The position numbers and the translations under genes are program-made. From a virus, in the IMG/VR virus record IMGVR_UViG_3300022555_000024, positions 48,340-112,339 of that record: a DNA stretch of 64,000 nucleotides. One strand, written 5' to 3'. This document shows positions 1 to 64,000 of this stretch, one piece after another (within the stretch, counting starts at the first letter, position 1; each line of letters starts with the position of its first letter). The notes beneath the pieces were generated by a model. The model was given only the letters and a program-made list of their open reading frames with translations. It had not been told where the DNA came from and ran no database searches.

Positions 1-1
1 T

Positions 2-220
2 GAAGGCGATAAAATAAGATTTACATATCTTAAGATGCCTAATCCTTTAAATTCAAATGTAATAGGGTTTGTTTCTTTAATGCCAAAAGAATTTGAGTTA
101 GAGGAGTATATAGATTATGAATTGCAGTTTCAAAAGGCGTTTGTTGCACCTATTTCTAATATTCTTGATGCAGTAGGATGGCAAGTAAAACCAAGTGTGA
201 ATTTGATAGATTTATTTTAA
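2..220 (+). CDS. 43: C-terminus of family B DNA polymerase (T4 gp43-like), partial
   Basis: Frame open from base 2: EGDKIRFTYLKMPNP...IDYELQFQKAFVAPISNILDAVGW...LIDLF, typical gp43 C-terminus; lies upstream of uvsX and 41. Confidence 0.85.
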   Translation, partial: EGDKIRFTYLKMPNPLNSNVIGFVSLMPKEFELEEYIDYELQFQKAFVAPISNILDAVGWQVKPSVNLIDLF

Positions 221-239
221 TTAAAAACGAGGAAAAACA

Positions 240-476
240 ATGGCAATAGTAGAAAAGACATCTTATGAGGTAACAGTAAGGATCCCGAACACCAATAGCG
301 AGAAAGGTGTAGAAGTTTTGCCTAATTCTTTAGGCATTGTTTCTGGAAATTTATCTGAATATAAGTGGGAAACTTATTTAGTAGTTGGAAGCAGTATTGT
401 CAAAATACTTAAGCATTTTGGCGAAGACAACATAGAAAATATTTCTGTTAGAGGAAAAGGAATCTATATTTCATAA
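240..476 (+). CDS. hypothetical protein
   Basis: ORF with GAGG RBS; leader cgaggaaaaacaatggcaata is repeated before the next gene. Confidence 0.6.
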   Translation: MAIVEKTSYEVTVRIPNTNSEKGVEVLPNSLGIVSGNLSEYKWETYLVVGSSIVKILKHFGEDNIENISVRGKGIYIS

Positions 477-502
477 ATAAATAATTAAACCGAGGAAAAA
501 CA

Positions 503-691
503 ATGGCAATAACAATTGAACAAGTAGAATCGAGACTAAAGGAAATTCAAAATGAGGTTGCAAAAGAGAATCAGACGATCAACAATTTGTCTACAGAGTT
601 TCAACAGTTGCTGGGCTATAAGCAAGCATTGATAGATAATTCAACCGTAGCAGAAGAAAACTCATCTGATAAAACTCTTTTAACTGAGTAA
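503..691 (+). CDS. small coiled-coil hypothetical protein
   Basis: ORF with the same RBS leader as 240..476. Confidence 0.6.
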   Translation: MAITIEQVESRLKEIQNEVAKENQTINNLSTEFQQLLGYKQALIDNSTVAEENSSDKTLLTE

Positions 692-705
692 CTAGTTGTA
701 ATAAT

Positions 706-1071
706 GGGGGTGACGGGATTTTGCCAGTCAAATAGTTAAATAGGAGTGCAGTTCGAGTTTCAGCATGGATGGACTCGTTAAAGAAGTCTATGTAAACAAT
801 AAATGCAGACACTTTCGAGTATCGCATGGCTGCTTGATCTTAACAGACAAACACCAAATTTGATAACTATATAGACGCTGAGTAGTTATCATCTAAAAAT
901 ATTAGCAGTCGTCTTTGGTCCGAAGTTTCATCTCACCAATGTACTAAATTTGAAACTAGGTATATCTCTTCCTGTTTGTGGGAAGTCAATTACCGAACAA
1001 TAACACAAACATGACTGTAACACTTTTATTTTTCGTTTGGTTGTACGAGGGTTCGACTCCCTCCACTTCCA
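706..1071 (+). ncRNA. ssrA: tmRNA; tag peptide (A)ADTFEYRMAA encoded at 805-837
   Basis: 5' GGGGGTG pairs with 3' CACTTCC-A (G3:U wobble); T-arm GAGGG-TTCGACT-CCCTC; internal frame GCA GAC ACT TTC GAG TAT CGC ATG GCT GCT TGA ending in AA; 366 nt. Confidence 0.9.
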
Positions 1072-1077
1072 CAAAAT

Positions 1078-1222
1078 GGGGTAACACAGGTTAGAAATAA
1101 TTAGCGAAAAACAGAACTGGTTATAACTCTACAATGATCGCAACATTGGAGGACTTGATGAACAGAGAATGTTCTTTAGTAATACCGTGATTATTTATTG
1201 GGTTCGAACCCCATTTACTCCA
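1078..1222 (+). ncRNA. mini tmRNA-like / tRNA-Ala-like structured RNA
   Basis: GGGGTAA/TTACTCC-A acceptor stem with G3:U; T-arm TGGG-TTCGAAC-CCCA; helix 1095-1106/1185-1196; no D stem or anticodon arm. Confidence 0.7.
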
Positions 1223-1267
1223 CAAATTAATATATAACATCCTTCCTAATAATACAAATACTACACA

Positions 1268-2383
1268 ATGGCAAAAGCAGAAGTAACAAAAAATAGCAAA
1301 GCATATGATATCCTAAAAAGAATGAAGAAGACGTCTTCTGTTGAAGAATCGTCAGTTTTTTCAGATTCTGATCTTTATATGATAAAGGAATCCATCCCAA
1401 CTCCTATCCCAGTAATAAATTTAGCACTATCTGGTAAATTTTTTGAAGGAGGAATAACACGAGGTTTAACTGTATTTGCGGGACTGTCAAAAACCTTTAA
1501 GACTAACATTTGCCTTCTTTGTTTAAAGGCATATATGGACGCACATGAAGACGCGATAGGAATGCTTTATGATTCAGAGTTCTCATTTACCCCAGAGTAT
1601 TTAGCTTCATTTGGGATAGATATTAACAGAATATTCATAACACCTATAGTTGATATAGACAAACTTAAGAACGATATTATAAGTCAGGTAGATTCCATTA
1701 ATAATGGAGAACACATCTTCATTTTAATAGATAGTATTGGAAATTTGGCATCTCTTAAAGAAGTATCTGATGCACAGGATGGAAAATCAACTCAAGATAT
1801 GTCCCGCGCAAAAATGTTAAAAAGCTTTTTTAGAATGATAACGCCAAGAGTAAATCTGAAAAATATTCCACTTTTTGTTGTTAATCACATTTATATGACT
1901 CAGGAAATCTATAGCAAAGCAGTAATAAGTGGTGGAACAGGAGTACTCCTATCTGCAAATTCTGCACTCATCATGTCTCGTCGTAAGAATGATAATAAGG
2001 AAGAAGCTGGGTTCGATTTTATGATTAAAGCAGAGAAATCTAGATTTATAAAAGAAGGAATTAAATTTCCAATTACAATACCTGAAGGTGGACAGATTAA
2101 GAAATATTCAGGCCTGTTTGATCTTGCATTAGAGACTGGCTTTTTAATGAAAGAAGGAATGATGTATGCTGTCCCTGAATTACCAGAATTTAAAAAGGCA
2201 TGGAAAAAAGATATAGAGGATTCTGAAGAATTCTGGACAAATATTTTTGAGAATACTACATTTGTTAAAACTATAGAGGAAGGACTTAAAGTATCTGTAG
2301 ATCAATCAGAATTATTTAAAATAGGTGCTAATGTTAGTGATATCTCCAATACAGTTGAAGATTTCAAAGAGTTTGAAGAATAA
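1268..2383 (+). CDS. uvsX: RecA-like recombinase UvsX
   Basis: INLALSG, AGLSKTFKT P-loop variant, YDSEF, IDSIGNLAS, VVNHIY, SGGTG motifs. Confidence 0.93.
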   Translation: MAKAEVTKNSKAYDILKRMKKTSSVEESSVFSDSDLYMIKESIPTPIPVINLALSGKFFEGGITRGLTVFAGLSKTFKTNICLLCLKAYMDAHEDAIGMLYDSEFSFTPEYLASFGIDINRIFITPIVDIDKLKNDIISQVDSINNGEHIFILIDSIGNLASLKEVSDAQDGKSTQDMSRAKMLKSFFRMITPRVNLKNIPLFVVNHIYMTQEIYSKAVISGGTGVLLSANSALIMSRRKNDNKEEAGFDFMIKAEKSRFIKEGIKFPITIPEGGQIKKYSGLFDLALETGFLMKEGMMYAVPELPEFKKAWKKDIEDSEEFWTNIFENTTFVKTIEEGLKVSVDQSELFKIGANVSDISNTVEDFKEFEE

Positions 2384-2443
2384 AATGTGAAAATTGTTGT
2401 TATATATTATTTTATACTATCAAATAAAGGATTAAACAAAAAA

Positions 2444-3847
2444 ATGAATCGAATTGAAATAATTATACTTTCCGGATTAATTACACAAGCAGAATTTTCT
2501 AGAAAAGTTCTCCCATTTATAAAAACAGAATATTTTGCTTCTTTGGAGGAACGTTATCTCTTTGACACAATACACAAATATATAACAACATATGGACAAT
2601 TACCATCTATTTCAGCTTTATCGATAGAGATAGAAAATATCGTAGATATTAATGAAAGTGCTTTCAAATCGTTGAAAGAACTTCTTATTACAGTCGGGGA
2701 TTCTACTGTAGATAATAAAGAGTTAGAATGGCTGTTAATAAATACAGAGAAATTTTGTCAGGATAAAGCACTCTATAATGCAATTATGGAGTCTATAGAG
2801 ATCATGAATGCAGACAAAAATTCTACAACACACAAAAACCTTTCTAAAACTTCCATTCCATCAGTTCTCACAAAGGCTCTAGCTGTTACTTTTGATAGTA
2901 AGGTAGGTCATGATTACATAGGTGATTCTGATTCTAGATATGAACATTATCATGAGAAAGATGAGAAGATCCCATTTGACATAGAACTACTCAATACCAT
3001 AACTAATGGTGGACTTCCAAAGAAAGCACTTTCTATTATTCTTGGTGGAACTGGAACTGGAAAGTCTATGGTAATGTGTCATTTTGCTGCTAACAATCTA
3101 ATGGATGGTAATAACGTTCTCTATATAACTTTAGAAATGTCTGAGTTAGAGACAGCAAAAAGAATAGATGCAAATGTCTTTGACGTTGACATTAAAGATA
3201 TATCTTCTATGTCTAAAACTGAATATCATAATCATGTAGATGATATAAAAAGAAAAACTATGGGTAGACTTATTATTAAGGAATACCCAACTGCATCAGC
3301 ACATGCCGGTCATTTTAGATTTCTCTTAGATGAATTGAAATTAAAAGAGAAGTTTATACCAGATATTATCTATATAGATTATATAAACATATGTCTAAGT
3401 ATGAGAATGAAAATGGATGGAAATTCTTATTCATACATAAAATCTATAGCAGAAGAAATAAGAGGAATGGCAGTAGAATTCAATGTACCAATAGTTTCTG
3501 CTACTCAAACTAATAGAAATGCGCAAAATTCATCTGATGTAGATCTTACCAACGTTTCAGAATCGACAGGCCTCTCTTCAACGTGTGATCTTATGCTCGC
3601 AATCATATCTTCAGAGCAATTGTCAGAACTTGGACAGCTTCAGTTCAAACAACTTAAAAATAGATATAATGATGTTAATTCACCAACAAGGTTTTTAGTT
3701 GGTGTCAACAAATCAAAGATGAAACTTTTTGATTTAGAAACAAGTGTTCAAAACACTATCATTCAATCAGGGCAAAGTCAAGTAACAAAACCAGCTGGAG
3801 GATTTTTTGGTACATCTAAAAACAAATTTTCTTCTATAAACGTCTAA
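2444..3847 (+). CDS. 41: replicative DNA helicase (T4 gp41-like)
   Basis: GGTGTGKS Walker A, LYITLEM, IIKEYPT, IDYINI, SATQTNR, KQLKNRY; ATG 2444 preferred over upstream GTG. Confidence 0.93.
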   Translation: MNRIEIIILSGLITQAEFSRKVLPFIKTEYFASLEERYLFDTIHKYITTYGQLPSISALSIEIENIVDINESAFKSLKELLITVGDSTVDNKELEWLLINTEKFCQDKALYNAIMESIEIMNADKNSTTHKNLSKTSIPSVLTKALAVTFDSKVGHDYIGDSDSRYEHYHEKDEKIPFDIELLNTITNGGLPKKALSIILGGTGTGKSMVMCHFAANNLMDGNNVLYITLEMSELETAKRIDANVFDVDIKDISSMSKTEYHNHVDDIKRKTMGRLIIKEYPTASAHAGHFRFLLDELKLKEKFIPDIIYIDYINICLSMRMKMDGNSYSYIKSIAEEIRGMAVEFNVPIVSATQTNRNAQNSSDVDLTNVSESTGLSSTCDLMLAIISSEQLSELGQLQFKQLKNRYNDVNSPTRFLVGVNKSKMKLFDLETSVQNTIIQSGQSQVTKPAGGFFGTSKNKFSSINV

Positions 3848-3910
3848 TTGGTATAAATATTTTTTTAATTTTGGGAAAAAGATTATATTTAATAAGTAAT
3901 AAAATAAGCA

Positions 3911-4186
3911 ATGCTAAGTACAAAACATTTCGAATATCAAAAAAATCCTCCAACTCTTTTCGCTTATAAATCAGATTTGAGCAACGTAGATAAAGGATTT
4001 ATAACATCTGTTAATAAGAATTTTGAAAAAGGATTATTAATCCAAAGTCACGTTACGGGAAAAAAGATGCACTTCTTACTTCATGAATTTGAATTTGAAG
4101 AAGGTACTAATAAAATTCAATCGTGGATTCTTAATTCTAGGTCAAAAGATAATAAGCTTATAACAATAATTATATACAACAAATGA
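3911..4186 (+). CDS. hypothetical protein, probable paralogue of 35550..35798
   Basis: Shared pattern F-x-Y...TL-x-A-x-x-S-[DE]-L...I-x-S-x-x-T...I-[YF]-N. Confidence 0.6.
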   Translation: MLSTKHFEYQKNPPTLFAYKSDLSNVDKGFITSVNKNFEKGLLIQSHVTGKKMHFLLHEFEFEEGTNKIQSWILNSRSKDNKLITIIIYNK

Positions 4187-4461
4187 CAAATAAACAAAAG
4201 GAAGCAGTAGAACATCCTGCACATTATGCCGAGGGTAGATCGTATGAACCAATTGATGTTATTAGAGATTGGGATCTCAATTTTAACCTTGGAAGTTCTT
4301 TAAAATATATTGCTCGTATGGGAAGAAAAGATGATGCAGTTCAGGATTTAAAAAAAGCTGTATATTATATTCAACATGAAATAAAATCAATAGAAAAAAT
4401 AAAAAATGAAACAAGTGAAACGAAAAAAATTACAAGCTCCACACAGCAGGAAACTTACTGA
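4183..4461 (+). CDS. DUF3310-family protein
   Basis: VEHPAHY...EPIDVI...FNLGSSLKYIARMGRK...QDLKKAVYY. Confidence 0.85.
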   Translation: MTNKQKEAVEHPAHYAEGRSYEPIDVIRDWDLNFNLGSSLKYIARMGRKDDAVQDLKKAVYYIQHEIKSIEKIKNETSETKKITSSTQQETY

Positions 4462-4834
4462 CCCTGATCATTACCCACAAGTAGATTCTCCATTTTTATT
4501 AGATAGAATACCAGAGAAGAAGACAAAGTATATACCAATTCCAGCAGATCAAAGAAAATTTGTTAATTATAAGCATCCCGGTAATAATGAAAATTCTAAA
4601 AAACCTGTTTACGAAGATGTAGATAAATTTTTTGAATGTCCTCATTGTGGTAGTACTATAGACAATTATACTTGGAGATGTTATATGTGTAGATATGAAG
4701 CTTCAGTTTATAATGAACCAATAGATGGAGTTATTGATTATAGACATTGGACAAACATCGAAGAAACGAAGGAATTGAGAAAAAATTTAATTCGTGTTAA
4801 TCCTTGGACTGGAGAAAAGTGGAATGGAAAATAA
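4406..4834 (+). CDS. hypothetical zinc-ribbon protein
   Basis: CPHC...CYMC pairs. Confidence 0.6.
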   Translation: MKQVKRKKLQAPHSRKLTDPDHYPQVDSPFLLDRIPEKKTKYIPIPADQRKFVNYKHPGNNENSKKPVYEDVDKFFECPHCGSTIDNYTWRCYMCRYEASVYNEPIDGVIDYRHWTNIEETKELRKNLIRVNPWTGEKWNGK

Positions 4835-5210
4835 AGAAATTATAAATAATACAGAACCTTTAGAATGGTGGCAAACATTTCAAGGTATACTTGATAAAAT
4901 GCAAGAAATAAAAGACGAAAATGATTTTATAAAGGCAGAAAATGCAAAATTAATGGAGGATTTAGTTGAAAAGAAATCAGTTCGAAGAAGTAATGGAAGA
5001 TCTAAGAAAATTTGATCCTCTTAGTGCAAATTGTATAGAATCTAGTATAGAAGGTATTATTCTAGCAATAGAAAGAGATCTTACAGAAGATGAAAAGATG
5101 ATAGCATACAGTATGTTTTTATCTGGACTTATATTCGAAAAATTTAATCAAGTACAAGAATCATTAACGTTTTCTAAGATATCATTAAATTAAATTTGTC
5201 AACACTGTAA

Positions 5211-5240
5211 AATGGCCCTGGTGAATTCACCAGGGCCATT
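5211..5240. terminator. perfect 30-bp GC-rich palindrome, probable terminator
   Basis: AATGGCCCTGGTGAA/TTCACCAGGGCCATT, intergenic, followed by T-rich sequence. Confidence 0.7.
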
Positions 5241-5317
5241 GTTGTTTATTAAATAAGTCTCCGATATATCATAAATAAGTTTATAAACCTCTCTTTTTAT
5301 AAATATTCTTATGATAA

Positions 5318-5710
5318 ATGACAATCGAATTATTAAACGAAGATAATTTTGAACCATATGCTATGCGAAATTATCGAAATGACTTTTGTTTTGATTTAAC
5401 AGAATTTCACGATGATCTTAGAAGTATACGGTACATTAAAATTTTAATTAATCGCTACAAAAATACAGGATCTTTACAAGAAAGATTAATCTTGAATCAT
5501 CTTATAACTATGAGTAACGTGTTTACTGTTGATGCTGTGGTAAAAATGTTATTTTATAAATTAGATGAAATGGATTATCCTATTCTAAAATCATTTCTAT
5601 CGTACCTTAATTATATGCCTGATATAATATATGGCATTAGAGGTCATAATATATGGAGTTCAGAAATTAAAGAAGATACATTAATTACACAAAGACTAAA
5701 ACAATTATGA
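5318..5710 (+). CDS. conserved T4-like hypothetical protein
   Basis: NF...YAM.NY.N...EF.DDL.....IK...RY...G.L.ERLILNH pattern recalled from T4-like phages; TATAAATA at 5298. Confidence 0.7.
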   Translation: MTIELLNEDNFEPYAMRNYRNDFCFDLTEFHDDLRSIRYIKILINRYKNTGSLQERLILNHLITMSNVFTVDAVVKMLFYKLDEMDYPILKSFLSYLNYMPDIIYGIRGHNIWSSEIKEDTLITQRLKQL

Positions 5711-6858
5711 CAATAAATTTCAAAAATGTCTGGGAAACTATAGACAAAAAGGCATCTGAACCTTTACAAGAACTTTTTATAAGACCAGATGGAGATTTGG
5801 AACAGGGAGCAGCAGAAGTTGCATCAGATATAGCAGTTCTTTTTGTAAGAACAATAAGTCCTTACATCTCTAATTTAATGACGAAGAGAAGAGTTAAAAG
5901 AGAAGAAATACAGAAAGCTCATACAATATTAACAGGAGCAGAGGAACAAATAGCTACCATTATAAACAAAAGTGTTCAAGATAGATATCAACATCAGTGC
6001 GATGTGTGGGAAACTGAACTAGAAAAACTCGAAAGAAATTTAAAAGAAAGTAAAGATGTAGATACCCTTATTGGTAATATTACAGAATCTTTAAAAAAGG
6101 GATCTGAATATAGAACATTCTTTAAGAATGCGCTAAAAAAATTCGGTGTTGAATCACAAGATGAATTAACAGGAGATAAAAAGAAAAAATTCTTTGATTA
6201 TGTTGATTCTAATTGGGAATCTGATGACGAAATCGAAGAATCGATTTCAGAGGAATCGTTAGATGAATTATTTATGACTCCCGAAAACAAGAAAGAAGAA
6301 TTAGTTGCAGATGCTGCTATATTTTTAGTTAGAGTTGTTGGACCATATATTAGTAAATTGATTAAAGAATTTAATGAAAGACGTTGTGTTGAAAAGAAAG
6401 AATTGATTACTGCTACTAGATATCTTAATAAAGCAGAACATGAAATAGAACTGATTAAAGAACCCGCTACACAACTCGTTTTTAAGAAAATTCTATCTAA
6501 ATGGTGGTCTCAAATCAAAAAATTCAAAAATTGTGGAATTAACGAAGAATCTGGCACAGCATCTAAAGAATTTGTTGACTCAGAGGTCGAAGGACTTACA
6601 GGCGGTGCAAAAAAGGCATACGATATGGGCTTAAACCATGGTATGAATAATAGAAAACCATTAGATAGTCCTGACGCTTCATTTGGTAGATTTGGCGATC
6701 ACTATACGTATGGTTATAATGTTGGTAAGAATCATAGAAAAATAGATTCTGATGGTGTAGAATGGCACAATAAGCAGAAAGGTAGAGTAAACTCATCTTA
6801 TAGACCACTTCAACATGAGAGTGTTGATATTATAAAATCAAAGAAGAATTCTAACTAA
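5707..6858 (+). CDS. modular protein with internal duplication, possible internal head protein
   Basis: Two copies of ELF...A.D.A...VR...PYIS.L...RR; modules separated by I/L-x-E-[ES] motifs. Confidence 0.6.
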   Translation: MTINFKNVWETIDKKASEPLQELFIRPDGDLEQGAAEVASDIAVLFVRTISPYISNLMTKRRVKREEIQKAHTILTGAEEQIATIINKSVQDRYQHQCDVWETELEKLERNLKESKDVDTLIGNITESLKKGSEYRTFFKNALKKFGVESQDELTGDKKKKFFDYVDSNWESDDEIEESISEESLDELFMTPENKKEELVADAAIFLVRVVGPYISKLIKEFNERRCVEKKELITATRYLNKAEHEIELIKEPATQLVFKKILSKWWSQIKKFKNCGINEESGTASKEFVDSEVEGLTGGAKKAYDMGLNHGMNNRKPLDSPDASFGRFGDHYTYGYNVGKNHRKIDSDGVEWHNKQKGRVNSSYRPLQHESVDIIKSKKNSN

Positions 6859-7694
6859 TGACTCAGTTTTTATTTGAAGGGAAATACTGGGATTTGCTAT
6901 ATGCATATCAATTTATTAAACGTCTTGTTATTCCATTTGATAAAACAGACGCATTTAAACTTGGTATTATAGATAAATATGGCAATAATTTAATTCCTAG
7001 AAAAGATTTCACAACAGATGAGCAAAAAAATGCATATACCTATTTTACAGTGATGGTATTTAACTTAAAGAAACTTTTAGGTAAACTTCCTGCGGGCAAA
7101 ACGATGATGGCTTCTTTAATTGCAGCATTGCTTTTACTTAAAGAGGAAAAGAATAGAACTTTTCATATAGAACAAGAAAATGATGAAAAACTTCTTATAG
7201 AAAAATATAAACAAATATACGATAAAGTTCATTCATCTAATACAAATTTCATACCAATATTAACAGAGATTCATTGTCTCATTAAAGAAGATAAAATGAT
7301 AAATGAAGAAGTAACTGGAGATCTGCCTACGTTACAAATACCAACTTCAACTGTTGGTGCATTAAGAAGAAAACAGAAAAAGGATGCTATGATTAGAAGA
7401 GCTCCAGTTGTTTATGCAATACCAGAAGGCAATGGAGTCGAATCACATGGTGATTTTAAAGTTTTCACTGTTGATACCCCAACATTTATAGAAGCAAAGT
7501 CTGCAAAGAATAGATATAACAAATATGATAAATATGTAGGAAGAGCTGAGTTGGGAGAACAAATTAGATCATATGCAATTAGTAACCCAAACATGCCAGT
7601 TATCTTGAAGTGTGAGACTACAGGTCAAATATGTTTTTTAAAATATGGTAAAGTATCATTAGATTCTATAACAGAATTTAAAAATAAAAAATGA
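6858..7694 (+). CDS. conserved T4-like hypothetical protein
   Basis: YAYQFIKRLVIPFDKTDAFKLGIIDKYGN...NLKKLL N-terminal domain. Confidence 0.7.
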   Translation: MTQFLFEGKYWDLLYAYQFIKRLVIPFDKTDAFKLGIIDKYGNNLIPRKDFTTDEQKNAYTYFTVMVFNLKKLLGKLPAGKTMMASLIAALLLLKEEKNRTFHIEQENDEKLLIEKYKQIYDKVHSSNTNFIPILTEIHCLIKEDKMINEEVTGDLPTLQIPTSTVGALRRKQKKDAMIRRAPVVYAIPEGNGVESHGDFKVFTVDTPTFIEAKSAKNRYNKYDKYVGRAELGEQIRSYAISNPNMPVILKCETTGQICFLKYGKVSLDSITEFKNKK

Positions 7695-8827
7695 AATCAT
7701 TTAAGACATACATAACAGAGAAGAAGGACCACCTGATAGATAAGCTAGCGATTACCGATCACCAAAAGAAGGAACTTAAGGATTTTTTTGCAAAGAAACC
7801 AAACCTAGAGAACAAGATTGACTGGCAAAAGAAGGGTCTTGCCTTTAAGGATTTTGCGGATGTCATGGCCACGACGAAGACCGAAAGAACCAGGATGGTA
7901 AAGAAGCAGGGCATCGCCGGGCTCAAAGATGGCAAGGATTATCTTGAACTAAAGGTACCTGCAGATTTTCCATTCCAGGCCTACATCCCACTTACCTGGG
8001 AAGCTAGCAAACTAATCGCATCAAACAAGATAGGTAAAGGTACTGCCAAGTGGTGCACTGCCCATCATAGCTTATATAAACATTGGTATGAATATGCAGA
8101 TAATCTAGATGTTCTCATTTATCTCATAGGAAAAGATACCAAAATAGCAATGGTACTAGATGGTAATTATATAGATGATGTTTATGATATAGAAGACAAT
8201 ACTATTGAGATTGAAGCCGAATATCGTATTCTAGTGGATATCAACAAATCTTTAATAAATAAAGCCAGAGGTATTATAGAGAAAGGTTTAAAGGACAGAG
8301 TTTGGGATGGAGGCACGTGGCTAGGCGGCACTTGGACTGGTAGATTATGGAAAGGCGGAAACTGGAAAGATGGCAACTGGAAAGATGGAACATGGGAAGC
8401 CGGCAGTTGGGACCATGGAACATGGGAAGGTGGAATTTGGGAAGGCGGACTTTGGAGAAACGGCACCTGGGAAAAGGGTATTTGGCAAAACGGAATTTGG
8501 AAAGATGGCAACTGGAAAGGCGGCACTTGGAAAAACGGTGTCTGGGAAGGCGGAACCTGGCAATACGGGCTTTGGCGAAATGGCATCTGGAAAGGAGGTG
8601 ATTGGTGGGACGGCACTTGGTGGAACGGCACTTGGGAAGCAGGCACCTGGCAAGGCGGTACTTGGCAAGCAGGCACCTGGCAAGGCGGTACCTGGGAAGC
8701 CGGCCTCTGGGAACGCGGAGATTGGTTGGGTGGAACTTGGAAAGGCGGAGATTGGTGGGGTGGTTATGATATAAATGGCAATTATCATGAAATGGGTGAT
8801 TCACCAGATAAATGGAAACTAAAATGA
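7691..8827 (+). CDS. GxWxx-repeat family protein 1 (CTS + WCT domain + Trp pentapeptide repeats)
   Basis: MKSFKTYITE start, GTAKWCTAHH domain, about 30 GxWxx repeats, GGYD..GNYH..GDSPDKWKLK cap. Confidence 0.9.
   Translation: MKSFKTYITEKKDHLIDKLAITDHQKKELKDFFAKKPNLENKIDWQKKGLAFKDFADVMATTKTERTRMVKKQGIAGLKDGKDYLELKVPADFPFQAYIPLTWEASKLIASNKIGKGTAKWCTAHHSLYKHWYEYADNLDVLIYLIGKDTKIAMVLDGNYIDDVYDIEDNTIEIEAEYRILVDINKSLINKARGIIEKGLKDRVWDGGTWLGGTWTGRLWKGGNWKDGNWKDGTWEAGSWDHGTWEGGIWEGGLWRNGTWEKGIWQNGIWKDGNWKGGTWKNGVWEGGTWQYGLWRNGIWKGGDWWDGTWWNGTWEAGTWQGGTWQAGTWQGGTWEAGLWERGDWLGGTWKGGDWWGGYDINGNYHEMGDSPDKWKLK
8303..8763 (+). repeat. 15-nt imperfect tandem coding repeat (GGN-NNN-TGG-NNN-NNN)
   Basis: TGG every 15 nt. 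Confidence 0.9.
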
Positions 8828-9396
8828 AATCATTCAAGACATTTATAATAGAATCAAAAATAAGAAAAAGTTACTTCGATTCATCCATTCCAGTTGTCAT
8901 TCTTTATAAAACAGACGAGGAATATAACATTTGGGAACCGCGTTTTAAGAAATATGGATGGGCAATAGGTATCCTAGATAAGAAAATTATTATAGAAGAT
9001 GGCGAGATTATAAAAAATTTAACAAAAACACAAATCTTATTTGTAGAATCTCATGAATGTTCTCATTTTATACTTGGGGAAAAAGCTACAGAAGTAGAAT
9101 GTGATTGGCTTGCTATAGCAAATCTTTGGAAAAAAGGATTTAAAAACGCAGCAAAATTAGGAATAGACACCTTTGAGGAAAGAAATAATGTACTATTTGA
9201 TACTTCAGATCTTCCGGGTTATGATTCTTGGATAAAAAGAAATAAACATTTGGGCGAATGCTTTATTTTAGAATGCAAAGAAAAAAATATAGAGATATTA
9301 AAAGCTTTAAAGAATTCACAAAAATTTAATATTTACCCATCAAAAAGCACTTTAGAAAGTGCTTGGGAAATATACACAGAATCTATTATACATTAA
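8824..9396 (+). CDS. CTS-bearing putative zinc metallopeptidase
   Basis: MKSFKTFIIE start; HECSH (HExxH) followed by EVECD. Confidence 0.65.
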   Translation: MKSFKTFIIESKIRKSYFDSSIPVVILYKTDEEYNIWEPRFKKYGWAIGILDKKIIIEDGEIIKNLTKTQILFVESHECSHFILGEKATEVECDWLAIANLWKKGFKNAAKLGIDTFEERNNVLFDTSDLPGYDSWIKRNKHLGECFILECKEKNIEILKALKNSQKFNIYPSKSTLESAWEIYTESIIH

Positions 9397-9431
9397 AATT
9401 TTAAATTTATAATACTTTAATTATATTAAAA

Positions 9432-10322
9432 ATGAAAACGTATAAACATTTATTAGAAGAAATATCAATGTTTGAAAATAATGGTGAAGGTGGTGGAACT
9501 TGGAAAGATGGTATTTGGAGAGGTGGCACTTGGTTAGGCGGCACCTGGAAATACGGAATTTGGAAAGATGGAATTTGGAAAGACGGAATTTGGAAAGACG
9601 GAATTTGGAAAGATGGAACATGGAAACGCGGAGTATGGAGTGGCGGTACTTGGAAAGATGGAACTTGGATTAGTGGCACTTGGAAAGGCGGAAATTGGTG
9701 GGACGGTACTTGGAAAGGTGGCATCTGGGAAAATGGTACTTGGAATAAAGGAACTTGGATTAGTGGCACTTGGAAAGGTGGAACATGGTTTGACGGTATC
9801 TGGAACGGCGGAACATGGGAAAAGGGTATTTGGAAAGGTGGAACATTGGAACGCGGTGATTGGTGGGACGGTACTTGGCAAGGTGGTACTTGGAAAGATG
9901 GCACTTGGAAAGGCGGAACCTGGCAATACGGGCTTTGGCGAAATGGCAAATGGAATGGTGGCAAATGGAATGGTGGAACCTGGGAAGGCGGAACCTGGGA
10001 AGGCGGTACCTGGGAAGGCGGAACCTGGGAAAAGGGTATTTGGAAAGGTGGAACATGGGAACGCGGTGATTGGTGGGACGGTACTTGGCAAGGTGGCACT
10101 TGGAAAGGCGGCATCTGGAAAGGTGGAACATGGGAACGCGGTGATTGGTGGGACGGTATCTGGAAAGGCGGCACTTGGGAACGCGGCATCTGGAAAGGAG
10201 GTGATTGGTGGGACGGTACTTGGGAAGGCGGAGATTGGTGGGGTGGTTATGATAAATACGGCCGTTATCATGCAGCAGGCGATTCACCGGATAAATGGAA
10301 ACTAAAAAACAAACTAAAATGA
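9432..10322 (+). CDS. GxWxx-repeat family protein 2 (CTS + about 50 repeats, no WCT domain)
   Basis: MKTYKHLLEE start, nearly pure GxWxx repeat, same GDSPDKWKLK cap. Confidence 0.88.
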   Translation: MKTYKHLLEEISMFENNGEGGGTWKDGIWRGGTWLGGTWKYGIWKDGIWKDGIWKDGIWKDGTWKRGVWSGGTWKDGTWISGTWKGGNWWDGTWKGGIWENGTWNKGTWISGTWKGGTWFDGIWNGGTWEKGIWKGGTLERGDWWDGTWQGGTWKDGTWKGGTWQYGLWRNGKWNGGKWNGGTWEGGTWEGGTWEGGTWEKGIWKGGTWERGDWWDGTWQGGTWKGGIWKGGTWERGDWWDGIWKGGTWERGIWKGGDWWDGTWEGGDWWGGYDKYGRYHAAGDSPDKWKLKNKLK

Positions 10323-10597
10323 AAACGTATAAAGAATTTCGTACAGAAATAGGGTCTAAAACTTGGGACGATATTGCTGAAAATCCTAAATTAGTAGGAC
10401 ATATTCCTAGTAATATAAATAAAGAAATTTTAGATGATCCTAAAGATAGAAAATATTTGAAGTCTATTGGAAAAGCAAGGTTAAAGAAAGCAGAAGATCA
10501 ATGGAAAAAGATTATAGATGATCCAGAAGAAGTAGGTAGTATTCCAAGTAACTATCCTGGGAAATTTAAAGGTGGTAATTTTGCAAACACAATTTGA
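10319..10597 (+). CDS. small CTS-bearing protein with internal duplication
   Basis: MKTYKEFRTE start; W..I...P..VG.IPSN occurs twice. Confidence 0.7.
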   Translation: MKTYKEFRTEIGSKTWDDIAENPKLVGHIPSNINKEILDDPKDRKYLKSIGKARLKKAEDQWKKIIDDPEEVGSIPSNYPGKFKGGNFANTI

Positions 10598-11718
10598 TGA
10601 AATCATTCAAGACATACATAACGGAGAAGAAGGACCATCTTATAGATAAGCTAGCGATTACCGATCACCAGAAGAAGGAATTGAAGTCGTTTTTTGCAAA
10701 GAAGCCAAACCTAGAGAACAAGATTGACTGGCAAAAGAAGGGCCTGGCATTTGCCGATTTTGCAGATGTCATGGCCACGACGAAGACCGAAAGAACTAGG
10801 ATGGTAAAGAAGCAGGGTATTGCCGGGCTCAAAGATGGCAAGGATTATCTTGAATTGAAGTCACCTGCAGATTTTCCATTCCATGCCTACATCCCACTTA
10901 CCTGGGAAGCTAGCAAACTAATCGCATCAAACAAGATAGGTAACGGAACAGCCAAGTGGTGCACAGCACACCACAGCTTATATAAACATTGGTATGAATA
11001 TGCCGAGAATTTTCGTGTTCTCATTTATCTCATAGGAAAAGATACCAAAATAGCAATGGTACTAGATGGTAATTATATAGATGATGTTTATGATATAGAA
11101 GACAATATCACCACGGTTAAACCAGAATACCATACCCTAGTGGATATCAACAAATCTTTAATAAATAAAGCCAGGGGTATTATAGAGAAAGGTTTAAAGG
11201 ACAGAGTTTGGGATGGAGGCACGTGGCTAGGCGGCACTTGGACTGGTAGATTATGGAAAGATGGAACATGGTATCGCGGAACCTGGGAAGCCGGAATTTG
11301 GAAAGATGGAATTTGGAAAGACGGAATTTGGAAAGACGGAATTTGGAAAGATGGAACATGGGAAGCCGGCCTCTGGGAACGCGGAGATTGGTTGGGTGGA
11401 ACTTGGAAAGGCGGAGTCTGGGAAGATGGTGTTTGGGCCAGAGGTAGATGGGAAAGTGGTATTTGGCGAGGCGGCACTTGGGAAGACGGTCATTGGTATA
11501 GTGGCACTTGGATTAGTGGCACTTGGTTGGACGGCACTTGGGACGGCGGAACCTGGCGAAATGGCAACTGGAAAGGAGGTGATTGGTGGGACGGCACTTG
11601 GGAACGCGGTACCTGGAGAGGTGGCACTTGGTTAGGCGGCACCTGGTATGGTGGTTATGACATAGATGGCAATTATCATGTAGCGGGCGATTCACCAGAT
11701 AAATGGAAACTAAAATGA
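10597..11718 (+). CDS. GxWxx-repeat family protein 3
   Basis: Near-identical N-domain to 7691..8827; about 30 repeats in a different order. Confidence 0.9.
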   Translation: MKSFKTYITEKKDHLIDKLAITDHQKKELKSFFAKKPNLENKIDWQKKGLAFADFADVMATTKTERTRMVKKQGIAGLKDGKDYLELKSPADFPFHAYIPLTWEASKLIASNKIGNGTAKWCTAHHSLYKHWYEYAENFRVLIYLIGKDTKIAMVLDGNYIDDVYDIEDNITTVKPEYHTLVDINKSLINKARGIIEKGLKDRVWDGGTWLGGTWTGRLWKDGTWYRGTWEAGIWKDGIWKDGIWKDGIWKDGTWEAGLWERGDWLGGTWKGGVWEDGVWARGRWESGIWRGGTWEDGHWYSGTWISGTWLDGTWDGGTWRNGNWKGGDWWDGTWERGTWRGGTWLGGTWYGGYDIDGNYHVAGDSPDKWKLK

Positions 11719-12403
11719 AATCATTCAAGACGTGCATAACGGAGAAGAAGGATCACCTGATAGATAAATTGAAAATGACTGATTTTGAAAAAGCACAATT
11801 AAAAGACTTTTTCAAAAGGAAACCAAACCTAGAAAACAAGATTGACTGGCAAAAGAAAGATCTGGCCTTTAAGGATTTTGCGGATGTCATGTCCACAACG
11901 AAGACCGAAAGAACCAGGGCAGTCAGGAAGTCTGGCATCACAGGTCTCAAGAAAGGCATAGACTATCTAGAGGTCAAAACTCCAGCAGATTCGCCGTTCC
12001 AGGCCTACATCCCACTTACCTGGAAGCTAGCAAACTAATTGCATCCAACAAGATAGGACCCTGTACAGGTGAATGGTGCATATCTCATCATAGTGAAAAC
12101 AATGATTGGAATGTATATACAAAAGAAGGAGATGTATTTATTATGCTTATAGGACAAAGAACAAAATTAGCAATAAAAATAAATAAAAAAGATGTATTTC
12201 ATGTCTGGGATAGTGATGATAATCACTTAATTAAACATAATAGAGTTTGGGACTCAAACATATTTGGTGATAGTGCTGGTCATCATTTAGATATAGATAA
12301 ATTAATATCGGATAATAAGAATATTATAGATAATGCAAGAAAAATTGTAACACCTCAGATTAGAACAACTCCGATAAGAATTACACCTTATTTTGAGATA
12401 TAA
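11715..12403 (+). pseudogene. WCT-domain family member without Trp repeats; 1-nt frameshift at about 12021
   Basis: acctggaagct versus acctgggaagct in paralogues; adding one G reads TWEASKLIASNKIGPCTGEWCISHH and joins ORF 12143..12403; may be a sequencing error. Confidence 0.75.
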
Positions 12404-12692
12404 CGAAGATAGTACTATCAATGAAGTAGATTATCCACGTGCAATAGAAGAATGTATAGATCTCGGCTTGGGTTGGAGATTACCTACATATGATGAACTT
12501 AATAAATTGCGTTTGATATATCAAAATACCGATATTGTTGATAATTTTGATTTGCATCCATATGGTTTGTATTGGTCTTCGTCTTATGATAATAAAAGAC
12601 AATCTGTTAGATGTATTATAATGCGGGGTGTAGTTGAATGGTCTAATATAACAATGGGTTTAGCTAGAGTAAGAGCAGTAAGAAGTGTCTAA
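12393..12692 (+). CDS. DUF1566/Lcl-C-like domain protein
   Basis: GWRLPTYDEL...YWSSS...ARVRAVR. Confidence 0.7.
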   Translation: MRYNEDSTINEVDYPRAIEECIDLGLGWRLPTYDELNKLRLIYQNTDIVDNFDLHPYGLYWSSSYDNKRQSVRCIIMRGVVEWSNITMGLARVRAVRSV

Positions 12693-12720
12693 ATCACTAA
12701 TTTTTTGTTATATTTTTATT

Positions 12721-13764
12721 ATGAATTACATTGATCAAAAATTTATTTCTACTCTATCTTCACGTTTAGAAGGATTTCATAGAGTTGGCGCGAATGTGAA
12801 TTTTCGATGTCCAGTATGTGGGGACTCAAAGGAAAATAAATCAAAACGAAGAGGTTGGCTTCTAGCAGGAAAATCTCATCCCGTATTTTTCTGTCATAAT
12901 TGCCCAGTATCTATGTCTTTTAGCAACTTTATAAAATTTATAGATCCAACTCTTTATAGGGAATATATTTTTGAGCTTATGCAGGAGAAAAATCAATCTT
13001 CTCCAGAAAAAACAGTACAAAAAGTAAAGGTAGAAATAGAAGAAATACCAGAAGTAAATGATTATATAAAAGATTTTTTAGATGCATTTACACCAATTTT
13101 ATCTTTACAAGAAGATCATCCAGCAAGAACGTATCTTCTTGATAGAAAAATACCAGAAGATAAACTAAAATATTTATATTTTGCAGAAAATATGCAAGAT
13201 GTACATAAGATTGATAAATTAGGGAAGTATAAAAAAAGAATCTTAGATAAAGATTCTAGAATTATTCTTCCAATATGGGGTAAAAATTCTCTTATAGGAA
13301 TATCATGTAGATCATTAGATCCTTGTTCTTCAAAAAGATATCTAATCTATAAGTTTGAGGAAGAAATGCCTCTTGTTTTCGGACTTTATGATATTAATGG
13401 GAACTTGATAATAGATCCAAAGAAACCTATTATTGTAGTGGAAGGAGCTATAGATTCTCTTTTTCTAGACAATGGTATTTCTGTAAATGGGGCGGACTTA
13501 AAGAGAGTTATGAAAATGCTTTCGGGTTTGCAATTAATTTTTAGTCCAGATAATGAACCCCGCAATAAACAAATTTGTAAAGTGTATAAGCAAATAATTC
13601 AATCTAATAACAATATTGTCATTTTTCCAGATTTTATAGAACAGAAGGACATTAATGATATGGTAAAGAATATGGGACTTGATAAAGTAAAAGAATTGAT
13701 AAATAGTAGTATATATAAAGGACCTGCAAGTATGTTAAGGTTCAATTCATGGAAGAAATGTTAA
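12721..13764 (+). CDS. 61: DNA primase (T4 gp61-like)
   Basis: NFRCPVCGDS...FFCHNC zinc finger, VEGAIDSLFL TOPRIM, DNEPRN, KDINDM. Confidence 0.93.
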   Translation: MNYIDQKFISTLSSRLEGFHRVGANVNFRCPVCGDSKENKSKRRGWLLAGKSHPVFFCHNCPVSMSFSNFIKFIDPTLYREYIFELMQEKNQSSPEKTVQKVKVEIEEIPEVNDYIKDFLDAFTPILSLQEDHPARTYLLDRKIPEDKLKYLYFAENMQDVHKIDKLGKYKKRILDKDSRIILPIWGKNSLIGISCRSLDPCSSKRYLIYKFEEEMPLVFGLYDINGNLIIDPKKPIIVVEGAIDSLFLDNGISVNGADLKRVMKMLSGLQLIFSPDNEPRNKQICKVYKQIIQSNNNIVIFPDFIEQKDINDMVKNMGLDKVKELINSSIYKGPASMLRFNSWKKC

Positions 13765-13774
13765 TAACATAAAA

Positions 13775-13993
13775 ATGTCAATAATAACACCACCCGAAGA
13801 ACAACAAATTAGGATGCAGATTTGTAAAACCTGTTCTAATTTTAATCCAATAGGCAAGCGATGTAAACTTTGCGGATGTATAATGCCAGTAAAAAGTAGA
13901 TTGGCTTCAGCTACATGCAAAATAGGTCTTTGGAAAAATCCTGAAGTAGTAGAAAATGCGAAGGAAAGTATAAAAAGAGATTATATGGGTTAA
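13775..13993 (+). CDS. small Cys-rich protein
   Basis: CKTC...CKLCGC.M.VK...C..G.W. Confidence 0.7.
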   Translation: MSIITPPEEQQIRMQICKTCSNFNPIGKRCKLCGCIMPVKSRLASATCKIGLWKNPEVVENAKESIKRDYMG

Positions 13994-14520
13994 GTACATC
14001 TTGCTATAAAGAATGCATCTATCAAATCAGAGTAAGGAGACTTCCCGATTTTATTTTCTTTGGGAACTAATTTAATTTTAGTTTGTTCTTCAAATGCCGT
14101 ATTCATAATGATTTTGTTAGCGTTTCCTTTACCAGAAGCAAATTTTTTTATAGTGCCAGGTGATAGTATATTATATTCTATATGATTTTTATGTAACAAA
14201 TACTTTAAGATTCCAGTATGTTCTGCTATAGTGAAAACTCTACCAGATGCAGCAAACGCATACCCTTCTAAATTTACACTTTTAATATTATATTCAATCA
14301 GTTTATTAATAAAAAACATAGCAATAGTTTCAAATCTTGTTATATCTGTTTCATAATCTATTGGAAGTTCCTCTACAGTTATATTTGAAAATGTTCTAAG
14401 ATGATCAGAATCTTTTGATTCCTTTGTCATAGTAAAGAGTTTACATTCTTCAAAAGAACCATTACCAATACATAATGCCGGTCCACTTATTGAATAATCA
14501 ATTCCTGCAGAAATATACAT
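13990..14520 (-). CDS. RuvC-like Holliday junction resolvase/nuclease
   Basis: GIDYS, EGYAF, IKKFASGKGNANK, SDLIDAFF; the only clear minus-strand gene. Confidence 0.8.
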   Translation of the reverse strand: MYISAGIDYSISGPALCIGNGSFEECKLFTMTKESKDSDHLRTFSNITVEELPIDYETDITRFETIAMFFINKLIEYNIKSVNLEGYAFAASGRVFTIAEHTGILKYLLHKNHIEYNILSPGTIKKFASGKGNANKIIMNTAFEEQTKIKLVPKENKIGKSPYSDLIDAFFIARCT

Positions 14521-14563
14521 AAATATTTTTAATTTTTTATTATTTATAACAAAAATCAATATT

Positions 14564-14974
14564 ATGTTCGAAGAACCAGCAAAATTTAAACTAGTATATG
14601 AAGTTCCCAGTGTAGAAAGCATATATTCATTTATAGTTAAAACTTCTTCTTATAATGTATATTTCAAACATATAGGGAATAATGTATATACTTCTAATTT
14701 TTTATTATATAGTCATAATGGTGAAATATTGATTACTATGGATAAGATAGATGTCGGCTTAGATGTTTCTATAGTTGTGTTTATAACATTCATAAATATA
14801 ATGAAAGATTTTGCTTCTAGAATAAACCCTAGCGCAATAGAATTTAGAGCAAATGATGCAGATAGTGAGAAACGAGCGTCTTTATATAAAACATTAACAA
14901 AGAAATTTATACCAGATGAGTATGAATTTTCTACAGTTTACATAATAACACCAAAAAATAAAATACATGAATAA
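14564..14974 (+). CDS. paralogue of 62891/63328 family
   Basis: VFITF..I.KDF.....P..I.F.A...R.SLY....KKFIP..YE shared with 63328..63771. Confidence 0.7.
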   Translation: MFEEPAKFKLVYEVPSVESIYSFIVKTSSYNVYFKHIGNNVYTSNFLLYSHNGEILITMDKIDVGLDVSIVVFITFINIMKDFASRINPSAIEFRANDADSEKRASLYKTLTKKFIPDEYEFSTVYIITPKNKIHE

Positions 14975-15932
14975 GTTATCAAAAAATGAAGTCAATGCAA
15001 CAGCAAGAGGCGGTTCTGAGTTACAAGCAGAGTATTTACAAAAATATGTTGCAAAAGAACTTCTAGATCAATTTCAAATAATAATAACAAGAGTTAGAGA
15101 ACTCGAAGACAAACCACGTTTACTCTGGTGTAAGGAAGTTGTTTCTGAACCAGAATCTCAGAGGTTAAAAGAACCTGCATTCCGTGATAATTTTAGATAT
15201 ATCATACACAATTCTGATTATCAGAGAAATCAGTTTAGAGATTATCTTGGAGTTCCATTTGAAAAATCACACGTCTTGAAAAATGCAATAGAACCATCGA
15301 ATATAGACATTTCTAAAAAATTTTTTCCAGAGAAGGTAAAACTTATTTATTCTTCTACTCCACAAAGGGGCCTTAATATTTTATATTCTGTTTTTGACGA
15401 GCTTTATAAGGATGACAAAAACATAGAACTAAATGTGTATTCTTCTTTTGATATCTATGGTCATCATGAAAGAAATAAACCATTTTTGCCACTGTTTGAT
15501 CAATGTAAATCTCATCCAGGGATAAATTATTATGGTTCAGTTTCTCATGAAGAATTGAAAGATGCTACAAAAGAAAATCACATTTTAGCATACCCTTCAA
15601 TCTGGGAAGAAAGTAGTTGCACTACTATCATGGAAAACATGAGTGCAGGAAATCTTATAGTGACTAATAACTTAGGAGCATTGCCCGAAACCAGTGCAGG
15701 TTTCTCCTTAATGTATGATTATCAATCTAACCTTAATCTACACGCACAGAATTTCTATAATACGTTAAAAGAAGGTATTGACAGTATAAGGGGCAACGGG
15801 ATAGGAAAAAAAATAAATGGAATGAGTATTACTAGCCTTTTAGAAGAACAAAAAAAATACGCAGACATTTTCTATAATTGGGAATTCAGAGGGCAACAAT
15901 GGACAGAATTCTTAACTAAATTGTTAAAATGA
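14967..15932 (+). CDS. GT-B (GT4-like) glycosyltransferase
   Basis: GGSE, YSSTPQRGL, YPSIWEESSC...E.MSAG...GALPET. Confidence 0.85.
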   Translation: MNKLSKNEVNATARGGSELQAEYLQKYVAKELLDQFQIIITRVRELEDKPRLLWCKEVVSEPESQRLKEPAFRDNFRYIIHNSDYQRNQFRDYLGVPFEKSHVLKNAIEPSNIDISKKFFPEKVKLIYSSTPQRGLNILYSVFDELYKDDKNIELNVYSSFDIYGHHERNKPFLPLFDQCKSHPGINYYGSVSHEELKDATKENHILAYPSIWEESSCTTIMENMSAGNLIVTNNLGALPETSAGFSLMYDYQSNLNLHAQNFYNTLKEGIDSIRGNGIGKKINGMSITSLLEEQKKYADIFYNWEFRGQQWTEFLTKLLK

Positions 15933-16192
15933 AAATATACAGCACACTTATAACGGAACTTTATAATACACCCAGCCAGTTACAATATACATATAAATCA
16001 GAAAAGGCTGTTAGTACAAAAGATACACACCCCGACTCTAGAACATCTTTGTATATAAAAATGGCAAAAAGTTTACCCCTGATAACTATGAACTTAGTAT
16101 CGAAGATGAGGGTTGGAGAAGTATATTTATTTTTACAAGAGTTAAAAAATAGTTTCATAGTTAGTAGAAAATGTTTATATTATTCTATCTGA
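15929..16192 (+). CDS. truncated/internally deleted member of the ITELF family
   Basis: MKIYSTLITELY start, RTSLYIKMAK motif. Confidence 0.45.
   Translation: MKIYSTLITELYNTPSQLQYTYKSEKAVSTKDTHPDSRTSLYIKMAKSLPLITMNLVSKMRVGEVYLFLQELKNSFIVSRKCLYYSI
16152..16181 (+). promoter_or_regulatory. putative early promoter GTTTCATAGTTA...TATATT
   Basis: TTTCAT-17nt-TATATT; recurs at 28705, 35473, 38513 upstream of gene starts. Confidence 0.7.
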
Positions 16193-16529
16193 AAAACTAA
16201 ACAAAAGGAACTACACATTGAAAAACACCACATTTGCAGGATTTTACAATTATCAGCAGAACGATCTTCCTATGACAAAGATGATCTCCAATGAGGAAAA
16301 TTTCAAAGATGTCGTCTCTGCACTTCAGGAACACTCCTATGAGCATCAAAAACAGTTTTCTAATTATCACATATCGGAATATGTTGATATGCCTAATGGT
16401 AGCCGTGAGAAAGTAAAACAGTTTGATCTTGGTTCTTACAGGTTCTGATAAAATAATTAAAAATATTTTTTTTGTTAATGAAAAATAATTATATTGTATT
16501 ATCTGAATAACTAAAATTATATTTATATC

Positions 16530-17693
16530 ATGGAAATACAGGCATTTGAACAGCAATTGATTGAGAAATTTGGCGGCGAAACAGTAACTAACAAAATGCT
16601 TCGTGAAGCATTTGGAAAAACGAACAAAAATTGGTATAATTATTTGCGTGCATATCGGCCAGAAACTGTTGTTGCGCGTGGATCATTTAGTATTCCAATG
16701 GAATTTGATATGGTTATTCCAACAACCCGTCAGAAAAAGGTTACTGTAACAAAAACAAAGCCAACCGCAAATTTATCACCAGAGATCTGTAGTACTGATG
16801 TTGCAGAAACTACATTCGGAGTCATTCCTGATATAGATCCTCTTTATGTACCATTCGGGTTTCACGCCTCTCTCAAAAAAATATTGAAGAAAAACTTTTT
16901 TTATCCAATATTTATCACCGGGCTTTCAGGAAACGGTAAAACAAAAAGTGTAGAGCAAGCTTGTGCAGAAATCTCAAGAAAACTGTATCGTGTTAATATT
17001 ACAGTTGAGACAGATGAAGATGATCTTATTGGTGGATTTAGACTTTTTGACGGAAATACCGTGTTTGAGCATGGACCTGTTATTAATGCAATGAAAGATG
17101 GAGCAGTGTTGCTGCTAGACGAATGTGATCTGGCTAGTTCTAAAATTATGTGTCTGCAGTCTATTCTTGAAGGAGGTTCGTATTATATTAAGAAAACAGG
17201 TGAAACTGTGAAGCCAGCACAGGGATTCACCATTGTAGCTACCGCAAATACCAAAGGACGCGGTTCTGAAGATGGTCGATTTGTTGGAACAAACATACTT
17301 AACGAAGCTTTCTTGGAGAGGTTTGTTATTACAGTTGAACAGGAATATCCTTCATCTATTGTAGAGAAGAATATTTTGACAAAACTCTTTACGAAATATG
17401 ATATTGATGACGATGATTTTGCAGACAAACTTACGAAGTGGGCAAAATGCATTCGTGATAGTTTCCTCAATGGATCAATGGATGAAATTATTACTACACG
17501 TCGTTTAGTACATATCGCAAAAACTTATAGCATTTTTTCGAATAAATTGGAATCTATTAAACTATGTCTTGCTAGATTCGATGAACAGTCTAAAATAGCA
17601 TTTTTAGACGCTTATACAAAAATTGATGCTACTGTAACAGAAGAAGAACCTGCGACAGAGAAATGTGAAGAAACAATCGAAACGCCTTTCTAA
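16530..17693 (+). CDS. MoxR/CobS-like AAA+ ATPase
   Basis: GLSGNGKT, DEDDLIGG, LLLDE, TANTKGRGS, NEAFLERF. Confidence 0.88.
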   Translation: MEIQAFEQQLIEKFGGETVTNKMLREAFGKTNKNWYNYLRAYRPETVVARGSFSIPMEFDMVIPTTRQKKVTVTKTKPTANLSPEICSTDVAETTFGVIPDIDPLYVPFGFHASLKKILKKNFFYPIFITGLSGNGKTKSVEQACAEISRKLYRVNITVETDEDDLIGGFRLFDGNTVFEHGPVINAMKDGAVLLLDECDLASSKIMCLQSILEGGSYYIKKTGETVKPAQGFTIVATANTKGRGSEDGRFVGTNILNEAFLERFVITVEQEYPSSIVEKNILTKLFTKYDIDDDDFADKLTKWAKCIRDSFLNGSMDEIITTRRLVHIAKTYSIFSNKLESIKLCLARFDEQSKIAFLDAYTKIDATVTEEEPATEKCEETIETPF

Positions 17694-17728
17694 TAATATC
17701 TATACATACTATATAGAAAAGGGTTCGT

Positions 17729-17791
17729 TTTCTTGTGGCGTAATTGGTTAACGCTTTTGTAAATATGCAGGTTCGAATCCTGCCAAGAAAA
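17729..17791 (+). ncRNA. tRNA-like RNA lacking a normal anticodon arm
   Basis: Acceptor TTTCTTG/CAAGAAA, D arm GCGT-AATTGGTTA-ACGC, T arm GCAGG-TTCGAAT-CCTGC; only 12 nt between D and T arms. Confidence 0.7.
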
Positions 17792-17900
17792 CAAAAATAT
17801 TTTAAATGATATAATTGAAAAGGCATTTTTGCAAAGTCTTTATAATATATAGGCGCGAAACATACGCCTAGGTTTAAGTATTAAGTATAAAACTTCATAC

Positions 17901-18152
17901 ATGACAAATTCTGTTATAATAGAACAAGATTTTATAGTAACAAATCCTACTATTAATAGAAAATATCATATATCATGGGCTTCTAGAAAAGGTATGGTAT
18001 GGATATTATTAGGATTTAATGATGAAAGAGCATATTTAATGACTCCTAAAACAAAAAAGTCTATAAGTTGTAGATTGAACGAATTAAGAGAAATTAATTA
18101 TTATGCTCAAATAAACGCGAGTAAAAGAGAAAAGAATACTTCCAACAAATAA
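17901..18152 (+). CDS. hypothetical protein
   Basis: ORF track, same strand as neighbours. Confidence 0.55.
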   Translation: MTNSVIIEQDFIVTNPTINRKYHISWASRKGMVWILLGFNDERAYLMTPKTKKSISCRLNELREINYYAQINASKREKNTSNK

Positions 18153-18357
18153 TTTTATAAACTAGTAAAAAGATAAAGTTATTCCATATGAATTGTAGTT
18201 ATAATAAAATTCAAGATCCGGTTTTTAAAATAGGGGATAAAGTTATTCTTATTAGTAATGAATATGAATATGAGATAATAAATATTACTTATGATTGGCA
18301 AGGATACAGATACATTTTATTGGGTGGTTTGCATGTATATGAATCTCATTTAAAAAA

Positions 18358-18430
18358 GGCCTTATAGCTCAACTGGTTAGAGCAGTAGACTGTCGATCTA
18401 CAGGTTTGGAGTTCGATTCTCCTAAGGTCG
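18358..18430 (+). tRNA. tRNA-Asp (GTC)
   Basis: GGCCTTA/TAAGGTC-G; GCTC/GAGC D stem; GTAGA-CTGTCGA-TCTAC anticodon arm; 4-bp T stem. Confidence 0.85.
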
Positions 18431-18585
18431 CTAATAAATCCCTCCATCAAACATCTCAATTATCGAGAGAGTTAATGTTATTCAAAATTTTATAATTTCA
18501 AGTTTATTCAAGTAATAAAATTATTTTTACTTTTAAAGAAAAATGGTTATATTATACTATATGAATAACTAAACAATATTATATT

Positions 18586-20844
18586 ATGTCTATAGCACTT
18601 AGAGAAACAAAATCACTATTGGCTAAACTTTTGGCTGGTGAGAATATTTCTATTGAACATCGTAAAGTTCGTACTGCAGCATTTGATGTTAAAAACCGCG
18701 TATTGATTCTTCCCATTTACAAAAAAGATATTGAACCATCAGTGTATGATGTGTTTGTTGCACATGAAGTTGGTCATGCTCTTTTCACTCCTTTAGACGA
18801 GAATATAGTAAAAAATAGAGCGCTATTTCAGTATGTTAATATGGTAGAAGACATCAGAATAGAAAAACTTATGAAAAATAAGTACGAAGGTCTTACTAAA
18901 GCGTTTTTTAAAGGATATTCGTACTTGGCCGCAGATGATTTTTTTGGTATAGCCAACGAAGATATTTCAACATTGAGTCTTTTTGATAGACTCAATCTTC
19001 ATTCGAAAATTTCTACACCTGGTTATTTTAATGAAATAGAACAGGGTTTTGCTGATCGTTCTAAAAAACTTCTTACTTTTTCTGAAGTTGTTCAATTAGC
19101 AAAGGAAATTAAGGAATATGATAATAGACCAGACGAAAAAGAATCAGATGATTCTGAGTCAGAGGTTACTGAAGTAGAAAATGGAGAAGATGGCGAAAAT
19201 ACTAATGGTTCTAAGGATAAAAACAAAGATAAGAAGAAATCTGACAAAAAGGAAAAGTCCGAAGAAGGAGACAGTGAAGGTGAAGGAGACAGTGAAGGTG
19301 AAGGAGACAGTGAAGGAGACGACGAAGGCGATAGCGAAGGCGATAGCGAAGGTGACGACGAAGGAGACGACGAAGGCGATAGCGAAGGAGACGACGACGA
19401 TTCTGGAAAAACATCAAATAGAAAACCACGAAATAGAGAAAGAGTTACTGCAGACAATGCAAAGAATAAATTGAACGATTTTATTGATAACAATGCTACA
19501 GAATTAAAATATGTAAAAATTTCGAATTTTAATATAACTTCATTCATAGACAGTCATGATGAAATTCTAAATGAACTGAATAAAGTTTTTGAAGAAACTC
19601 CTCTTAATATAGATAATTTTGCTCTGTTTAAAACGCAAAATCAGAATGTAGTTAATTATCTTCATAAAGAATTTGAAATGAAGAAAAATGCAGAACAGTA
19701 TAAGAGAGAACAATTTGCTACATCAGGTTCTATTGACTGTAATTTGGTGCATAAATATAAATATGATGATAATATATTCAAAAGAATAGCAACAGTTCCT
19801 AATGGAAAATCTCACGGTCTTGTTATGCTATTGGATTTTTCTGGATCTATGTCTCATATAATCTCAGATACCATAAAACAAATCATCACTTTGGTATTAT
19901 TTTGTAAGAGAGCTGGAATTGCATTCGAGGTATACGCATTTAGAGATAGTAGCGATACCCTAAACGAATTTGATAAATATCAAAATCTTAAGGAAAATGA
20001 AGTTGTTTTGTGCTCAGGGTTTAAACTTTTAAATTTTATTTCAAGTAAACAAAGTGGACTAAAATTTACACAAGCACTTGCTAATCTATGGAGAATTGGA
20101 TTAATTGTAGGAAGAGAAGCTTGGGCTTGGCAGCAAGATAATTTTAAAAGTAAAGTTAGAATTTCTGGAAAATATACTCTTTCTGGAACACCTTTAAACT
20201 CTGCTTTAATAGCAAGCCCGAAATTGATAGAAAAATTTCGTCATGATCATAAATCACAGGTTGTTCATTTGGTAGTTCTTACAGATGGTCAAGCTACAGA
20301 TGATATGAGAGTTGTGAAAGGATTACCCGGCAGTTATTATGGTTCAAAGTATACAACGTCATACATTTCAAACGCTATTATTAAACATGGGCATAAAAAC
20401 TATCCTACATTAATAGAAATGCCGCATGGTAATAGAGACAGTAGAGACTCTATTACTAATGCCTTAATATTATACGTAAAAGAAATTTCTAATGTTAGAG
20501 TTGTTGGTTTTTCTCTAATATCAAGATTGAGTGAATTTTCCAGCGTTCATTCATATTCTAAAATAGAAAGTAGCAATAACTATTACGAAGAGCATCAGAA
20601 ATTGTCTAAAGATGGAAGTATAGCACTTACGGGATGCGCGTATAATGAATTATATGTTATTAGAACTGATAAAAGTAATTTTAGTTTTGATACTGAAAGC
20701 CCAAATTTTACACCAAATAACATGAAAGATGCAATTAAAGATGTAAAAGGAATGTTTTCGAGACAAGCGAATTCAATAAAGAAGCAGAGAGTTGTTTTAA
20801 ATAAATTTATTACAATGATCTCCAATCCTATTCTAAACTTTTAA
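18586..20844 (+). CDS. CobT-like metallopeptidase-vWA protein, partner of the AAA ATPase
   Basis: HEVGH, acidic linker, DFSGSM MIDAS, GTPL, LTDG. Confidence 0.85.
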   Translation: MSIALRETKSLLAKLLAGENISIEHRKVRTAAFDVKNRVLILPIYKKDIEPSVYDVFVAHEVGHALFTPLDENIVKNRALFQYVNMVEDIRIEKLMKNKYEGLTKAFFKGYSYLAADDFFGIANEDISTLSLFDRLNLHSKISTPGYFNEIEQGFADRSKKLLTFSEVVQLAKEIKEYDNRPDEKESDDSESEVTEVENGEDGENTNGSKDKNKDKKKSDKKEKSEEGDSEGEGDSEGEGDSEGDDEGDSEGDSEGDDEGDDEGDSEGDDDDSGKTSNRKPRNRERVTADNAKNKLNDFIDNNATELKYVKISNFNITSFIDSHDEILNELNKVFEETPLNIDNFALFKTQNQNVVNYLHKEFEMKKNAEQYKREQFATSGSIDCNLVHKYKYDDNIFKRIATVPNGKSHGLVMLLDFSGSMSHIISDTIKQIITLVLFCKRAGIAFEVYAFRDSSDTLNEFDKYQNLKENEVVLCSGFKLLNFISSKQSGLKFTQALANLWRIGLIVGREAWAWQQDNFKSKVRISGKYTLSGTPLNSALIASPKLIEKFRHDHKSQVVHLVVLTDGQATDDMRVVKGLPGSYYGSKYTTSYISNAIIKHGHKNYPTLIEMPHGNRDSRDSITNALILYVKEISNVRVVGFSLISRLSEFSSVHSYSKIESSNNYYEEHQKLSKDGSIALTGCAYNELYVIRTDKSNFSFDTESPNFTPNNMKDAIKDVKGMFSRQANSIKKQRVVLNKFITMISNPILNF
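19266..19400 (+). repeat. acidic coding repeat (GDSEGE/GDDEG)n
   Basis: ggagacagtgaaggtgaa and related tandem units. Confidence 0.8.
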
Positions 20845-21576
20845 AAAAGGAGTATGTGATAAATCCATTTTACGAATTCACCTTAACAACTACAGGTGCC
20901 CCTCTCTTTATAGATGTAACTCAGATAGGGGCATTTTATCGTTATATTCCATCTCAAATCCCTGAGGATGAAGATGATGTAGAAACTACAATAGTAAGGA
21001 TAGATGAAGAATGTTCATGGTCTATAGTAGAATCTCCAAAATACATAAACGATTGTATTAATGAATTAATAACAGCAAACAATTACGGTTTTAAAAACGA
21101 TTAAAAACAAATAAAACAAAATGGTATCATTATTTTATAATCAGGATTATAAGGTTACGTGGTGGTCTACAACTCCGCTAGGTGAATTTAGACTCGTTTG
21201 TTGGAGTGGAATATGGAATATATTCTTAAATAAAGTTTTTTTTGATGATGCTTACTCTTTTAATGAGGGTTTGGCTAAAATAGAAGCCCACATTAAAGAA
21301 AATTGTCCCAGAGAAAATGTTGAACAATGACATTATCAGAATGCAAACATGGCCAATGGTATGAAATTGTAGATGGATTAGGTTTTATAAAAAATGAAAC
21401 TACCATCTTATATGAATATTTACGAGAAGATAATACTCATTTTGTTGTAGGGGAAAGCCCCTATGATGAAATGGGAATTGTTGTTTCTATGGAAAACGCA
21501 AAGAAAATAATCGTTTCAGAACTCTTCTTTTAAAGTCACGCTTTTATTTTTGATTTATTTTTCTATATTAATGTAT

Positions 21577-22011
21577 ATGGAAAATAAATCAAAAGTTGGA
21601 AAAATTGGTGAACTCTTGTGGATTAGAGAATTTGGTGGAAAGCAATTAGATGATGCTTTTGATCAAGAATGTGATGTTTTTTTGGATGACAAAAAAATAG
21701 AAATTAAAACACAAGTTAGATTTTACAAAGAAAATGCCTTCACTGTAGATAAAAATCAACTTCAAAAATGCCTAGGCTGGCCAAATCTTAAAAAGGGATT
21801 CGGTGCTCAGTTTCTACATTTCGTTGAATACGATTTGTGCACTCCTATTATTACATTTTGGGAATGTTCAGATAGATTCGATTATAGGGAATTAAGTAAT
21901 GGGAGAATAGCTTGGGATATTAGTAAAATGACAAAAATCAAGGAAATACAAGATGTCGAATCATCAATGCAGTTGCAACAAAACACGAGCTCAAGATATA
22001 GAGCAAACTGA
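21577..22011 (+). CDS. PD-(D/E)xK nuclease-like protein
   Basis: GKIGE...CDV...IEIKT. Confidence 0.5.
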   Translation: MENKSKVGKIGELLWIREFGGKQLDDAFDQECDVFLDDKKIEIKTQVRFYKENAFTVDKNQLQKCLGWPNLKKGFGAQFLHFVEYDLCTPIITFWECSDRFDYRELSNGRIAWDISKMTKIKEIQDVESSMQLQQNTSSRYRAN

Positions 22012-22339
22012 ATCTATTAAAGTACTTTTAGAAGCTTTAGATATTCAGCGTAAAAAATCTACAGATTATCAAAATCCAAATTCTAGTATACATCAAGCAG
22101 ATTATTATCCCAGAGGAGTATCTTCCATATTAGATATAATTCAAGGTAAAGCACTTCGCATCAGATCTGTTATAGAAGCTATGGAAAATGATGTTAATTA
22201 TACTCCAAATTTCGAGTCTATAGAAGATTCATGTATAGATTTAATAAATTATGCATCTTTTGCGGTATCTTATTGTAGAGGAAAAATGGATGGTCAGAAA
22301 GCTGACAAAGATTTTTTGAATAGAAAAATAAAAAAATAA
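21953..22339 (+). CDS. nucleotide-modification-associated domain 1 (DUF1599/MazG-like) protein
   Basis: KKSTDY...DYYPRG...SIEDSCIDLINYASF; adjacent to gp42-like gene. Confidence 0.7.
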   Translation: MSNHQCSCNKTRAQDIEQTESIKVLLEALDIQRKKSTDYQNPNSSIHQADYYPRGVSSILDIIQGKALRIRSVIEAMENDVNYTPNFESIEDSCIDLINYASFAVSYCRGKMDGQKADKDFLNRKIKK

Positions 22340-22343
22340 AAAA

Positions 22344-22994
22344 ATGATTTCTACAATAGATAAAATACGCGATGAGTTTCGTATTAAATTATTATCTGGA
22401 ACATTTGTTATAGACAAAACCGGGGTAAAAACAGTAGATATTATAGGTGCAAAATTTTTAGCTAATGAACCGTTTATTTTTGGTACACCAAATCAAGATT
22501 ATATAAGAAGAGAATTAGCATGGTATGAATCTCAGAGCAGAAATGTTTATGATATTGAAGAACCAGTACCATTAATTTGGAAAAAATGTGCAAGCCCGGA
22601 AGGTCTTATTAATTCTAACTATGGTTGGTGTATTTATTCTAAAGAAAATGGATCACAATATGATAACGTTTTAAAGGAACTTCGGCAAAATTCTGAATCT
22701 AGACGGGGCCAGATGATATATACGAGACCCAGTATGCATTCCGATTTTAATACAGATGGAATGTCTGATTTTATGTGTTGTAGCAACACAACTCATTTTA
22801 TAAGATCGGGAGAATTAGAAACAACTGTAAATTTTAGAAGTCAGGATGCTGTATTCGGTTATAATAATGACTATGCATTTATGAAATATGTTCACGATAA
22901 ATTGGCTAATGATTTAAATATAAGACCTGGAAATATTCATTGGTTTGCATCTTCACTCCACATTTATGAACGACACTTTAAATTTATAAAATGA
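22344..22994 (+). CDS. 42: dCMP hydroxymethylase (T4 gp42-like, thymidylate synthase fold)
   Basis: NSNYGW, IYTRPSMH, DFMC catalytic Cys, RSQDAVFGYNNDY with Asp at the dCMP-specificity position, SLHIYERHF. Confidence 0.85.
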   Translation: MISTIDKIRDEFRIKLLSGTFVIDKTGVKTVDIIGAKFLANEPFIFGTPNQDYIRRELAWYESQSRNVYDIEEPVPLIWKKCASPEGLINSNYGWCIYSKENGSQYDNVLKELRQNSESRRGQMIYTRPSMHSDFNTDGMSDFMCCSNTTHFIRSGELETTVNFRSQDAVFGYNNDYAFMKYVHDKLANDLNIRPGNIHWFASSLHIYERHFKFIK

Positions 22995-23440
22995 CAGAAA
23001 AAGAACTTTATTGGGCAAAAAGATACTTAGGAATAGCTAAAGAAGTGTCAACGTGGTCAAAGGATCCATCAACAAAAGTTGGTGCTGTTGCTGTTGGTTC
23101 AAAGGGCCAAATATTATCTCAGGGTTTTAATGGTTTTGCTCGGGGTATTAAAGATACCACCGAAAGATTAAATAACAGAGAAATGAAATATTCTCTGATG
23201 GTTCATGCAGAAATGAATACTATTTATAATGCAACTTATAATGGAGTATCTCTCGATGGAGCTTCTCTATACGTTTATGGTCTTCCTGTATGTAGTGAAT
23301 GTGCAAAGGGAATTATACAGGTTGGGATACGTTCTGTTTATATGAACATAGAATCAGAATGGCCTGAAAAATGGAAAGATTCTTGGGAATTTACCAAGAC
23401 AGTATTTACAGAATGTGGTGTTAAATTTTATTTAATATGA
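22991..23440 (+). CDS. cd: dCMP deaminase
   Basis: SKDPSTKVGA, HAEMN, PVCSECAK. Confidence 0.9.
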   Translation: MTEKELYWAKRYLGIAKEVSTWSKDPSTKVGAVAVGSKGQILSQGFNGFARGIKDTTERLNNREMKYSLMVHAEMNTIYNATYNGVSLDGASLYVYGLPVCSECAKGIIQVGIRSVYMNIESEWPEKWKDSWEFTKTVFTECGVKFYLI

Positions 23441-24540
23441 AAATAGCTGTTATTAAGTTAGGGGCACGGTTAGTATTTGGCGATAAGGTTGGTTCTAGTG
23501 GCGGCAGTGGTGAAGCTCAATCATTGGTAAATATGTTATCAGAAGCTGGAGCAGAAGTTCATTGTTTTACAAAGATACTTAAGGATGATTATATACCAAA
23601 TGATATTAATATACATCAAATAGAAGAAGAATATTCAACAGTGAACACTTATGATATACTTATTGTTATAAACGGAACTGTGAACTTTTTTGGAGGTGTT
23701 GCTGATAATTCACAGATTTTAAATTATCATATGATAAACAATTTTTCTAAGAAAGTTATATACATTCATTGTGATCCCAATCTTCCTTTGAAACAACTTT
23801 GGCCTTCTATAAAGAATAGAACATGGGCTTCTGATTGGAAAGAATCTGATATAGTTATTGTTAAGAAAATAGATGTAGTTACTCAATCAACAAACATAAC
23901 AAAAGTACTGACAGCATTTAAGGACATACATATAGATAAGATTTTTCAATACGATTTCCAGAAATTTCCTATGATGTTTGTAAAACCACAAATATCAGAA
24001 GAAAGAATTTATACATCTGACTTATCTTATGGCGGAACATTTAGAGCAGGCCGCAGAGAAAAGAAATTAATAGAATTTTACTTTGGGTATCCCGAAGATT
24101 TAAAAGTAGAATTGTTTGGGAAAATTAAAGAAGAAAAATTTAACCCCCAAAAAGTAGGAACTCTTAGATCTCCAAACTTTTCTGGCCCAGTTGATTACAA
24201 TAAAATGCTTCATAAAATGTCAGAATCCAAAGCACATGTTGCTATAGGGGATGGACATTACCCAGAGTTTGGGATGATTTCTCAGAGAGTATATGAGTCA
24301 ATCATGTCTGATTGCGTTACGTTTATAGATATAGATTTTGATAGAAATAAAAGAGTTTTTGGAGACACTGAATTAGGTAAATTTCTTTATGTAACAAATA
24401 GAGATCAAGTTTATAAAAGGTTAAAAATGTTAACTAATTCTGAGCTAAATACTATAATAAAATTACAACATAAAATAGTAGATTTTAATAGAGATACATA
24501 TTGCTCCGATTTTTATAAACTAATTCAAAATTTAGCATGA
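23437..24540 (+). CDS. DNA beta-glucosyltransferase-like enzyme
   Basis: MKIAVI, YDILIVINGTVNFFGG, LPLKQLWPSIKNRTWA, YGGTFRAGRREKK, RVYESIMSD..FID.DFD; collinear with T4 Bgt as recalled. Confidence 0.85.
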   Translation: MKIAVIKLGARLVFGDKVGSSGGSGEAQSLVNMLSEAGAEVHCFTKILKDDYIPNDINIHQIEEEYSTVNTYDILIVINGTVNFFGGVADNSQILNYHMINNFSKKVIYIHCDPNLPLKQLWPSIKNRTWASDWKESDIVIVKKIDVVTQSTNITKVLTAFKDIHIDKIFQYDFQKFPMMFVKPQISEERIYTSDLSYGGTFRAGRREKKLIEFYFGYPEDLKVELFGKIKEEKFNPQKVGTLRSPNFSGPVDYNKMLHKMSESKAHVAIGDGHYPEFGMISQRVYESIMSDCVTFIDIDFDRNKRVFGDTELGKFLYVTNRDQVYKRLKMLTNSELNTIIKLQHKIVDFNRDTYCSDFYKLIQNLA

Positions 24541-25343
24541 CACAAATAAAAGATACATTCGATGATTCATCATCCATGTTTTTTAATAATAATTATTTTG
24601 GGAATGCAAAGTTTTCCAACGGGTGGCACATGTCGTTTGCCTTTAGATATACTACAACATGTACAGAAATTTTAAGAGTAAAGAGAGAAAATCAACAAGA
24701 CTCACTAAAAATATTAGATATTGGGTGTGGTAACAAGACATTTTACAGATTTTGGATGTGCAATTTTGACTCCCATTGTAGACCTAGAATTAATTATGTC
24801 GGTTTAGAGTACCTTAAGGATGTTGTGGAAGAAGCAAATAAGACCTCCAGCGAGACTTTTGCCAATTCAAATGAAGTAATTCAATATGATTTGAATACAC
24901 AATCACTGCATGACATAGGAAAATTTGAAAAATATGATGTTATACTTTTACAGGAAATTCTAGAACATGTTACAGAAGAAACTGGTAAATCTCTTTTAAA
25001 AGAAGCAAAAGAAATTTTATCAGATCGAGGTTTCATAATTGTTTCGTCTCCTAATCCAAAAAAATCTCAAGGACAAGAATTTGTCTGGCCGGAAAATCAT
25101 ATTCAGGAGTTTACTTTAGACGAAATGAAAGCTATGATTCAGGAAGCAGGATTTTCTATTAAACGTGTGAATGGTTGGTTGGGTAAAGCTAAATATTTTA
25201 AGAAATTGCTAGATAAAGAAACTTTAGATTTGTATAATAATGTTAAAGATGTATCTCAAGGTTTAGCTGCTAGTATTATAGCATTCATGAAACCAGAGAT
25301 AGCTGAATGCTATATTATAGTTGCCGAAAACAATAAAAAATAA
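24537..25343 (+). CDS. class I SAM-dependent methyltransferase
   Basis: ILDIGCG, YDVILLQEILEHV, SSPN, H..EFT. Confidence 0.85.
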   Translation: MTQIKDTFDDSSSMFFNNNYFGNAKFSNGWHMSFAFRYTTTCTEILRVKRENQQDSLKILDIGCGNKTFYRFWMCNFDSHCRPRINYVGLEYLKDVVEEANKTSSETFANSNEVIQYDLNTQSLHDIGKFEKYDVILLQEILEHVTEETGKSLLKEAKEILSDRGFIIVSSPNPKKSQGQEFVWPENHIQEFTLDEMKAMIQEAGFSIKRVNGWLGKAKYFKKLLDKETLDLYNNVKDVSQGLAASIIAFMKPEIAECYIIVAENNKK

Positions 25344-25347
25344 TAGT

Positions 25348-25753
25348 ATGCAAAAATACGTTTTGGGTTTTATATTTGATACTGGATTGGAACACGTAGT
25401 ATTAATAGAAAAAAAACAGACCTGATTGGCAAAAAGGAAAACTCAACGGAATAGGAGGTAAGATAGAATATAATGAATCTCCTTTAGATGCTATGATAAG
25501 AGAAGCACATGAAGAAACAAACGTAACGTCGGATCTTTGGCTTTACGTTGCTACTTTATATTTTACAGAATGCGAATTGCATGTATTTGCTGTAAGTGGA
25601 TTGGAGTATTATCAAGCAATTTCGATGACCGATGAAAAAATCCAAAAGTTAAGAATAAAAGATCTTGGTATTACTACTATTAAACCAATAGAAAATGTTC
25701 CATCATTGATAACTTTAGCTAAACAATCTTTAATAACAGAATTTTATACATAA
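25348..25753 (+). CDS. Nudix hydrolase, apparent extra A in A8 run at 25409-25416
   Basis: Removing one A gives MQKYVLGF...RPDWQKGKLNGIGGKIEYNESPLDAMIREAHEET (Nudix box). Confidence 0.8.
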
Positions 25754-25756
25754 AAT

Positions 25757-27538
25757 ATGAAAATTGTAATATTCTCTGGTGGCACCGGATCTGTTGGTTT
25801 ACAACGAGGACTTTATAAAGTTTTTGGTCCTGATTGTTTAGATTATTCTGTTATAATTAATTGTTATGATAATGGAAAAAGTACTGGTACTTGCCGCCAA
25901 GTTTTTGACGGAAAAATATTAGGACCATCAGACTTAAGAAAAAATCAACTTCTTAGACACGAATTATCTCATGGTAATAATAAGCTTTTAGAATTTTTAG
26001 AACAACGTCTTACTTTTTCTTATTCTGATATAGAAGATGCGATAACTGATCAGTTGGTAGATTTATTAGACAAAAATGATGAGCATGAACTCGATTTGTA
26101 TTCTATTTGTATGGAAGGAACCCAACTTTTTTTTAACTCAGAAAATGCTACTAATGTAGAGTATAAAGACTTTTCTGTAGCTAATATAATATATTCGGGT
26201 TTAGCATCAAAGTATGGTATGAACGGAGCAGCGAAACAAATGTCTAGAGTTCTTGGAATATATCCGGACGATGTTATTTGCAACGATGATACCTCACTCT
26301 TTTTACAAGCCAAAACCAAATCGGGTCATATAATATCAGATGAAGGAGATTTGGTAGAATGGAATAATGCGGAAGATAAAATAACAGAATGTTTTTTGTT
26401 AGATGTAGATGGAAATCAAGCAACACCAATCTTAACAACTGAATGTAAAGATTTAATAGACAATGCAGATGTTTTAATATTTTCATCAGGAACTCAATGG
26501 TCTTCTCTTATCCCAACTTATATGTCTATAGGATTTACAGAAGCTATATCTAAGAGTAAAGCTAAGAAATATGTAGTTTTAAATACGTCTCAGGATAAAG
26601 ATATTAAAGGCCTGTCTGGTTTAGAACTTCTTGATCTAATAACAACTCATCTTAAAGTTGATACCAAGACACTTATCCCAGTTATTTCTAGTAATGCATC
26701 TGATGATATTTTAATAACACCCGATCAAGTAGAACAAGTAAAACAAAAATTTGCAGATGTTGTTTATTCCGAAATGAGTGAAGGGAATAAACACAATCCA
26801 AATAAACTAGTTCTTTCTATATTTGGGAATTATTTTGGAATTAAAACTATTTTAGATAGAAATAATTTAGTCTTTGATTTAGATGACACTGTAATAGCAA
26901 GAAATCTAAATTTTGAGTGGATTTCGAGAGAAAATTGTGCAATGTTTGACTTTATTAACAGATCAAACAAACTTTCTTTGTTTATCTGTACAGGAAACGA
27001 TGTTAGCAAATTGAAAGGACATTTCGAAACATCTATAAACACCTTTGCGGATGGCGGCGTTAATGAATATCTAGTATCTAAAGAAAACATAACATTTATA
27101 AAGCATTTAGATAATGATATGCTTATCGAAAAATCCACAATGGAAACTCTTATAGAACTCTTAGATGTTCATGGAATACCAAAGCGTATGATACAGAATA
27201 GAAACAATTCTATTTTATCTATTAGACCTATATTACCTGAATATAGATATTCAATTTTTAATTTAATTTTCTATATTCTAATAATAAATAATTTGAATGA
27301 TAGGATAGAAGTAAAAATGACAGGAAATAGTACGGTAGAATTGTCTACCATATCGTTATCTAAAACTGTTATTATGAACACTATATTTAAGGATAAGGAA
27401 ATTTCTTACGTTGGGGACGAGCCTATTGGAAACGATAAGGATATGTTTTCTAATCCAAAAATTCATGGAATAAAAGTTAAGGGAGCTTTTGACACAAATA
27501 TGTTATTAAAAATATTATGCATTCACTCATTATCGTAG
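25757..27538 (+). CDS. CofD/YvcK (UPF0052)-like domain fused to HAD phosphatase
   Basis: N-term FSGGTG, DNGKSTG, GPSDLRK, ADVLIFSSGTQWSSLIP; C-term FDLDDT, CTGN, YVGD...GND. Confidence 0.8.
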   Translation: MKIVIFSGGTGSVGLQRGLYKVFGPDCLDYSVIINCYDNGKSTGTCRQVFDGKILGPSDLRKNQLLRHELSHGNNKLLEFLEQRLTFSYSDIEDAITDQLVDLLDKNDEHELDLYSICMEGTQLFFNSENATNVEYKDFSVANIIYSGLASKYGMNGAAKQMSRVLGIYPDDVICNDDTSLFLQAKTKSGHIISDEGDLVEWNNAEDKITECFLLDVDGNQATPILTTECKDLIDNADVLIFSSGTQWSSLIPTYMSIGFTEAISKSKAKKYVVLNTSQDKDIKGLSGLELLDLITTHLKVDTKTLIPVISSNASDDILITPDQVEQVKQKFADVVYSEMSEGNKHNPNKLVLSIFGNYFGIKTILDRNNLVFDLDDTVIARNLNFEWISRENCAMFDFINRSNKLSLFICTGNDVSKLKGHFETSINTFADGGVNEYLVSKENITFIKHLDNDMLIEKSTMETLIELLDVHGIPKRMIQNRNNSILSIRPILPEYRYSIFNLIFYILIINNLNDRIEVKMTGNSTVELSTISLSKTVIMNTIFKDKEISYVGDEPIGNDKDMFSNPKIHGIKVKGAFDTNMLLKILCIHSLS

Positions 27539-28254
27539 CAGCTGGAAATGGTAGTAGGATGGGCAGTATTCCCATTCCTAAGGCTTTATTTCCAATTAAT
27601 GGAAAACCAAATATAGAATGGATTATAGAAAGTGCTAGAGGTTATTTTGATGATATTATTATTGTAGCAAGAAATGGGTTTGGATTTCATTTTAACTATT
27701 TAAAAAATTCAAAAGAAACTCCAATAAGTATTCTAGAAATAAGTTCAGGATTAGGTGACGGCCATGCAGTTCTTTCTACTCTTCAAATTCTAAAGGATCA
27801 AGGGAAATTGGATGAAAGAATAATAACAATAATATGGGGAGATTTATATTGTCCTACTTCTATACTTTTTGTCGAATTAAAATCTCACATTTCAAATATA
27901 TCTAGACAGCCAATAATAGTTCCTGTAGCATACGAGAAAGATCCATATGTACATTTTTCTATAGATCCTGATGGAAAAATACGAGCAGCAAATTTTAGTA
28001 AATTTGGAGAAATTATAACAGAAGGTCTTCATGATCAATCAGTATTTATGGGCAGTGCGAGAGTGTTTCTTAAATTTTTAACAGATTTGCATAATTCTTT
28101 ATGGAAAGATGGCAAATATGTATCAAATTCGGGTGAACTCAACATGCTTCATATCTTCCATCTTATGTATAACGTAGGTTCTCCAGCCATAGTTCATATA
28201 ACAGAAAATATTTTATCATCCTATAACTCGGTCAAGGAGGCCGAAAAAATATGA
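27517..28254 (+). CDS. sugar-phosphate nucleotidyltransferase (NTP_transferase)
   Basis: IIVAAGNGSRMG...PKAL, GDGHAV, IWGD. Confidence 0.85.
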   Translation: MHSLIIVAAGNGSRMGSIPIPKALFPINGKPNIEWIIESARGYFDDIIIVARNGFGFHFNYLKNSKETPISILEISSGLGDGHAVLSTLQILKDQGKLDERIITIIWGDLYCPTSILFVELKSHISNISRQPIIVPVAYEKDPYVHFSIDPDGKIRAANFSKFGEIITEGLHDQSVFMGSARVFLKFLTDLHNSLWKDGKYVSNSGELNMLHIFHLMYNVGSPAIVHITENILSSYNSVKEAEKI

Positions 28255-28703
28255 CACCTCAATTGAAATTTTGTAAAGTAGCAGATGTAAAATCACCAAC
28301 AAGAGCACATAGTACAGATGCGGGAATTGATTTTTTTGTACCAAATGATTTTATAGAAACCTTATTAAAACCTGGTTGTTCTATTCTTATTCCATCTGGA
28401 ATTAAGGTCGATGTACCTATTGGGTGGGCTTTAGTATTCTTTAATAAATCTGGTGTTGCCGTTAAGAAGAATCTTTTGGTAGGAGCGGAAGTTGTAGATT
28501 CTGGATATGAGGGTCAAGTACACATACATCTTATCAACGTGGGTACAGGAATTACTACAATATCATCAGGAGAAAAGATAATTCAAGGTATTATGTTACC
28601 TATAGGTTCTCACTTTCCCATTGAAACTTTAGAAGAAGATATGTGGAAGGATTCTAAATCTGATAGAGCAGAAGGCGGTTTTGGTTCTTCTGGTGTAAAA
28701 TAA
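28251..28703 (+). CDS. dut: trimeric dUTPase
   Basis: AGIDF, KSG, VVDSGYEG, R.EGGFGSSG. Confidence 0.92.
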   Translation: MTPQLKFCKVADVKSPTRAHSTDAGIDFFVPNDFIETLLKPGCSILIPSGIKVDVPIGWALVFFNKSGVAVKKNLLVGAEVVDSGYEGQVHIHLINVGTGITTISSGEKIIQGIMLPIGSHFPIETLEEDMWKDSKSDRAEGGFGSSGVK

Positions 28704-28704
28704 A

Positions 28705-28734
28705 GTTTCATAGTTAATGGAAAATGATTATATT
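28705..28734 (+). promoter_or_regulatory. putative early promoter
   Basis: GTTTCATAGTTA...TATATT copy. Confidence 0.7.
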
Positions 28735-28766
28735 GTACTATAAGAAAAATAAACGATGAAAAATAG

Positions 28767-29738
28767 ATGAATAAAATCATTATCCCTATTAGTATTTCTG
28801 GCTCAGGTAAATCTACTTGGGCTAAGAATTATGTAAAAAATTCTGAAGATAAATCCGTGATAGTTTCTAGAGATGCTATCCGTATGTCTCTTTTTGGTCT
28901 TACTGACGTAACATACGACGAGTATTATGCGCAACCACAAGAAGTTATACGTAAGCGCGAGGAAATAGTAACAAATTTTTCTACACAGCAAATTTGGTAT
29001 GCACTTCAAAATGGGTTTAATGTAATAGCAGACAACACTCATCTTCGTAAATGCTACATTAATATGTATAAAGTATTTGGTGTAGAACTTGAACTTATTT
29101 TTGATACAAATCTTAATGAATGTAAAATTTGCCAAGGGAATAGACAAAGACATACCAGTGAAGAAGTAATTCTTGCGCAGAATAAATCATTAAAATCTCT
29201 TCTAGATACAAATATTATTAATGAAATTGATGAATATAATAAATTCGTAAATGATATACAGATAAATTTTAGAAAAGAACCATATTCTGTATCTAAGCAA
29301 GATGCTGTGGTTGTTGATATAGATGGTACTGTTGCTTTGAAGGGAGATAGAGGAATCCATGATCTTAGTAAAGTAAAACTAGATACACCAAACAAAGGTA
29401 TCACAGAAATTGTTAAAGTATTGCATGAAGGCACAACTAATATTATCTTTTGTTCTGGTCGGGAAGATAATTGTCGTGAAGAAACTCTTGCATGGTTAAA
29501 TGATCCTAAAAATGGAATAGTTAGTTCTGCTTTTCCTGAGGATCAATTCAGGAACTTTCATCTTAGAATGAGGAAAGCAGGTGATAATAGAAAAGATTGG
29601 AAAATTAAAGCAGAACTCTGGAATAACATTCAACAGGATTTTAATATCGTTGCAATGATCGACGACAGAGATCAAGTAGTTCATATTGGTCGTCGTCTTG
29701 GTTATACGATGATTCAAGTAAATTACGGAGACTTTTGA
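28767..29738 (+). CDS. pseT: polynucleotide 5'-kinase/3'-phosphatase
   Basis: SGSGKSTWA + VSRD kinase; DIDGT, SGR, DDR HAD domain. Confidence 0.88.
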   Translation: MNKIIIPISISGSGKSTWAKNYVKNSEDKSVIVSRDAIRMSLFGLTDVTYDEYYAQPQEVIRKREEIVTNFSTQQIWYALQNGFNVIADNTHLRKCYINMYKVFGVELELIFDTNLNECKICQGNRQRHTSEEVILAQNKSLKSLLDTNIINEIDEYNKFVNDIQINFRKEPYSVSKQDAVVVDIDGTVALKGDRGIHDLSKVKLDTPNKGITEIVKVLHEGTTNIIFCSGREDNCREETLAWLNDPKNGIVSSAFPEDQFRNFHLRMRKAGDNRKDWKIKAELWNNIQQDFNIVAMIDDRDQVVHIGRRLGYTMIQVNYGDF

Positions 29739-31772
29739 TGTTATATAAAATAAATGAGATTGATATATTTACACATTGGGGTTTAAGCTGTACTGATATA
29801 ATTCCATTAATTCCACCGGAAATCAGTGATGATCTGCATAGTTTTGTTTATATCATGTATATAGAATTGCGATATTCGTTATTATCATTAATAAGAATTG
29901 ATGAATATGAAAATTTTGAAATAGAATGAAACATTACAATTTAAATTTTGTAGTTGGAATACCAACGATTCCAAGTTTTTTCCCTATTTTTGAAATAGAA
30001 AATAAGAGTAAAATGTGGTATATTACTAAAAATATTCTAGTAAAAATTAATTCAACTTATATTAATATTATATTATGAATAAGAAAATTAAAGAACTTTT
30101 AGAAAAATCTCGATATCGGTGTGAAACATCATCTGGAGATGCTGTAATAATTCCGTATGATAATATAGAAAAATTTGCAAATCTTATTATATTAGAATGT
30201 ATAAAGGAAGCAAAAGATGATATCTTGCTATGGTCAGAAAGAGATCAATGTCTTGTTGGTCAAGTATTGGATAGAATTATAAAACATTTTGGACTCATTG
30301 AAGCAACATTAGATGTGTATGAAAAAGAGATTTGAAAGGGTTTTAAATATGCTATTTGCGCATTTTGAAATGTTGTGTTTTACTGAAAATACTTTGCCTT
30401 GGTATATGTTAGTATACAAATGGTGTTTATATGTATTTTTTGCATTATATCAACGTATTTTCTTATAATTTGAAAAAATGCAATCTAAAAGCGGGATAAA
30501 TTATATCAATGATAACTAAAAAGGATTGGAAGGAATTTCTTACATTTGCAACAAAATTACAGGAATATGGTTCTTTATCTTTTGATTGTGAAGTTATAGC
30601 ATCGATAAAAAATGATGCAATGTATGGAATATTAAAAAGAAAAACTGTTTTTGATGAACCAACAATATTCATTTTAAAACATCCAGATAGTTTCGTTGAC
30701 GGTAAAATAACAAAGAAAAGATTATACGAAAGAATTAAATTTGAAACTGACCTTTCTACAATAAAACAACTTTTAAGCAATGAAAAATAGTATATACAAA
30801 GAATTAGCAGTAAAAGCAGGATTTTATTTAGAAAAATCCGGAGAAATATATTCTCCTATTATTGAGGATGAGGATATTTCTAGTTATTTGGAAAAATTTG
30901 CAGAATTAGTTAGAAACCACACCGCGGAAAATTGTGCAGAACTTGTCGGAGAGTTTGAGAACAATAGAACATTTCAATATGCAGGAGTTTTATTAGAGAT
31001 TATTACGGAATAAATGAAACTGTATAACATAAGAAATATTTCTAACAGATTCCGGGTATGGGAATTTGACGGTCATTTAAATCGTCTTAATTTAAGTTGG
31101 TTATTTGCTACTGATTATACATGTCTTGAAGGGACTTTTGAACCTGTCTATAATAAAATGAATTTCATTAAAATATTAGCATGAATAAACAAATAGAAGA
31201 ATATAAGAAAGCACAATATCTAATAGAATTAGAGAGGAAACAGTTGAATAATGAACCTTTATCTTATTGTAATTGCTGTGGAGCACCTTATTTCTATCAA
31301 AAAGATATTGATCATGATCCAGAATGTATTTATTATAATTAAAAACTTATATCAATCAAACATTTAAAATTATGAATAATAAAGTAAATTTGGGAATAAT
31401 ACAATTAATTGTAGCAACAATGCTATTTAGTACCCTATTTATAATTCACGATATATGGTTACTTTGTATAAATGTAATACTTGGAATAATTAACTTTTTA
31501 TATGGTATATATAATTTAATAAAAAATCAAGACTAAACGTAAATGTTTTCAGTAGAACAAAAAAAGAACAATATCAAGCGAAATTCAGAGAATACTTAGG
31601 GCAACAAATCACCCAGAATTACCTATAGGCGAAATTCAATTTAAACTTCACGTTGACAGTGTAGAAGATTGGTCATTCGCGGATATTATTAATAATGGAT
31701 CGTGTCCGAATCCGGGAGTAAATCTTTATAATGAAATGGTTGCAATAAAAATGAAATCTAAGAGGAGAAAAA

Positions 31773-31979
31773 ATGAGCAGTAGTAAAAATAATAGTTCGA
31801 GTATAGGATTCTTTGGACTCCTAGCAATTGTATTTATAACTCTAAAACTGATCGGTTATATAACTTGGTCATGGTGGTGGGTTCTTGGTCCACTATGGAT
31901 GCCACTGGCAGTAGTTATATCATGTGGCATTATTTATCTAATTGTTTATGTTTTATTCCACTTATTCACAGACAAATGA
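31773..31979 (+). CDS. small membrane protein
   Basis: GLLAIVFITLKLIGYITWSWWWVLGPLW. Confidence 0.7.
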   Translation: MSSSKNNSSSIGFFGLLAIVFITLKLIGYITWSWWWVLGPLWMPLAVVISCGIIYLIVYVLFHLFTDK

Positions 31980-32204
31980 TTAATATAGAAGAAATAAAAG
32001 AAACGGGAATTAGACAGTCTCTACAAGAAAAGAGAGATCAACTTTTTTGGAAAATTAAGAAAGGTACTGATCGAGGTACCGGTAAGTTCTCTTTAACATC
32101 TCTTAACAATATTCTCGATGAAATGGATGTTACTATTGTAGACATTAGACATCTTATCGAAGAGGAAACAAAATTTTATCAATCATTAAATTAAAAAGGT
32201 AAAT

Positions 32205-32681
32205 ATGGCAAAGATAGATGTATTGAGCACTACAGAATATAAAAATGGAAGCATTTCAGTAGAATTGGAACTAGATGATGATGCTAAGAAACTTCTTTTA
32301 GAAGCAGGATTTAATTCTATTTTATTAGATTCTCTAAAGAATTTTCAGACAGATGTAGAGACAAAGATAGAAGACAAAGTTTCTACTGCTTTTTATATAG
32401 GAAATTTACTTATATACGGAGAAAATTTGTCTAGTGTATATACTCCAGAAGAAGCAATAGCAGAATGTGATAAATTAGGGAAAGGTTGGAGATTGCCAAC
32501 CTTGGATGAAATGATTATTTTATTCAAAAATAAAAAGGAAATTGGAAATTTAAAAGAACTAAGTTTTTGGACGAGTGACATTTTTTCGGGTACAATGTTT
32601 TTTACGGGAGATGGAACTGTTTGGGTTAACACAACTCCACAATCAACGTATTATTTTGTGCGTCCAGTAAAAAGCATTTAA
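32205..32681 (+). CDS. protein with C-terminal DUF1566-like domain
   Basis: GWRLPTLDEM...FWTS...FVRPVK. Confidence 0.65.
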   Translation: MAKIDVLSTTEYKNGSISVELELDDDAKKLLLEAGFNSILLDSLKNFQTDVETKIEDKVSTAFYIGNLLIYGENLSSVYTPEEAIAECDKLGKGWRLPTLDEMIILFKNKKEIGNLKELSFWTSDIFSGTMFFTGDGTVWVNTTPQSTYYFVRPVKSI

Positions 32682-32713
32682 TAGTTATTTTTCGTTAAAT
32701 TAAAAATGAAAAT

Positions 32714-33004
32714 ATGGGAGAATTAAAAACAACAGGAAACAGCAAAATAGATAATGCATTGGAAATCGCATTAAATTATGCAGGATTTGATGGAGAACAC
32801 CGTAAAAGTTGGTGTATAGATCAAATGGTTATTGCATTATATGGTGGGGAAGATAGTGATGCATATAAGGAGTTTGTTTACGTTTATGAAAACCCCGAAG
32901 AAGACAATACAGAAGAAACATTAAATTCAGAAGAAGATGAAGATGAGTTTGGTTATGATGCTGGGTATTCGATATACGAATGGGACAAAGGAATTGCTCC
33001 TTGA
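32714..33004 (+). CDS. conserved phage hypothetical protein
   Basis: DGEHRKSWCIDQMV...WDKGIAP. Confidence 0.65.
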   Translation: MGELKTTGNSKIDNALEIALNYAGFDGEHRKSWCIDQMVIALYGGEDSDAYKEFVYVYENPEEDNTEETLNSEEDEDEFGYDAGYSIYEWDKGIAP

Positions 33005-34016
33005 TAAAACAGCATCACTTTCTGTTTGTTATAATTGCATACAATTTCTGAAACCCATAGTTCCAGGCACAAATTCTAGATGTAATGAATTTGGACATGA
33101 AATAACGGTTAATAATGAAGCAAGTGCCGAAAACTGCAAGTTGTATTGGAACAAATATATTAATGTAGAAAACATATTAAATTGGATAAAAAAATGACGC
33201 AAGTAATTGATTATGGTCAATATGAACAAAGTGACCATAGAAGAACATCTATCAATTTTCATAACAATAAATCTATTACTGGAGTGTTTAGAAAAATTGC
33301 AGATGCACCTAAGCCATGTTTAGATCCCGCTCATAATCCGCCTGCTCATATTGCTTTGGAACCTGGAGCAATTTATAAATATATTTGTCCTAGTTGTGGC
33401 AGTAAAAGTGTTATTAGCTCTCCTATAATTCTTTGATTTTATTTTTTAAAAATCAAATAAAGCAAAGAAAAATTTTAGCATTTAAATACAGTAGGAGAAT
33501 ATAGATTGAATAATTGGGAAATAGAAGCAGATAAGATATCATCAAATTCATGTGAAACGATAAATCTTAATGTTACATATAAAGCTACTTTTAATTCGAT
33601 AGAGATACTTTCTTCTATACCTAGTTTATACGTTAAAAGTTTCTTTGTAACAAATTATATAGACACTCCTACTATAAGAACAAATTATATAGAAATTGGA
33701 GGAAAATCATTTGACCCAGAAATGTACGTTAAACGTGATGAGTATCATGATTTGTTAGAACGTGTAAAAAATTTAGAAAATGAATTAAAACTACTAAAAA
33801 CATGAAATTTACAGTTCTTAATGTAACGTCTGCAACTGAACCTTATTTTCTTAATCATATAAGAAATATATCATTAGAATATCAAGTTGATGAAAAAACG
33901 CAGTTCGAAACAATTAAGAAGAAGAAAATAACAACTCAAGATGAATATGATCTGGAAGTTGGCCGGGCATTTAGAATTGCAATGACAGAATTTTTGAAAA
34001 CAAAAAAATAAAAACA

Positions 34017-34811
34017 ATGAAAAAATTACTAATTATTCTTGGGATACTTTTAACATCTGCAACTGCTTATTCTAAACCTATTATAATTGATGGCTCAACA
34101 ACAGTAGGTCCAATAGCAAAATCTTTTGCATCAGAATTCCAAAAGAATGGAATTGAGGTTTCAGTGTCAGAATCTGGCTCTGGAAACGGTGTAAAGTCAC
34201 TACTCAATGGAACTTGTGACGTTGCAACTTCTTCAAGACATTTAAAACAAGAAGAAATTACCGCAGCAAGTACGAAGGGAGTGCATCCTGTTCTAACAAT
34301 AGTAGCTCTTGATGGATTGTCAGTTATAGTTCATCCAAGTAATCCAATAAAGAATCTTACTATTCAACAAGTAAGTGATATCTATACCGGAAAAATAACA
34401 AATTGGAATCAAGTAGGTGGTCCATTTGCTATTATTAATGTTATTCAACGAGAATCTAATTCTGGTACACAGGAAGCGTTCCACGAGTTGGTTATCGGAA
34501 AGGATAATCATACTAAACAAGGTGCAGAAACTCAATCATCATCTGGTGCTGTTAAGAATAGAGTAGCATCAACACCTTCTGCGATTGGTTATGATGGTCT
34601 TGGATTTGTTGATAAATCTGTTAAAGCATTAACAATAAATGGAATCAAGGCATCCTCTATAACAGTTAAAAGTAATCAATATAAGATATCTAGGCCTTTA
34701 TATTTTATAACAAATGGTGCACCAGTAGGAAATGTTAAATTGTTTGTTGATTATGCAAAAAGTGTTTCAGGAAAAAAAATAATTACCGAACTAGGATTCA
34801 TAGTAAAATAA
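34017..34811 (+). CDS. pstS: phosphate ABC transporter substrate-binding protein
   Basis: Signal peptide, DGSTTV, GSGNG, SSR, VALDG, RESNSGT, AIGY, SRPLY. Confidence 0.92.
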   Translation: MKKLLIILGILLTSATAYSKPIIIDGSTTVGPIAKSFASEFQKNGIEVSVSESGSGNGVKSLLNGTCDVATSSRHLKQEEITAASTKGVHPVLTIVALDGLSVIVHPSNPIKNLTIQQVSDIYTGKITNWNQVGGPFAIINVIQRESNSGTQEAFHELVIGKDNHTKQGAETQSSSGAVKNRVASTPSAIGYDGLGFVDKSVKALTINGIKASSITVKSNQYKISRPLYFITNGAPVGNVKLFVDYAKSVSGKKIITELGFIVK

Positions 34812-34842
34812 ATTTATTTCTTTCTTAACCAAACATTATAAC

Positions 34843-35469
34843 ATGAGTACTAATTCAACTATTTCTATTGAAAATCAAGATGGTTCAATAAAATCTATTT
34901 ATTGTCATTGGGATGGTTATACAGAACATAATGGTAAAATTCTCCAAAAGAATTATACTACTAGTGAAAAAATTGAGGAATTGCTTAATCTTGGGTCATT
35001 GAGTTTTCTTGGAGAAAGTACAGAGAAACCTGTGGGTCATACCTTTGATAATCCCGTAAAAGGATATTGCATTGCATATGGTCGTGATAGAGGCACTGAT
35101 GGTTATGATGCTGTTACTTACAAAACAATAAAAGAAATGATTGAGAAAGCTGGGCAGTCCTATAATTATCTTTTTAAGAATGATTGTTGGTTTGTTCAGA
35201 GTGGATATGGTAGTTTTACTATGATAGAAGAAATTTTACAACTAGAAGAGGAAAATAAAAAAATGATTGAAAGAGATACGCTGATACTAGGTGTTCGTTG
35301 GTTTGCAGGCAAAATTGGAATTGCAAAATTAGACGTTCCATACGAAGGAATAAAGTATTTTATAGCAATTGTTCCAGGTTACAACGAGGAATCAGATAAA
35401 CAACATATTGCAGATTGGGGTAACACCTTCCCAAGTGATGTTGGAGATTTATTATTTAAGAATCACTAA
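34843..35469 (+). CDS. conserved phage hypothetical protein
   Basis: SIYCHWDGY...G..L...Y. Confidence 0.7.
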   Translation: MSTNSTISIENQDGSIKSIYCHWDGYTEHNGKILQKNYTTSEKIEELLNLGSLSFLGESTEKPVGHTFDNPVKGYCIAYGRDRGTDGYDAVTYKTIKEMIEKAGQSYNYLFKNDCWFVQSGYGSFTMIEEILQLEEENKKMIERDTLILGVRWFAGKIGIAKLDVPYEGIKYFIAIVPGYNEESDKQHIADWGNTFPSDVGDLLFKNH

Positions 35470-35472
35470 AAA

Positions 35473-35502
35473 GTTTCATAGTTAGTAAAAATTGTTTATA
35501 TT
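35473..35502 (+). promoter_or_regulatory. putative early promoter
   Basis: GTTTCATAGTTA...TATATT copy. Confidence 0.7.
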
Positions 35503-35549
35503 ATACTAGTTGAATAATTAAACTAATATCATAAATTTTAATTTTTGCT

Positions 35550-35798
35550 ATGTTAACACTTAATAGTAAAAGATTCAGGTATCACCCAGAGTCAAAAACT
35601 CTCTCTGCAGAAATTTCTGAATTAAATGTTGGTGCATTTCCAACTGTGTTTCAGATAAAGAGTGAAAAAACTCTAAAAATAGCAAAATTTGGTTATATAA
35701 AGGGTACATATGATAAATGGGGTGACCTATTATATTATACATATACGTCGAAAGATACTATTGCTTATGGAGTTAAAGTGAAAATTTTTAATGACTGA
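35550..35798 (+). CDS. hypothetical protein, probable paralogue of 3911..4186
   Basis: See 3911. Confidence 0.6.
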   Translation: MLTLNSKRFRYHPESKTLSAEISELNVGAFPTVFQIKSEKTLKIAKFGYIKGTYDKWGDLLYYTYTSKDTIAYGVKVKIFND

Positions 35799-36237
35799 TG
35801 TTAATAGTTGCAGAAACTACTAATTTTATGTTGATAATAACTTTTTAAAGGAGTGTAATATGGAAGAACAAATTTTAGAATTAACAAATGAGATAAGGTA
35901 CAACATCGCAACACTCTATGGAGCTATTTCTCTTTCAATTGGTTTTTCTGAGAATGAATTGAAAGATGGTATATTGCATATTGAACAACTTTTAGAATCT
36001 TTAGTAGAATTACTCGATACCGAAGAAAATAAAGAATATATGCGTGAAGGTCAAGAATCTTTAGTAGAGGTTCTTATTAATTTTGATAGATTAAAAGAAA
36101 CTTTATTATAAATAATTATGACTATAATTGATATTTGAGATCTTCTAGCAGAACCAATTTCCTGTCTAATCTTCAGATTTCTTATTTCCAAAGTAATTAT
36201 TTTACTACTAGAATAAAAAGTAACAAAAAAGGAGTTG

Positions 36238-37236
36238 ATGAAAACTTTCGTAGAATATTTTAACGAAAAAATAATAAAAAATTCATTTGGTTTAGAATCC
36301 GAAAAGCAAACTTTTGCTATAAAAGAATTGAATAAAAGGTCTGAGAAGATAGATGAAATGTTCTCAGATCATGATGCATTTTGTATTATGGAAGATTCTA
36401 TGCTTTTAGAAAAGTTAATGACGTTTGGTGGAAAAGCATATCCAAAATTTGGTAATGTTGTTATAATGTGTGGAGGTACTGGAAGTGGAAAAGGATTTAC
36501 TATAAAAAATCTTTTAGGTATAGAAGGAAAAATATTTGATGTTGATAAACTCAAATCTCTATCTATAAATTCTACCAATCTTGCTGCAAAGATATTAAAA
36601 GAGACTGGATATGATATTAAGACGTTTGATTTAAGGAAATCAGAAGAGGTTTCAAAGTTACATTTAATCATAAAAAACATTTATCATTTCCAAGATAAGA
36701 ACGAACGACAGTTTTTTAATAGTTTAGTTACTATTATGTTTTCTAAAGAAGAGATGAAACCAAATATTATTTTTGATGTTACTTTAAATTCTGTTAAAAA
36801 ACTTCATGAAATATCAGTAAAAGTAGTTGATATGGGTTATAAAAAGGAAAATATTCATATCGTATGGGTTTTAACTGACATAGAAGTAGCAATTGAGCAA
36901 AATGCTAAAAGAAAAAGAGTTGTAGATAATGATATACTTCTACAGAATCATCAAGGAGTTTCTATTACAATGAAGAAACTATTGAGTAATTCTGAGTCCT
37001 TAAGAAAATGGATTGATGGAGATTTTTATATAAGTGCTAGTGTTACTGGAGATGATATAGAGAGTAAAAGCTCCAATAATGGAGGACATTTTATATCGAA
37101 AGCTTCGTATTTTAAGATAAAGAAGCAAGGCGAAGAACCAAAATCTATAAAGCAACTATCTAAAATAATCATTGGAAAAACAAATCTTTTAAATAAGATA
37201 AAATCTTACACTCCTAAAATTGATACTTGGGAGTAA
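36238..37236 (+). CDS. P-loop kinase-like (zeta toxin/AAA_33-like) protein with CTS-like N-terminus
   Basis: MKTFVEYFNE; GGTGSGKG, DVD, IIFDVT, QNAKRKR; TATAAATA at 36107. Confidence 0.7.
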   Translation: MKTFVEYFNEKIIKNSFGLESEKQTFAIKELNKRSEKIDEMFSDHDAFCIMEDSMLLEKLMTFGGKAYPKFGNVVIMCGGTGSGKGFTIKNLLGIEGKIFDVDKLKSLSINSTNLAAKILKETGYDIKTFDLRKSEEVSKLHLIIKNIYHFQDKNERQFFNSLVTIMFSKEEMKPNIIFDVTLNSVKKLHEISVKVVDMGYKKENIHIVWVLTDIEVAIEQNAKRKRVVDNDILLQNHQGVSITMKKLLSNSESLRKWIDGDFYISASVTGDDIESKSSNNGGHFISKASYFKIKKQGEEPKSIKQLSKIIIGKTNLLNKIKSYTPKIDTWE

Positions 37237-37251
37237 TATTATATAAAAATT

Positions 37252-37746
37252 ATGAATGTTCTATTATTAAATGTAGATTACACTCCCCTAGACACTATAA
37301 GTGTTGAAAGGGCTCTTATTCTATACTTCACAGAAAAGGTAGAAATTGTTCATGCTAAAGTTGATCAATTTATTCATACTATTACAAAGACGTTTCCTTT
37401 TCCTGAGGTTGTTCGTTTAAAACATTACATTTATCTTCGTAAAAAACAGATGAGTCCTACCAAAAGGAATATTTTTGAAAGAGATATGCATATGTGTCAG
37501 TATTGTGGATCTACAAAGCATCTTACACTAGATCATATTATCCCCGTTTCTAAGGGAGGTCAAAACACTTGGAAAAATCTTACTACTGCATGTTTTAAAT
37601 GTAATAATAAAAAGGGTGATAGAACAGCAGAAGAAGCAAAAATGGTACTAAAAAGAGAACCCGCATTGCCTACTCATATTCATATAATTAAAAAGTATTC
37701 AGATGATAATAAACTGAAGACTTGGGAACCTTATATTTTTATGTAG
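37252..37746 (+). CDS. HNH endonuclease
   Basis: RD..CQYCG...TLDHIIP.SKGG...W.NL..AC..CNNKKG. Confidence 0.92.
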   Translation: MNVLLLNVDYTPLDTISVERALILYFTEKVEIVHAKVDQFIHTITKTFPFPEVVRLKHYIYLRKKQMSPTKRNIFERDMHMCQYCGSTKHLTLDHIIPVSKGGQNTWKNLTTACFKCNNKKGDRTAEEAKMVLKREPALPTHIHIIKKYSDDNKLKTWEPYIFM

Positions 37747-37759
37747 GTGCAATTTTTTA

Positions 37760-37809
37760 TATCGCAGTTCTATTCTTGTTAGTTTACAATGATTAATAGA
37801 ACTGCGATA
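37760..37809. terminator. 15-bp inverted repeat after HNH gene
   Basis: TATCGCAGTTCTATT ... AATAGAACTGCGATA. Confidence 0.6.
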
Positions 37810-38512
37810 GTTTATAACAATAATTTATAAATGAAATATAACACACAAACAATAGATATTTTTTCGGTGGAAACAATCGTTTATACTGGAGAAAAGATCT
37901 TGAACTTGAAAACGTAAACTGGGAATATAGAATTCGTTTTCATGAATATATGCAGCCATCTTTGCTTAAATTTAATCCCTTAAAAGTTACTGCAATTGAC
38001 ATATAGTATAGAAAAAATCTCAATAAAAATAAGAATTAAAGAATACCAATTTCAACTAATAGAAATAGGTTATAGTCCTAGAATTTTGGAGATAAATGAT
38101 ATTACACTGAGAAGACTAAAATTTATGATAAATTGTAAAGTAAAAGAAGATGAAATATAATACCAGTGATGTTTGTGGGTATATAAGTTACAGACATTAT
38201 AATATATTACAGGTAGTTAGTTTAGATACATCGAAATCCCTTTCTAAATATATAAAAGATATAGGAGGACTTATAATACTACAAAAGCTCTTTTTAGATC
38301 CAATGTAGTTTTATCTTATATTTTTCGAATCTCAAAAAAATAATTTAACACAATATTATTATGTATATTTTAACATTAGCATTTGGTATAATTATAGGAT
38401 ATGTTTTAACTTCGTATGGAATTCTACCAGATCTTAAGAAATTTTTAAAATCTCTAGCACCCCAAAAAATCATTAAGGAAGTTGAAAAGGTTGAAATAAT
38501 TATTAAAAAATA

Positions 38513-38541
38513 GTTTCATAGTTAGTGTAAAATGTTATATT
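38513..38541 (+). promoter_or_regulatory. putative early promoter
   Basis: GTTTCATAGTTA...TATATT copy with 16-nt spacer. Confidence 0.6.
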
Positions 38542-38569
38542 GGTTAAATGATTAAACAAAAAATTTGTT

Positions 38570-39164
38570 ATGGGAATAAATGATATCCTCATCGAATTAG
38601 CATCAGAACCCTCTTCTAACGCTAAAATAAATATTTTAGAAAAACATAAGGACAATGAAATTCTTCAGTCTGTGTTGAAATACACTTATTCCCCTTTTAT
38701 TAATTATTGGGTAAAAGACTACGCAGAATCAAAACCGGAAAAACCGGCACCTGGAAATTATACTTTATCCGATGCATTGATAGATCTCGATAAAATCATC
38801 GGAAGAATTGTGACAGGAAATTCTGCAAGAGCCTTTTTAGAACAAATAGATTCTTCATTGTATAACGGTGATAGAAAAGTTTTAAGAAAAATAATTAGTA
38901 GAGATCTTTCTTGTGGATTTGGTATAGAAAGTATTAATAAAGTTTGGCCGGGTTTGGTGCCAACAGTTCCTTATATTGTAAAGCAATCAGATTAAAAGAA
39001 GGATTTGACTTTAACACGTATAGCGGAAGTATTATTACAACAATCTTCAATTAATAACAACAAAAGGTAGATACATTTATTCATTATTTTTACCAAGATT
39101 GCCTGAAATCTGTGAAGATAAAGACGTAGCAGATATGCTTGGATACATAAGACTATTTTCATGA
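38570..39164 (+). pseudogene. 30: ATP-dependent DNA ligase (gp30-like) with catalytic core deleted
   Basis: N-terminal domain ...RDLSCG...INKVWPGLVP, then out-of-frame C-terminal remnant YSLFLPRLPEICEDKDVAD (39078-39164). Confidence 0.8.
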
Positions 39165-39189
39165 CACTCAATCTAAAGGAGACGTAATT

Positions 39190-39525
39190 ATGACAAGCAC
39201 CCCAGATAAATGGATAATTCTTAAGTTTTCTGAACCTGGAAATGTGACATATAAACTATTAGCTGGTTGGAATGAAACGTATTTAGGTTCTGCTAGTTGG
39301 CGATTAAATTCCGGTATTACCAGCGTAGTAGAAGCAGGTGATTATATCCACGTATTTGGTTTTTCTGGTAATAGTTATTATTGTCATAAAAAGTCATATG
39401 GTTGGACGTCGTTGACATCAGAAATTTATAAAACGTTCCAAGATGCTATTGCTACAGATGCAAAAGTTTCTATGGATATCATTCCAGAAGAAACTGATTT
39501 TTTAAAAATACAATATACCTTATAA
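39190..39525 (+). CDS. conserved phage hypothetical protein
   Basis: TPDKW...YKLLAGW...SWRLNSGI...G.SG..Y.CHK..YG. Confidence 0.7.
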   Translation: MTSTPDKWIILKFSEPGNVTYKLLAGWNETYLGSASWRLNSGITSVVEAGDYIHVFGFSGNSYYCHKKSYGWTSLTSEIYKTFQDAIATDAKVSMDIIPEETDFLKIQYTL

Positions 39526-40282
39526 TGCTACAAGCACATAATAATACTGTAAAAGAATTATCAAATAGAATTCTTTTACTTATTCCAGATCATTTGGAAA
39601 TTTTAGAAATGAGTGATCCGCAGCTTTTGTTAAAAATTGAAGGATTTTCTAAGAAGGGAATTAATCATACTTATTTTATAACTGCATATGCTCTTTCTAA
39701 AGCAAAAGAGCTTTATAAATCTCAAAAAAATGAAACTGAATAATATTACTCAAATAGTTGAATTTCCCCCTTTAATTTATATTTTTTATTATAGTAATTA
39801 AATGTTATATTAATTATAATGAATTCACTTTTATTTAATGAATAAAGGAGAAAAAATGGAATGTAAAATTTGTTATGGTTGCGGTAAAAGATGTAGAGTA
39901 ACAGTAAAAGCATCTCCTATTATTACAGGTACCCAGATATCAATTTGTTTACTTACAGAAAAAGAAATTCTAAAGACGATGATAGAATACATGAATTATT
40001 CAATTTATTTTTAATGAACAATCTTTTTGATTTTATAGTTTTCTTTCTTATTGGGCCAATACTTCTTACATTAAGTATAACTTTTTGTTTTCAATTGTTT
40101 TATCTTTTGACATTCGAACGAATTCAAAAGAAAAAAGATAGAAACTTTACGGAAAGGGTTAGTGGGTATCATAAAAAAGAGTAAGATAAAGCCGACCAAT
40201 TTAATGAACAGTTATACTTATTTCCGTCGCAGTACACAAGTCAAGATTGGTAATATTGCAAATGCTTAATTGAAGTAAAAAT

Positions 40283-41077
40283 ATGAAATTTAGAGTAGCC
40301 AGTGATTTACATTTAGAATTTAGATCATCATATCTTGATGATGTTCTGTTTTTACCAGATCTTCAAGATGATAAAGAAACTTGTTTAATTCTTGCTGGAG
40401 ATATAGGACTTCTATATGACCCAAGAACATATGCAAAATTTATGAAACATAGTTCTGAACAATTTAAAAATATTTTTTGGATTGGAGGTAATCACGAATG
40501 GTATCATAGCAATATAGATAAAATTAATATCAAAATGGCTATAGATGATCTTGCTTTATCAAATATTTATACAGAACGTTTAGTTTTGGAAGAAGAACGC
40601 ATTTTTATAATTGGATATACTTTATGGACTAATTTTGATAATGAAGATCAAGATTCTATGCTTATTGCGCAAAGATATATGAGTGATTTTCATATTATCG
40701 AAACAAGCAACGATATTGACTCCAAAACTAGTATATTAAAGCCACGAGAAACCTTGGTATTTCATAGAGAGCAGCTAGAAAGTATATTTTATGGAGTAGA
40801 TCATTATTCTAAATTGGGATATAAGTGCATTGTGGTTTCGCATCATCAACCATCTTTAAATGGTATACAAAAAGAATTTCAAGGGGATCGAATGAATGGA
40901 GCATTTGCTTCTGATTTAGATGAAAAAATAAAAAAACATAACATAGAATATTGGATAGCAGGCCATACTCATTCTATGCAAAAATATATGATAGGTAACA
41001 CGAAGGTTATTACAAATCCACTTGGATATCCTTCAGAAGATACCGGATTTGATCCAACTTTAACGTTTGAATTATGA
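40283..41077 (+). CDS. calcineurin-like metallophosphoesterase
   Basis: SDLHLE, LAGDI, GNHE, SHH, GHTH, NPLGY. Confidence 0.9.
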   Translation: MKFRVASDLHLEFRSSYLDDVLFLPDLQDDKETCLILAGDIGLLYDPRTYAKFMKHSSEQFKNIFWIGGNHEWYHSNIDKINIKMAIDDLALSNIYTERLVLEEERIFIIGYTLWTNFDNEDQDSMLIAQRYMSDFHIIETSNDIDSKTSILKPRETLVFHREQLESIFYGVDHYSKLGYKCIVVSHHQPSLNGIQKEFQGDRMNGAFASDLDEKIKKHNIEYWIAGHTHSMQKYMIGNTKVITNPLGYPSEDTGFDPTLTFEL

Positions 41078-41650
41078 TATACTTTTTCTTGGGTACGCTT
41101 GTTGGGCTTGCAACTATTTATATGACTATAACATCATATAAAGAAGGGTTGGATAACTATTTTAAACATATTAAAGAATTCCCAAATCGACCTTAATAAT
41201 TATAAAATGAGAAGAAATATAAAATTTAGAGTTTGGGATAAAGAACTACAAGGTATGCTTTTTTGGGATAAATGCATATAATTGAAAAGGGATATGCCTA
41301 TGATGAACCCTCAAGCATTTTTTTTTACATAGTAACATATAGAATAGAAACTAATTCAGAGTATAAGGAAAGAATAGAAGAGTTGCAAAGAATAGATGAA
41401 AAGAAGAGCGAAAGAGAGAAACAAAGAGAGAAAGAAAAAAAGACACGAGAATACAATCAATACTTGATACTTAAAGAAAAATACGAATGATTATTACCAC
41501 AGGAGTAAGGAATGTAACATTGATGTTACCAATATTTGTATTGGTGTTAGAATGTGCATATCCAGTTTTAACAAAAACATTTTCTTATACAATGGACAGG
41601 ATAATTCTGTTTACAGCAATTATTGGAATTATTATTTTACTTTTTATTAA

Positions 41651-42214
41651 ATGAGAATTTTTTATGATACAGAATTTTTAGAAGATGGTAAAACCATTGA
41701 ATTAATTTCTATTGGTCTTATTAGAGAAGATGGTAAGGAACTCTATCTTATAAACAAAGAAATGGAAATAGATAGAATCTTTAGAGACGATTGGGTTCGC
41801 GAAAACGTTCTTCACGATATTTTTCATGACATGTTAATTGGTTATACAGAAGCAGGCGGCGACATAACAAATTTTTATTTTAGGAAACTTGATTTTTGGT
41901 ATCTTCTTCAGGAATATGGAAATACTAAAAATGAAATCTGTGAAGAAATATTAAAATTTGTAGGAAAGAACCCTATTTTTTATGCAGATACGTGTGCTTA
42001 TGATCACGTTGTCTTATGTCAGTTATTCGGGAAGATGATAGATATTCCAAAGGGGTGGAGATATTATACCCGAGACATTAGACAAACTATAGATGAACTT
42101 AAATTTGATACATCTAAAGTTCATAATTTAAATGAGCACAATGCATTATCTGATGCTAAGAATTGTTTTGAGATATGGAAAGAGTTGGAAAAAATTAAAA
42201 ATATAAAAATATAA
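41651..42214 (+). CDS. DEDD 3'-5' exoribonuclease (Rv2179c/DUF5051-like)
   Basis: FYDTEF, LISIG, AYDHV, HNALSDA. Confidence 0.85.
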   Translation: MRIFYDTEFLEDGKTIELISIGLIREDGKELYLINKEMEIDRIFRDDWVRENVLHDIFHDMLIGYTEAGGDITNFYFRKLDFWYLLQEYGNTKNEICEEILKFVGKNPIFYADTCAYDHVVLCQLFGKMIDIPKGWRYYTRDIRQTIDELKFDTSKVHNLNEHNALSDAKNCFEIWKELEKIKNIKI

Positions 42215-42480
42215 AAATATGGCAAACAAAGATTGGGAATTAATTTCCTACAATCAGTCTGTAGAATTCAACAAAAACGTTAATGGAATAGAGGAAGAGA
42301 GGTTTTTAACACGAGAAGAAGGAGATAGCATTGATAGATTCCTTTCGGTACTCGCTTCTTATTATATGGTACTTGCAGCAGGTAAAACGGTAGAAGAAAT
42401 ATCTGTATTTGCTAAAGTACCAAAGAAAACAGCAGAAGCAATTTTAGGCTTTGTTGATATTCTAAATGAAATTGTTGTAG

Positions 42481-43284
42481 ATGTACAATAATCAATTTGT
42501 AGTTCAATCGAATTTGATTGATATTGAAAAACAAAAATGTCTAGCACAAGCTGTTATTGATAGCGGTTTTAAATTGTTTGAAATTCAGGTGATTCCATTT
42601 ACAACAGATGTTGTTTTTCCTTTTAAAGAACCAGATCATCAATTTCCAATAATTCCTATCGGTTCAACTAAGTTGATAAAGATATCAAGGGATAATAATT
42701 GGTCTGGTCTTTTCTATAATGAAAATTTCAAAATGAGTGTTTTCAATGCTAATAGAAAAGATATGTTAAATCAGGATGCTGTATTTGTTTCTGTTAAAAC
42801 AATGAAAGAAACTACAAATATTAATGACTATAAGAAAGAAGAAAATGTGTTTGTTAAACCAGACGAAGACCTGAAGGAATTTTCTGGTGTAGTTACGACA
42901 TGTGAAGAACTCTTTGATTGGCAAAATAGTAAAGATAATAACAATCCAGATCTTAATGAGAATACTATTATTGCGGTAGCAGAACCTAAAAATATTCATT
43001 ATGAATGGAGATGTTTTGTTGTTGACGGTGAGGTCATAACTGCTACAAAGTATAAGGATCATATCAACAAGGGACATGGTACTGTCATCGGCGATGTTGA
43101 ATTTGATTTGTCGCGGTTTCAAACCTTAGCAGACGTCTGGTTACCTCATAAATGTTGTGTAATGGATATTGCTCAAGTAAAGGAAGGACTTAAAGTGATA
43201 GAATTCAACTGCTTAAACGGTGCTGGATTTTATAATAAAAACGATATTTTGCCTGTAATTAAATCAATAAATCAATACTTTTGA
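42481..43284 (+). CDS. ATP-grasp domain protein (R2K/DUF4343-like)
   Basis: FVKP...KEFSG, EWRCFVV, VMDI, IEFN...AGFY. Confidence 0.8.
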   Translation: MYNNQFVVQSNLIDIEKQKCLAQAVIDSGFKLFEIQVIPFTTDVVFPFKEPDHQFPIIPIGSTKLIKISRDNNWSGLFYNENFKMSVFNANRKDMLNQDAVFVSVKTMKETTNINDYKKEENVFVKPDEDLKEFSGVVTTCEELFDWQNSKDNNNPDLNENTIIAVAEPKNIHYEWRCFVVDGEVITATKYKDHINKGHGTVIGDVEFDLSRFQTLADVWLPHKCCVMDIAQVKEGLKVIEFNCLNGAGFYNKNDILPVIKSINQYF

Positions 43285-43334
43285 TTACTTCTTTTTTGCA
43301 TTCATAGAATTTTTTAATATTTAATGGAGATATA

Positions 43335-44219
43335 ATGATAATAATGAAGTTGAATTTAGATTCTGATTTTAATCCATCTGTAAATCTTGATATTGGGAAT
43401 GCTCAAGATACGATTACTGCCGATTTATTTCAATTTTCTGGTGGAGAGTGGCACATAAAGGTTAATAAATTTCGTCACTATAAAGACTATAAGGTCGTTA
43501 TAACAAACAGATTCAAGGATGGTAATGATTTATTGAAAGTTTTTATTGCTAAAGATGCACTTGAAAGAATGGGTGTTAAGCATTTTGAGCTTATTATGCC
43601 ATATATTCCATATGCAAGGCAGGATAGGCAATGCGCAGAAAGAGAATCTTTTAGTCTCAAAGTTTTTGCTAATCTTTTGAATACTGCTAAATTTGATAAG
43701 GTTACAGTATACGATGCTCATTCTGATGTTGCGCCAGCAATTATAGAAAATTGTGTTAATATTTCCAATACTCGTTTTGTGAGACAAATAATACCTGAAT
43801 TAAAACTCGATAAATTTTTATATCTAGTTTCGCCTGACTCTGGTGCTAATAAGAAAATGAATATTTTATATTCGAAGATGATAACACATTTTGGTATTAA
43901 TTATCCTATAGGATTAATAAAATGTGATAAAAGAAGAAACACACAAGATGGTACTATTGATGGATTTGAAGTATTCTGTGATGATATCAAGGGAGCAAAT
44001 TGTTTGATTGTAGATGACATCATAGATGGCGGAGCAACATTTATTGGAATTGCTAAAGAACTAAAGAAAAAGAATGCTGGTAATATTTATTTGTTCTGTA
44101 CTCATGGAATTTTTTCAAAGGGATTTGATCAATTAAGAATTAGTGGAATACAACATATTTTTTCAACTAATTCTTTTAGTGATAGTAAAGATGAAATTTT
44201 AACTAGATTTTCTATTTAA
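43335..44219 (+). CDS. PRPP-synthetase-like enzyme (candidate ADPR-PP synthetase, Adps)
   Basis: FSGGE, MPYIPYARQDR, DAHS, SPDSGA, IVDDIIDGGATF, THGIFSKG. Confidence 0.88.
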   Translation: MIIMKLNLDSDFNPSVNLDIGNAQDTITADLFQFSGGEWHIKVNKFRHYKDYKVVITNRFKDGNDLLKVFIAKDALERMGVKHFELIMPYIPYARQDRQCAERESFSLKVFANLLNTAKFDKVTVYDAHSDVAPAIIENCVNISNTRFVRQIIPELKLDKFLYLVSPDSGANKKMNILYSKMITHFGINYPIGLIKCDKRRNTQDGTIDGFEVFCDDIKGANCLIVDDIIDGGATFIGIAKELKKKNAGNIYLFCTHGIFSKGFDQLRISGIQHIFSTNSFSDSKDEILTRFSI

Positions 44220-44944
44220 CTCATGGTATATTTTCAAACAAATTTGAGGATTTAGCGAAGTATTTTGAGTTAATTTTTACTACAAACTCAATGAAAGATA
44301 TTAGCAATAATCTTGTTGTTCAATACAAAATCTAAAAGACATGAACTTAAAAGAAGCAATTGAAAGTTATAATGATTCAATCGAATATATTAGAACGTAT
44401 ATCGATGATAATCCTCTTCAAATAGAGGAAGCTAAAAACATTATATAGATAGACATAATTTTCTTCATCCAGATTCGGTATTGAGTGGTACGTTTCCATG
44501 GTTCCATAAAATAGATGGTGATTTGATTGTATTCCATCAGGTTAATGGAGAACATGATGAGTATCTTCATATTGATTTTGTTTATCTATTTGACGAAGAA
44601 TATAAACGGAAATCACATGACGAGCTTATTGAAATAATAAAATGTATAAAATAATGCTAACAGCAACAGAAGCAGCGGAACTAACTATCGAAGTCAAAGG
44701 GTTTACGTAAAAAGGGAAATGGAGGAGATATTAGAGGAAATAAAAGTGCTTGCAAAATATGGTAATCATGTTTATAGATCTAGTATAATATCTAGTTATG
44801 CAATTATAGAATTGAAGAAATTAGGATTTAAAGTTTCAGCTCGTGGAGAGTCTTATAATGAAATGCTTTCTGTTTCTTGGGATCATTTGATATCTACCGA
44901 CTTAAATATCATAGACACAATTAAATTTAAATAATAATAATAAA

Positions 44945-45229
44945 ATGCCATTTTTTAAAAAGAAGCTAGTAATAATAGAAGCAGTTCAATTTAAAACTTT
45001 AGATAGTATTCATGAACTACAGCATTTTATGGGAGATGCATTAATCAATTGGGGGATAGACGATAATTCTGTTGGATGGGTTGAAATTGGTACTCTTGAG
45101 GATGGTGAAGGAGATCACCAGGTTAAACATATTGCTACGGAAGGCGATTTTATTATAAAAGGTGTGGAAGGTGAATTTTATGCCTGTAAATCAGATATTT
45201 TTGAAAAAACTTATATAAATTTATATTGA
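44945..45229 (+). CDS. conserved phage hypothetical protein
   Basis: KK.VIIEAVQF...TLE...GDFIIKGVEGEFYACK.DIFEKTY. Confidence 0.75.
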   Translation: MPFFKKKLVIIEAVQFKTLDSIHELQHFMGDALINWGIDDNSVGWVEIGTLEDGEGDHQVKHIATEGDFIIKGVEGEFYACKSDIFEKTYINLY

Positions 45230-45457
45230 TAGAGAAGATTAGTAAATTCCTACACGAAGAGTGTTGGATGGTATATGCCAATAGATTGATAAAAAACATC
45301 AGAACCAATCGAGGAAACAAAAAAGAGGTGGCAAAAGGATTGCATCATGCCCTATGAGGATTTATCAGAAGTTGAAAAGGAAAAGGATCGTCAGTTCGCA
45401 AGAAAATTACTCGAATTATTGGATAAACATAAGGAAGACACGAGAACTTTAAATTAA
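45226..45457 (+). CDS. small RyR-domain-like protein with apparent homopolymer frameshift at about 45291-45297
   Basis: LHEECW... then, in the next frame, MPYEDLSEVEKEKDRQFA. Confidence 0.5.
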
Positions 45458-45470
45458 TTAACAACACAAA

Positions 45471-45982
45471 ATGATCATGAAATATTATTTCTTTTGGGCC
45501 GGTGAATTTAGCAATTGGAGCTATTCTCCTTTTAAATGTGATTCCATCACATTTAATTGTGGTGAACAGTATATGATGTGGGCTAAAGCGATGGTCTGTG
45601 GTGACGTTCTTACAGCGGGAAAAATTATGGAAGAGCAGCAGCCTATTAATCAGAAAAAGCTTGGAAGACAGATTCAAAATTATGATGAAGCTGCATGGAG
45701 TGCTAACCGATATCATCTCGTGAAGAAGGGCTTAGAGAAAAGTTCTTACAGAATTCAAAACACATGGATGCATTAAAAAATCATAATGATAAGATAATCG
45801 TAGAGGCTTCTCCGAATGATAGGATTTGGGGAATCGGTTATAGTGAAAAATACGCCATAGAAAATATTGATAATTGGGGAGAGAATTTGCTTGGAAAGAT
45901 AATTACAGAGCTTGCCTCTGAGTTGACTAAAGCTACTCCATTACCTTTAGATTGGAAAGATCGTCCTGAACTTTGTAAATAA
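45471..45982 (+). CDS. NADAR-family protein, split by 1-nt frameshift at about 45729
   Basis: FSNW, EQYMM..KA, KKLGR; corrected junction GLREKFLQN joins EASPNDRIWGIG...GENLLG. Confidence 0.85.
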
Positions 45983-46004
45983 TATCATTTAAATTGAATA
46001 AATT

Positions 46005-47612
46005 ATGAAAATAAGACCATTACACCTGATAGACGGGTACAAAGTTGGTCACCGTGATCAATACCCAGATGGAACAAACTATGTTTACTCAAATTTGACT
46101 TTCAGAAAAAGCCGTGTGAAAGATGTTAACTATGTTGTGGCATTTGGATTCCAATACCTCAAGAAAGAGTATTTAATAGATCTTTGGAACAAAGAATTCT
46201 TCTTTCAACCAAAAGCAAAGGTTGTATCAGAATACAAGCGTATACTTGCAAATTATCTTGGAAATCCTAATATTCGAGTAGATCATGTAGAAGCATTACA
46301 TGACCTAGGTTATTTGCCAATAAAGATTAAAGCTATCAAGGAAGGAACTCTAGTACCAATTGGTGTTCCATTGTTTACTATTGTTAACACTCATCCAGAT
46401 TTTTTCTGGTTAACTAACTACCTTGAGACTCTCCTGAGTAATATTCTCTGGAAGCCGATTACTTCCGCCACGACTGCATTCGAATACAGGAAGAGATTTG
46501 AGCAGTATGTGTCTCTTACCGGCTATGCAAAAGAGTTTGTTATTTGGCAGGGACATGATTTTAGCTTTCGGGGTATGTCAGGCATTGAAGATGCTGTAAT
46601 GAGTGGTGCAGGACATTTATTGTCGTTCTCAGGAACAGATACCATCCCGGCCATCGACTTCATAGAAGATTATTATGGCGCTAATTCTGATGAAGAGCTT
46701 ATAGGTGGTTCAGTCAACGCAACAGAGCATTCTGTGATGTGTTTGGGTATGAAAGATGGTGAGATAGGAACAATTAAGCGTTTGATTGATATTGTTTATC
46801 CTTCTGGAATTGTTTCTATTGTTTCTGATACATGGGATTTATGGAAAGTTTTGACTGAATATTTGCCTACTCTTAAAAACGACATTCTTGCACGCGACGG
46901 TCGTGTTGTTGTTCGTCCAGACTCTGGTGATCCTACAGAGATAATATGTGGTGTAAACATAAAGCATTTTGATAATATGAGCGGCGCAGAATTCTTTTTT
47001 TCCAATAACATGAATGGATGTCGTTTATTCTCTATTAATGGAGTTAATGGAGTTTATGAGGTTCAGTCTCATACAGGAACCGATTTTGTTGTTAAGGAAG
47101 TTGAATTGTCACCAGCAGAGAAGGGTGCATATCAGCTTCTCTGGGAAACTTTTAGTGGAACAATCAATGATAAAGGTTACAAAGAGTTGAATGGTAAGGT
47201 TGGTTTGATCTACGGAGATTCCATCACTTTGGATAGACAGAAGATGATTCTTGAAAAGTTAGAAGCAAAAGGATTCTCTGCGAGTAACTTAGTTCTTGGA
47301 ATTGGTAGCTTCACGTACGAATATGTTACCAGAGACACTTTTGGAGGCGCTATGAAGGCTACATGGGGTGTTGTCAATGGAGAAGAAAGGGAAATTTTCA
47401 AAGACCCCATCACAGATTCAGGTTTCAAGAAGTCGGCTAAAGGTCTTCTGAAGGTTTACAAAGATGAATTTGGTACATTGAAATTTAAGGATCAGTGTAC
47501 TAAAGAAGAAGAAAATGAAGGAGAGTTACAAGTTATTTTTGAGGATAGTGTTTTATATAATGACACAACTTTTAAAGAAGTCAGAGAAACACTTTTAGGA
47601 AACTTAAAATAA
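46005..47612 (+). CDS. nicotinamide phosphoribosyltransferase-like enzyme (candidate Namat)
   Basis: DGYKVGH..QYP, HDFSFRG, ATEHSVM, SIVSDTWD, RPDSGDP, IYGDSIT, KDPITD. Confidence 0.92.
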   Translation: MKIRPLHLIDGYKVGHRDQYPDGTNYVYSNLTFRKSRVKDVNYVVAFGFQYLKKEYLIDLWNKEFFFQPKAKVVSEYKRILANYLGNPNIRVDHVEALHDLGYLPIKIKAIKEGTLVPIGVPLFTIVNTHPDFFWLTNYLETLLSNILWKPITSATTAFEYRKRFEQYVSLTGYAKEFVIWQGHDFSFRGMSGIEDAVMSGAGHLLSFSGTDTIPAIDFIEDYYGANSDEELIGGSVNATEHSVMCLGMKDGEIGTIKRLIDIVYPSGIVSIVSDTWDLWKVLTEYLPTLKNDILARDGRVVVRPDSGDPTEIICGVNIKHFDNMSGAEFFFSNNMNGCRLFSINGVNGVYEVQSHTGTDFVVKEVELSPAEKGAYQLLWETFSGTINDKGYKELNGKVGLIYGDSITLDRQKMILEKLEAKGFSASNLVLGIGSFTYEYVTRDTFGGAMKATWGVVNGEEREIFKDPITDSGFKKSAKGLLKVYKDEFGTLKFKDQCTKEEENEGELQVIFEDSVLYNDTTFKEVRETLLGNLK

Positions 47613-47635
47613 TTTGAGGTAGCAGCAAAGAACAA

Positions 47636-47682
47636 AAACTAAAACGTAGTAACTATAATCAATCATTACTACGTTTTAGTTT
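47636..47682. terminator. 17-bp inverted repeat between NAMPT-like gene and tRNA-like RNA
   Basis: AAACTAAAACGTAGTAA ... TTACTACGTTTTAGTTT. Confidence 0.65.
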
Positions 47683-47684
47683 GT

Positions 47685-47801
47685 GTGAGTGTAGCATAAT
47701 GGTTATGCCTCTCTTGCCCAGGGAGCTTCAACGGTTGAAGGTAGCTAACAGCTATTAAATGGTTCGACTCCAGAATTGAGGTTCGATTCCTCTCACTCAT
47801 A
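47685..47801 (+). ncRNA. tRNA-like RNA with three extra hairpins in the variable region
   Basis: GTGAGTG/CACTCAT-A acceptor, GCAT/ATGC D stem, CTCTC-TTGCCCA-GGGAG arm, GAGG-TTCGATT-CCTC T arm. Confidence 0.7.
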
Positions 47802-47964
47802 CAATTAAACGGCAAGTCAATAAACTTGCAACATAATAAGTACAAATTTAGTTTATTATAAAAATGTCTTTTTGATTATATAAATCGTACGGGTAATAAG
47901 GACATGGAGTTTGGTTCTATAGTAAGAGATGGAAAGAAAAAAGATTGTTTTTTACGAGAAACAA

Positions 47965-48584
47965 TTAAAATAAAAAATATTTCTTTGTTACTATTTATTG
48001 TGTTATATTATACTATAAGAAAAATGTATGAACCAAACAAAATGCGATATACTATGAAATATATAATTGTTTTTTATAGGGTAGAATCAGATGGACCAAG
48101 TTATTATAAAGACAAATATCAACCCTGGCTTTTAACAAGAGAAGATGCTACTGTTTTTGATGATAATGGAAAAACATTTGATGAAGTAAATCGCAGATTA
48201 TTTAATAATTCAGAAAGAGGTTGGTTGTCAATGCGAAATTATATAACCGATGAAAACATAAAAAATGTAGTATTATGACACAATTAACAAATGGAGAAAT
48301 GACAAATCAAGAAGCTTTAGAGAAACTTGGTTATAGTTTTAATGAAACATGTTGTAGTAATTGTGGTTTTTATGACTATAGCGATGGTGGAGATCGTTAT
48401 GAACCTTCACATAACTGTTATTATTTGAGGATATCTGGGATTTATTCCGTGTTAAAGGTAAATCCTGACGGTTGTTGTAAGTTCTTCCAGAAAAAGGATA
48501 AAAATAATAATCTTATAGAAAAATTTTGGAATAGTTTAAAATAAAAAATATTTCTTTGTTACTATTTATTGTGTTATATTATAC
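47965..48584 (+). repeat. 49-bp exact direct repeat (47965-48013, 48536-48584), probable duplicated promoter
   Basis: ttaaaataaaaaatatttctttgttactatttattgtgttatattatac twice, each upstream of ORFs. Confidence 0.8.
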
Positions 48585-49506
48585 GAACTAAAACTATAAA
48601 TTATAAAAAAATGAAATTAGGTAATTGTGATGGTCTTTCAGAGACTGATATTCGTGCTCTAAGTCACGAAGAATTGATTGAAGTCGTTCTTCATATGTTA
48701 GATGTTGATGTGGTTAAAGCAGAAGATTACATTGGTTCAGTTGTTTTAGTCGATTCTGTAGTTGATGCATTAAGAAATAGAATATAATACGTAAAAATCT
48801 TTTAATCTTATAATATTATGAAAAGGTGGATCAATTTTATCATATCTAATTCCATTATTTTTTATGGAGCTTACTTAGGAATCTATGAGAATAATATTAT
48901 AGCATCTAGATTAATATTATTTTACGTATGGTTTGCGGTTATCATAGGTTCATTAGCTCTTTTATCTTATGAAGAGTCTATAAAAGTTACACCAAAAAAT
49001 ATTAGAAGCAATGTTTTTAGATATGTTGATAATTTTTCAAATGTAATTTTTATAACTTTGTTAGTTGGTGGAGGTTGGATTTGGACAGCTTCATTTTACA
49101 CATTAGTAACACTGACATTGCAAATATTGTGGTTTAATGCAGAAGAATCGTATAAAAATCCTTTAATAACAAAATAATTATTATTATATTATGTCATACA
49201 CTTCACCAGAGTACAATGAAGGTTATACCGATGCAAAACTTTCAAGACCACGAAAATATGCATATTCTATTTTACACGGAGAATATCGTAAAGGGTATAA
49301 TGCGTGGCTTGGTATTGTAGAAGATAAAGATGAATATGTTAAATCATCGTGGGAAGAATCTTGCGATGGTGAAAAATCTTCTAATATCGAAAACGAAGAA
49401 TCATCTAAAACCGTGGAAGAAGATTTTTCACCATCAGGCGGAAGCTTCGGCGGCGGTGGATCAACCGATGATTGGTCTTCCGATTCTTCTGATTCTAATG
49501 ATTAAA

Positions 49507-50235
49507 ATGAACAATACCATAAAGGATTTTTATAACGGCTATTGCTATCCAAATCCAAGTAAATATATTTGCAAGCCCGAAGCAAAATTTAAACATGGTA
49601 GCGGTACTATTGGCACTGGACATATAGGTAAGAATATTCTTGTAGTTGGATGTGGTTCTGTTTTAGCTGTTATGGCTGCAAACACAAACCCGCAATCATA
49701 TGTTGTGGGTTTAGATATATCAGAAACGCAGATAGCTATATCAAAATCTACTAAAAGAAAATATAAAATTAAGAATGTTCAGCATCATGTCGCTGATATT
49801 TGTACCATTGGCAGCCATACAAAATTTGATATTATCGATGCAACCGGCGTTCTTCATCATATAGAAGATCTATATTTAGCTTTAGATAATATAGTATCTC
49901 TTATGAATTCCAATGGTACATTTGTTGGTATGGTATATTCAGATAAAAGACCAAGAGAAATAAGACATAGAGTAGATTTCTTTAGGAAAATGGAATTCAC
50001 ACCAAAAGATGTGCGTTTATGGATGTGCAATAGAGAACATTCCCAAGCAGTTTTATCGTGGTTTAATGGATATGAAAATTCTGATCAAGAAATTGCAGAT
50101 ACTTGGTTGAACCCATATTTTAAGGAATATAGTGAGATTAAATGGAAAGAAATTTTAAATTCAGTTGGGTTTGACAAAGTTCATATTGAGTATAATAACT
50201 TAGGAACTAATTTATTGTTTAAAGCGTCAAGATGA
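49507..50235 (+). CDS. class I SAM-dependent methyltransferase
   Basis: ILVVGCGS, GLDIS, FDII.ATGVLHH, GMVYS. Confidence 0.85.
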   Translation: MNNTIKDFYNGYCYPNPSKYICKPEAKFKHGSGTIGTGHIGKNILVVGCGSVLAVMAANTNPQSYVVGLDISETQIAISKSTKRKYKIKNVQHHVADICTIGSHTKFDIIDATGVLHHIEDLYLALDNIVSLMNSNGTFVGMVYSDKRPREIRHRVDFFRKMEFTPKDVRLWMCNREHSQAVLSWFNGYENSDQEIADTWLNPYFKEYSEIKWKEILNSVGFDKVHIEYNNLGTNLLFKASR

Positions 50236-50618
50236 TTGATTTCAATATTATATTAATTATACTTATAGCGCATTTTATAGGAGACTTTGTATTACAGTCT
50301 GATAAAATTGCCTCTAATAAATCAAAAAATAGTGAAATCCTTTATGTTCATTGTTGGTTATATTCAATTCCATTTTATGTTTCGGGAACTATAATACCTA
50401 TAATTGATTCTAAATGGAATTCTAAAGAATGCATTTTATTTGGTCTATGGATTCTTTTTAATATACATTTTCATTTTGTGATTGATTACGTGACATCAAG
50501 AATAACGTCTAAGTTATGGGTAAATAATAAAAGACATTTGTTTTTTACTGCTATAGGTGCAGATCAACTCATACACTATATCGTACTTTTAGTAACGTAT
50601 AAAGAAATGTTTAAATGA
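50232..50618 (+). CDS. DUF3307 membrane protein
   Basis: AHFIGDFVLQ...H...HFVID...DQLIH. Confidence 0.85.
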   Translation: MIDFNIILIILIAHFIGDFVLQSDKIASNKSKNSEILYVHCWLYSIPFYVSGTIIPIIDSKWNSKECILFGLWILFNIHFHFVIDYVTSRITSKLWVNNKRHLFFTAIGADQLIHYIVLLVTYKEMFK

Positions 50619-50874
50619 ACGATAACAAAAATTATATCATCAAAAAAATAGAATTGCCATGGTCATTCATTTCATTCACTATTAAGAAGAGAAATGGGAT
50701 TCTTGATAAATCTATATACAAATTAGGTTTAGAATATAGACACTATCGATCTGTAAAAGAAAAGGCTATTTCTAAACCAGAGATGTGGAATACAAATTTA
50801 GCAAATAATCATCAATTTACGTTTGACCTTTTTAAAATACAGGGTTGGATAATAATTAAAATAAAAGGAAAATT

Positions 50875-51282
50875 ATGAGTGCTGGAAAAGAAGCAAGATG
50901 GGAACAAACATTTAGTTTAATGGAAAAAACTGGAAATCCATCTAAATTATTTGCAAGTTATCCTGGGATGACGTTTACAGAAAAGAGAAAAGTTTGGTTT
51001 AATATTCCAGCATTTTTGTTTGGTTTATTTTATTACATATATTTAGGAATGTGGAGGAAAGCACTTGTATATTTTGGATTCATTTTAGCTAGTTATTTCA
51101 TAACATCATTTCTATTCGGAGCAGTTTTAGGGATATTATTTGGATCTGAAGCATATTCTTATGTAAATAGTTTTGATTCTTTATGGAATATCATTGAAAC
51201 TGTATGGTGGGTTGTATTTGCTGTAAGAGTTAATTCAGATTATTACAAAAAAGTTAAATTGAGTGACGAGGGTTGGTTGTAA
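50875..51282 (+). CDS. DUF2628-like membrane protein
   Basis: FNIPAFLFGLFYYIYLGMWRKA. Confidence 0.75.
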   Translation: MSAGKEARWEQTFSLMEKTGNPSKLFASYPGMTFTEKRKVWFNIPAFLFGLFYYIYLGMWRKALVYFGFILASYFITSFLFGAVLGILFGSEAYSYVNSFDSLWNIIETVWWVVFAVRVNSDYYKKVKLSDEGWL

Positions 51283-51688
51283 TATGAGACTTGAATCTAT
51301 TATACAAAAAGAAATGTTAAAATGGACAGGCGATTTAGGTATGGATTATGCAGTTAGAAACACTTTAACAAAAATTCTTAAAGAGTATCTATTAGGAAGT
51401 TATATTTGTAACAAGTGTAATAACTTAACATATCCCGAATCAATTTATTGTAGTCAATGTGGTACAAAATTGGATTTTTTTTTAAATGAAAAAATATAAA
51501 AACAAAATCATTCATGAAAATGTTTCTAATGGGTTTATGTCTGTTCTTAATAACTTAGTAGTTCTTAATAATAAATTTTGGTTAGATAATAGACTTCGTA
51601 CATATTTATTATAATTTTCCTATACAGCAAATTAGAACAGTATATGACGGTTCATATTTATAAAAATATAAAAATATAAAAATTAATC

Positions 51689-52387
51689 ATGGAAGAAATT
51701 AAACCAACAATTACAGATATTTCTGAATATATTAAAGAGAGTTCAGAAATACGATACGATATTAACGAAAATTTACATAGCAAAGCTAGAACATATAAGA
51801 AAATTTTTGCTGGATTATTTAATAGAAAATCAAATGTTTTTACCCGTATAAAAGATTTGGAATATTATAAAGGAGGTTATCCCAAAGAAGATTCTCCATC
51901 AAAGATAGATTCTTTAGTAGACACTATCAGCGAACTTTTTATTATGCTTGATTATTTGGGTAAAGATGAACTAATTACAAAGTTTGAAGAAAAAGGAATA
52001 ACAATAAAAATTCAGGATTCTGTTAAAGAAATAGAATCTCAAATAACAGCTGATAGTAATATAGAACTCGATTCTTATTTAGTGGCAAATGAATTTGAGA
52101 AAGAAAAGTTAAAAAGAGAAGATCGACAGAGAATTATTAATGAATTGTTGGGAATGAATCTGAAAGTTCAAAAACAAATTTGTGAAAAAGCAGATATTAT
52201 TAAGTTAGAACATGCACCAAGTGCAGAAAGTTTGGTTGGAATAAATTCTAGAGATTATAGAGATTGTGTAAATTTTGCTTACAAGAAACTTAAAAACTCT
52301 AAAATTGAAAAACCGCTTGATGATTATAAGGCTGGAGTAGATTCTAAATTATTTGCTAGTAGTCTTATAGATGATATCGTTGCATGA
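51689..52387 (+). CDS. hypothetical protein
   Basis: 232-aa ORF. Confidence 0.65.
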   Translation: MEEIKPTITDISEYIKESSEIRYDINENLHSKARTYKKIFAGLFNRKSNVFTRIKDLEYYKGGYPKEDSPSKIDSLVDTISELFIMLDYLGKDELITKFEEKGITIKIQDSVKEIESQITADSNIELDSYLVANEFEKEKLKREDRQRIINELLGMNLKVQKQICEKADIIKLEHAPSAESLVGINSRDYRDCVNFAYKKLKNSKIEKPLDDYKAGVDSKLFASSLIDDIVA

Positions 52388-52753
52388 AATATAAAATTAA
52401 TTTAATAAGATGCAATATTCACATTCTTGATTGTACTGTGGCTTCTTTTCCATGGCCTCCCTATATTTTCGATAAGTACATGAAGTTGAGAAGATTATTA
52501 GGCATTGCAAGATTTATATTTTAAAATAATGGAACGATACAAAATCGATCATATTAGATGGATAAATTCAGATTTTCTTTGGATTAATAAATTTGAATTT
52601 TGGGCCGAATTGTTGGAACAACAAACACAAACTTATTGTAGATGTAGAAACTTCTTCGTGACAGGTTATTTTTATAATTTAAAATGTAAAATTTGATTAA
52701 TTTTTATTATATTATAAATAATAAAACATTATGATATAAACTATAGAATTAAA

Positions 52754-53197
52754 ATGAAAAACGGTGAACTTTTAAATAGAATGTTAACACTAGCAGTTAA
52801 TGCGCATAGTGGACAGTTTGATAAATCTGGCAATCCATATATTTTACATGTACTAAAAGTTCTTCATTATGTAAGAAGTTCTGACGAAGAATTAAATTGT
52901 ATTGCAGTTGGTCATGATTTATTTGAAGACACTTCCGTAACTGCAAATGACCTGTATAATCTTGGAATGACAAAGAGAATAGTAGATGCTATTTTTTGCT
53001 TAACAAAGATGCCTGGACAAACATACAATGAGTATAAAGATGCAGTTTTTTCAAATAAAGATGCAATGATTGTAAAAAAATCAGATCTAAGGCATAATAG
53101 TGATATAAGAAGGCTTAAGGGCATTACAGAAAAAGATATACAGAGAATGGTAAAATATCATAATTTTTATGTCGAAATAGAAGAAAAATTGATTTAG
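52754..53197 (+). CDS. HD-domain (p)ppGpp hydrolase-like protein
   Basis: AHSGQFDKSGNPYILH...HDLFED...VKKSDLRHN. Confidence 0.8.
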   Translation: MKNGELLNRMLTLAVNAHSGQFDKSGNPYILHVLKVLHYVRSSDEELNCIAVGHDLFEDTSVTANDLYNLGMTKRIVDAIFCLTKMPGQTYNEYKDAVFSNKDAMIVKKSDLRHNSDIRRLKGITEKDIQRMVKYHNFYVEIEEKLI

Positions 53198-53242
53198 TAA
53201 ATATCATAAGAAGATAACTATAATATAAAAACAATAATAAAA

Positions 53243-53605
53243 ATGAAACAAAAGATCTACAGACAGGGTGACGTTCTTGTACGTCGAATCGAAAAACTAC
53301 CGAAAGGTGTTACACTTAAGAAAGTTGAAGATAAAATTATTGCTCATGGAGAATTTTCTGGGCATGCGCATTTTTTGACTTCTGCATCAAATGAAGCTGT
53401 TCTTTTAATAGATGAATCTTCGGATAAGATGTATCTTGATATCCCCGAACATGTACTGGATGCTCAGCTTCAGCATTTGTTAGAAGGTACTGGCGTATGG
53501 ACTAAGGAACATACACCAATTGCTATTCCAGCTGGAACATATGAATGCCGTATCCATCAGCAATATGATCCATATCTAAAGGCCGTAACGCGCGTGAATG
53601 ATTAA
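53243..53605 (+). CDS. RQGDV-motif protein
   Basis: YRQGDV...HGEFSGHAH...EH...GTY. Confidence 0.75.
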   Translation: MKQKIYRQGDVLVRRIEKLPKGVTLKKVEDKIIAHGEFSGHAHFLTSASNEAVLLIDESSDKMYLDIPEHVLDAQLQHLLEGTGVWTKEHTPIAIPAGTYECRIHQQYDPYLKAVTRVND

Positions 53606-53612
53606 TTAGATT

Positions 53613-53651
53613 GGGAACTGCTATTATATTTTAGTAGTTCCCTTCCTTTTT
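53613..53651 (+). terminator. Rho-independent terminator
   Basis: GGGAACTGCTA/TAGTAGTTCCC + T tract. Confidence 0.65.
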
Positions 53652-53739
53652 AGAATTATTTCATAAAAAGATTTCTAAATGAATAAATTATTTGTTATAT
53701 TAATAACGAGTGATAAAATAACCTAAATCAAATTAAATA

Positions 53740-54774
53740 ATGAGCATTGAACTTACGCAGCAGGAAAAGCAGTTAATGGACGATATTACCAAGGAGTATC
53801 TTGGTCTTATCTGTATGAAAATCAACAAACCCGAAGCAGAAAAGGGAGTTGATTTTCTTTATGGTCTTACAGGGTTTGCTCCCCCAAAAAAGGTTTTTGT
53901 AGAAAGTCCTCTTTCGGCACAATATATTTATAATATGATTATGATGTGCATCGAGAAATTTGATGACATTAAGAAGTTTAAAACACCTGTTACTACTGAA
54001 AAAGATGTTACATGGGATGCTACATTAAAAGTTTTCTTGGAATCGTTTGCTTCAGATCTTGTTGGGATAGAATCAGAGACTGAGAATTTCCTAAAGAAAA
54101 ACTGTTACAAAGGACGTGAGAAGATTGTTTCTCAATCTTGGAATGGTAATATAAGTGATGCAGGGTACGTTGCATACTATCAGTTTTACATTGAAAATAA
54201 AACTATAGAATCAACTGAAAACTTTGAGAAGATGAAAGCTTACTTAAAGTCTGGTATTTATGATTGTATTCAGCTACAAGATATTTGTATTATTATTTCG
54301 CATCCAAATGATATCAAAACAGATTCAGAAGGAAGGCTACATAGTGAAGACGGATTTGCTATTAAGTTTAATGATGGTCATTCTTTATGTTATCATCATG
54401 GACTTCAGATTCCATCTAAGTTAATTTTCTTCCCCGAAATGATTACTAAGGAAGATATTAAAGATGTCGATAACGTCGAGGTAAAAAGAGCGTTTATGGA
54501 GATTTTGGGTGAAAAGAAATTTTTCGAATTGCTTGAAGTTGAAATTGTCGACGAAAGTACAGATAGAAGCGGTCGCCCTTTGAAATTATATAAAACAAAG
54601 GAAGTTGACGAACTAGCCGGAGAACATATTTTCTTCATACAGATCGTCGATCACAGTACGGAACGTGAATATGTTATTTGCGTAGAAGGTTCTAGTGGTG
54701 ATGCGAGAACAGAATTAGCAAAGAGTTATGCATTTGATTCATGGGATGAATATGTATTAGAAGCAGAAAGTTAA
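53740..54774 (+). CDS. DUF6745-like protein
   Basis: D.EGRLHSEDG.AI.F.DG....HHG, NVEVKR, D.STEREY. Confidence 0.7.
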   Translation: MSIELTQQEKQLMDDITKEYLGLICMKINKPEAEKGVDFLYGLTGFAPPKKVFVESPLSAQYIYNMIMMCIEKFDDIKKFKTPVTTEKDVTWDATLKVFLESFASDLVGIESETENFLKKNCYKGREKIVSQSWNGNISDAGYVAYYQFYIENKTIESTENFEKMKAYLKSGIYDCIQLQDICIIISHPNDIKTDSEGRLHSEDGFAIKFNDGHSLCYHHGLQIPSKLIFFPEMITKEDIKDVDNVEVKRAFMEILGEKKFFELLEVEIVDESTDRSGRPLKLYKTKEVDELAGEHIFFIQIVDHSTEREYVICVEGSSGDARTELAKSYAFDSWDEYVLEAES

Positions 54775-54780
54775 TAGATC

Positions 54781-54808
54781 AGGGGAATCAAGCGATTCCC
54801 CTTTTTTA
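54781..54808 (+). terminator. Rho-independent terminator
   Basis: AGGGGAATC-AAGC-GATTCCCCT + T run. Confidence 0.8.
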
Positions 54809-56282
54809 TTGTACAATGTAATAGATGGTTTATATCTTGAAATAACAAGCAGCTCAAAAAATTATGAACAAATATAGAATCTATTTCGGCTTTTATTTGG
54901 AAAATGAATCAAGCGCGAATGTATGATCTATATTACCATTCTAATATAGATAATCGTTATGAACTAAACTATTTTACTGCAATATTTCATAGAGGTCAAT
55001 TGTAATGAAAAGATGGTACGAATTTTGGAAAAAGAAATATGATATAAAACCAATTCATCGCAAAATTGGATATCATAGTTTAAAACATTATTATTTTAAT
55101 GGATATTTTGTAGAACATTCTGAAAAGAAATCCTTTGTATTTGATTCCATAACAGGAAGATTTAAAATTAGAGAAATACAAAAATCTGATTATGAAATAT
55201 AATATTGAGTGTATTACTGTCGATATAGGATGTCACGTAAGTGCAGTTACGCATCGTACATGGATAACTTCTATATTTAAAACAGAAAGACGTGGTTATA
55301 TTAGAGCCTTAGTTAGGCAAAAAATTCAAAGAGATTACCCACATATTCTTGTTAGATAATTTAGTTCAAAATAAAATTAGTTGATCAGTAAATGAAAAAG
55401 TATTGTGTTTTTAATATAATGTCATCGCATAGAGATACAATTATTGCATTATATCGTAATATTGCAAATTTAAAATCACAGGATAAAATAAATAGAGATG
55501 TTTTAGAATATGCGACTAAAAATATGCTCCGACATTTTGTTCTAAACGAACAGCGATGGAGATAATTTATGAATAATGGTACTATAAAAAGAATTGATAT
55601 AAAAGAGTTTCGCGAGTTTGGTTATCTTCAAGAAGTAAATAGACAGTTTTTTCATCCACGAGGATTGGCATTGGAAGTCAATGTTGACAATGATGGTAAT
55701 GAATCTCTTGGTGGAATTTGGGATTATAGAGACGATCCACAGGGAATAATTTATGGATTTGATGAAAGTAATAACGAGCGTTTAAATATTGCATTAGAAA
55801 AGAAGAAAAGAGTTGAAGAGGCATATAGAAAATCATCTTTAATTAGACAATTAGAATTGCAGTTCGTTCAGGAACCTATTCAAAAAGACCTTTATGAAAT
55901 ATAATATTTCTGAAATCCCTTATTTTAGATTAAAAATAACCAGTCGTTATTATGAACTTTGTACTGATGATAAATTTTTTCAATAATTGGAAAATTTAAT
56001 AAATTTTGTATAAAATGTTAAAATATAAATTCAAAACGGTTATTTTATTATGGTGTCCATATCCATACGCCATAATAAAAAAATTAGCATATATAGAAAA
56101 AATAGAAAGACATTATGAATTTATTCATACTTTTAATAATATAAAGATTCGTGTTTATTTACCATTTACCATTAATGTTTGATAATTTTATAAAATAATG
56201 GACAGACTAAAATTAGAATTGATTATTACTACTATATTATCATTTATATTCTTATTATTTTTCTATAAATTTAAAAATTAAA

Positions 56283-56849
56283 ATGAAAAAAACTTTATTT
56301 TTTGATACAGAAACAACTGGGTTAGATTCCAAAAAGAATTCTATAATACAATTTGCCAGTATAATGGAATACGACGGTAAAGAAGTTGATAGAATTAATA
56401 TCAAATTTCAACCGTTCGAAGAAGCAGAAATATCACAAGAAGCTTTAGATAAAACAGGAACGACATTAGAAGATATTCTTGGTTATATATCTCATGTAGA
56501 AGGATTTCAAAAGATTCAATTGTTTCTAGATAAGCATTGTAACAAATTTGATCGTAACGATAAAATATATCCCGCAGGATATAATTCTAAATTCGACACC
56601 GAATTTTTATCAGAAATGTTTAAGTATAATGGTGAAAGATTCGGAATAGGATCTTATTTCAATTGGAGAACAATCGACCCACTCCCTTTGTTATATTTGA
56701 TGGATTGGACAGGGAAAATATCATTAGAAAATTATAAATTAGAAACTGTGTGTAAACACTTTAAAATAACATTAACAGATGCACATGATGCTATGAGCGA
56801 TATTGAAGCAACTAGAGATTTAATTAAAAAACTCTTAAAAAATGTGTAA
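56283..56849 (+). CDS. DnaQ-like DEDDh 3'-5' exonuclease
   Basis: FDTETTG, GYN..FD, HDAMSDI. Confidence 0.9.
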   Translation: MKKTLFFDTETTGLDSKKNSIIQFASIMEYDGKEVDRINIKFQPFEEAEISQEALDKTGTTLEDILGYISHVEGFQKIQLFLDKHCNKFDRNDKIYPAGYNSKFDTEFLSEMFKYNGERFGIGSYFNWRTIDPLPLLYLMDWTGKISLENYKLETVCKHFKITLTDAHDAMSDIEATRDLIKKLLKNV

Positions 56850-57228
56850 AACTATTTTTACAGGTTATTACGCTCTTACAAATCGATATAGATCTGATGG
56901 GCTAGTTCCTGTGCAAATATCAGGAACTAGCCCAATAAAAATTCCATCTTATCATAAACTTTCTCCACCAAAACCTTTAGTGTATGATTATAAAAATGGA
57001 ATTATAGATGATATACAGTATACGAAAATATATAATGAAGTTAGATTAAAAAAGCTTGATCCTGATATTGTATATAAAGATCTGTTAGAAATAACAGATG
57101 GGAGAATTCCTATATTAATGTGTTATGAAAAGCCTGTTAATTTTTGTCATAGACAAATCGTAGCAGATTGGTTTTTAGAAGCTGGTATACACTGTTTAGA
57201 ATCAAACAATAAAATAAACAATAAATGA
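56842..57228 (+). CDS. DUF488-like protein
   Basis: LSP...Y...ILMCYEKP..FCHR. Confidence 0.75.
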   Translation: MCKTIFTGYYALTNRYRSDGLVPVQISGTSPIKIPSYHKLSPPKPLVYDYKNGIIDDIQYTKIYNEVRLKKLDPDIVYKDLLEITDGRIPILMCYEKPVNFCHRQIVADWFLEAGIHCLESNNKINNK

Positions 57229-59368
57229 TATACATAATTTTAAGTCTAATTGCAATCGTATTATTTCTTTTTTTAGTTCCTGATTTATTATCATATAGGT
57301 TTTATGGTTATTCCAAGGAAAAAATTGAAGAATTTTCTAAAAAAGATCTTTCTAACTATAACATTTATCTTTCTTCGAATAATTCTAATAAATTTTGGAT
57401 TTTATCCGATGCAGAATGCGAAGATTTTATTAGTGATAATGGAGGTTTTGCTAGCAAATATCACTCTCATAAATATGGTTTAATCCCTAGATCACATCCT
57501 ATGACAAAAAAGATTGATGAAATTTTAGCCGATATAAGGAAACAACCTGGAACTCCTTTAACATCAATTTTAAATGAGCAGAATTCCATAGAATAAGTTA
57601 AATTTATTATCTGATTTTTTTGATAAAGAGACTGGAAAATGATAGTGATGAAAAAAATAATCATAACAAATGAGACTGAGCTTAGTGATATAAAATCCTT
57701 AGAACTTGCTTCTTACTCTATAAAAAGCAGTTCATCTGTTGTACATAATTATGGTGGCTCTTTGCATGGAATTAGAGTGGACACCGAGTTCAATCAGCGT
57801 AGAAAAACTATAAAATGCAGGATTAGCAAAGAAGAAGTTGATTAACACAATACCAAACAATTAACATCAATGACACCTGAACAATTCAAAAAAGCAGTGT
57901 GGACAGAAAAGACACAAGTAACGCGCCATTCAGTACCGGGAAAGTTTTTTCCGTTAAATGTGGATTTTGAGCGTTATGAAGTGTTGCTTGACGATGGTGA
58001 CATCGTGAGACCAGAACACATTGAATCCATCATAAACCAACCTGATTACGATGCAATAATTGCTGACCTAAAAGAAGATTTATCTGAAGTATTGCAAGAT
58101 GTGATATGCTTTGCACCTGAATGCACATCATCAAAAGAGTATGCAATCAAACGATTAAAGGAACTTGAAGATGAAAGTGCACCACAAACCGGTATCGGGG
58201 GGAAATTATAAATAAGTAACAAGAAAAGATACAAAAGAGTTAAATTAGTAATAAACATAATTATGAAGTCGAATTTAAAGACCTCTGCTGAATGGAATGA
58301 TCTTTTTAGAGATTATTTTACAATAGAAAAAGAAGAGGCGTATGGTTGGAACAAAAGAAATTTCAATTATGCATGGAATAAAGAAAAGATACATATTAAT
58401 GAATTTCTTAGTCGAATGAAAAATTCTACTTGTTATTGGAAGAAAAGTTGGAATGAAGTTTCAAACGTGATAGAATACGTTAGAGAATCCTATAATTTAA
58501 GATAAAACACACAGATGGAAAAATTAGAATATTTTTTTGAAGATCATCAACACCCAGATGAAAAATTTGATATGCCCGATTTTGATAATTATACACCAAC
58601 ACCCTATTCGTCATTTGATTTTTCTATAGCATCTGTTAGAGTAGAAACTGACGATGAAGATTTTGGATTTTGTATAGAAATACTTCCTATAGAATTTAAT
58701 TCTGATAAATTTTATTATGGAGGTTCTCTTCTTTCTATAAGAAAATATTATGATGCACCTATTCAATTTGACATTATTTATTTGGGTCAACTTTTTAATA
58801 AAATCAAAAGAAAGTTATATAAACAGGTAACTCCATTTTAACTATGTCTGCAGATAATAGAATATTAGTAGTTAGGTTTAAAGATTGTACAAAATTCAAA
58901 TGCATTGGTGGAGATAAATTGTATGATCATTTTGAACCTAATATGGAAGGAATAAATTATGCATATCTTTATATAGAATTAAAATCTGAATATTCATTTG
59001 AAGATTACCGCAAAGCTTTAGAACTAGCAGGAGTTTTGAATGATGAATTAGAAACTGAATATGGAGTAAACACCTTAGAATTTGATAATACATGGGATGA
59101 GTTTAAACGTTTAGCGGTCGATAAAGCAACACGAGAATTGTTGTGGTTACAAGGAGAAATTGGGGAGAGAAGTTCTGCATGGATATGGGATCAAACACAA
59201 ATTTCAGATTTATCTATGCTTGTTCAAAATGCATATTAATTACTATTTAAGTAAATTAGTTTCTTAAATGATGAAAAGGCAACTACAGAAATGTGGTTGC
59301 CTTTTCCAATTAGAATGTTTTTTATTATAAATAGTAAAAACAATATCAATAAAATTAAAATTAAATAA

Positions 59369-60430
59369 ATGATATCATTTAAATCATTCATAACGGAAGC
59401 ATCGTATAAAGGACTTACACTCCCTGCTTTAGAGAAAGCCACGTCAGAAGCACTTAACTCTAAGTATATAACAAACCCAGATTATAATCAGTTAAAAAGT
59501 GCTATAAATTATATTATAGAAAAGGCTGCAAGAGATGTTGATAAAGTTTGGGATTCGTTGCGTAGATCCGTACCCGAATACTTAAAGCATACAAAGACTA
59601 ACAGTTTAACAGATTACGATAATTTTAATCTTCTTTCAGATTTATTTAGCATTTTTATGAGTGCAAATGATGTATTGTTTCTAAAAAAGAAGATTGAAAA
59701 GGCTAAAAGTGCTTGGGGCCCTAAAGATCAAGCTATTATTATTGCAGAAAAGTTCTATGAAGAATATTATCAAGTTTCTCAGAATCTGAAAGATTTAAAG
59801 CAATATATTGTTAAAGTAACTGTAATACGAGCAGAAAAGAAAGCATCGCAAGCTATAGAATTAAAACAAAAATTTACAGATTCTAGGACACTTATAGATG
59901 TTTTAGAAACATACAAAGAAGAATATAAGAAAAAAGCTGGGGAATTTGCAAATGACAGATACGAGTTTTTTATGAACAATCTTAAAGAGTATGGATGGGA
60001 TATAAATAAAACGGCCCCAGAACCTTCTATTAATAGCTATAATTATAGAGAAGCTAGAGAGAAAAGAACTACTCTTTTAGCAATAACTGACGATAAAGAA
60101 CCAAACAACACAGACAAATTATTAAGCACTGGTAAATTTGGATCTGGACCTCAAATACTTAGAAAACCTTCCATAATAAAGAAGAAAAAATTTGTAAAAT
60201 TAGAGATAGAAGCTGCTGGCAATAGTTATGACAATTGGGTAGGAAAGATGGTTGTTAAGATAGGTAAACCCGTTACCCAAGCAACATTCATAGGAGATCC
60301 ATGGAGAGGTTCTAATTTGAAAGTAACAACATCAGATGGGGAAATTCAGGAGTGGAAGACCAAAGTGATCATTAATTATTCTAAATATGGAACGGCATTT
60401 CATCAATTCCCAAGTCATAAACTAAAATGA
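59369..60430 (+). CDS. CTS-bearing protein, first gene of second array
   Basis: MISFKSFITEA start; TATAAATA at 59326; C-terminal N.SKYG..F.QFP. Confidence 0.75.
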   Translation: MISFKSFITEASYKGLTLPALEKATSEALNSKYITNPDYNQLKSAINYIIEKAARDVDKVWDSLRRSVPEYLKHTKTNSLTDYDNFNLLSDLFSIFMSANDVLFLKKKIEKAKSAWGPKDQAIIIAEKFYEEYYQVSQNLKDLKQYIVKVTVIRAEKKASQAIELKQKFTDSRTLIDVLETYKEEYKKKAGEFANDRYEFFMNNLKEYGWDINKTAPEPSINSYNYREAREKRTTLLAITDDKEPNNTDKLLSTGKFGSGPQILRKPSIIKKKKFVKLEIEAAGNSYDNWVGKMVVKIGKPVTQATFIGDPWRGSNLKVTTSDGEIQEWKTKVIINYSKYGTAFHQFPSHKLK

Positions 60431-61758
60431 AATCATTTAAGACATACATAACAGAGAAGAAGGATCACCTGATCGATAAGCTAGCGATTACTGATTCCCA
60501 GAAGAAGGAACTCAAGGATTTTTTTGCAAAGAAGCCAAACCTAGAGAACAAGATTGACTGGCAAAAGAAGGGCCTGGCATTTGCCGATTTTGCAGATGTC
60601 ATGGCCACGACGAAGACCGAAAGAACCAGGGCAGTCAGGAAATCTGGCATAACCGGACTCAAAGATGGCAAGGATTATCTTGAATTGAAGTCACCTGCAG
60701 ATTTTCCATTCCAGGCCTACATCCCTCTCACCTGGGAAGCTAGCAAACTAATAGCATCCAACAAGATAGGTAAAGGTACTGCCAAGTGGTGCACAGCCCA
60801 CCACAGCTTAGATCAACACTGGTACGAATATGCAGAGAATTTTTATGTTCTCATTTATCTCATAGGAAAAGATACTAAAATAGCCATATTACTAGATAGT
60901 AGGAATCATATAGAAGAAGTAAGAGATATAGAAGATAATATCACCAAGGTTAAACCAGAATACCGTACCCTAGTGGATATTAACAAGTCTTTAATAAATA
61001 AAGCCAGAGGCATTATAGGGAAAGGTTTAGAGGGCCTTGTTTGGGATGGAGGTACCTGGGAACGCGGAGATTGGTTGGGTGGAACTTGGAAAGGTGGCAT
61101 TTGGGAAGATGGTGTTTGGGCCAGAGGTAGATGGGAAAGTGGTATTTGGCGAGGCGGTACTTGGAAAGATGGCAACTGGAAAGATGGAACATGGTTAGGT
61201 GGAACATGGGAAGACGGAATCTGGAAAGATGGCAACTGGAAAGATGGAACATGGGAAGCCGGCCTCTGGGAACGCGGAGATTGGTTGGGTGGAACTTGGA
61301 AAGGCGGAGTCTGGGAAGATGGTGTTTGGGCCAGAGGTAGATGGGAAAGTGGTATTTGGCGAGGCGGCACTTGGGAAAACGGCACCTGGCAAGGCAGTAC
61401 TTGGTATAGAGGAACTTGGAAAGGCGGAACTTGGAAAGGCGGAAATTGGTGTGCAGGAATTTGGAAAGATGGAACATGGGAAACCGGCCTCTGGGAACGC
61501 GGAGATTGGTTGGGTGGAACTTGGAAAGGTGGCATCTGGGAAGATGGTGTTTGGGCCAGAGGTAGATGGGAAAGTGGTATTTGGCGAGGCGGCACTTGGG
61601 AAAACGGCACCTGGCAAGGCGGTACTTGGGGAGGTGGCACTTGGGAAAACGGCACTTGGTTAAGTGGAACTTGGAAAGGCGGAACTTGGAGAGGTGGTTA
61701 TGACATAGATGGCAATTATCATGTAGCGGGTGATTCACCGGATAAATGGAAAAAATGA
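60427..61758 (+). CDS. GxWxx-repeat family protein 4 (about 44 repeats)
   Basis: Same N-domain and cap; block WERGDWLGGTWKGG.WEDGVWARGRWESGIWRGGTW occurs three times. Confidence 0.9.
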   Translation: MKSFKTYITEKKDHLIDKLAITDSQKKELKDFFAKKPNLENKIDWQKKGLAFADFADVMATTKTERTRAVRKSGITGLKDGKDYLELKSPADFPFQAYIPLTWEASKLIASNKIGKGTAKWCTAHHSLDQHWYEYAENFYVLIYLIGKDTKIAILLDSRNHIEEVRDIEDNITKVKPEYRTLVDINKSLINKARGIIGKGLEGLVWDGGTWERGDWLGGTWKGGIWEDGVWARGRWESGIWRGGTWKDGNWKDGTWLGGTWEDGIWKDGNWKDGTWEAGLWERGDWLGGTWKGGVWEDGVWARGRWESGIWRGGTWENGTWQGSTWYRGTWKGGTWKGGNWCAGIWKDGTWETGLWERGDWLGGTWKGGIWEDGVWARGRWESGIWRGGTWENGTWQGGTWGGGTWENGTWLSGTWKGGTWRGGYDIDGNYHVAGDSPDKWKK

Positions 61759-62894
61759 AATCATTCAAAACATACATAACGGAGAAGAAGGATCACCTGA
61801 TAGATAAATTGAAAATGACTGATTTTGAAAAAGCACAATTAAAAGACTTTTTCAAAAGGAAACCGAACCTAGAAAACAAGATTGACTGGCAAAAGAAGGG
61901 TCTTGCCTTTAAGGATTTTGCAGATGTCATGGCCACGACGAAGACCGAAAGAACCCGGGCAGTCAGGAAGTCTGGTATTGCCGGGCTCAAAGATGGCAAG
62001 GATTATCTTGAACTGAAGGTACCTGCAGATTTTCCATTCCAGGCCTACATCCCACTTACCTGGGAAGCTAGCAAACTAATAGCGTCAAATAAGATAGGGC
62101 ATGGTACTGCCAAGTGGTGCACAGCACACCACAGCTTAGATAAACTTTGGTATAAATATGCCGAGAATTTTTACGTTCTTATTTATCTGATAGGAAAAGA
62201 TACCAAAATAGCTATATTACTAAATTCTGGTAATAAAATAGAAAAGGTTTATGATATAGAAGACAATATCACCACGGTTAAACCAGAATACTTTACCCTA
62301 GTGGATATTAACAAGTCTTTAATAAATAAAGCCAGGATTATTATAAAGGAAATATTAAAGGACCTTGTTTGGGATGGCGGCAAATGGGAAGGCGGAACAT
62401 GGACTGGTAGATTATGGAAAAACGGAGTCTGGGAAGGCGGCACTTGGGAAGACGGTGATTGGTATAGTGGCACTTGGATTAGTGGCACTTGGAAAGGTGG
62501 AACATGGTTTGACGGTATCTGGAACGGCGGCATCTGGAAAGGAGGTGATTGGTGGGACGGCACTTGGGAAAACGGCACTTGGCATGGCGGTACTTGGCAA
62601 GCAGGCACCTGGAAAGGCGGAACTTGGAAAGGCGGAAATTGGTGGGCAGGAACCTGGTTTGACGGTATTTGGGAAAATGGTACTTGGTGGGCAGGAATTT
62701 GGAGTTCAGGGATCTGGAAACTTGGCACGTGGCTAGGCGGCACTTGGGAAAATGGTACTTGGAAAGGCGGAACTTGGAAAGGCGGAGATTGGTGGGGTGG
62801 CACTTGGTTAGGCGGCACCTGGTATGGTGGTTATGATATAAATGGCAATTATCATGAAATGGGTGATTCACCAGATAAATGGAAACTAAAATGA
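61755..62894 (+). CDS. GxWxx-repeat family protein 5
   Basis: N-terminus like 11715, middle and cap like 7691. Confidence 0.9.
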   Translation: MKSFKTYITEKKDHLIDKLKMTDFEKAQLKDFFKRKPNLENKIDWQKKGLAFKDFADVMATTKTERTRAVRKSGIAGLKDGKDYLELKVPADFPFQAYIPLTWEASKLIASNKIGHGTAKWCTAHHSLDKLWYKYAENFYVLIYLIGKDTKIAILLNSGNKIEKVYDIEDNITTVKPEYFTLVDINKSLINKARIIIKEILKDLVWDGGKWEGGTWTGRLWKNGVWEGGTWEDGDWYSGTWISGTWKGGTWFDGIWNGGIWKGGDWWDGTWENGTWHGGTWQAGTWKGGTWKGGNWWAGTWFDGIWENGTWWAGIWSSGIWKLGTWLGGTWENGTWKGGTWKGGDWWGGTWLGGTWYGGYDINGNYHEMGDSPDKWKLK

Positions 62895-63331
62895 AATCAT
62901 TCAAGACTTACATGACTGAATTGTTTGATTTTCCTATAGATTTCAAACATGCAGGGCTTCGAGGATATCCTCATATATACGAATTTACAATAAGTGATTA
63001 TACCTATACTGCAGGATTCACGCAACCTTACGATGAACGTTGGAATATAGGTTTTGCAATGACAAAATTTAGAGGACAAAAATGCTATTTAGAAGGAATA
63101 ACAGGTGTCGGACCTGGTATTGCAATAAGGGTTCTTTCTACAATAGTAAAAATAGCGATAGATTTTGCTAAGAAAAACAATCCAGAAGTTATTACATTTA
63201 CCGCCGATAAAAAGGATGGTAAAAGATCTATTCTATACAATCAAATATTAAAAAGAAATATTACAAGCGAATACAAATATATTACAACTGATGAAGGAGA
63301 TAAAATTAGATTTACAATAGTACGAAAATGA
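62891..63331 (+). CDS. CTS-bearing ITELFD-family protein
   Basis: MKSFKTYMTELFD; paralogue of 63328 and 14564. Confidence 0.75.
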   Translation: MKSFKTYMTELFDFPIDFKHAGLRGYPHIYEFTISDYTYTAGFTQPYDERWNIGFAMTKFRGQKCYLEGITGVGPGIAIRVLSTIVKIAIDFAKKNNPEVITFTADKKDGKRSILYNQILKRNITSEYKYITTDEGDKIRFTIVRK

Positions 63332-63771
63332 AATATTATAAAGAATTTATAACAGAATTATTTGATAAAGCCGTTCCGTATAAATTGATATCTAGGAATA
63401 AATGGCATAGAGAGTATATATTTGAAATAAATGAAGTTAAATATGAATGTGATTTTTATTATAATGAAGATGACGATATTTGGGCTTTGTCATTTAGTAA
63501 TATAGATCCTTATACACAAATAACAAACTTTGGAAAAACTAATTATGGTATAGAAATTGCTTCTATCGTATTTACTACTATTTTAAAAATATCTGCAGAT
63601 TTTATAAAAGAAACAATTCCTAGATGTATAAAATTTAATGCAGATAAGAGTTGGGGAATGGGAAGAAGTAGTGTTTACGAAAAGATAGCAAAGAAATTTA
63701 TACCAAATGGATATGAATTGTCTAAAATAGAGCAACATGATGAAACAACGTTTAAAATAACGGAGAAATGA
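63328..63771 (+). CDS. CTS-bearing ITELFD-family protein
   Basis: MKYYKEFITELFD. Confidence 0.75.
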   Translation: MKYYKEFITELFDKAVPYKLISRNKWHREYIFEINEVKYECDFYYNEDDDIWALSFSNIDPYTQITNFGKTNYGIEIASIVFTTILKISADFIKETIPRCIKFNADKSWGMGRSSVYEKIAKKFIPNGYELSKIEQHDETTFKITEK

Positions 63772-64000
63772 AATCATTCAAGACATACATAACAGAGAAG
63801 AAGGATCACCTGATCGATAAGCTAGCGATTACTGATTCCCAGAAGAAGGAACTCAAGTCGTTTTTTAGCAAGAAGCCGAATCTAGAGAATAAGATTGACT
63901 AGCAAAAGAAGGGCCTGGCATTTGCCGATTTTGCAGATGTCATGGCCACGACGAAGACCGAAAGAACCAGGGCAGTCAGGAAATCTGGCATAACCGGACT
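63768..64000 (+). pseudogene. further WCT-domain family copy (partial) with TGG>TAG at 63900
   Basis: Near-identical to the start of 60427; in-frame TAG replaces W45. Confidence 0.75.

Follow-up and report, generated by a model that had tools for sequence, protein, structure and literature searches.

The fusion gene described here lies in a 64,000-nucleotide stretch of viral DNA, hereafter the window (positions 48,340 to 112,339 of IMG/VR record IMGVR_UViG_3300022555_000024), whose source is a freshwater T4-like phage with an enzyme set adjoining its DNA sugar-transferase gene (Table 1). The fusion open reading frame (ORF) and the nucleotidyltransferase ORF behind it share positions 27517-27538, and the pair is surrounded by a T4-type hydroxymethylcytosine cluster in which a dCMP hydroxymethylase and a Bgt-type transferase are both present.

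Table 1 Features of the window at and around the fusion gene.
Feature	Position	Strand	Description
GT4-type glycosyltransferase	14967-15932		Elsewhere in the window
dCMP hydroxymethylase, T4 gp42 homologue	22344..22994	+	5-hydroxymethyl-dCMP precursor; PDB 1b49 (T4 deoxycytidylate hydroxymethylase) E 3.5e-73, residues 4-214
dCMP deaminase	22991..23440	+	Pfam PF00383 E 3.1e-17; phrog_174 E 3.1e-38
T4 Bgt-like DNA beta-glycosyltransferase	23437..24540	+	PF09198 E 1.2e-23; phrog_7922 E 6e-58; 1bgt E 1.6e-45, residues 1-352
Class I SAM-dependent methyltransferase	24537..25343	+	Between Bgt-like gene and fusion; Pfam Methyltransf_23/31/12/11; NCBIfam UbiG 5.5e-11, under cut-off
Nudix hydrolase gene in two frames	25348..25753	+	Directly upstream of fusion; split at A8 run 25409-25416; N-terminal strand and Nudix box in successive frames
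CofD/YvcK-like::HAD fusion ORF	25757..27538	+	593 aa; N-terminal CofD-superfamily domain, C-terminal HAD domain
N-terminal domain of fusion	25757..26845	+	Residues 1-363; CofD-superfamily fold, YvcK/GlmR-like branch; GGTGS Gly-rich loop, invariant D38, D59
C-terminal domain of fusion	26846..27538	+	Residues 364-593 plus stop; HAD-IIB fold, eukaryote-type phosphomannomutase kind
Sugar-1-phosphate nucleotidylyltransferase	27517..28254	+	245 aa; GlmU N-terminal-domain-like; 22-nt overlap with fusion gene
dUTPase-family protein	28251..28703	+	Directly downstream of nucleotidyltransferase; Pfam PF00692 E 7.9e-18; phrog_135 E 1.9e-35

The fusion is a real two-domain protein family, well past chance. 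AlphaFold2 modelled the protein as two domains (mean pLDDT 93.7, pTM 0.91), and at least 597 sequence relatives have the same length. The initial annotation had described a UPF0052-type domain fused to a DxDxT HAD domain and overlapping a nucleotidyltransferase gene, and the ORF coordinates, a Pfam PF01933 match, the HAD motifs and the two-domain model bear this out. With a cut-off of E <= 1e-30, an N-domain profile retrieved 510 representatives of clusters built at 50% identity, and the carriers of the module include jumbo phages as well as T4-like phages. By tblastn the fusion matched just 2 of 50,697 phage records, and a PHROGs search with the protein returned no family; related viral loci were found among viral contigs with a 40-sequence alignment as query, a single-protein query having returned none. 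When shorter proteins with the N-domain standing alone were sought, 14 matches came up, most of them fragment-like and on contigs of 0.5-3 kb, which are no evidence of stand-alone phage forms and do not prove their absence either.

The PF01933 (CofD) match covers residues 3-327 (E 9.1e-18, 64.9 bits against a cut-off of 30), but this model spans the entire superfamily, YvcK too, so the match does not single out CofD. A 15-sequence profile of the N-domain matched YvcK structures with E values of 4.9e-32 to 1.8e-21, as against 1.6e-3 over 35 residues only for the true CofD 3c3d. Structure prediction and comparison with CofD and GlmR, which the initial annotation had proposed, were run and gave a UPF0052 (YvcK/GlmR-like) fold: VIA-align placed the N-domain on 2hzb, 2ppv and 2o2z with a Z of 31.2 (rmsd 2.4-3.2, 289-299 residues aligned), compared with a Z of about 20-21 for FbiA and CofD. 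The N-domain belongs with YvcK/GlmR, much nearer than with CofD/FbiA, and is not a true CofD. The NCBIfam YvcK model (TIGR01826) scored the fusion at 57.2 bits, below its curated cut-off of 196.

All 40 relatives in the alignment share residues G8, G9, G11, D38 and D59 of the N-domain. D38 is part of a DN motif that also occurs in S. epidermidis YvcK, as seen in a profile alignment that includes 2ppv, and the first aspartate of the reported YvcK/GlmR catalytic motif is in this way kept in the phage domain. As read from the profile alignment, a threonine aligns with Listeria N198, described as the third catalytic residue of YvcK/GlmR in the available part of PMC10128056. The activities reported for YvcK/GlmR in the accessible text of the relevant papers are UDP-sugar binding and uridylyl transfer (PMC10128056, PMC13046274, PMC5482804), with R301 and Y265 as the UDP-GlcNAc-binding residues of B. 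subtilis GlmR (PMC10128056, PMC13046274). CofD and FbiA, the only mechanistically resolved relatives, make phosphodiesters from NDP-X by attack on its β-phosphate, with two aspartates, D45 and D57, binding the catalytic metal (PMC7253369). D38 and D59 appear to lie in motifs comparable to those of FbiA D45 and D57, an equivalence that comes from motif reading rather than computed superposition. The N-domain in the window has a net charge of about -19; phage members have a median pI of 5.1 and a median net charge of -10, and the cellular relatives are equally acidic. The Bgt-like protein carries a net charge of +1.3.

The C-terminal domain contains HAD motifs I-IV (DxDxT; S/T; K; GDxxxD-type), read in the translation as DLDDT at 374-378, TGN at 412-414 and GDE..GND at 553-560. 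All 40 relatives in the alignment have D374, D376, D377, T378, G413, N414, K536, G553, D554, E555, G558, N559 and D560; T412 falls in the class conserved at 90% or more. Pfam at E <= 0.01 gave no HAD match on the window fusion protein, the phosphomannomutase (PMM) family PF03332 included; of the 120 relatives listed, 26 have a precomputed match to PF03332 or PF08282 (HAD-IIB), PF03332 being carried by nine. In Foldseek searches with the C-terminal half, PMMs ranked first (E 3e-11 and weaker). A 15-sequence C-domain profile matched PMMs with E values of 6e-16 to 1e-7, among them 7myv (6e-16) and PMM2 (2amy, 3.1e-13), and α-phosphoglucomutase 4bnd at 3.3e-10, versus 3e-3 or weaker for generic Cof-type and HAD-IIB phosphatases. 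It is this sequence profile, not the structural Z, that sets PMM apart, as VIA-align Z values do not separate PMM (17.8) from trehalose-6-phosphate phosphatases (17.2) or other HAD-IIB proteins (15-17).

In the profile alignment to PMM2, we read D374/D376 as D12/D14, which we take to be the catalytic aspartate pair, and R482, R497 and T526 as R123, R141 and S179, presumably the distal phosphate site; K536 corresponds to K189 and D554/D560 to D209/D217. Alignment A1 shows D374/D376, R482, R497 and T526 as invariant or almost invariant; in A2, which is more divergent, the conservation of R482 and T526 drops under 90%. The HAD domain is predicted to be phosphomannomutase-like and not a generic phosphatase. 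PMM1/PMM2 and the Lactococcus atypical α-phosphoglucomutase (4bnd) are its best matches and share equivalents of the catalytic and phosphate-site residues; its identity to them is about 20%, and unlike them it lacks the short loop bearing PMM2 R134 in the profile alignment and is fused behind a CofD-fold domain.

The nucleotidyltransferase matched Pfam PF12804 (NTP_transf_3; E 1.7e-11, 45 bits against a cut-off of 27) and, in PHROGs, an unnamed family only. Its best PDB sequence match is GlmU (1.6e-7), with an LG(D/T)GHAV stretch in common, and the AlphaFold2 model (pLDDT 94.7) retrieved GlmU N-domains first in Foldseek (TMq 0.72-0.83), followed by RmlA, GMPPA/B, HddC and LicC. The best NCBIfam GlmU model scored 45.8 bits against a cut-off of 658, and the protein is without an acetyltransferase domain. 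The signature residues of sugar-1-phosphate nucleotidylyltransferases (GxGxR, a lysine, the LGxGHA stretch and a Mg-binding aspartate) are present, and all 24 sequences compared keep G10, R14, K22, G80 and D109. Neither CofC nor FbiD was among the matches seen in the PDB sequence, Foldseek or NCBIfam searches. By sequence and model, the enzyme is predicted to be GlmU-N-terminal-like, of the sugar-1-phosphate type, and not CofC-like.

The gene neighbourhood was compared across 38 viral loci (28 distinct fusion sequences) and 79 cellular loci. By tblastn, a Bgt-like gene lies near the fusion in 35 of the 38 viral loci, mostly directly upstream. A profile detected a nucleotidyltransferase orthologue in 36, directly adjacent in most, and a 37th is Ralstonia phage RsoM2USA, where the orthologue (39% identity, E 2e-48) closes the linear record as its last gene and adjoins gene 1 if the two ends are joined. 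Among the Bgt-less loci, L024 has a TET-associated glycosyltransferase (TAGT) in its place, and L025 carries an extra stand-alone GlmU C-terminal-type acetyltransferase (E 8.4e-71). The other viral neighbours belong to nucleotide metabolism (gp42-like, dCMP deaminase, kinases, MazG-like and RNR).

In the cellular set, the profile found a nucleotidyltransferase orthologue with the CofD-like gene in 76 of 79 loci, and the trio of HAD, nucleotidyltransferase (NTase) and CofD-like domains turns up again in surface-glycan operons of bacteria and archaea, some of which encode it as a single fused protein. The CofD::PMM fusion occurs in 19 loci, including polysaccharide loci of gut Firmicutes with about 30% identity to the window's protein, and a CofD::GT2 fusion in 52, most with a separate β-PGM-family HAD close by. 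NTase::CofD::GT2 is one ORF in eight loci, and in one locus all four domains are joined; seven representatives of the phage-like family have the nucleotidyltransferase fused behind the CofD-like protein. The cellular gene or domain order is HAD - NTase - CofD - GT2. The HAD partner differs in type, being PMM-type in phages and Firmicutes and β-PGM/sugar-phosphatase-type in the CofD::GT2 operons, where its best PDB match is a carbohydrate phosphatase (E 1.9e-20). The trio behaves as one unit.

We propose that the fusion and the nucleotidyltransferase probably form one biosynthetic unit, borrowed from cellular pathways, that supplies the Bgt-like DNA glycosyltransferase, the presumed user of the product, with a UDP-hexose or UDP-hexosamine donor. 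The earlier suggestion that the pair builds an unusual NDP-sugar for this enzyme is thus favoured, given the Bgt-like gene in nearly all viral loci and the nucleotidyltransferase directly beside the fusion in most. Going by homology and context, the gp42 homologue would make hm-dCMP, which ends up in DNA (step 1); the phosphomannomutase-like domain would turn a host sugar phosphate into hexose-1-phosphate, whether by moving the phosphate from 6-P to 1-P like a mutase or by stripping one phosphate from a hexose bisphosphate (step 2); the GlmU-like enzyme would couple hexose-1-phosphate with UTP, or a different NTP, into an NDP-hexose or NDP-hexosamine (step 3); and the Bgt-like enzyme would move the sugar to 5-hydroxymethylcytosine (hmC) in phage DNA (step 4). 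The unit would have been taken over from cellular surface-glycan pathways. The surface-glycan setting of all cellular relatives, together with the GT4-type gene in the window, could also be read as a module apart from DNA modification, supplying sugar donors for host envelope or phage protein glycosylation and next to Bgt only incidentally. We regard this as very improbable: the Bgt-like gene accompanies the fusion too regularly, TAGT substitutes for it in one remaining locus, the viral neighbours serve nucleotide metabolism, and the use by the GT4 that the initial annotation had named as a counter-case finds no support, its homologues being present in 0 of 38 related viral loci.

In the proposed donor unit, the YvcK/GlmR-like domain would be an integral fourth activity with a metal-dependent diphosphate site, and its substrates would be soluble intermediates, either sugar phosphates or NDP-sugars; soluble substrates are suggested because phage and cellular versions of the domain are acidic alike. 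Its step could tentatively be GlmR-type uridylyl transfer or product handling; phosphotransfer yielding a hexose bisphosphate is a more doubtful candidate, CofD-type phospho-sugar transfer an unlikely one, a step of some other kind improbable, and a non-catalytic sensor role quite improbable. Several points count against the donor reading. A mutase and a nucleotidyltransferase are enough for an NDP-hexose, which leaves the CofD-like domain, although never missing, without a necessary part in the scheme. The YvcK and GlmU model scores far below cut-off, the missing Pfam PMM match and the unseparated Z-scores weigh in the same direction. T4, of whose gp42 and Bgt the window has clear homologues, uses host UDP-glucose and, to our knowledge, has no donor module like that of the window phage, so that the need for a supply module is not obvious.

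The phosphodiester chemistry of CofD/FbiA would fit better with activation followed by transfer, the scheme behind the second alternative of the initial annotation, in which a phospho-moiety is placed on the DNA-linked sugar. Here the PMM-like domain and the nucleotidyltransferase would supply an NDP-hexose from which the CofD-like domain moves hexose-1-phosphate (or another phospho-group) to a hydroxyl of a DNA-linked sugar or of hmC with release of NMP, giving a phosphodiester-linked, negatively charged hypermodification. Every domain would then keep the role of its best-understood relatives, including the β-phosphate attack of FbiA/CofD (available part of PMC7253369), the two invariant aspartates would retain their FbiA-like place, and the order of steps would be collinear with the cellular gene order and with the NTase::CofD fusions. 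Against it, the strongly acidic charge argues that the YvcK-like domain does not act directly on DNA, such acidity being unusual for a DNA-acting enzyme and no different in cellular relatives; the same fusion stands in Firmicutes polysaccharide loci, where a soluble substrate fits better than a combination of DNA and lipid-linked glycan acceptors; the N-domain is much closer to YvcK than to CofD/FbiA; and the CofD::PMM fusion would tie the first step to the last. We therefore disfavour this scheme and judge it improbable. The analogy to CofC/CofD (FbiD/FbiA) of coenzyme F420 synthesis holds for the superfamily fold, the Gly-rich loop, the two aspartates in comparable motifs and the nucleotidyltransferase gene beside the CofD-fold gene; it does not extend to the GlmU-like partner, the marginal sequence similarity, the nearness to YvcK/GlmR or the phosphomannomutase-like HAD, and a Pfam scan covering 73 ORFs of the window showed no gene of the F420 pathway.

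The difference in HAD partner bears on another route to the same end product, with the kinase-phosphatase-nucleotidyltransferase logic of the heptose pathway (HldE/GmhB) and the phage UDP-arabinofuranose pathway (AfhE/AfhF). The CofD-like domain would phosphorylate the anomeric hydroxyl of a sugar ω-phosphate from an NDP or NTP donor, the HAD would strip the distal phosphate, and the nucleotidyltransferase would activate the resulting sugar-1-phosphate. Two HAD subfamilies could alternate as partners if both are phosphatases, which an α- and a β-mutase presumably could not; the C-domain retains counterparts of the distal-phosphate site of PMM, as expected with a bisphosphate substrate; and the CofD::HAD fusions would join consecutive steps. 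However, we know of no kinase with a CofD fold, the literature consulted describes none, and the CofD::GT2 and NTase::CofD::GT2 fusions would tie non-consecutive steps. The trio also has the composition of the heptose pathway and of AfhE/AfhF (for the latter, the available text of PMC13326640), with the CofD-like domain standing for the kinase, but the activities reported for YvcK/GlmR are different ones (the partly available PMC10128056, PMC13046274 and PMC5482804). We consider the route unlikely. Equally unlikely, in our estimate, is that the CofD/YvcK-like domain is a new sugar phosphotransferase that uses CofD-style β-phosphate attack to phosphorylate a sugar phosphate on the way to an unusual donor (amino, furanose or other non-glucose hexose). 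If it were, phages with the module would carry a hitherto undescribed hmC adduct, and the obligate phosphomutase-like fusion would hint at the real job of YvcK/GlmR, argued over for years.

The described phage counterpart is the pathway of RB69, DLP3 and HY126, in which an arabinose-5-P isomerase, the AfhE kinase/nucleotidyltransferase and the AfhF HAD phosphatase provide UDP-arabinofuranose to DNA arabinosyltransferases (PMC13326640, in the part available). It resembles the window module in leading from a host sugar phosphate to an NDP-sugar with a HAD and a nucleotidyltransferase, beside a thymidylate-synthase homologue and DNA glycosyltransferases. As far as that text goes, the two differ in that the window module has a CofD-fold domain instead of a SIS isomerase or APH-type kinase, that its base would be hmC via the gp42 homologue and not 5-hydroxycytosine, and that its transferase is Bgt-like. 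YvcK/GlmR (UPF0052) of Firmicutes and Actinobacteria, which acts with GlmM and GlmU in UDP-GlcNAc synthesis, is the closest relative of the N-domain in fold and sequence; the phage domain too adjoins a sugar-phosphate mutase-like enzyme and a GlmU-like uridylyltransferase, with a GlmU C-terminal-type acetyltransferase added in one phage locus. Unlike YvcK/GlmR, it is fused to a PMM-like domain, has no yvcJ/whiA neighbours and scores 57 versus 196 bits, and the phage and cellular modules are set in DNA modification or surface-glycan loci rather than in peptidoglycan precursor control.

The module is widespread yet unstudied. In the article texts covered, we found no description of it or of such fusions for CofD/UPF0052/YvcK-like proteins with phage DNA modification; the genome paper of phage RsoM2USA does mention ORF2, its Bgt-like gene, and "CofD" is absent from the available portion of its main text. 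Phage DNA hypermodifications determine which restriction, CRISPR and type IV systems cut, and few sugar-donor routes are known in phages, UDP-arabinofuranose of RB69-like phages among them. The module probably marks phages whose hmC bears something besides host-supplied glucose. The permanent tie of a YvcK-like domain, across viruses, bacteria and archaea, to a GlmU-like nucleotidyltransferase and a sugar-phosphate mutase-like enzyme is also a "Rosetta stone" for YvcK/GlmR, whose disputed function thereby becomes directly testable with soluble substrates.

Two further genes lie between the Bgt-like gene and the fusion. The methyltransferase was considered as a conserved fourth partner and dropped: homologues with 36-62% identity occur in 4 of the 38 viral loci (L002, L003, L004 and L025), and the cellular loci gave one weak match (30%, 159 residues, E 9e-8). 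That the Nudix gene is part of the module is uncertain; its split sequence recurs with 0 differences and 0 gaps in contigs of four runs from three studies.

The center of the module is a protein in which a CofD-superfamily domain (residues 1–363) is joined to a phosphomannomutase (PMM)-like HAD domain (residues 364–593). ORF calls, Pfam matches and motifs in the translation confirmed the initial annotation's observation that this fusion overlaps a nucleotidyltransferase gene, the two ORFs having 22 nt in common. No family for the fusion protein was found in PHROGs. The GC content of the window is low (~30%), nearly all of its long ORFs lie on the + strand, and the genes upstream of the fusion are all on that strand and closely packed. 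The module is most reasonably regarded as a probable phage route that supplies nucleotide sugars for DNA glycosylation, apparently built from an uncharacterized cellular glycan module.

Locations of the fusion gene, its neighbors and selected genes of two related viral loci
Feature	Location	Strand	Details
DUF1599 ("nucleotide modification associated domain 1") ORF	21953–22339	+	directly 5' of gp42 homolog
gp42 homolog (dCMP hydroxymethylase)	upstream of fusion	+	E 3.5e-73
dCMP deaminase	upstream of fusion	+	
T4 DNA beta-glucosyltransferase (Bgt) homolog	upstream of fusion	+	E 1.6e-45
Class I methyltransferase	upstream of fusion	+	
Split Nudix hydrolase gene	25348–25753	+	two reading frames, break at A8 run 25409–25416
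Fusion	25757–27538	+	593 aa; Pfam PF01933 (CofD), residues 3–327, E 9.1e-18
Nucleotidyltransferase	27517–28254	+	245 aa; Pfam PF12804 (MobA-like NTP transferase), E 1.7e-11
dUTPase-family gene	directly downstream of nucleotidyltransferase		
Polynucleotide kinase gene	downstream		
TET-associated glycosyltransferase	viral locus L024:5247–6218		PF20691, E 8.9e-26; upstream of fusion and nucleotidyltransferase; locus without Bgt-like gene
Stand-alone GlmU C-terminal-type hexapeptide acetyltransferase	viral locus L025:5564–6436		TIGR01173 positions 251–447, E 8.4e-71

The N-terminal domain had been labeled UPF0052-type and CofD-like. A profile of 15 family members matched five YvcK/UPF0052 structures with E values of 4.9e-32 to 1.8e-21, whereas true CofD (3c3d) was matched at just 1.6e-3 across 35 residues. 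The AlphaFold2 model of the fusion, built from 40 relatives, was confident (pLDDT 93.7, pTM 0.91), and VIA-align paired it with YvcK structures at Z 31.2 (289–299 residues aligned, rmsd 2.4–3.2), compared to Z 20.3–20.9 for CofD and FbiA. The domain shows no specific similarity to CofD, and the NCBI curated YvcK model scored the fusion at 57 bits, below its cut-off of 196. Together, the profile, the VIA-align comparison and the sub-cut-off score place the domain in a clade of its own within the CofD superfamily, with YvcK/GlmR as its nearest relatives. The Gly-rich loop is invariant across all 40 relatives, as are D38, D59, R47, R61, K62, R84, D280 and D282, among others. In FbiA, D45 and D57, with the GDP beta-phosphate, are described as holding the catalytic metal (PMC7253369), and two adjacent aspartates are reported to be catalytic in GlmR (PMC13046274, PMC10128056). 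From motif position rather than superposition, D38 and D59 look like the equivalents of these residues.

The HAD motifs of the C-terminal domain are visible in the translation and kept across 40 relatives. Foldseek placed eukaryote-type PMMs at the top (E 3e-11 and weaker), followed by an atypical alpha-phosphoglucomutase (PGM) and trehalose-phosphate phosphatases. VIA-align Z-scores by themselves did not discriminate among HAD relatives of this domain; a profile of 15 sequences separated them clearly, with E values of 6e-16 to 1e-7 for PMMs, 3e-10 for alpha-PGM and 3e-3 or weaker for Cof-type phosphatases. Alignment to PMM2 revealed equivalents of the Asp pair, R123, R141, S179, K189, D209 and D217; the short loop carrying PMM2 R134 is missing.

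The nucleotidyltransferase had been paired with CofC. By sequence, its closest relatives are GlmU N-terminal domains (E 1.6e-7), with which it has an LG(D/T)GHAV stretch in common, followed by IspD/TarI (~1e-4). NCBIfam agrees with this GlmU-like picture at scores far under the equivalog cut-offs, and the predicted model (pLDDT 94.7) gave GlmU N-domains as its best Foldseek matches (TMq 0.72–0.83), with RmlA, GMPPA/B, HddC and LicC next. Neither CofC nor FbiD appeared among the sequence, NCBIfam or fold matches listed. By all of these comparisons, the enzyme is predicted to be a sugar-1-phosphate nucleotidylyltransferase rather than a CofC-like partner.

Of 8000 candidates scored in a word-indexed search, at least 597 proved to be relatives of the fusion. 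Those listed, 120 in number, span 528–649 aa and come from contigs of up to 345 kb; query coverage is 94% or more in 118 of them and 91% and 100% in the other two. When 50,697 phage records were searched with tblastn, the only matches were in the Ralstonia jumbo phage RsoM2USA, whose gene 1 is a relative, and one uncultured 462-kb phage. We compared 38 viral loci, 37 from IMG/VR plus RsoM2USA, which hold 28 distinct fusion sequences. A profile search found the nucleotidyltransferase in 36 of them, nearly always abutting the fusion; in RsoM2USA, the linear record closes with the nucleotidyltransferase gene (39% identity, E 2e-48), and gene 1 follows where the two record ends meet. Locus L035 is the sole one of the 38 without it. 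Tblastn detected a Bgt-like gene in 35/38 loci, in most cases immediately preceding the fusion; gp42-like genes were detected in 21/38. One of the three loci without Bgt is cut at its start and another, L018, has a C5 DNA methylase nearby. The third, L024, has a TET-associated glycosyltransferase instead, and the module therefore pairs with more than one family of DNA glycosyltransferase. The GT4 gene at 14967–15932, suggested in the initial annotation as an alternative user of the products, gained no backing, as GT4 homologs occur in 0/38 viral loci. DUF1599 homologs were likewise found in 0 of the 38 related viral loci. Further viral neighbors encode guanylate-kinase-like, thymidylate-kinase-like and MazG-like proteins, RNR, dCMP deaminase and dUTPase. 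Locus L025 also carries a Bgt-like gene, methyltransferase, fusion and nucleotidyltransferase, and its GlmU C-terminal-type acetyltransferase hints that the donor in this phage may be an N-acetylhexosamine. Separately, the gene of a small cupin_2 protein in another viral locus (L030:6495–6860) has the gp42-like gene on one side and the Bgt-like gene on the other; its product could be a sugar isomerase/epimerase or unrelated.

Scanning one genome per species gave 79 cellular loci, and Bgt-like and gp42-like genes were found in none of them. Nineteen encode a CofD::PMM fusion as in the phage, with the nucleotidyltransferase within 3 kb in all 19. It abuts the fusion in all five annotated loci, lying downstream in a Steroidobacteraceae locus and upstream in four gut Firmicutes loci, which also carry GT2 or GT8 enzymes, Wzx-type flippases and/or initiating sugar transferases. 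In 52/79 loci, the CofD-like domain is fused not to PMM but to a GT2 of the polyprenyl-phosphate-hexose-synthase kind, and in most of these the same kind of nucleotidyltransferase and a HAD of the beta-PGM family are found no more than 3 kb away. Their hosts are Acidobacteriota, Bdellovibrionota, Patescibacteria and Woesearchaeota, with GtrA, GT-C and further GT2 genes near. NTase::CofD::GT2 forms a single ORF in eight cellular loci (NTase, nucleotidyltransferase), all four domains do so in one, and L088 has HAD::NTase. HMMER over 1.84 billion representatives returned 510 proteins at E ≤ 1e-30. The 259 stored proteins matching the N-domain profile comprise 229 CofD+PMM, 7 CofD+NTase and 23 CofD alone (many short), and in six of the seven CofD+NTase proteins, a DYDYT motif lies in a divergent, HAD-like stretch in the middle. 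Because co-occurrence and fusions recur across viruses, bacteria and archaea, the trio of HAD, nucleotidyltransferase and CofD-like domain appears to behave as one functional unit.

Two of the cellular arrangements stand out. A conserved operon of beta-PGM-family HAD, GlmU-like nucleotidyltransferase, CofD-like::GT2 and second GT2, for which we found nothing in the literature, occurs in loci L063, L079, L061, L073, L083, L088, L086 and L110 (~6400–10800 in most), often with GtrA, GT-C (PMT_2), radical SAM and methyltransferase genes. This operon spans the four host groups named above, and single-ORF fusions of three and of four domains are among its forms. In a Lachnospiraceae polysaccharide cluster (L057:9798–11813), the nucleotidyltransferase-fusion pair is flanked by a PFL-like glycyl-radical enzyme and by a radical SAM protein, possibly an activase.

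The most likely scheme, and the simplest consistent with all observations, draws each step from homology and gene association: the PMM-like domain would supply hexose-1-phosphate, the GlmU-like enzyme would turn it into NDP-hexose and the Bgt-like enzyme would transfer the sugar to 5-hydroxymethylcytosine. Since it is always present, the YvcK-like domain must contribute to the pathway. By analogy, its step is compatible with a role like that of GlmR, either binding UDP-sugars or catalyzing the uridylyl transfer that has been reported, with an anomeric or bisphosphate-forming phosphotransfer or with a CofD-type phospho-sugar transfer. Under the second of these, the trio would copy the kinase-phosphatase-nucleotidyltransferase logic of the heptose pathway and the phage UDP-arabinofuranose pathway, the latter described in PMC13326640. 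The HAD partners come from two subfamilies, PMM-type and beta-PGM/sugar-phosphatase-type, a difference more easily explained, though not decisively, by bisphosphate dephosphorylation as a common job than by an anomer-specific mutase. The net charge of the N-domain (phage median −10; −19 in the fusion described here) is matched by equally acidic cellular relatives, and the Bgt-like enzyme is near neutral to basic; this favors, again not decisively, substrates in solution over DNA as the direct target of the CofD-like domain.

In its mode of action, the module would resemble both the GlmM/GlmU/GlmR triad that makes UDP-GlcNAc and the phage UDP-arabinofuranose route, but it is a member of neither, and it falls below the curated thresholds of both YvcK and GlmU. 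Our literature searches brought up neither the fusion nor its connection with DNA glycosyltransferases, and a search of the RsoM2USA genome paper's text for "CofD" was negative.

The Nudix gene preceding the fusion is split between two frames. Its N-terminal strand meets a stop at 25423–25425 and the Nudix box carries on in the next frame; removing one A from the A8 run restores a single ORF of ~134 aa. The stretch 24500–28300 has zero differences in contigs of freshwater/lake metagenome runs from three studies dated 2016–2020, and the DNA of the window may itself derive from one of these runs. As the identical A8 is present in contigs of four runs from these studies, contigs being unable to reveal minority variants, the split is not a one-off assembly slip, and the gene may be a pseudogene or be read by slippage. 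The remainder of the window is T4-like, with UvsX-like and gp41-like proteins. Auxiliary metabolic genes at 34017–34811 and 43335–47612 encode PstS-like phosphate-binding, PRPP-synthetase-like, NADAR-domain and NAMPT-like (NAD salvage) proteins.
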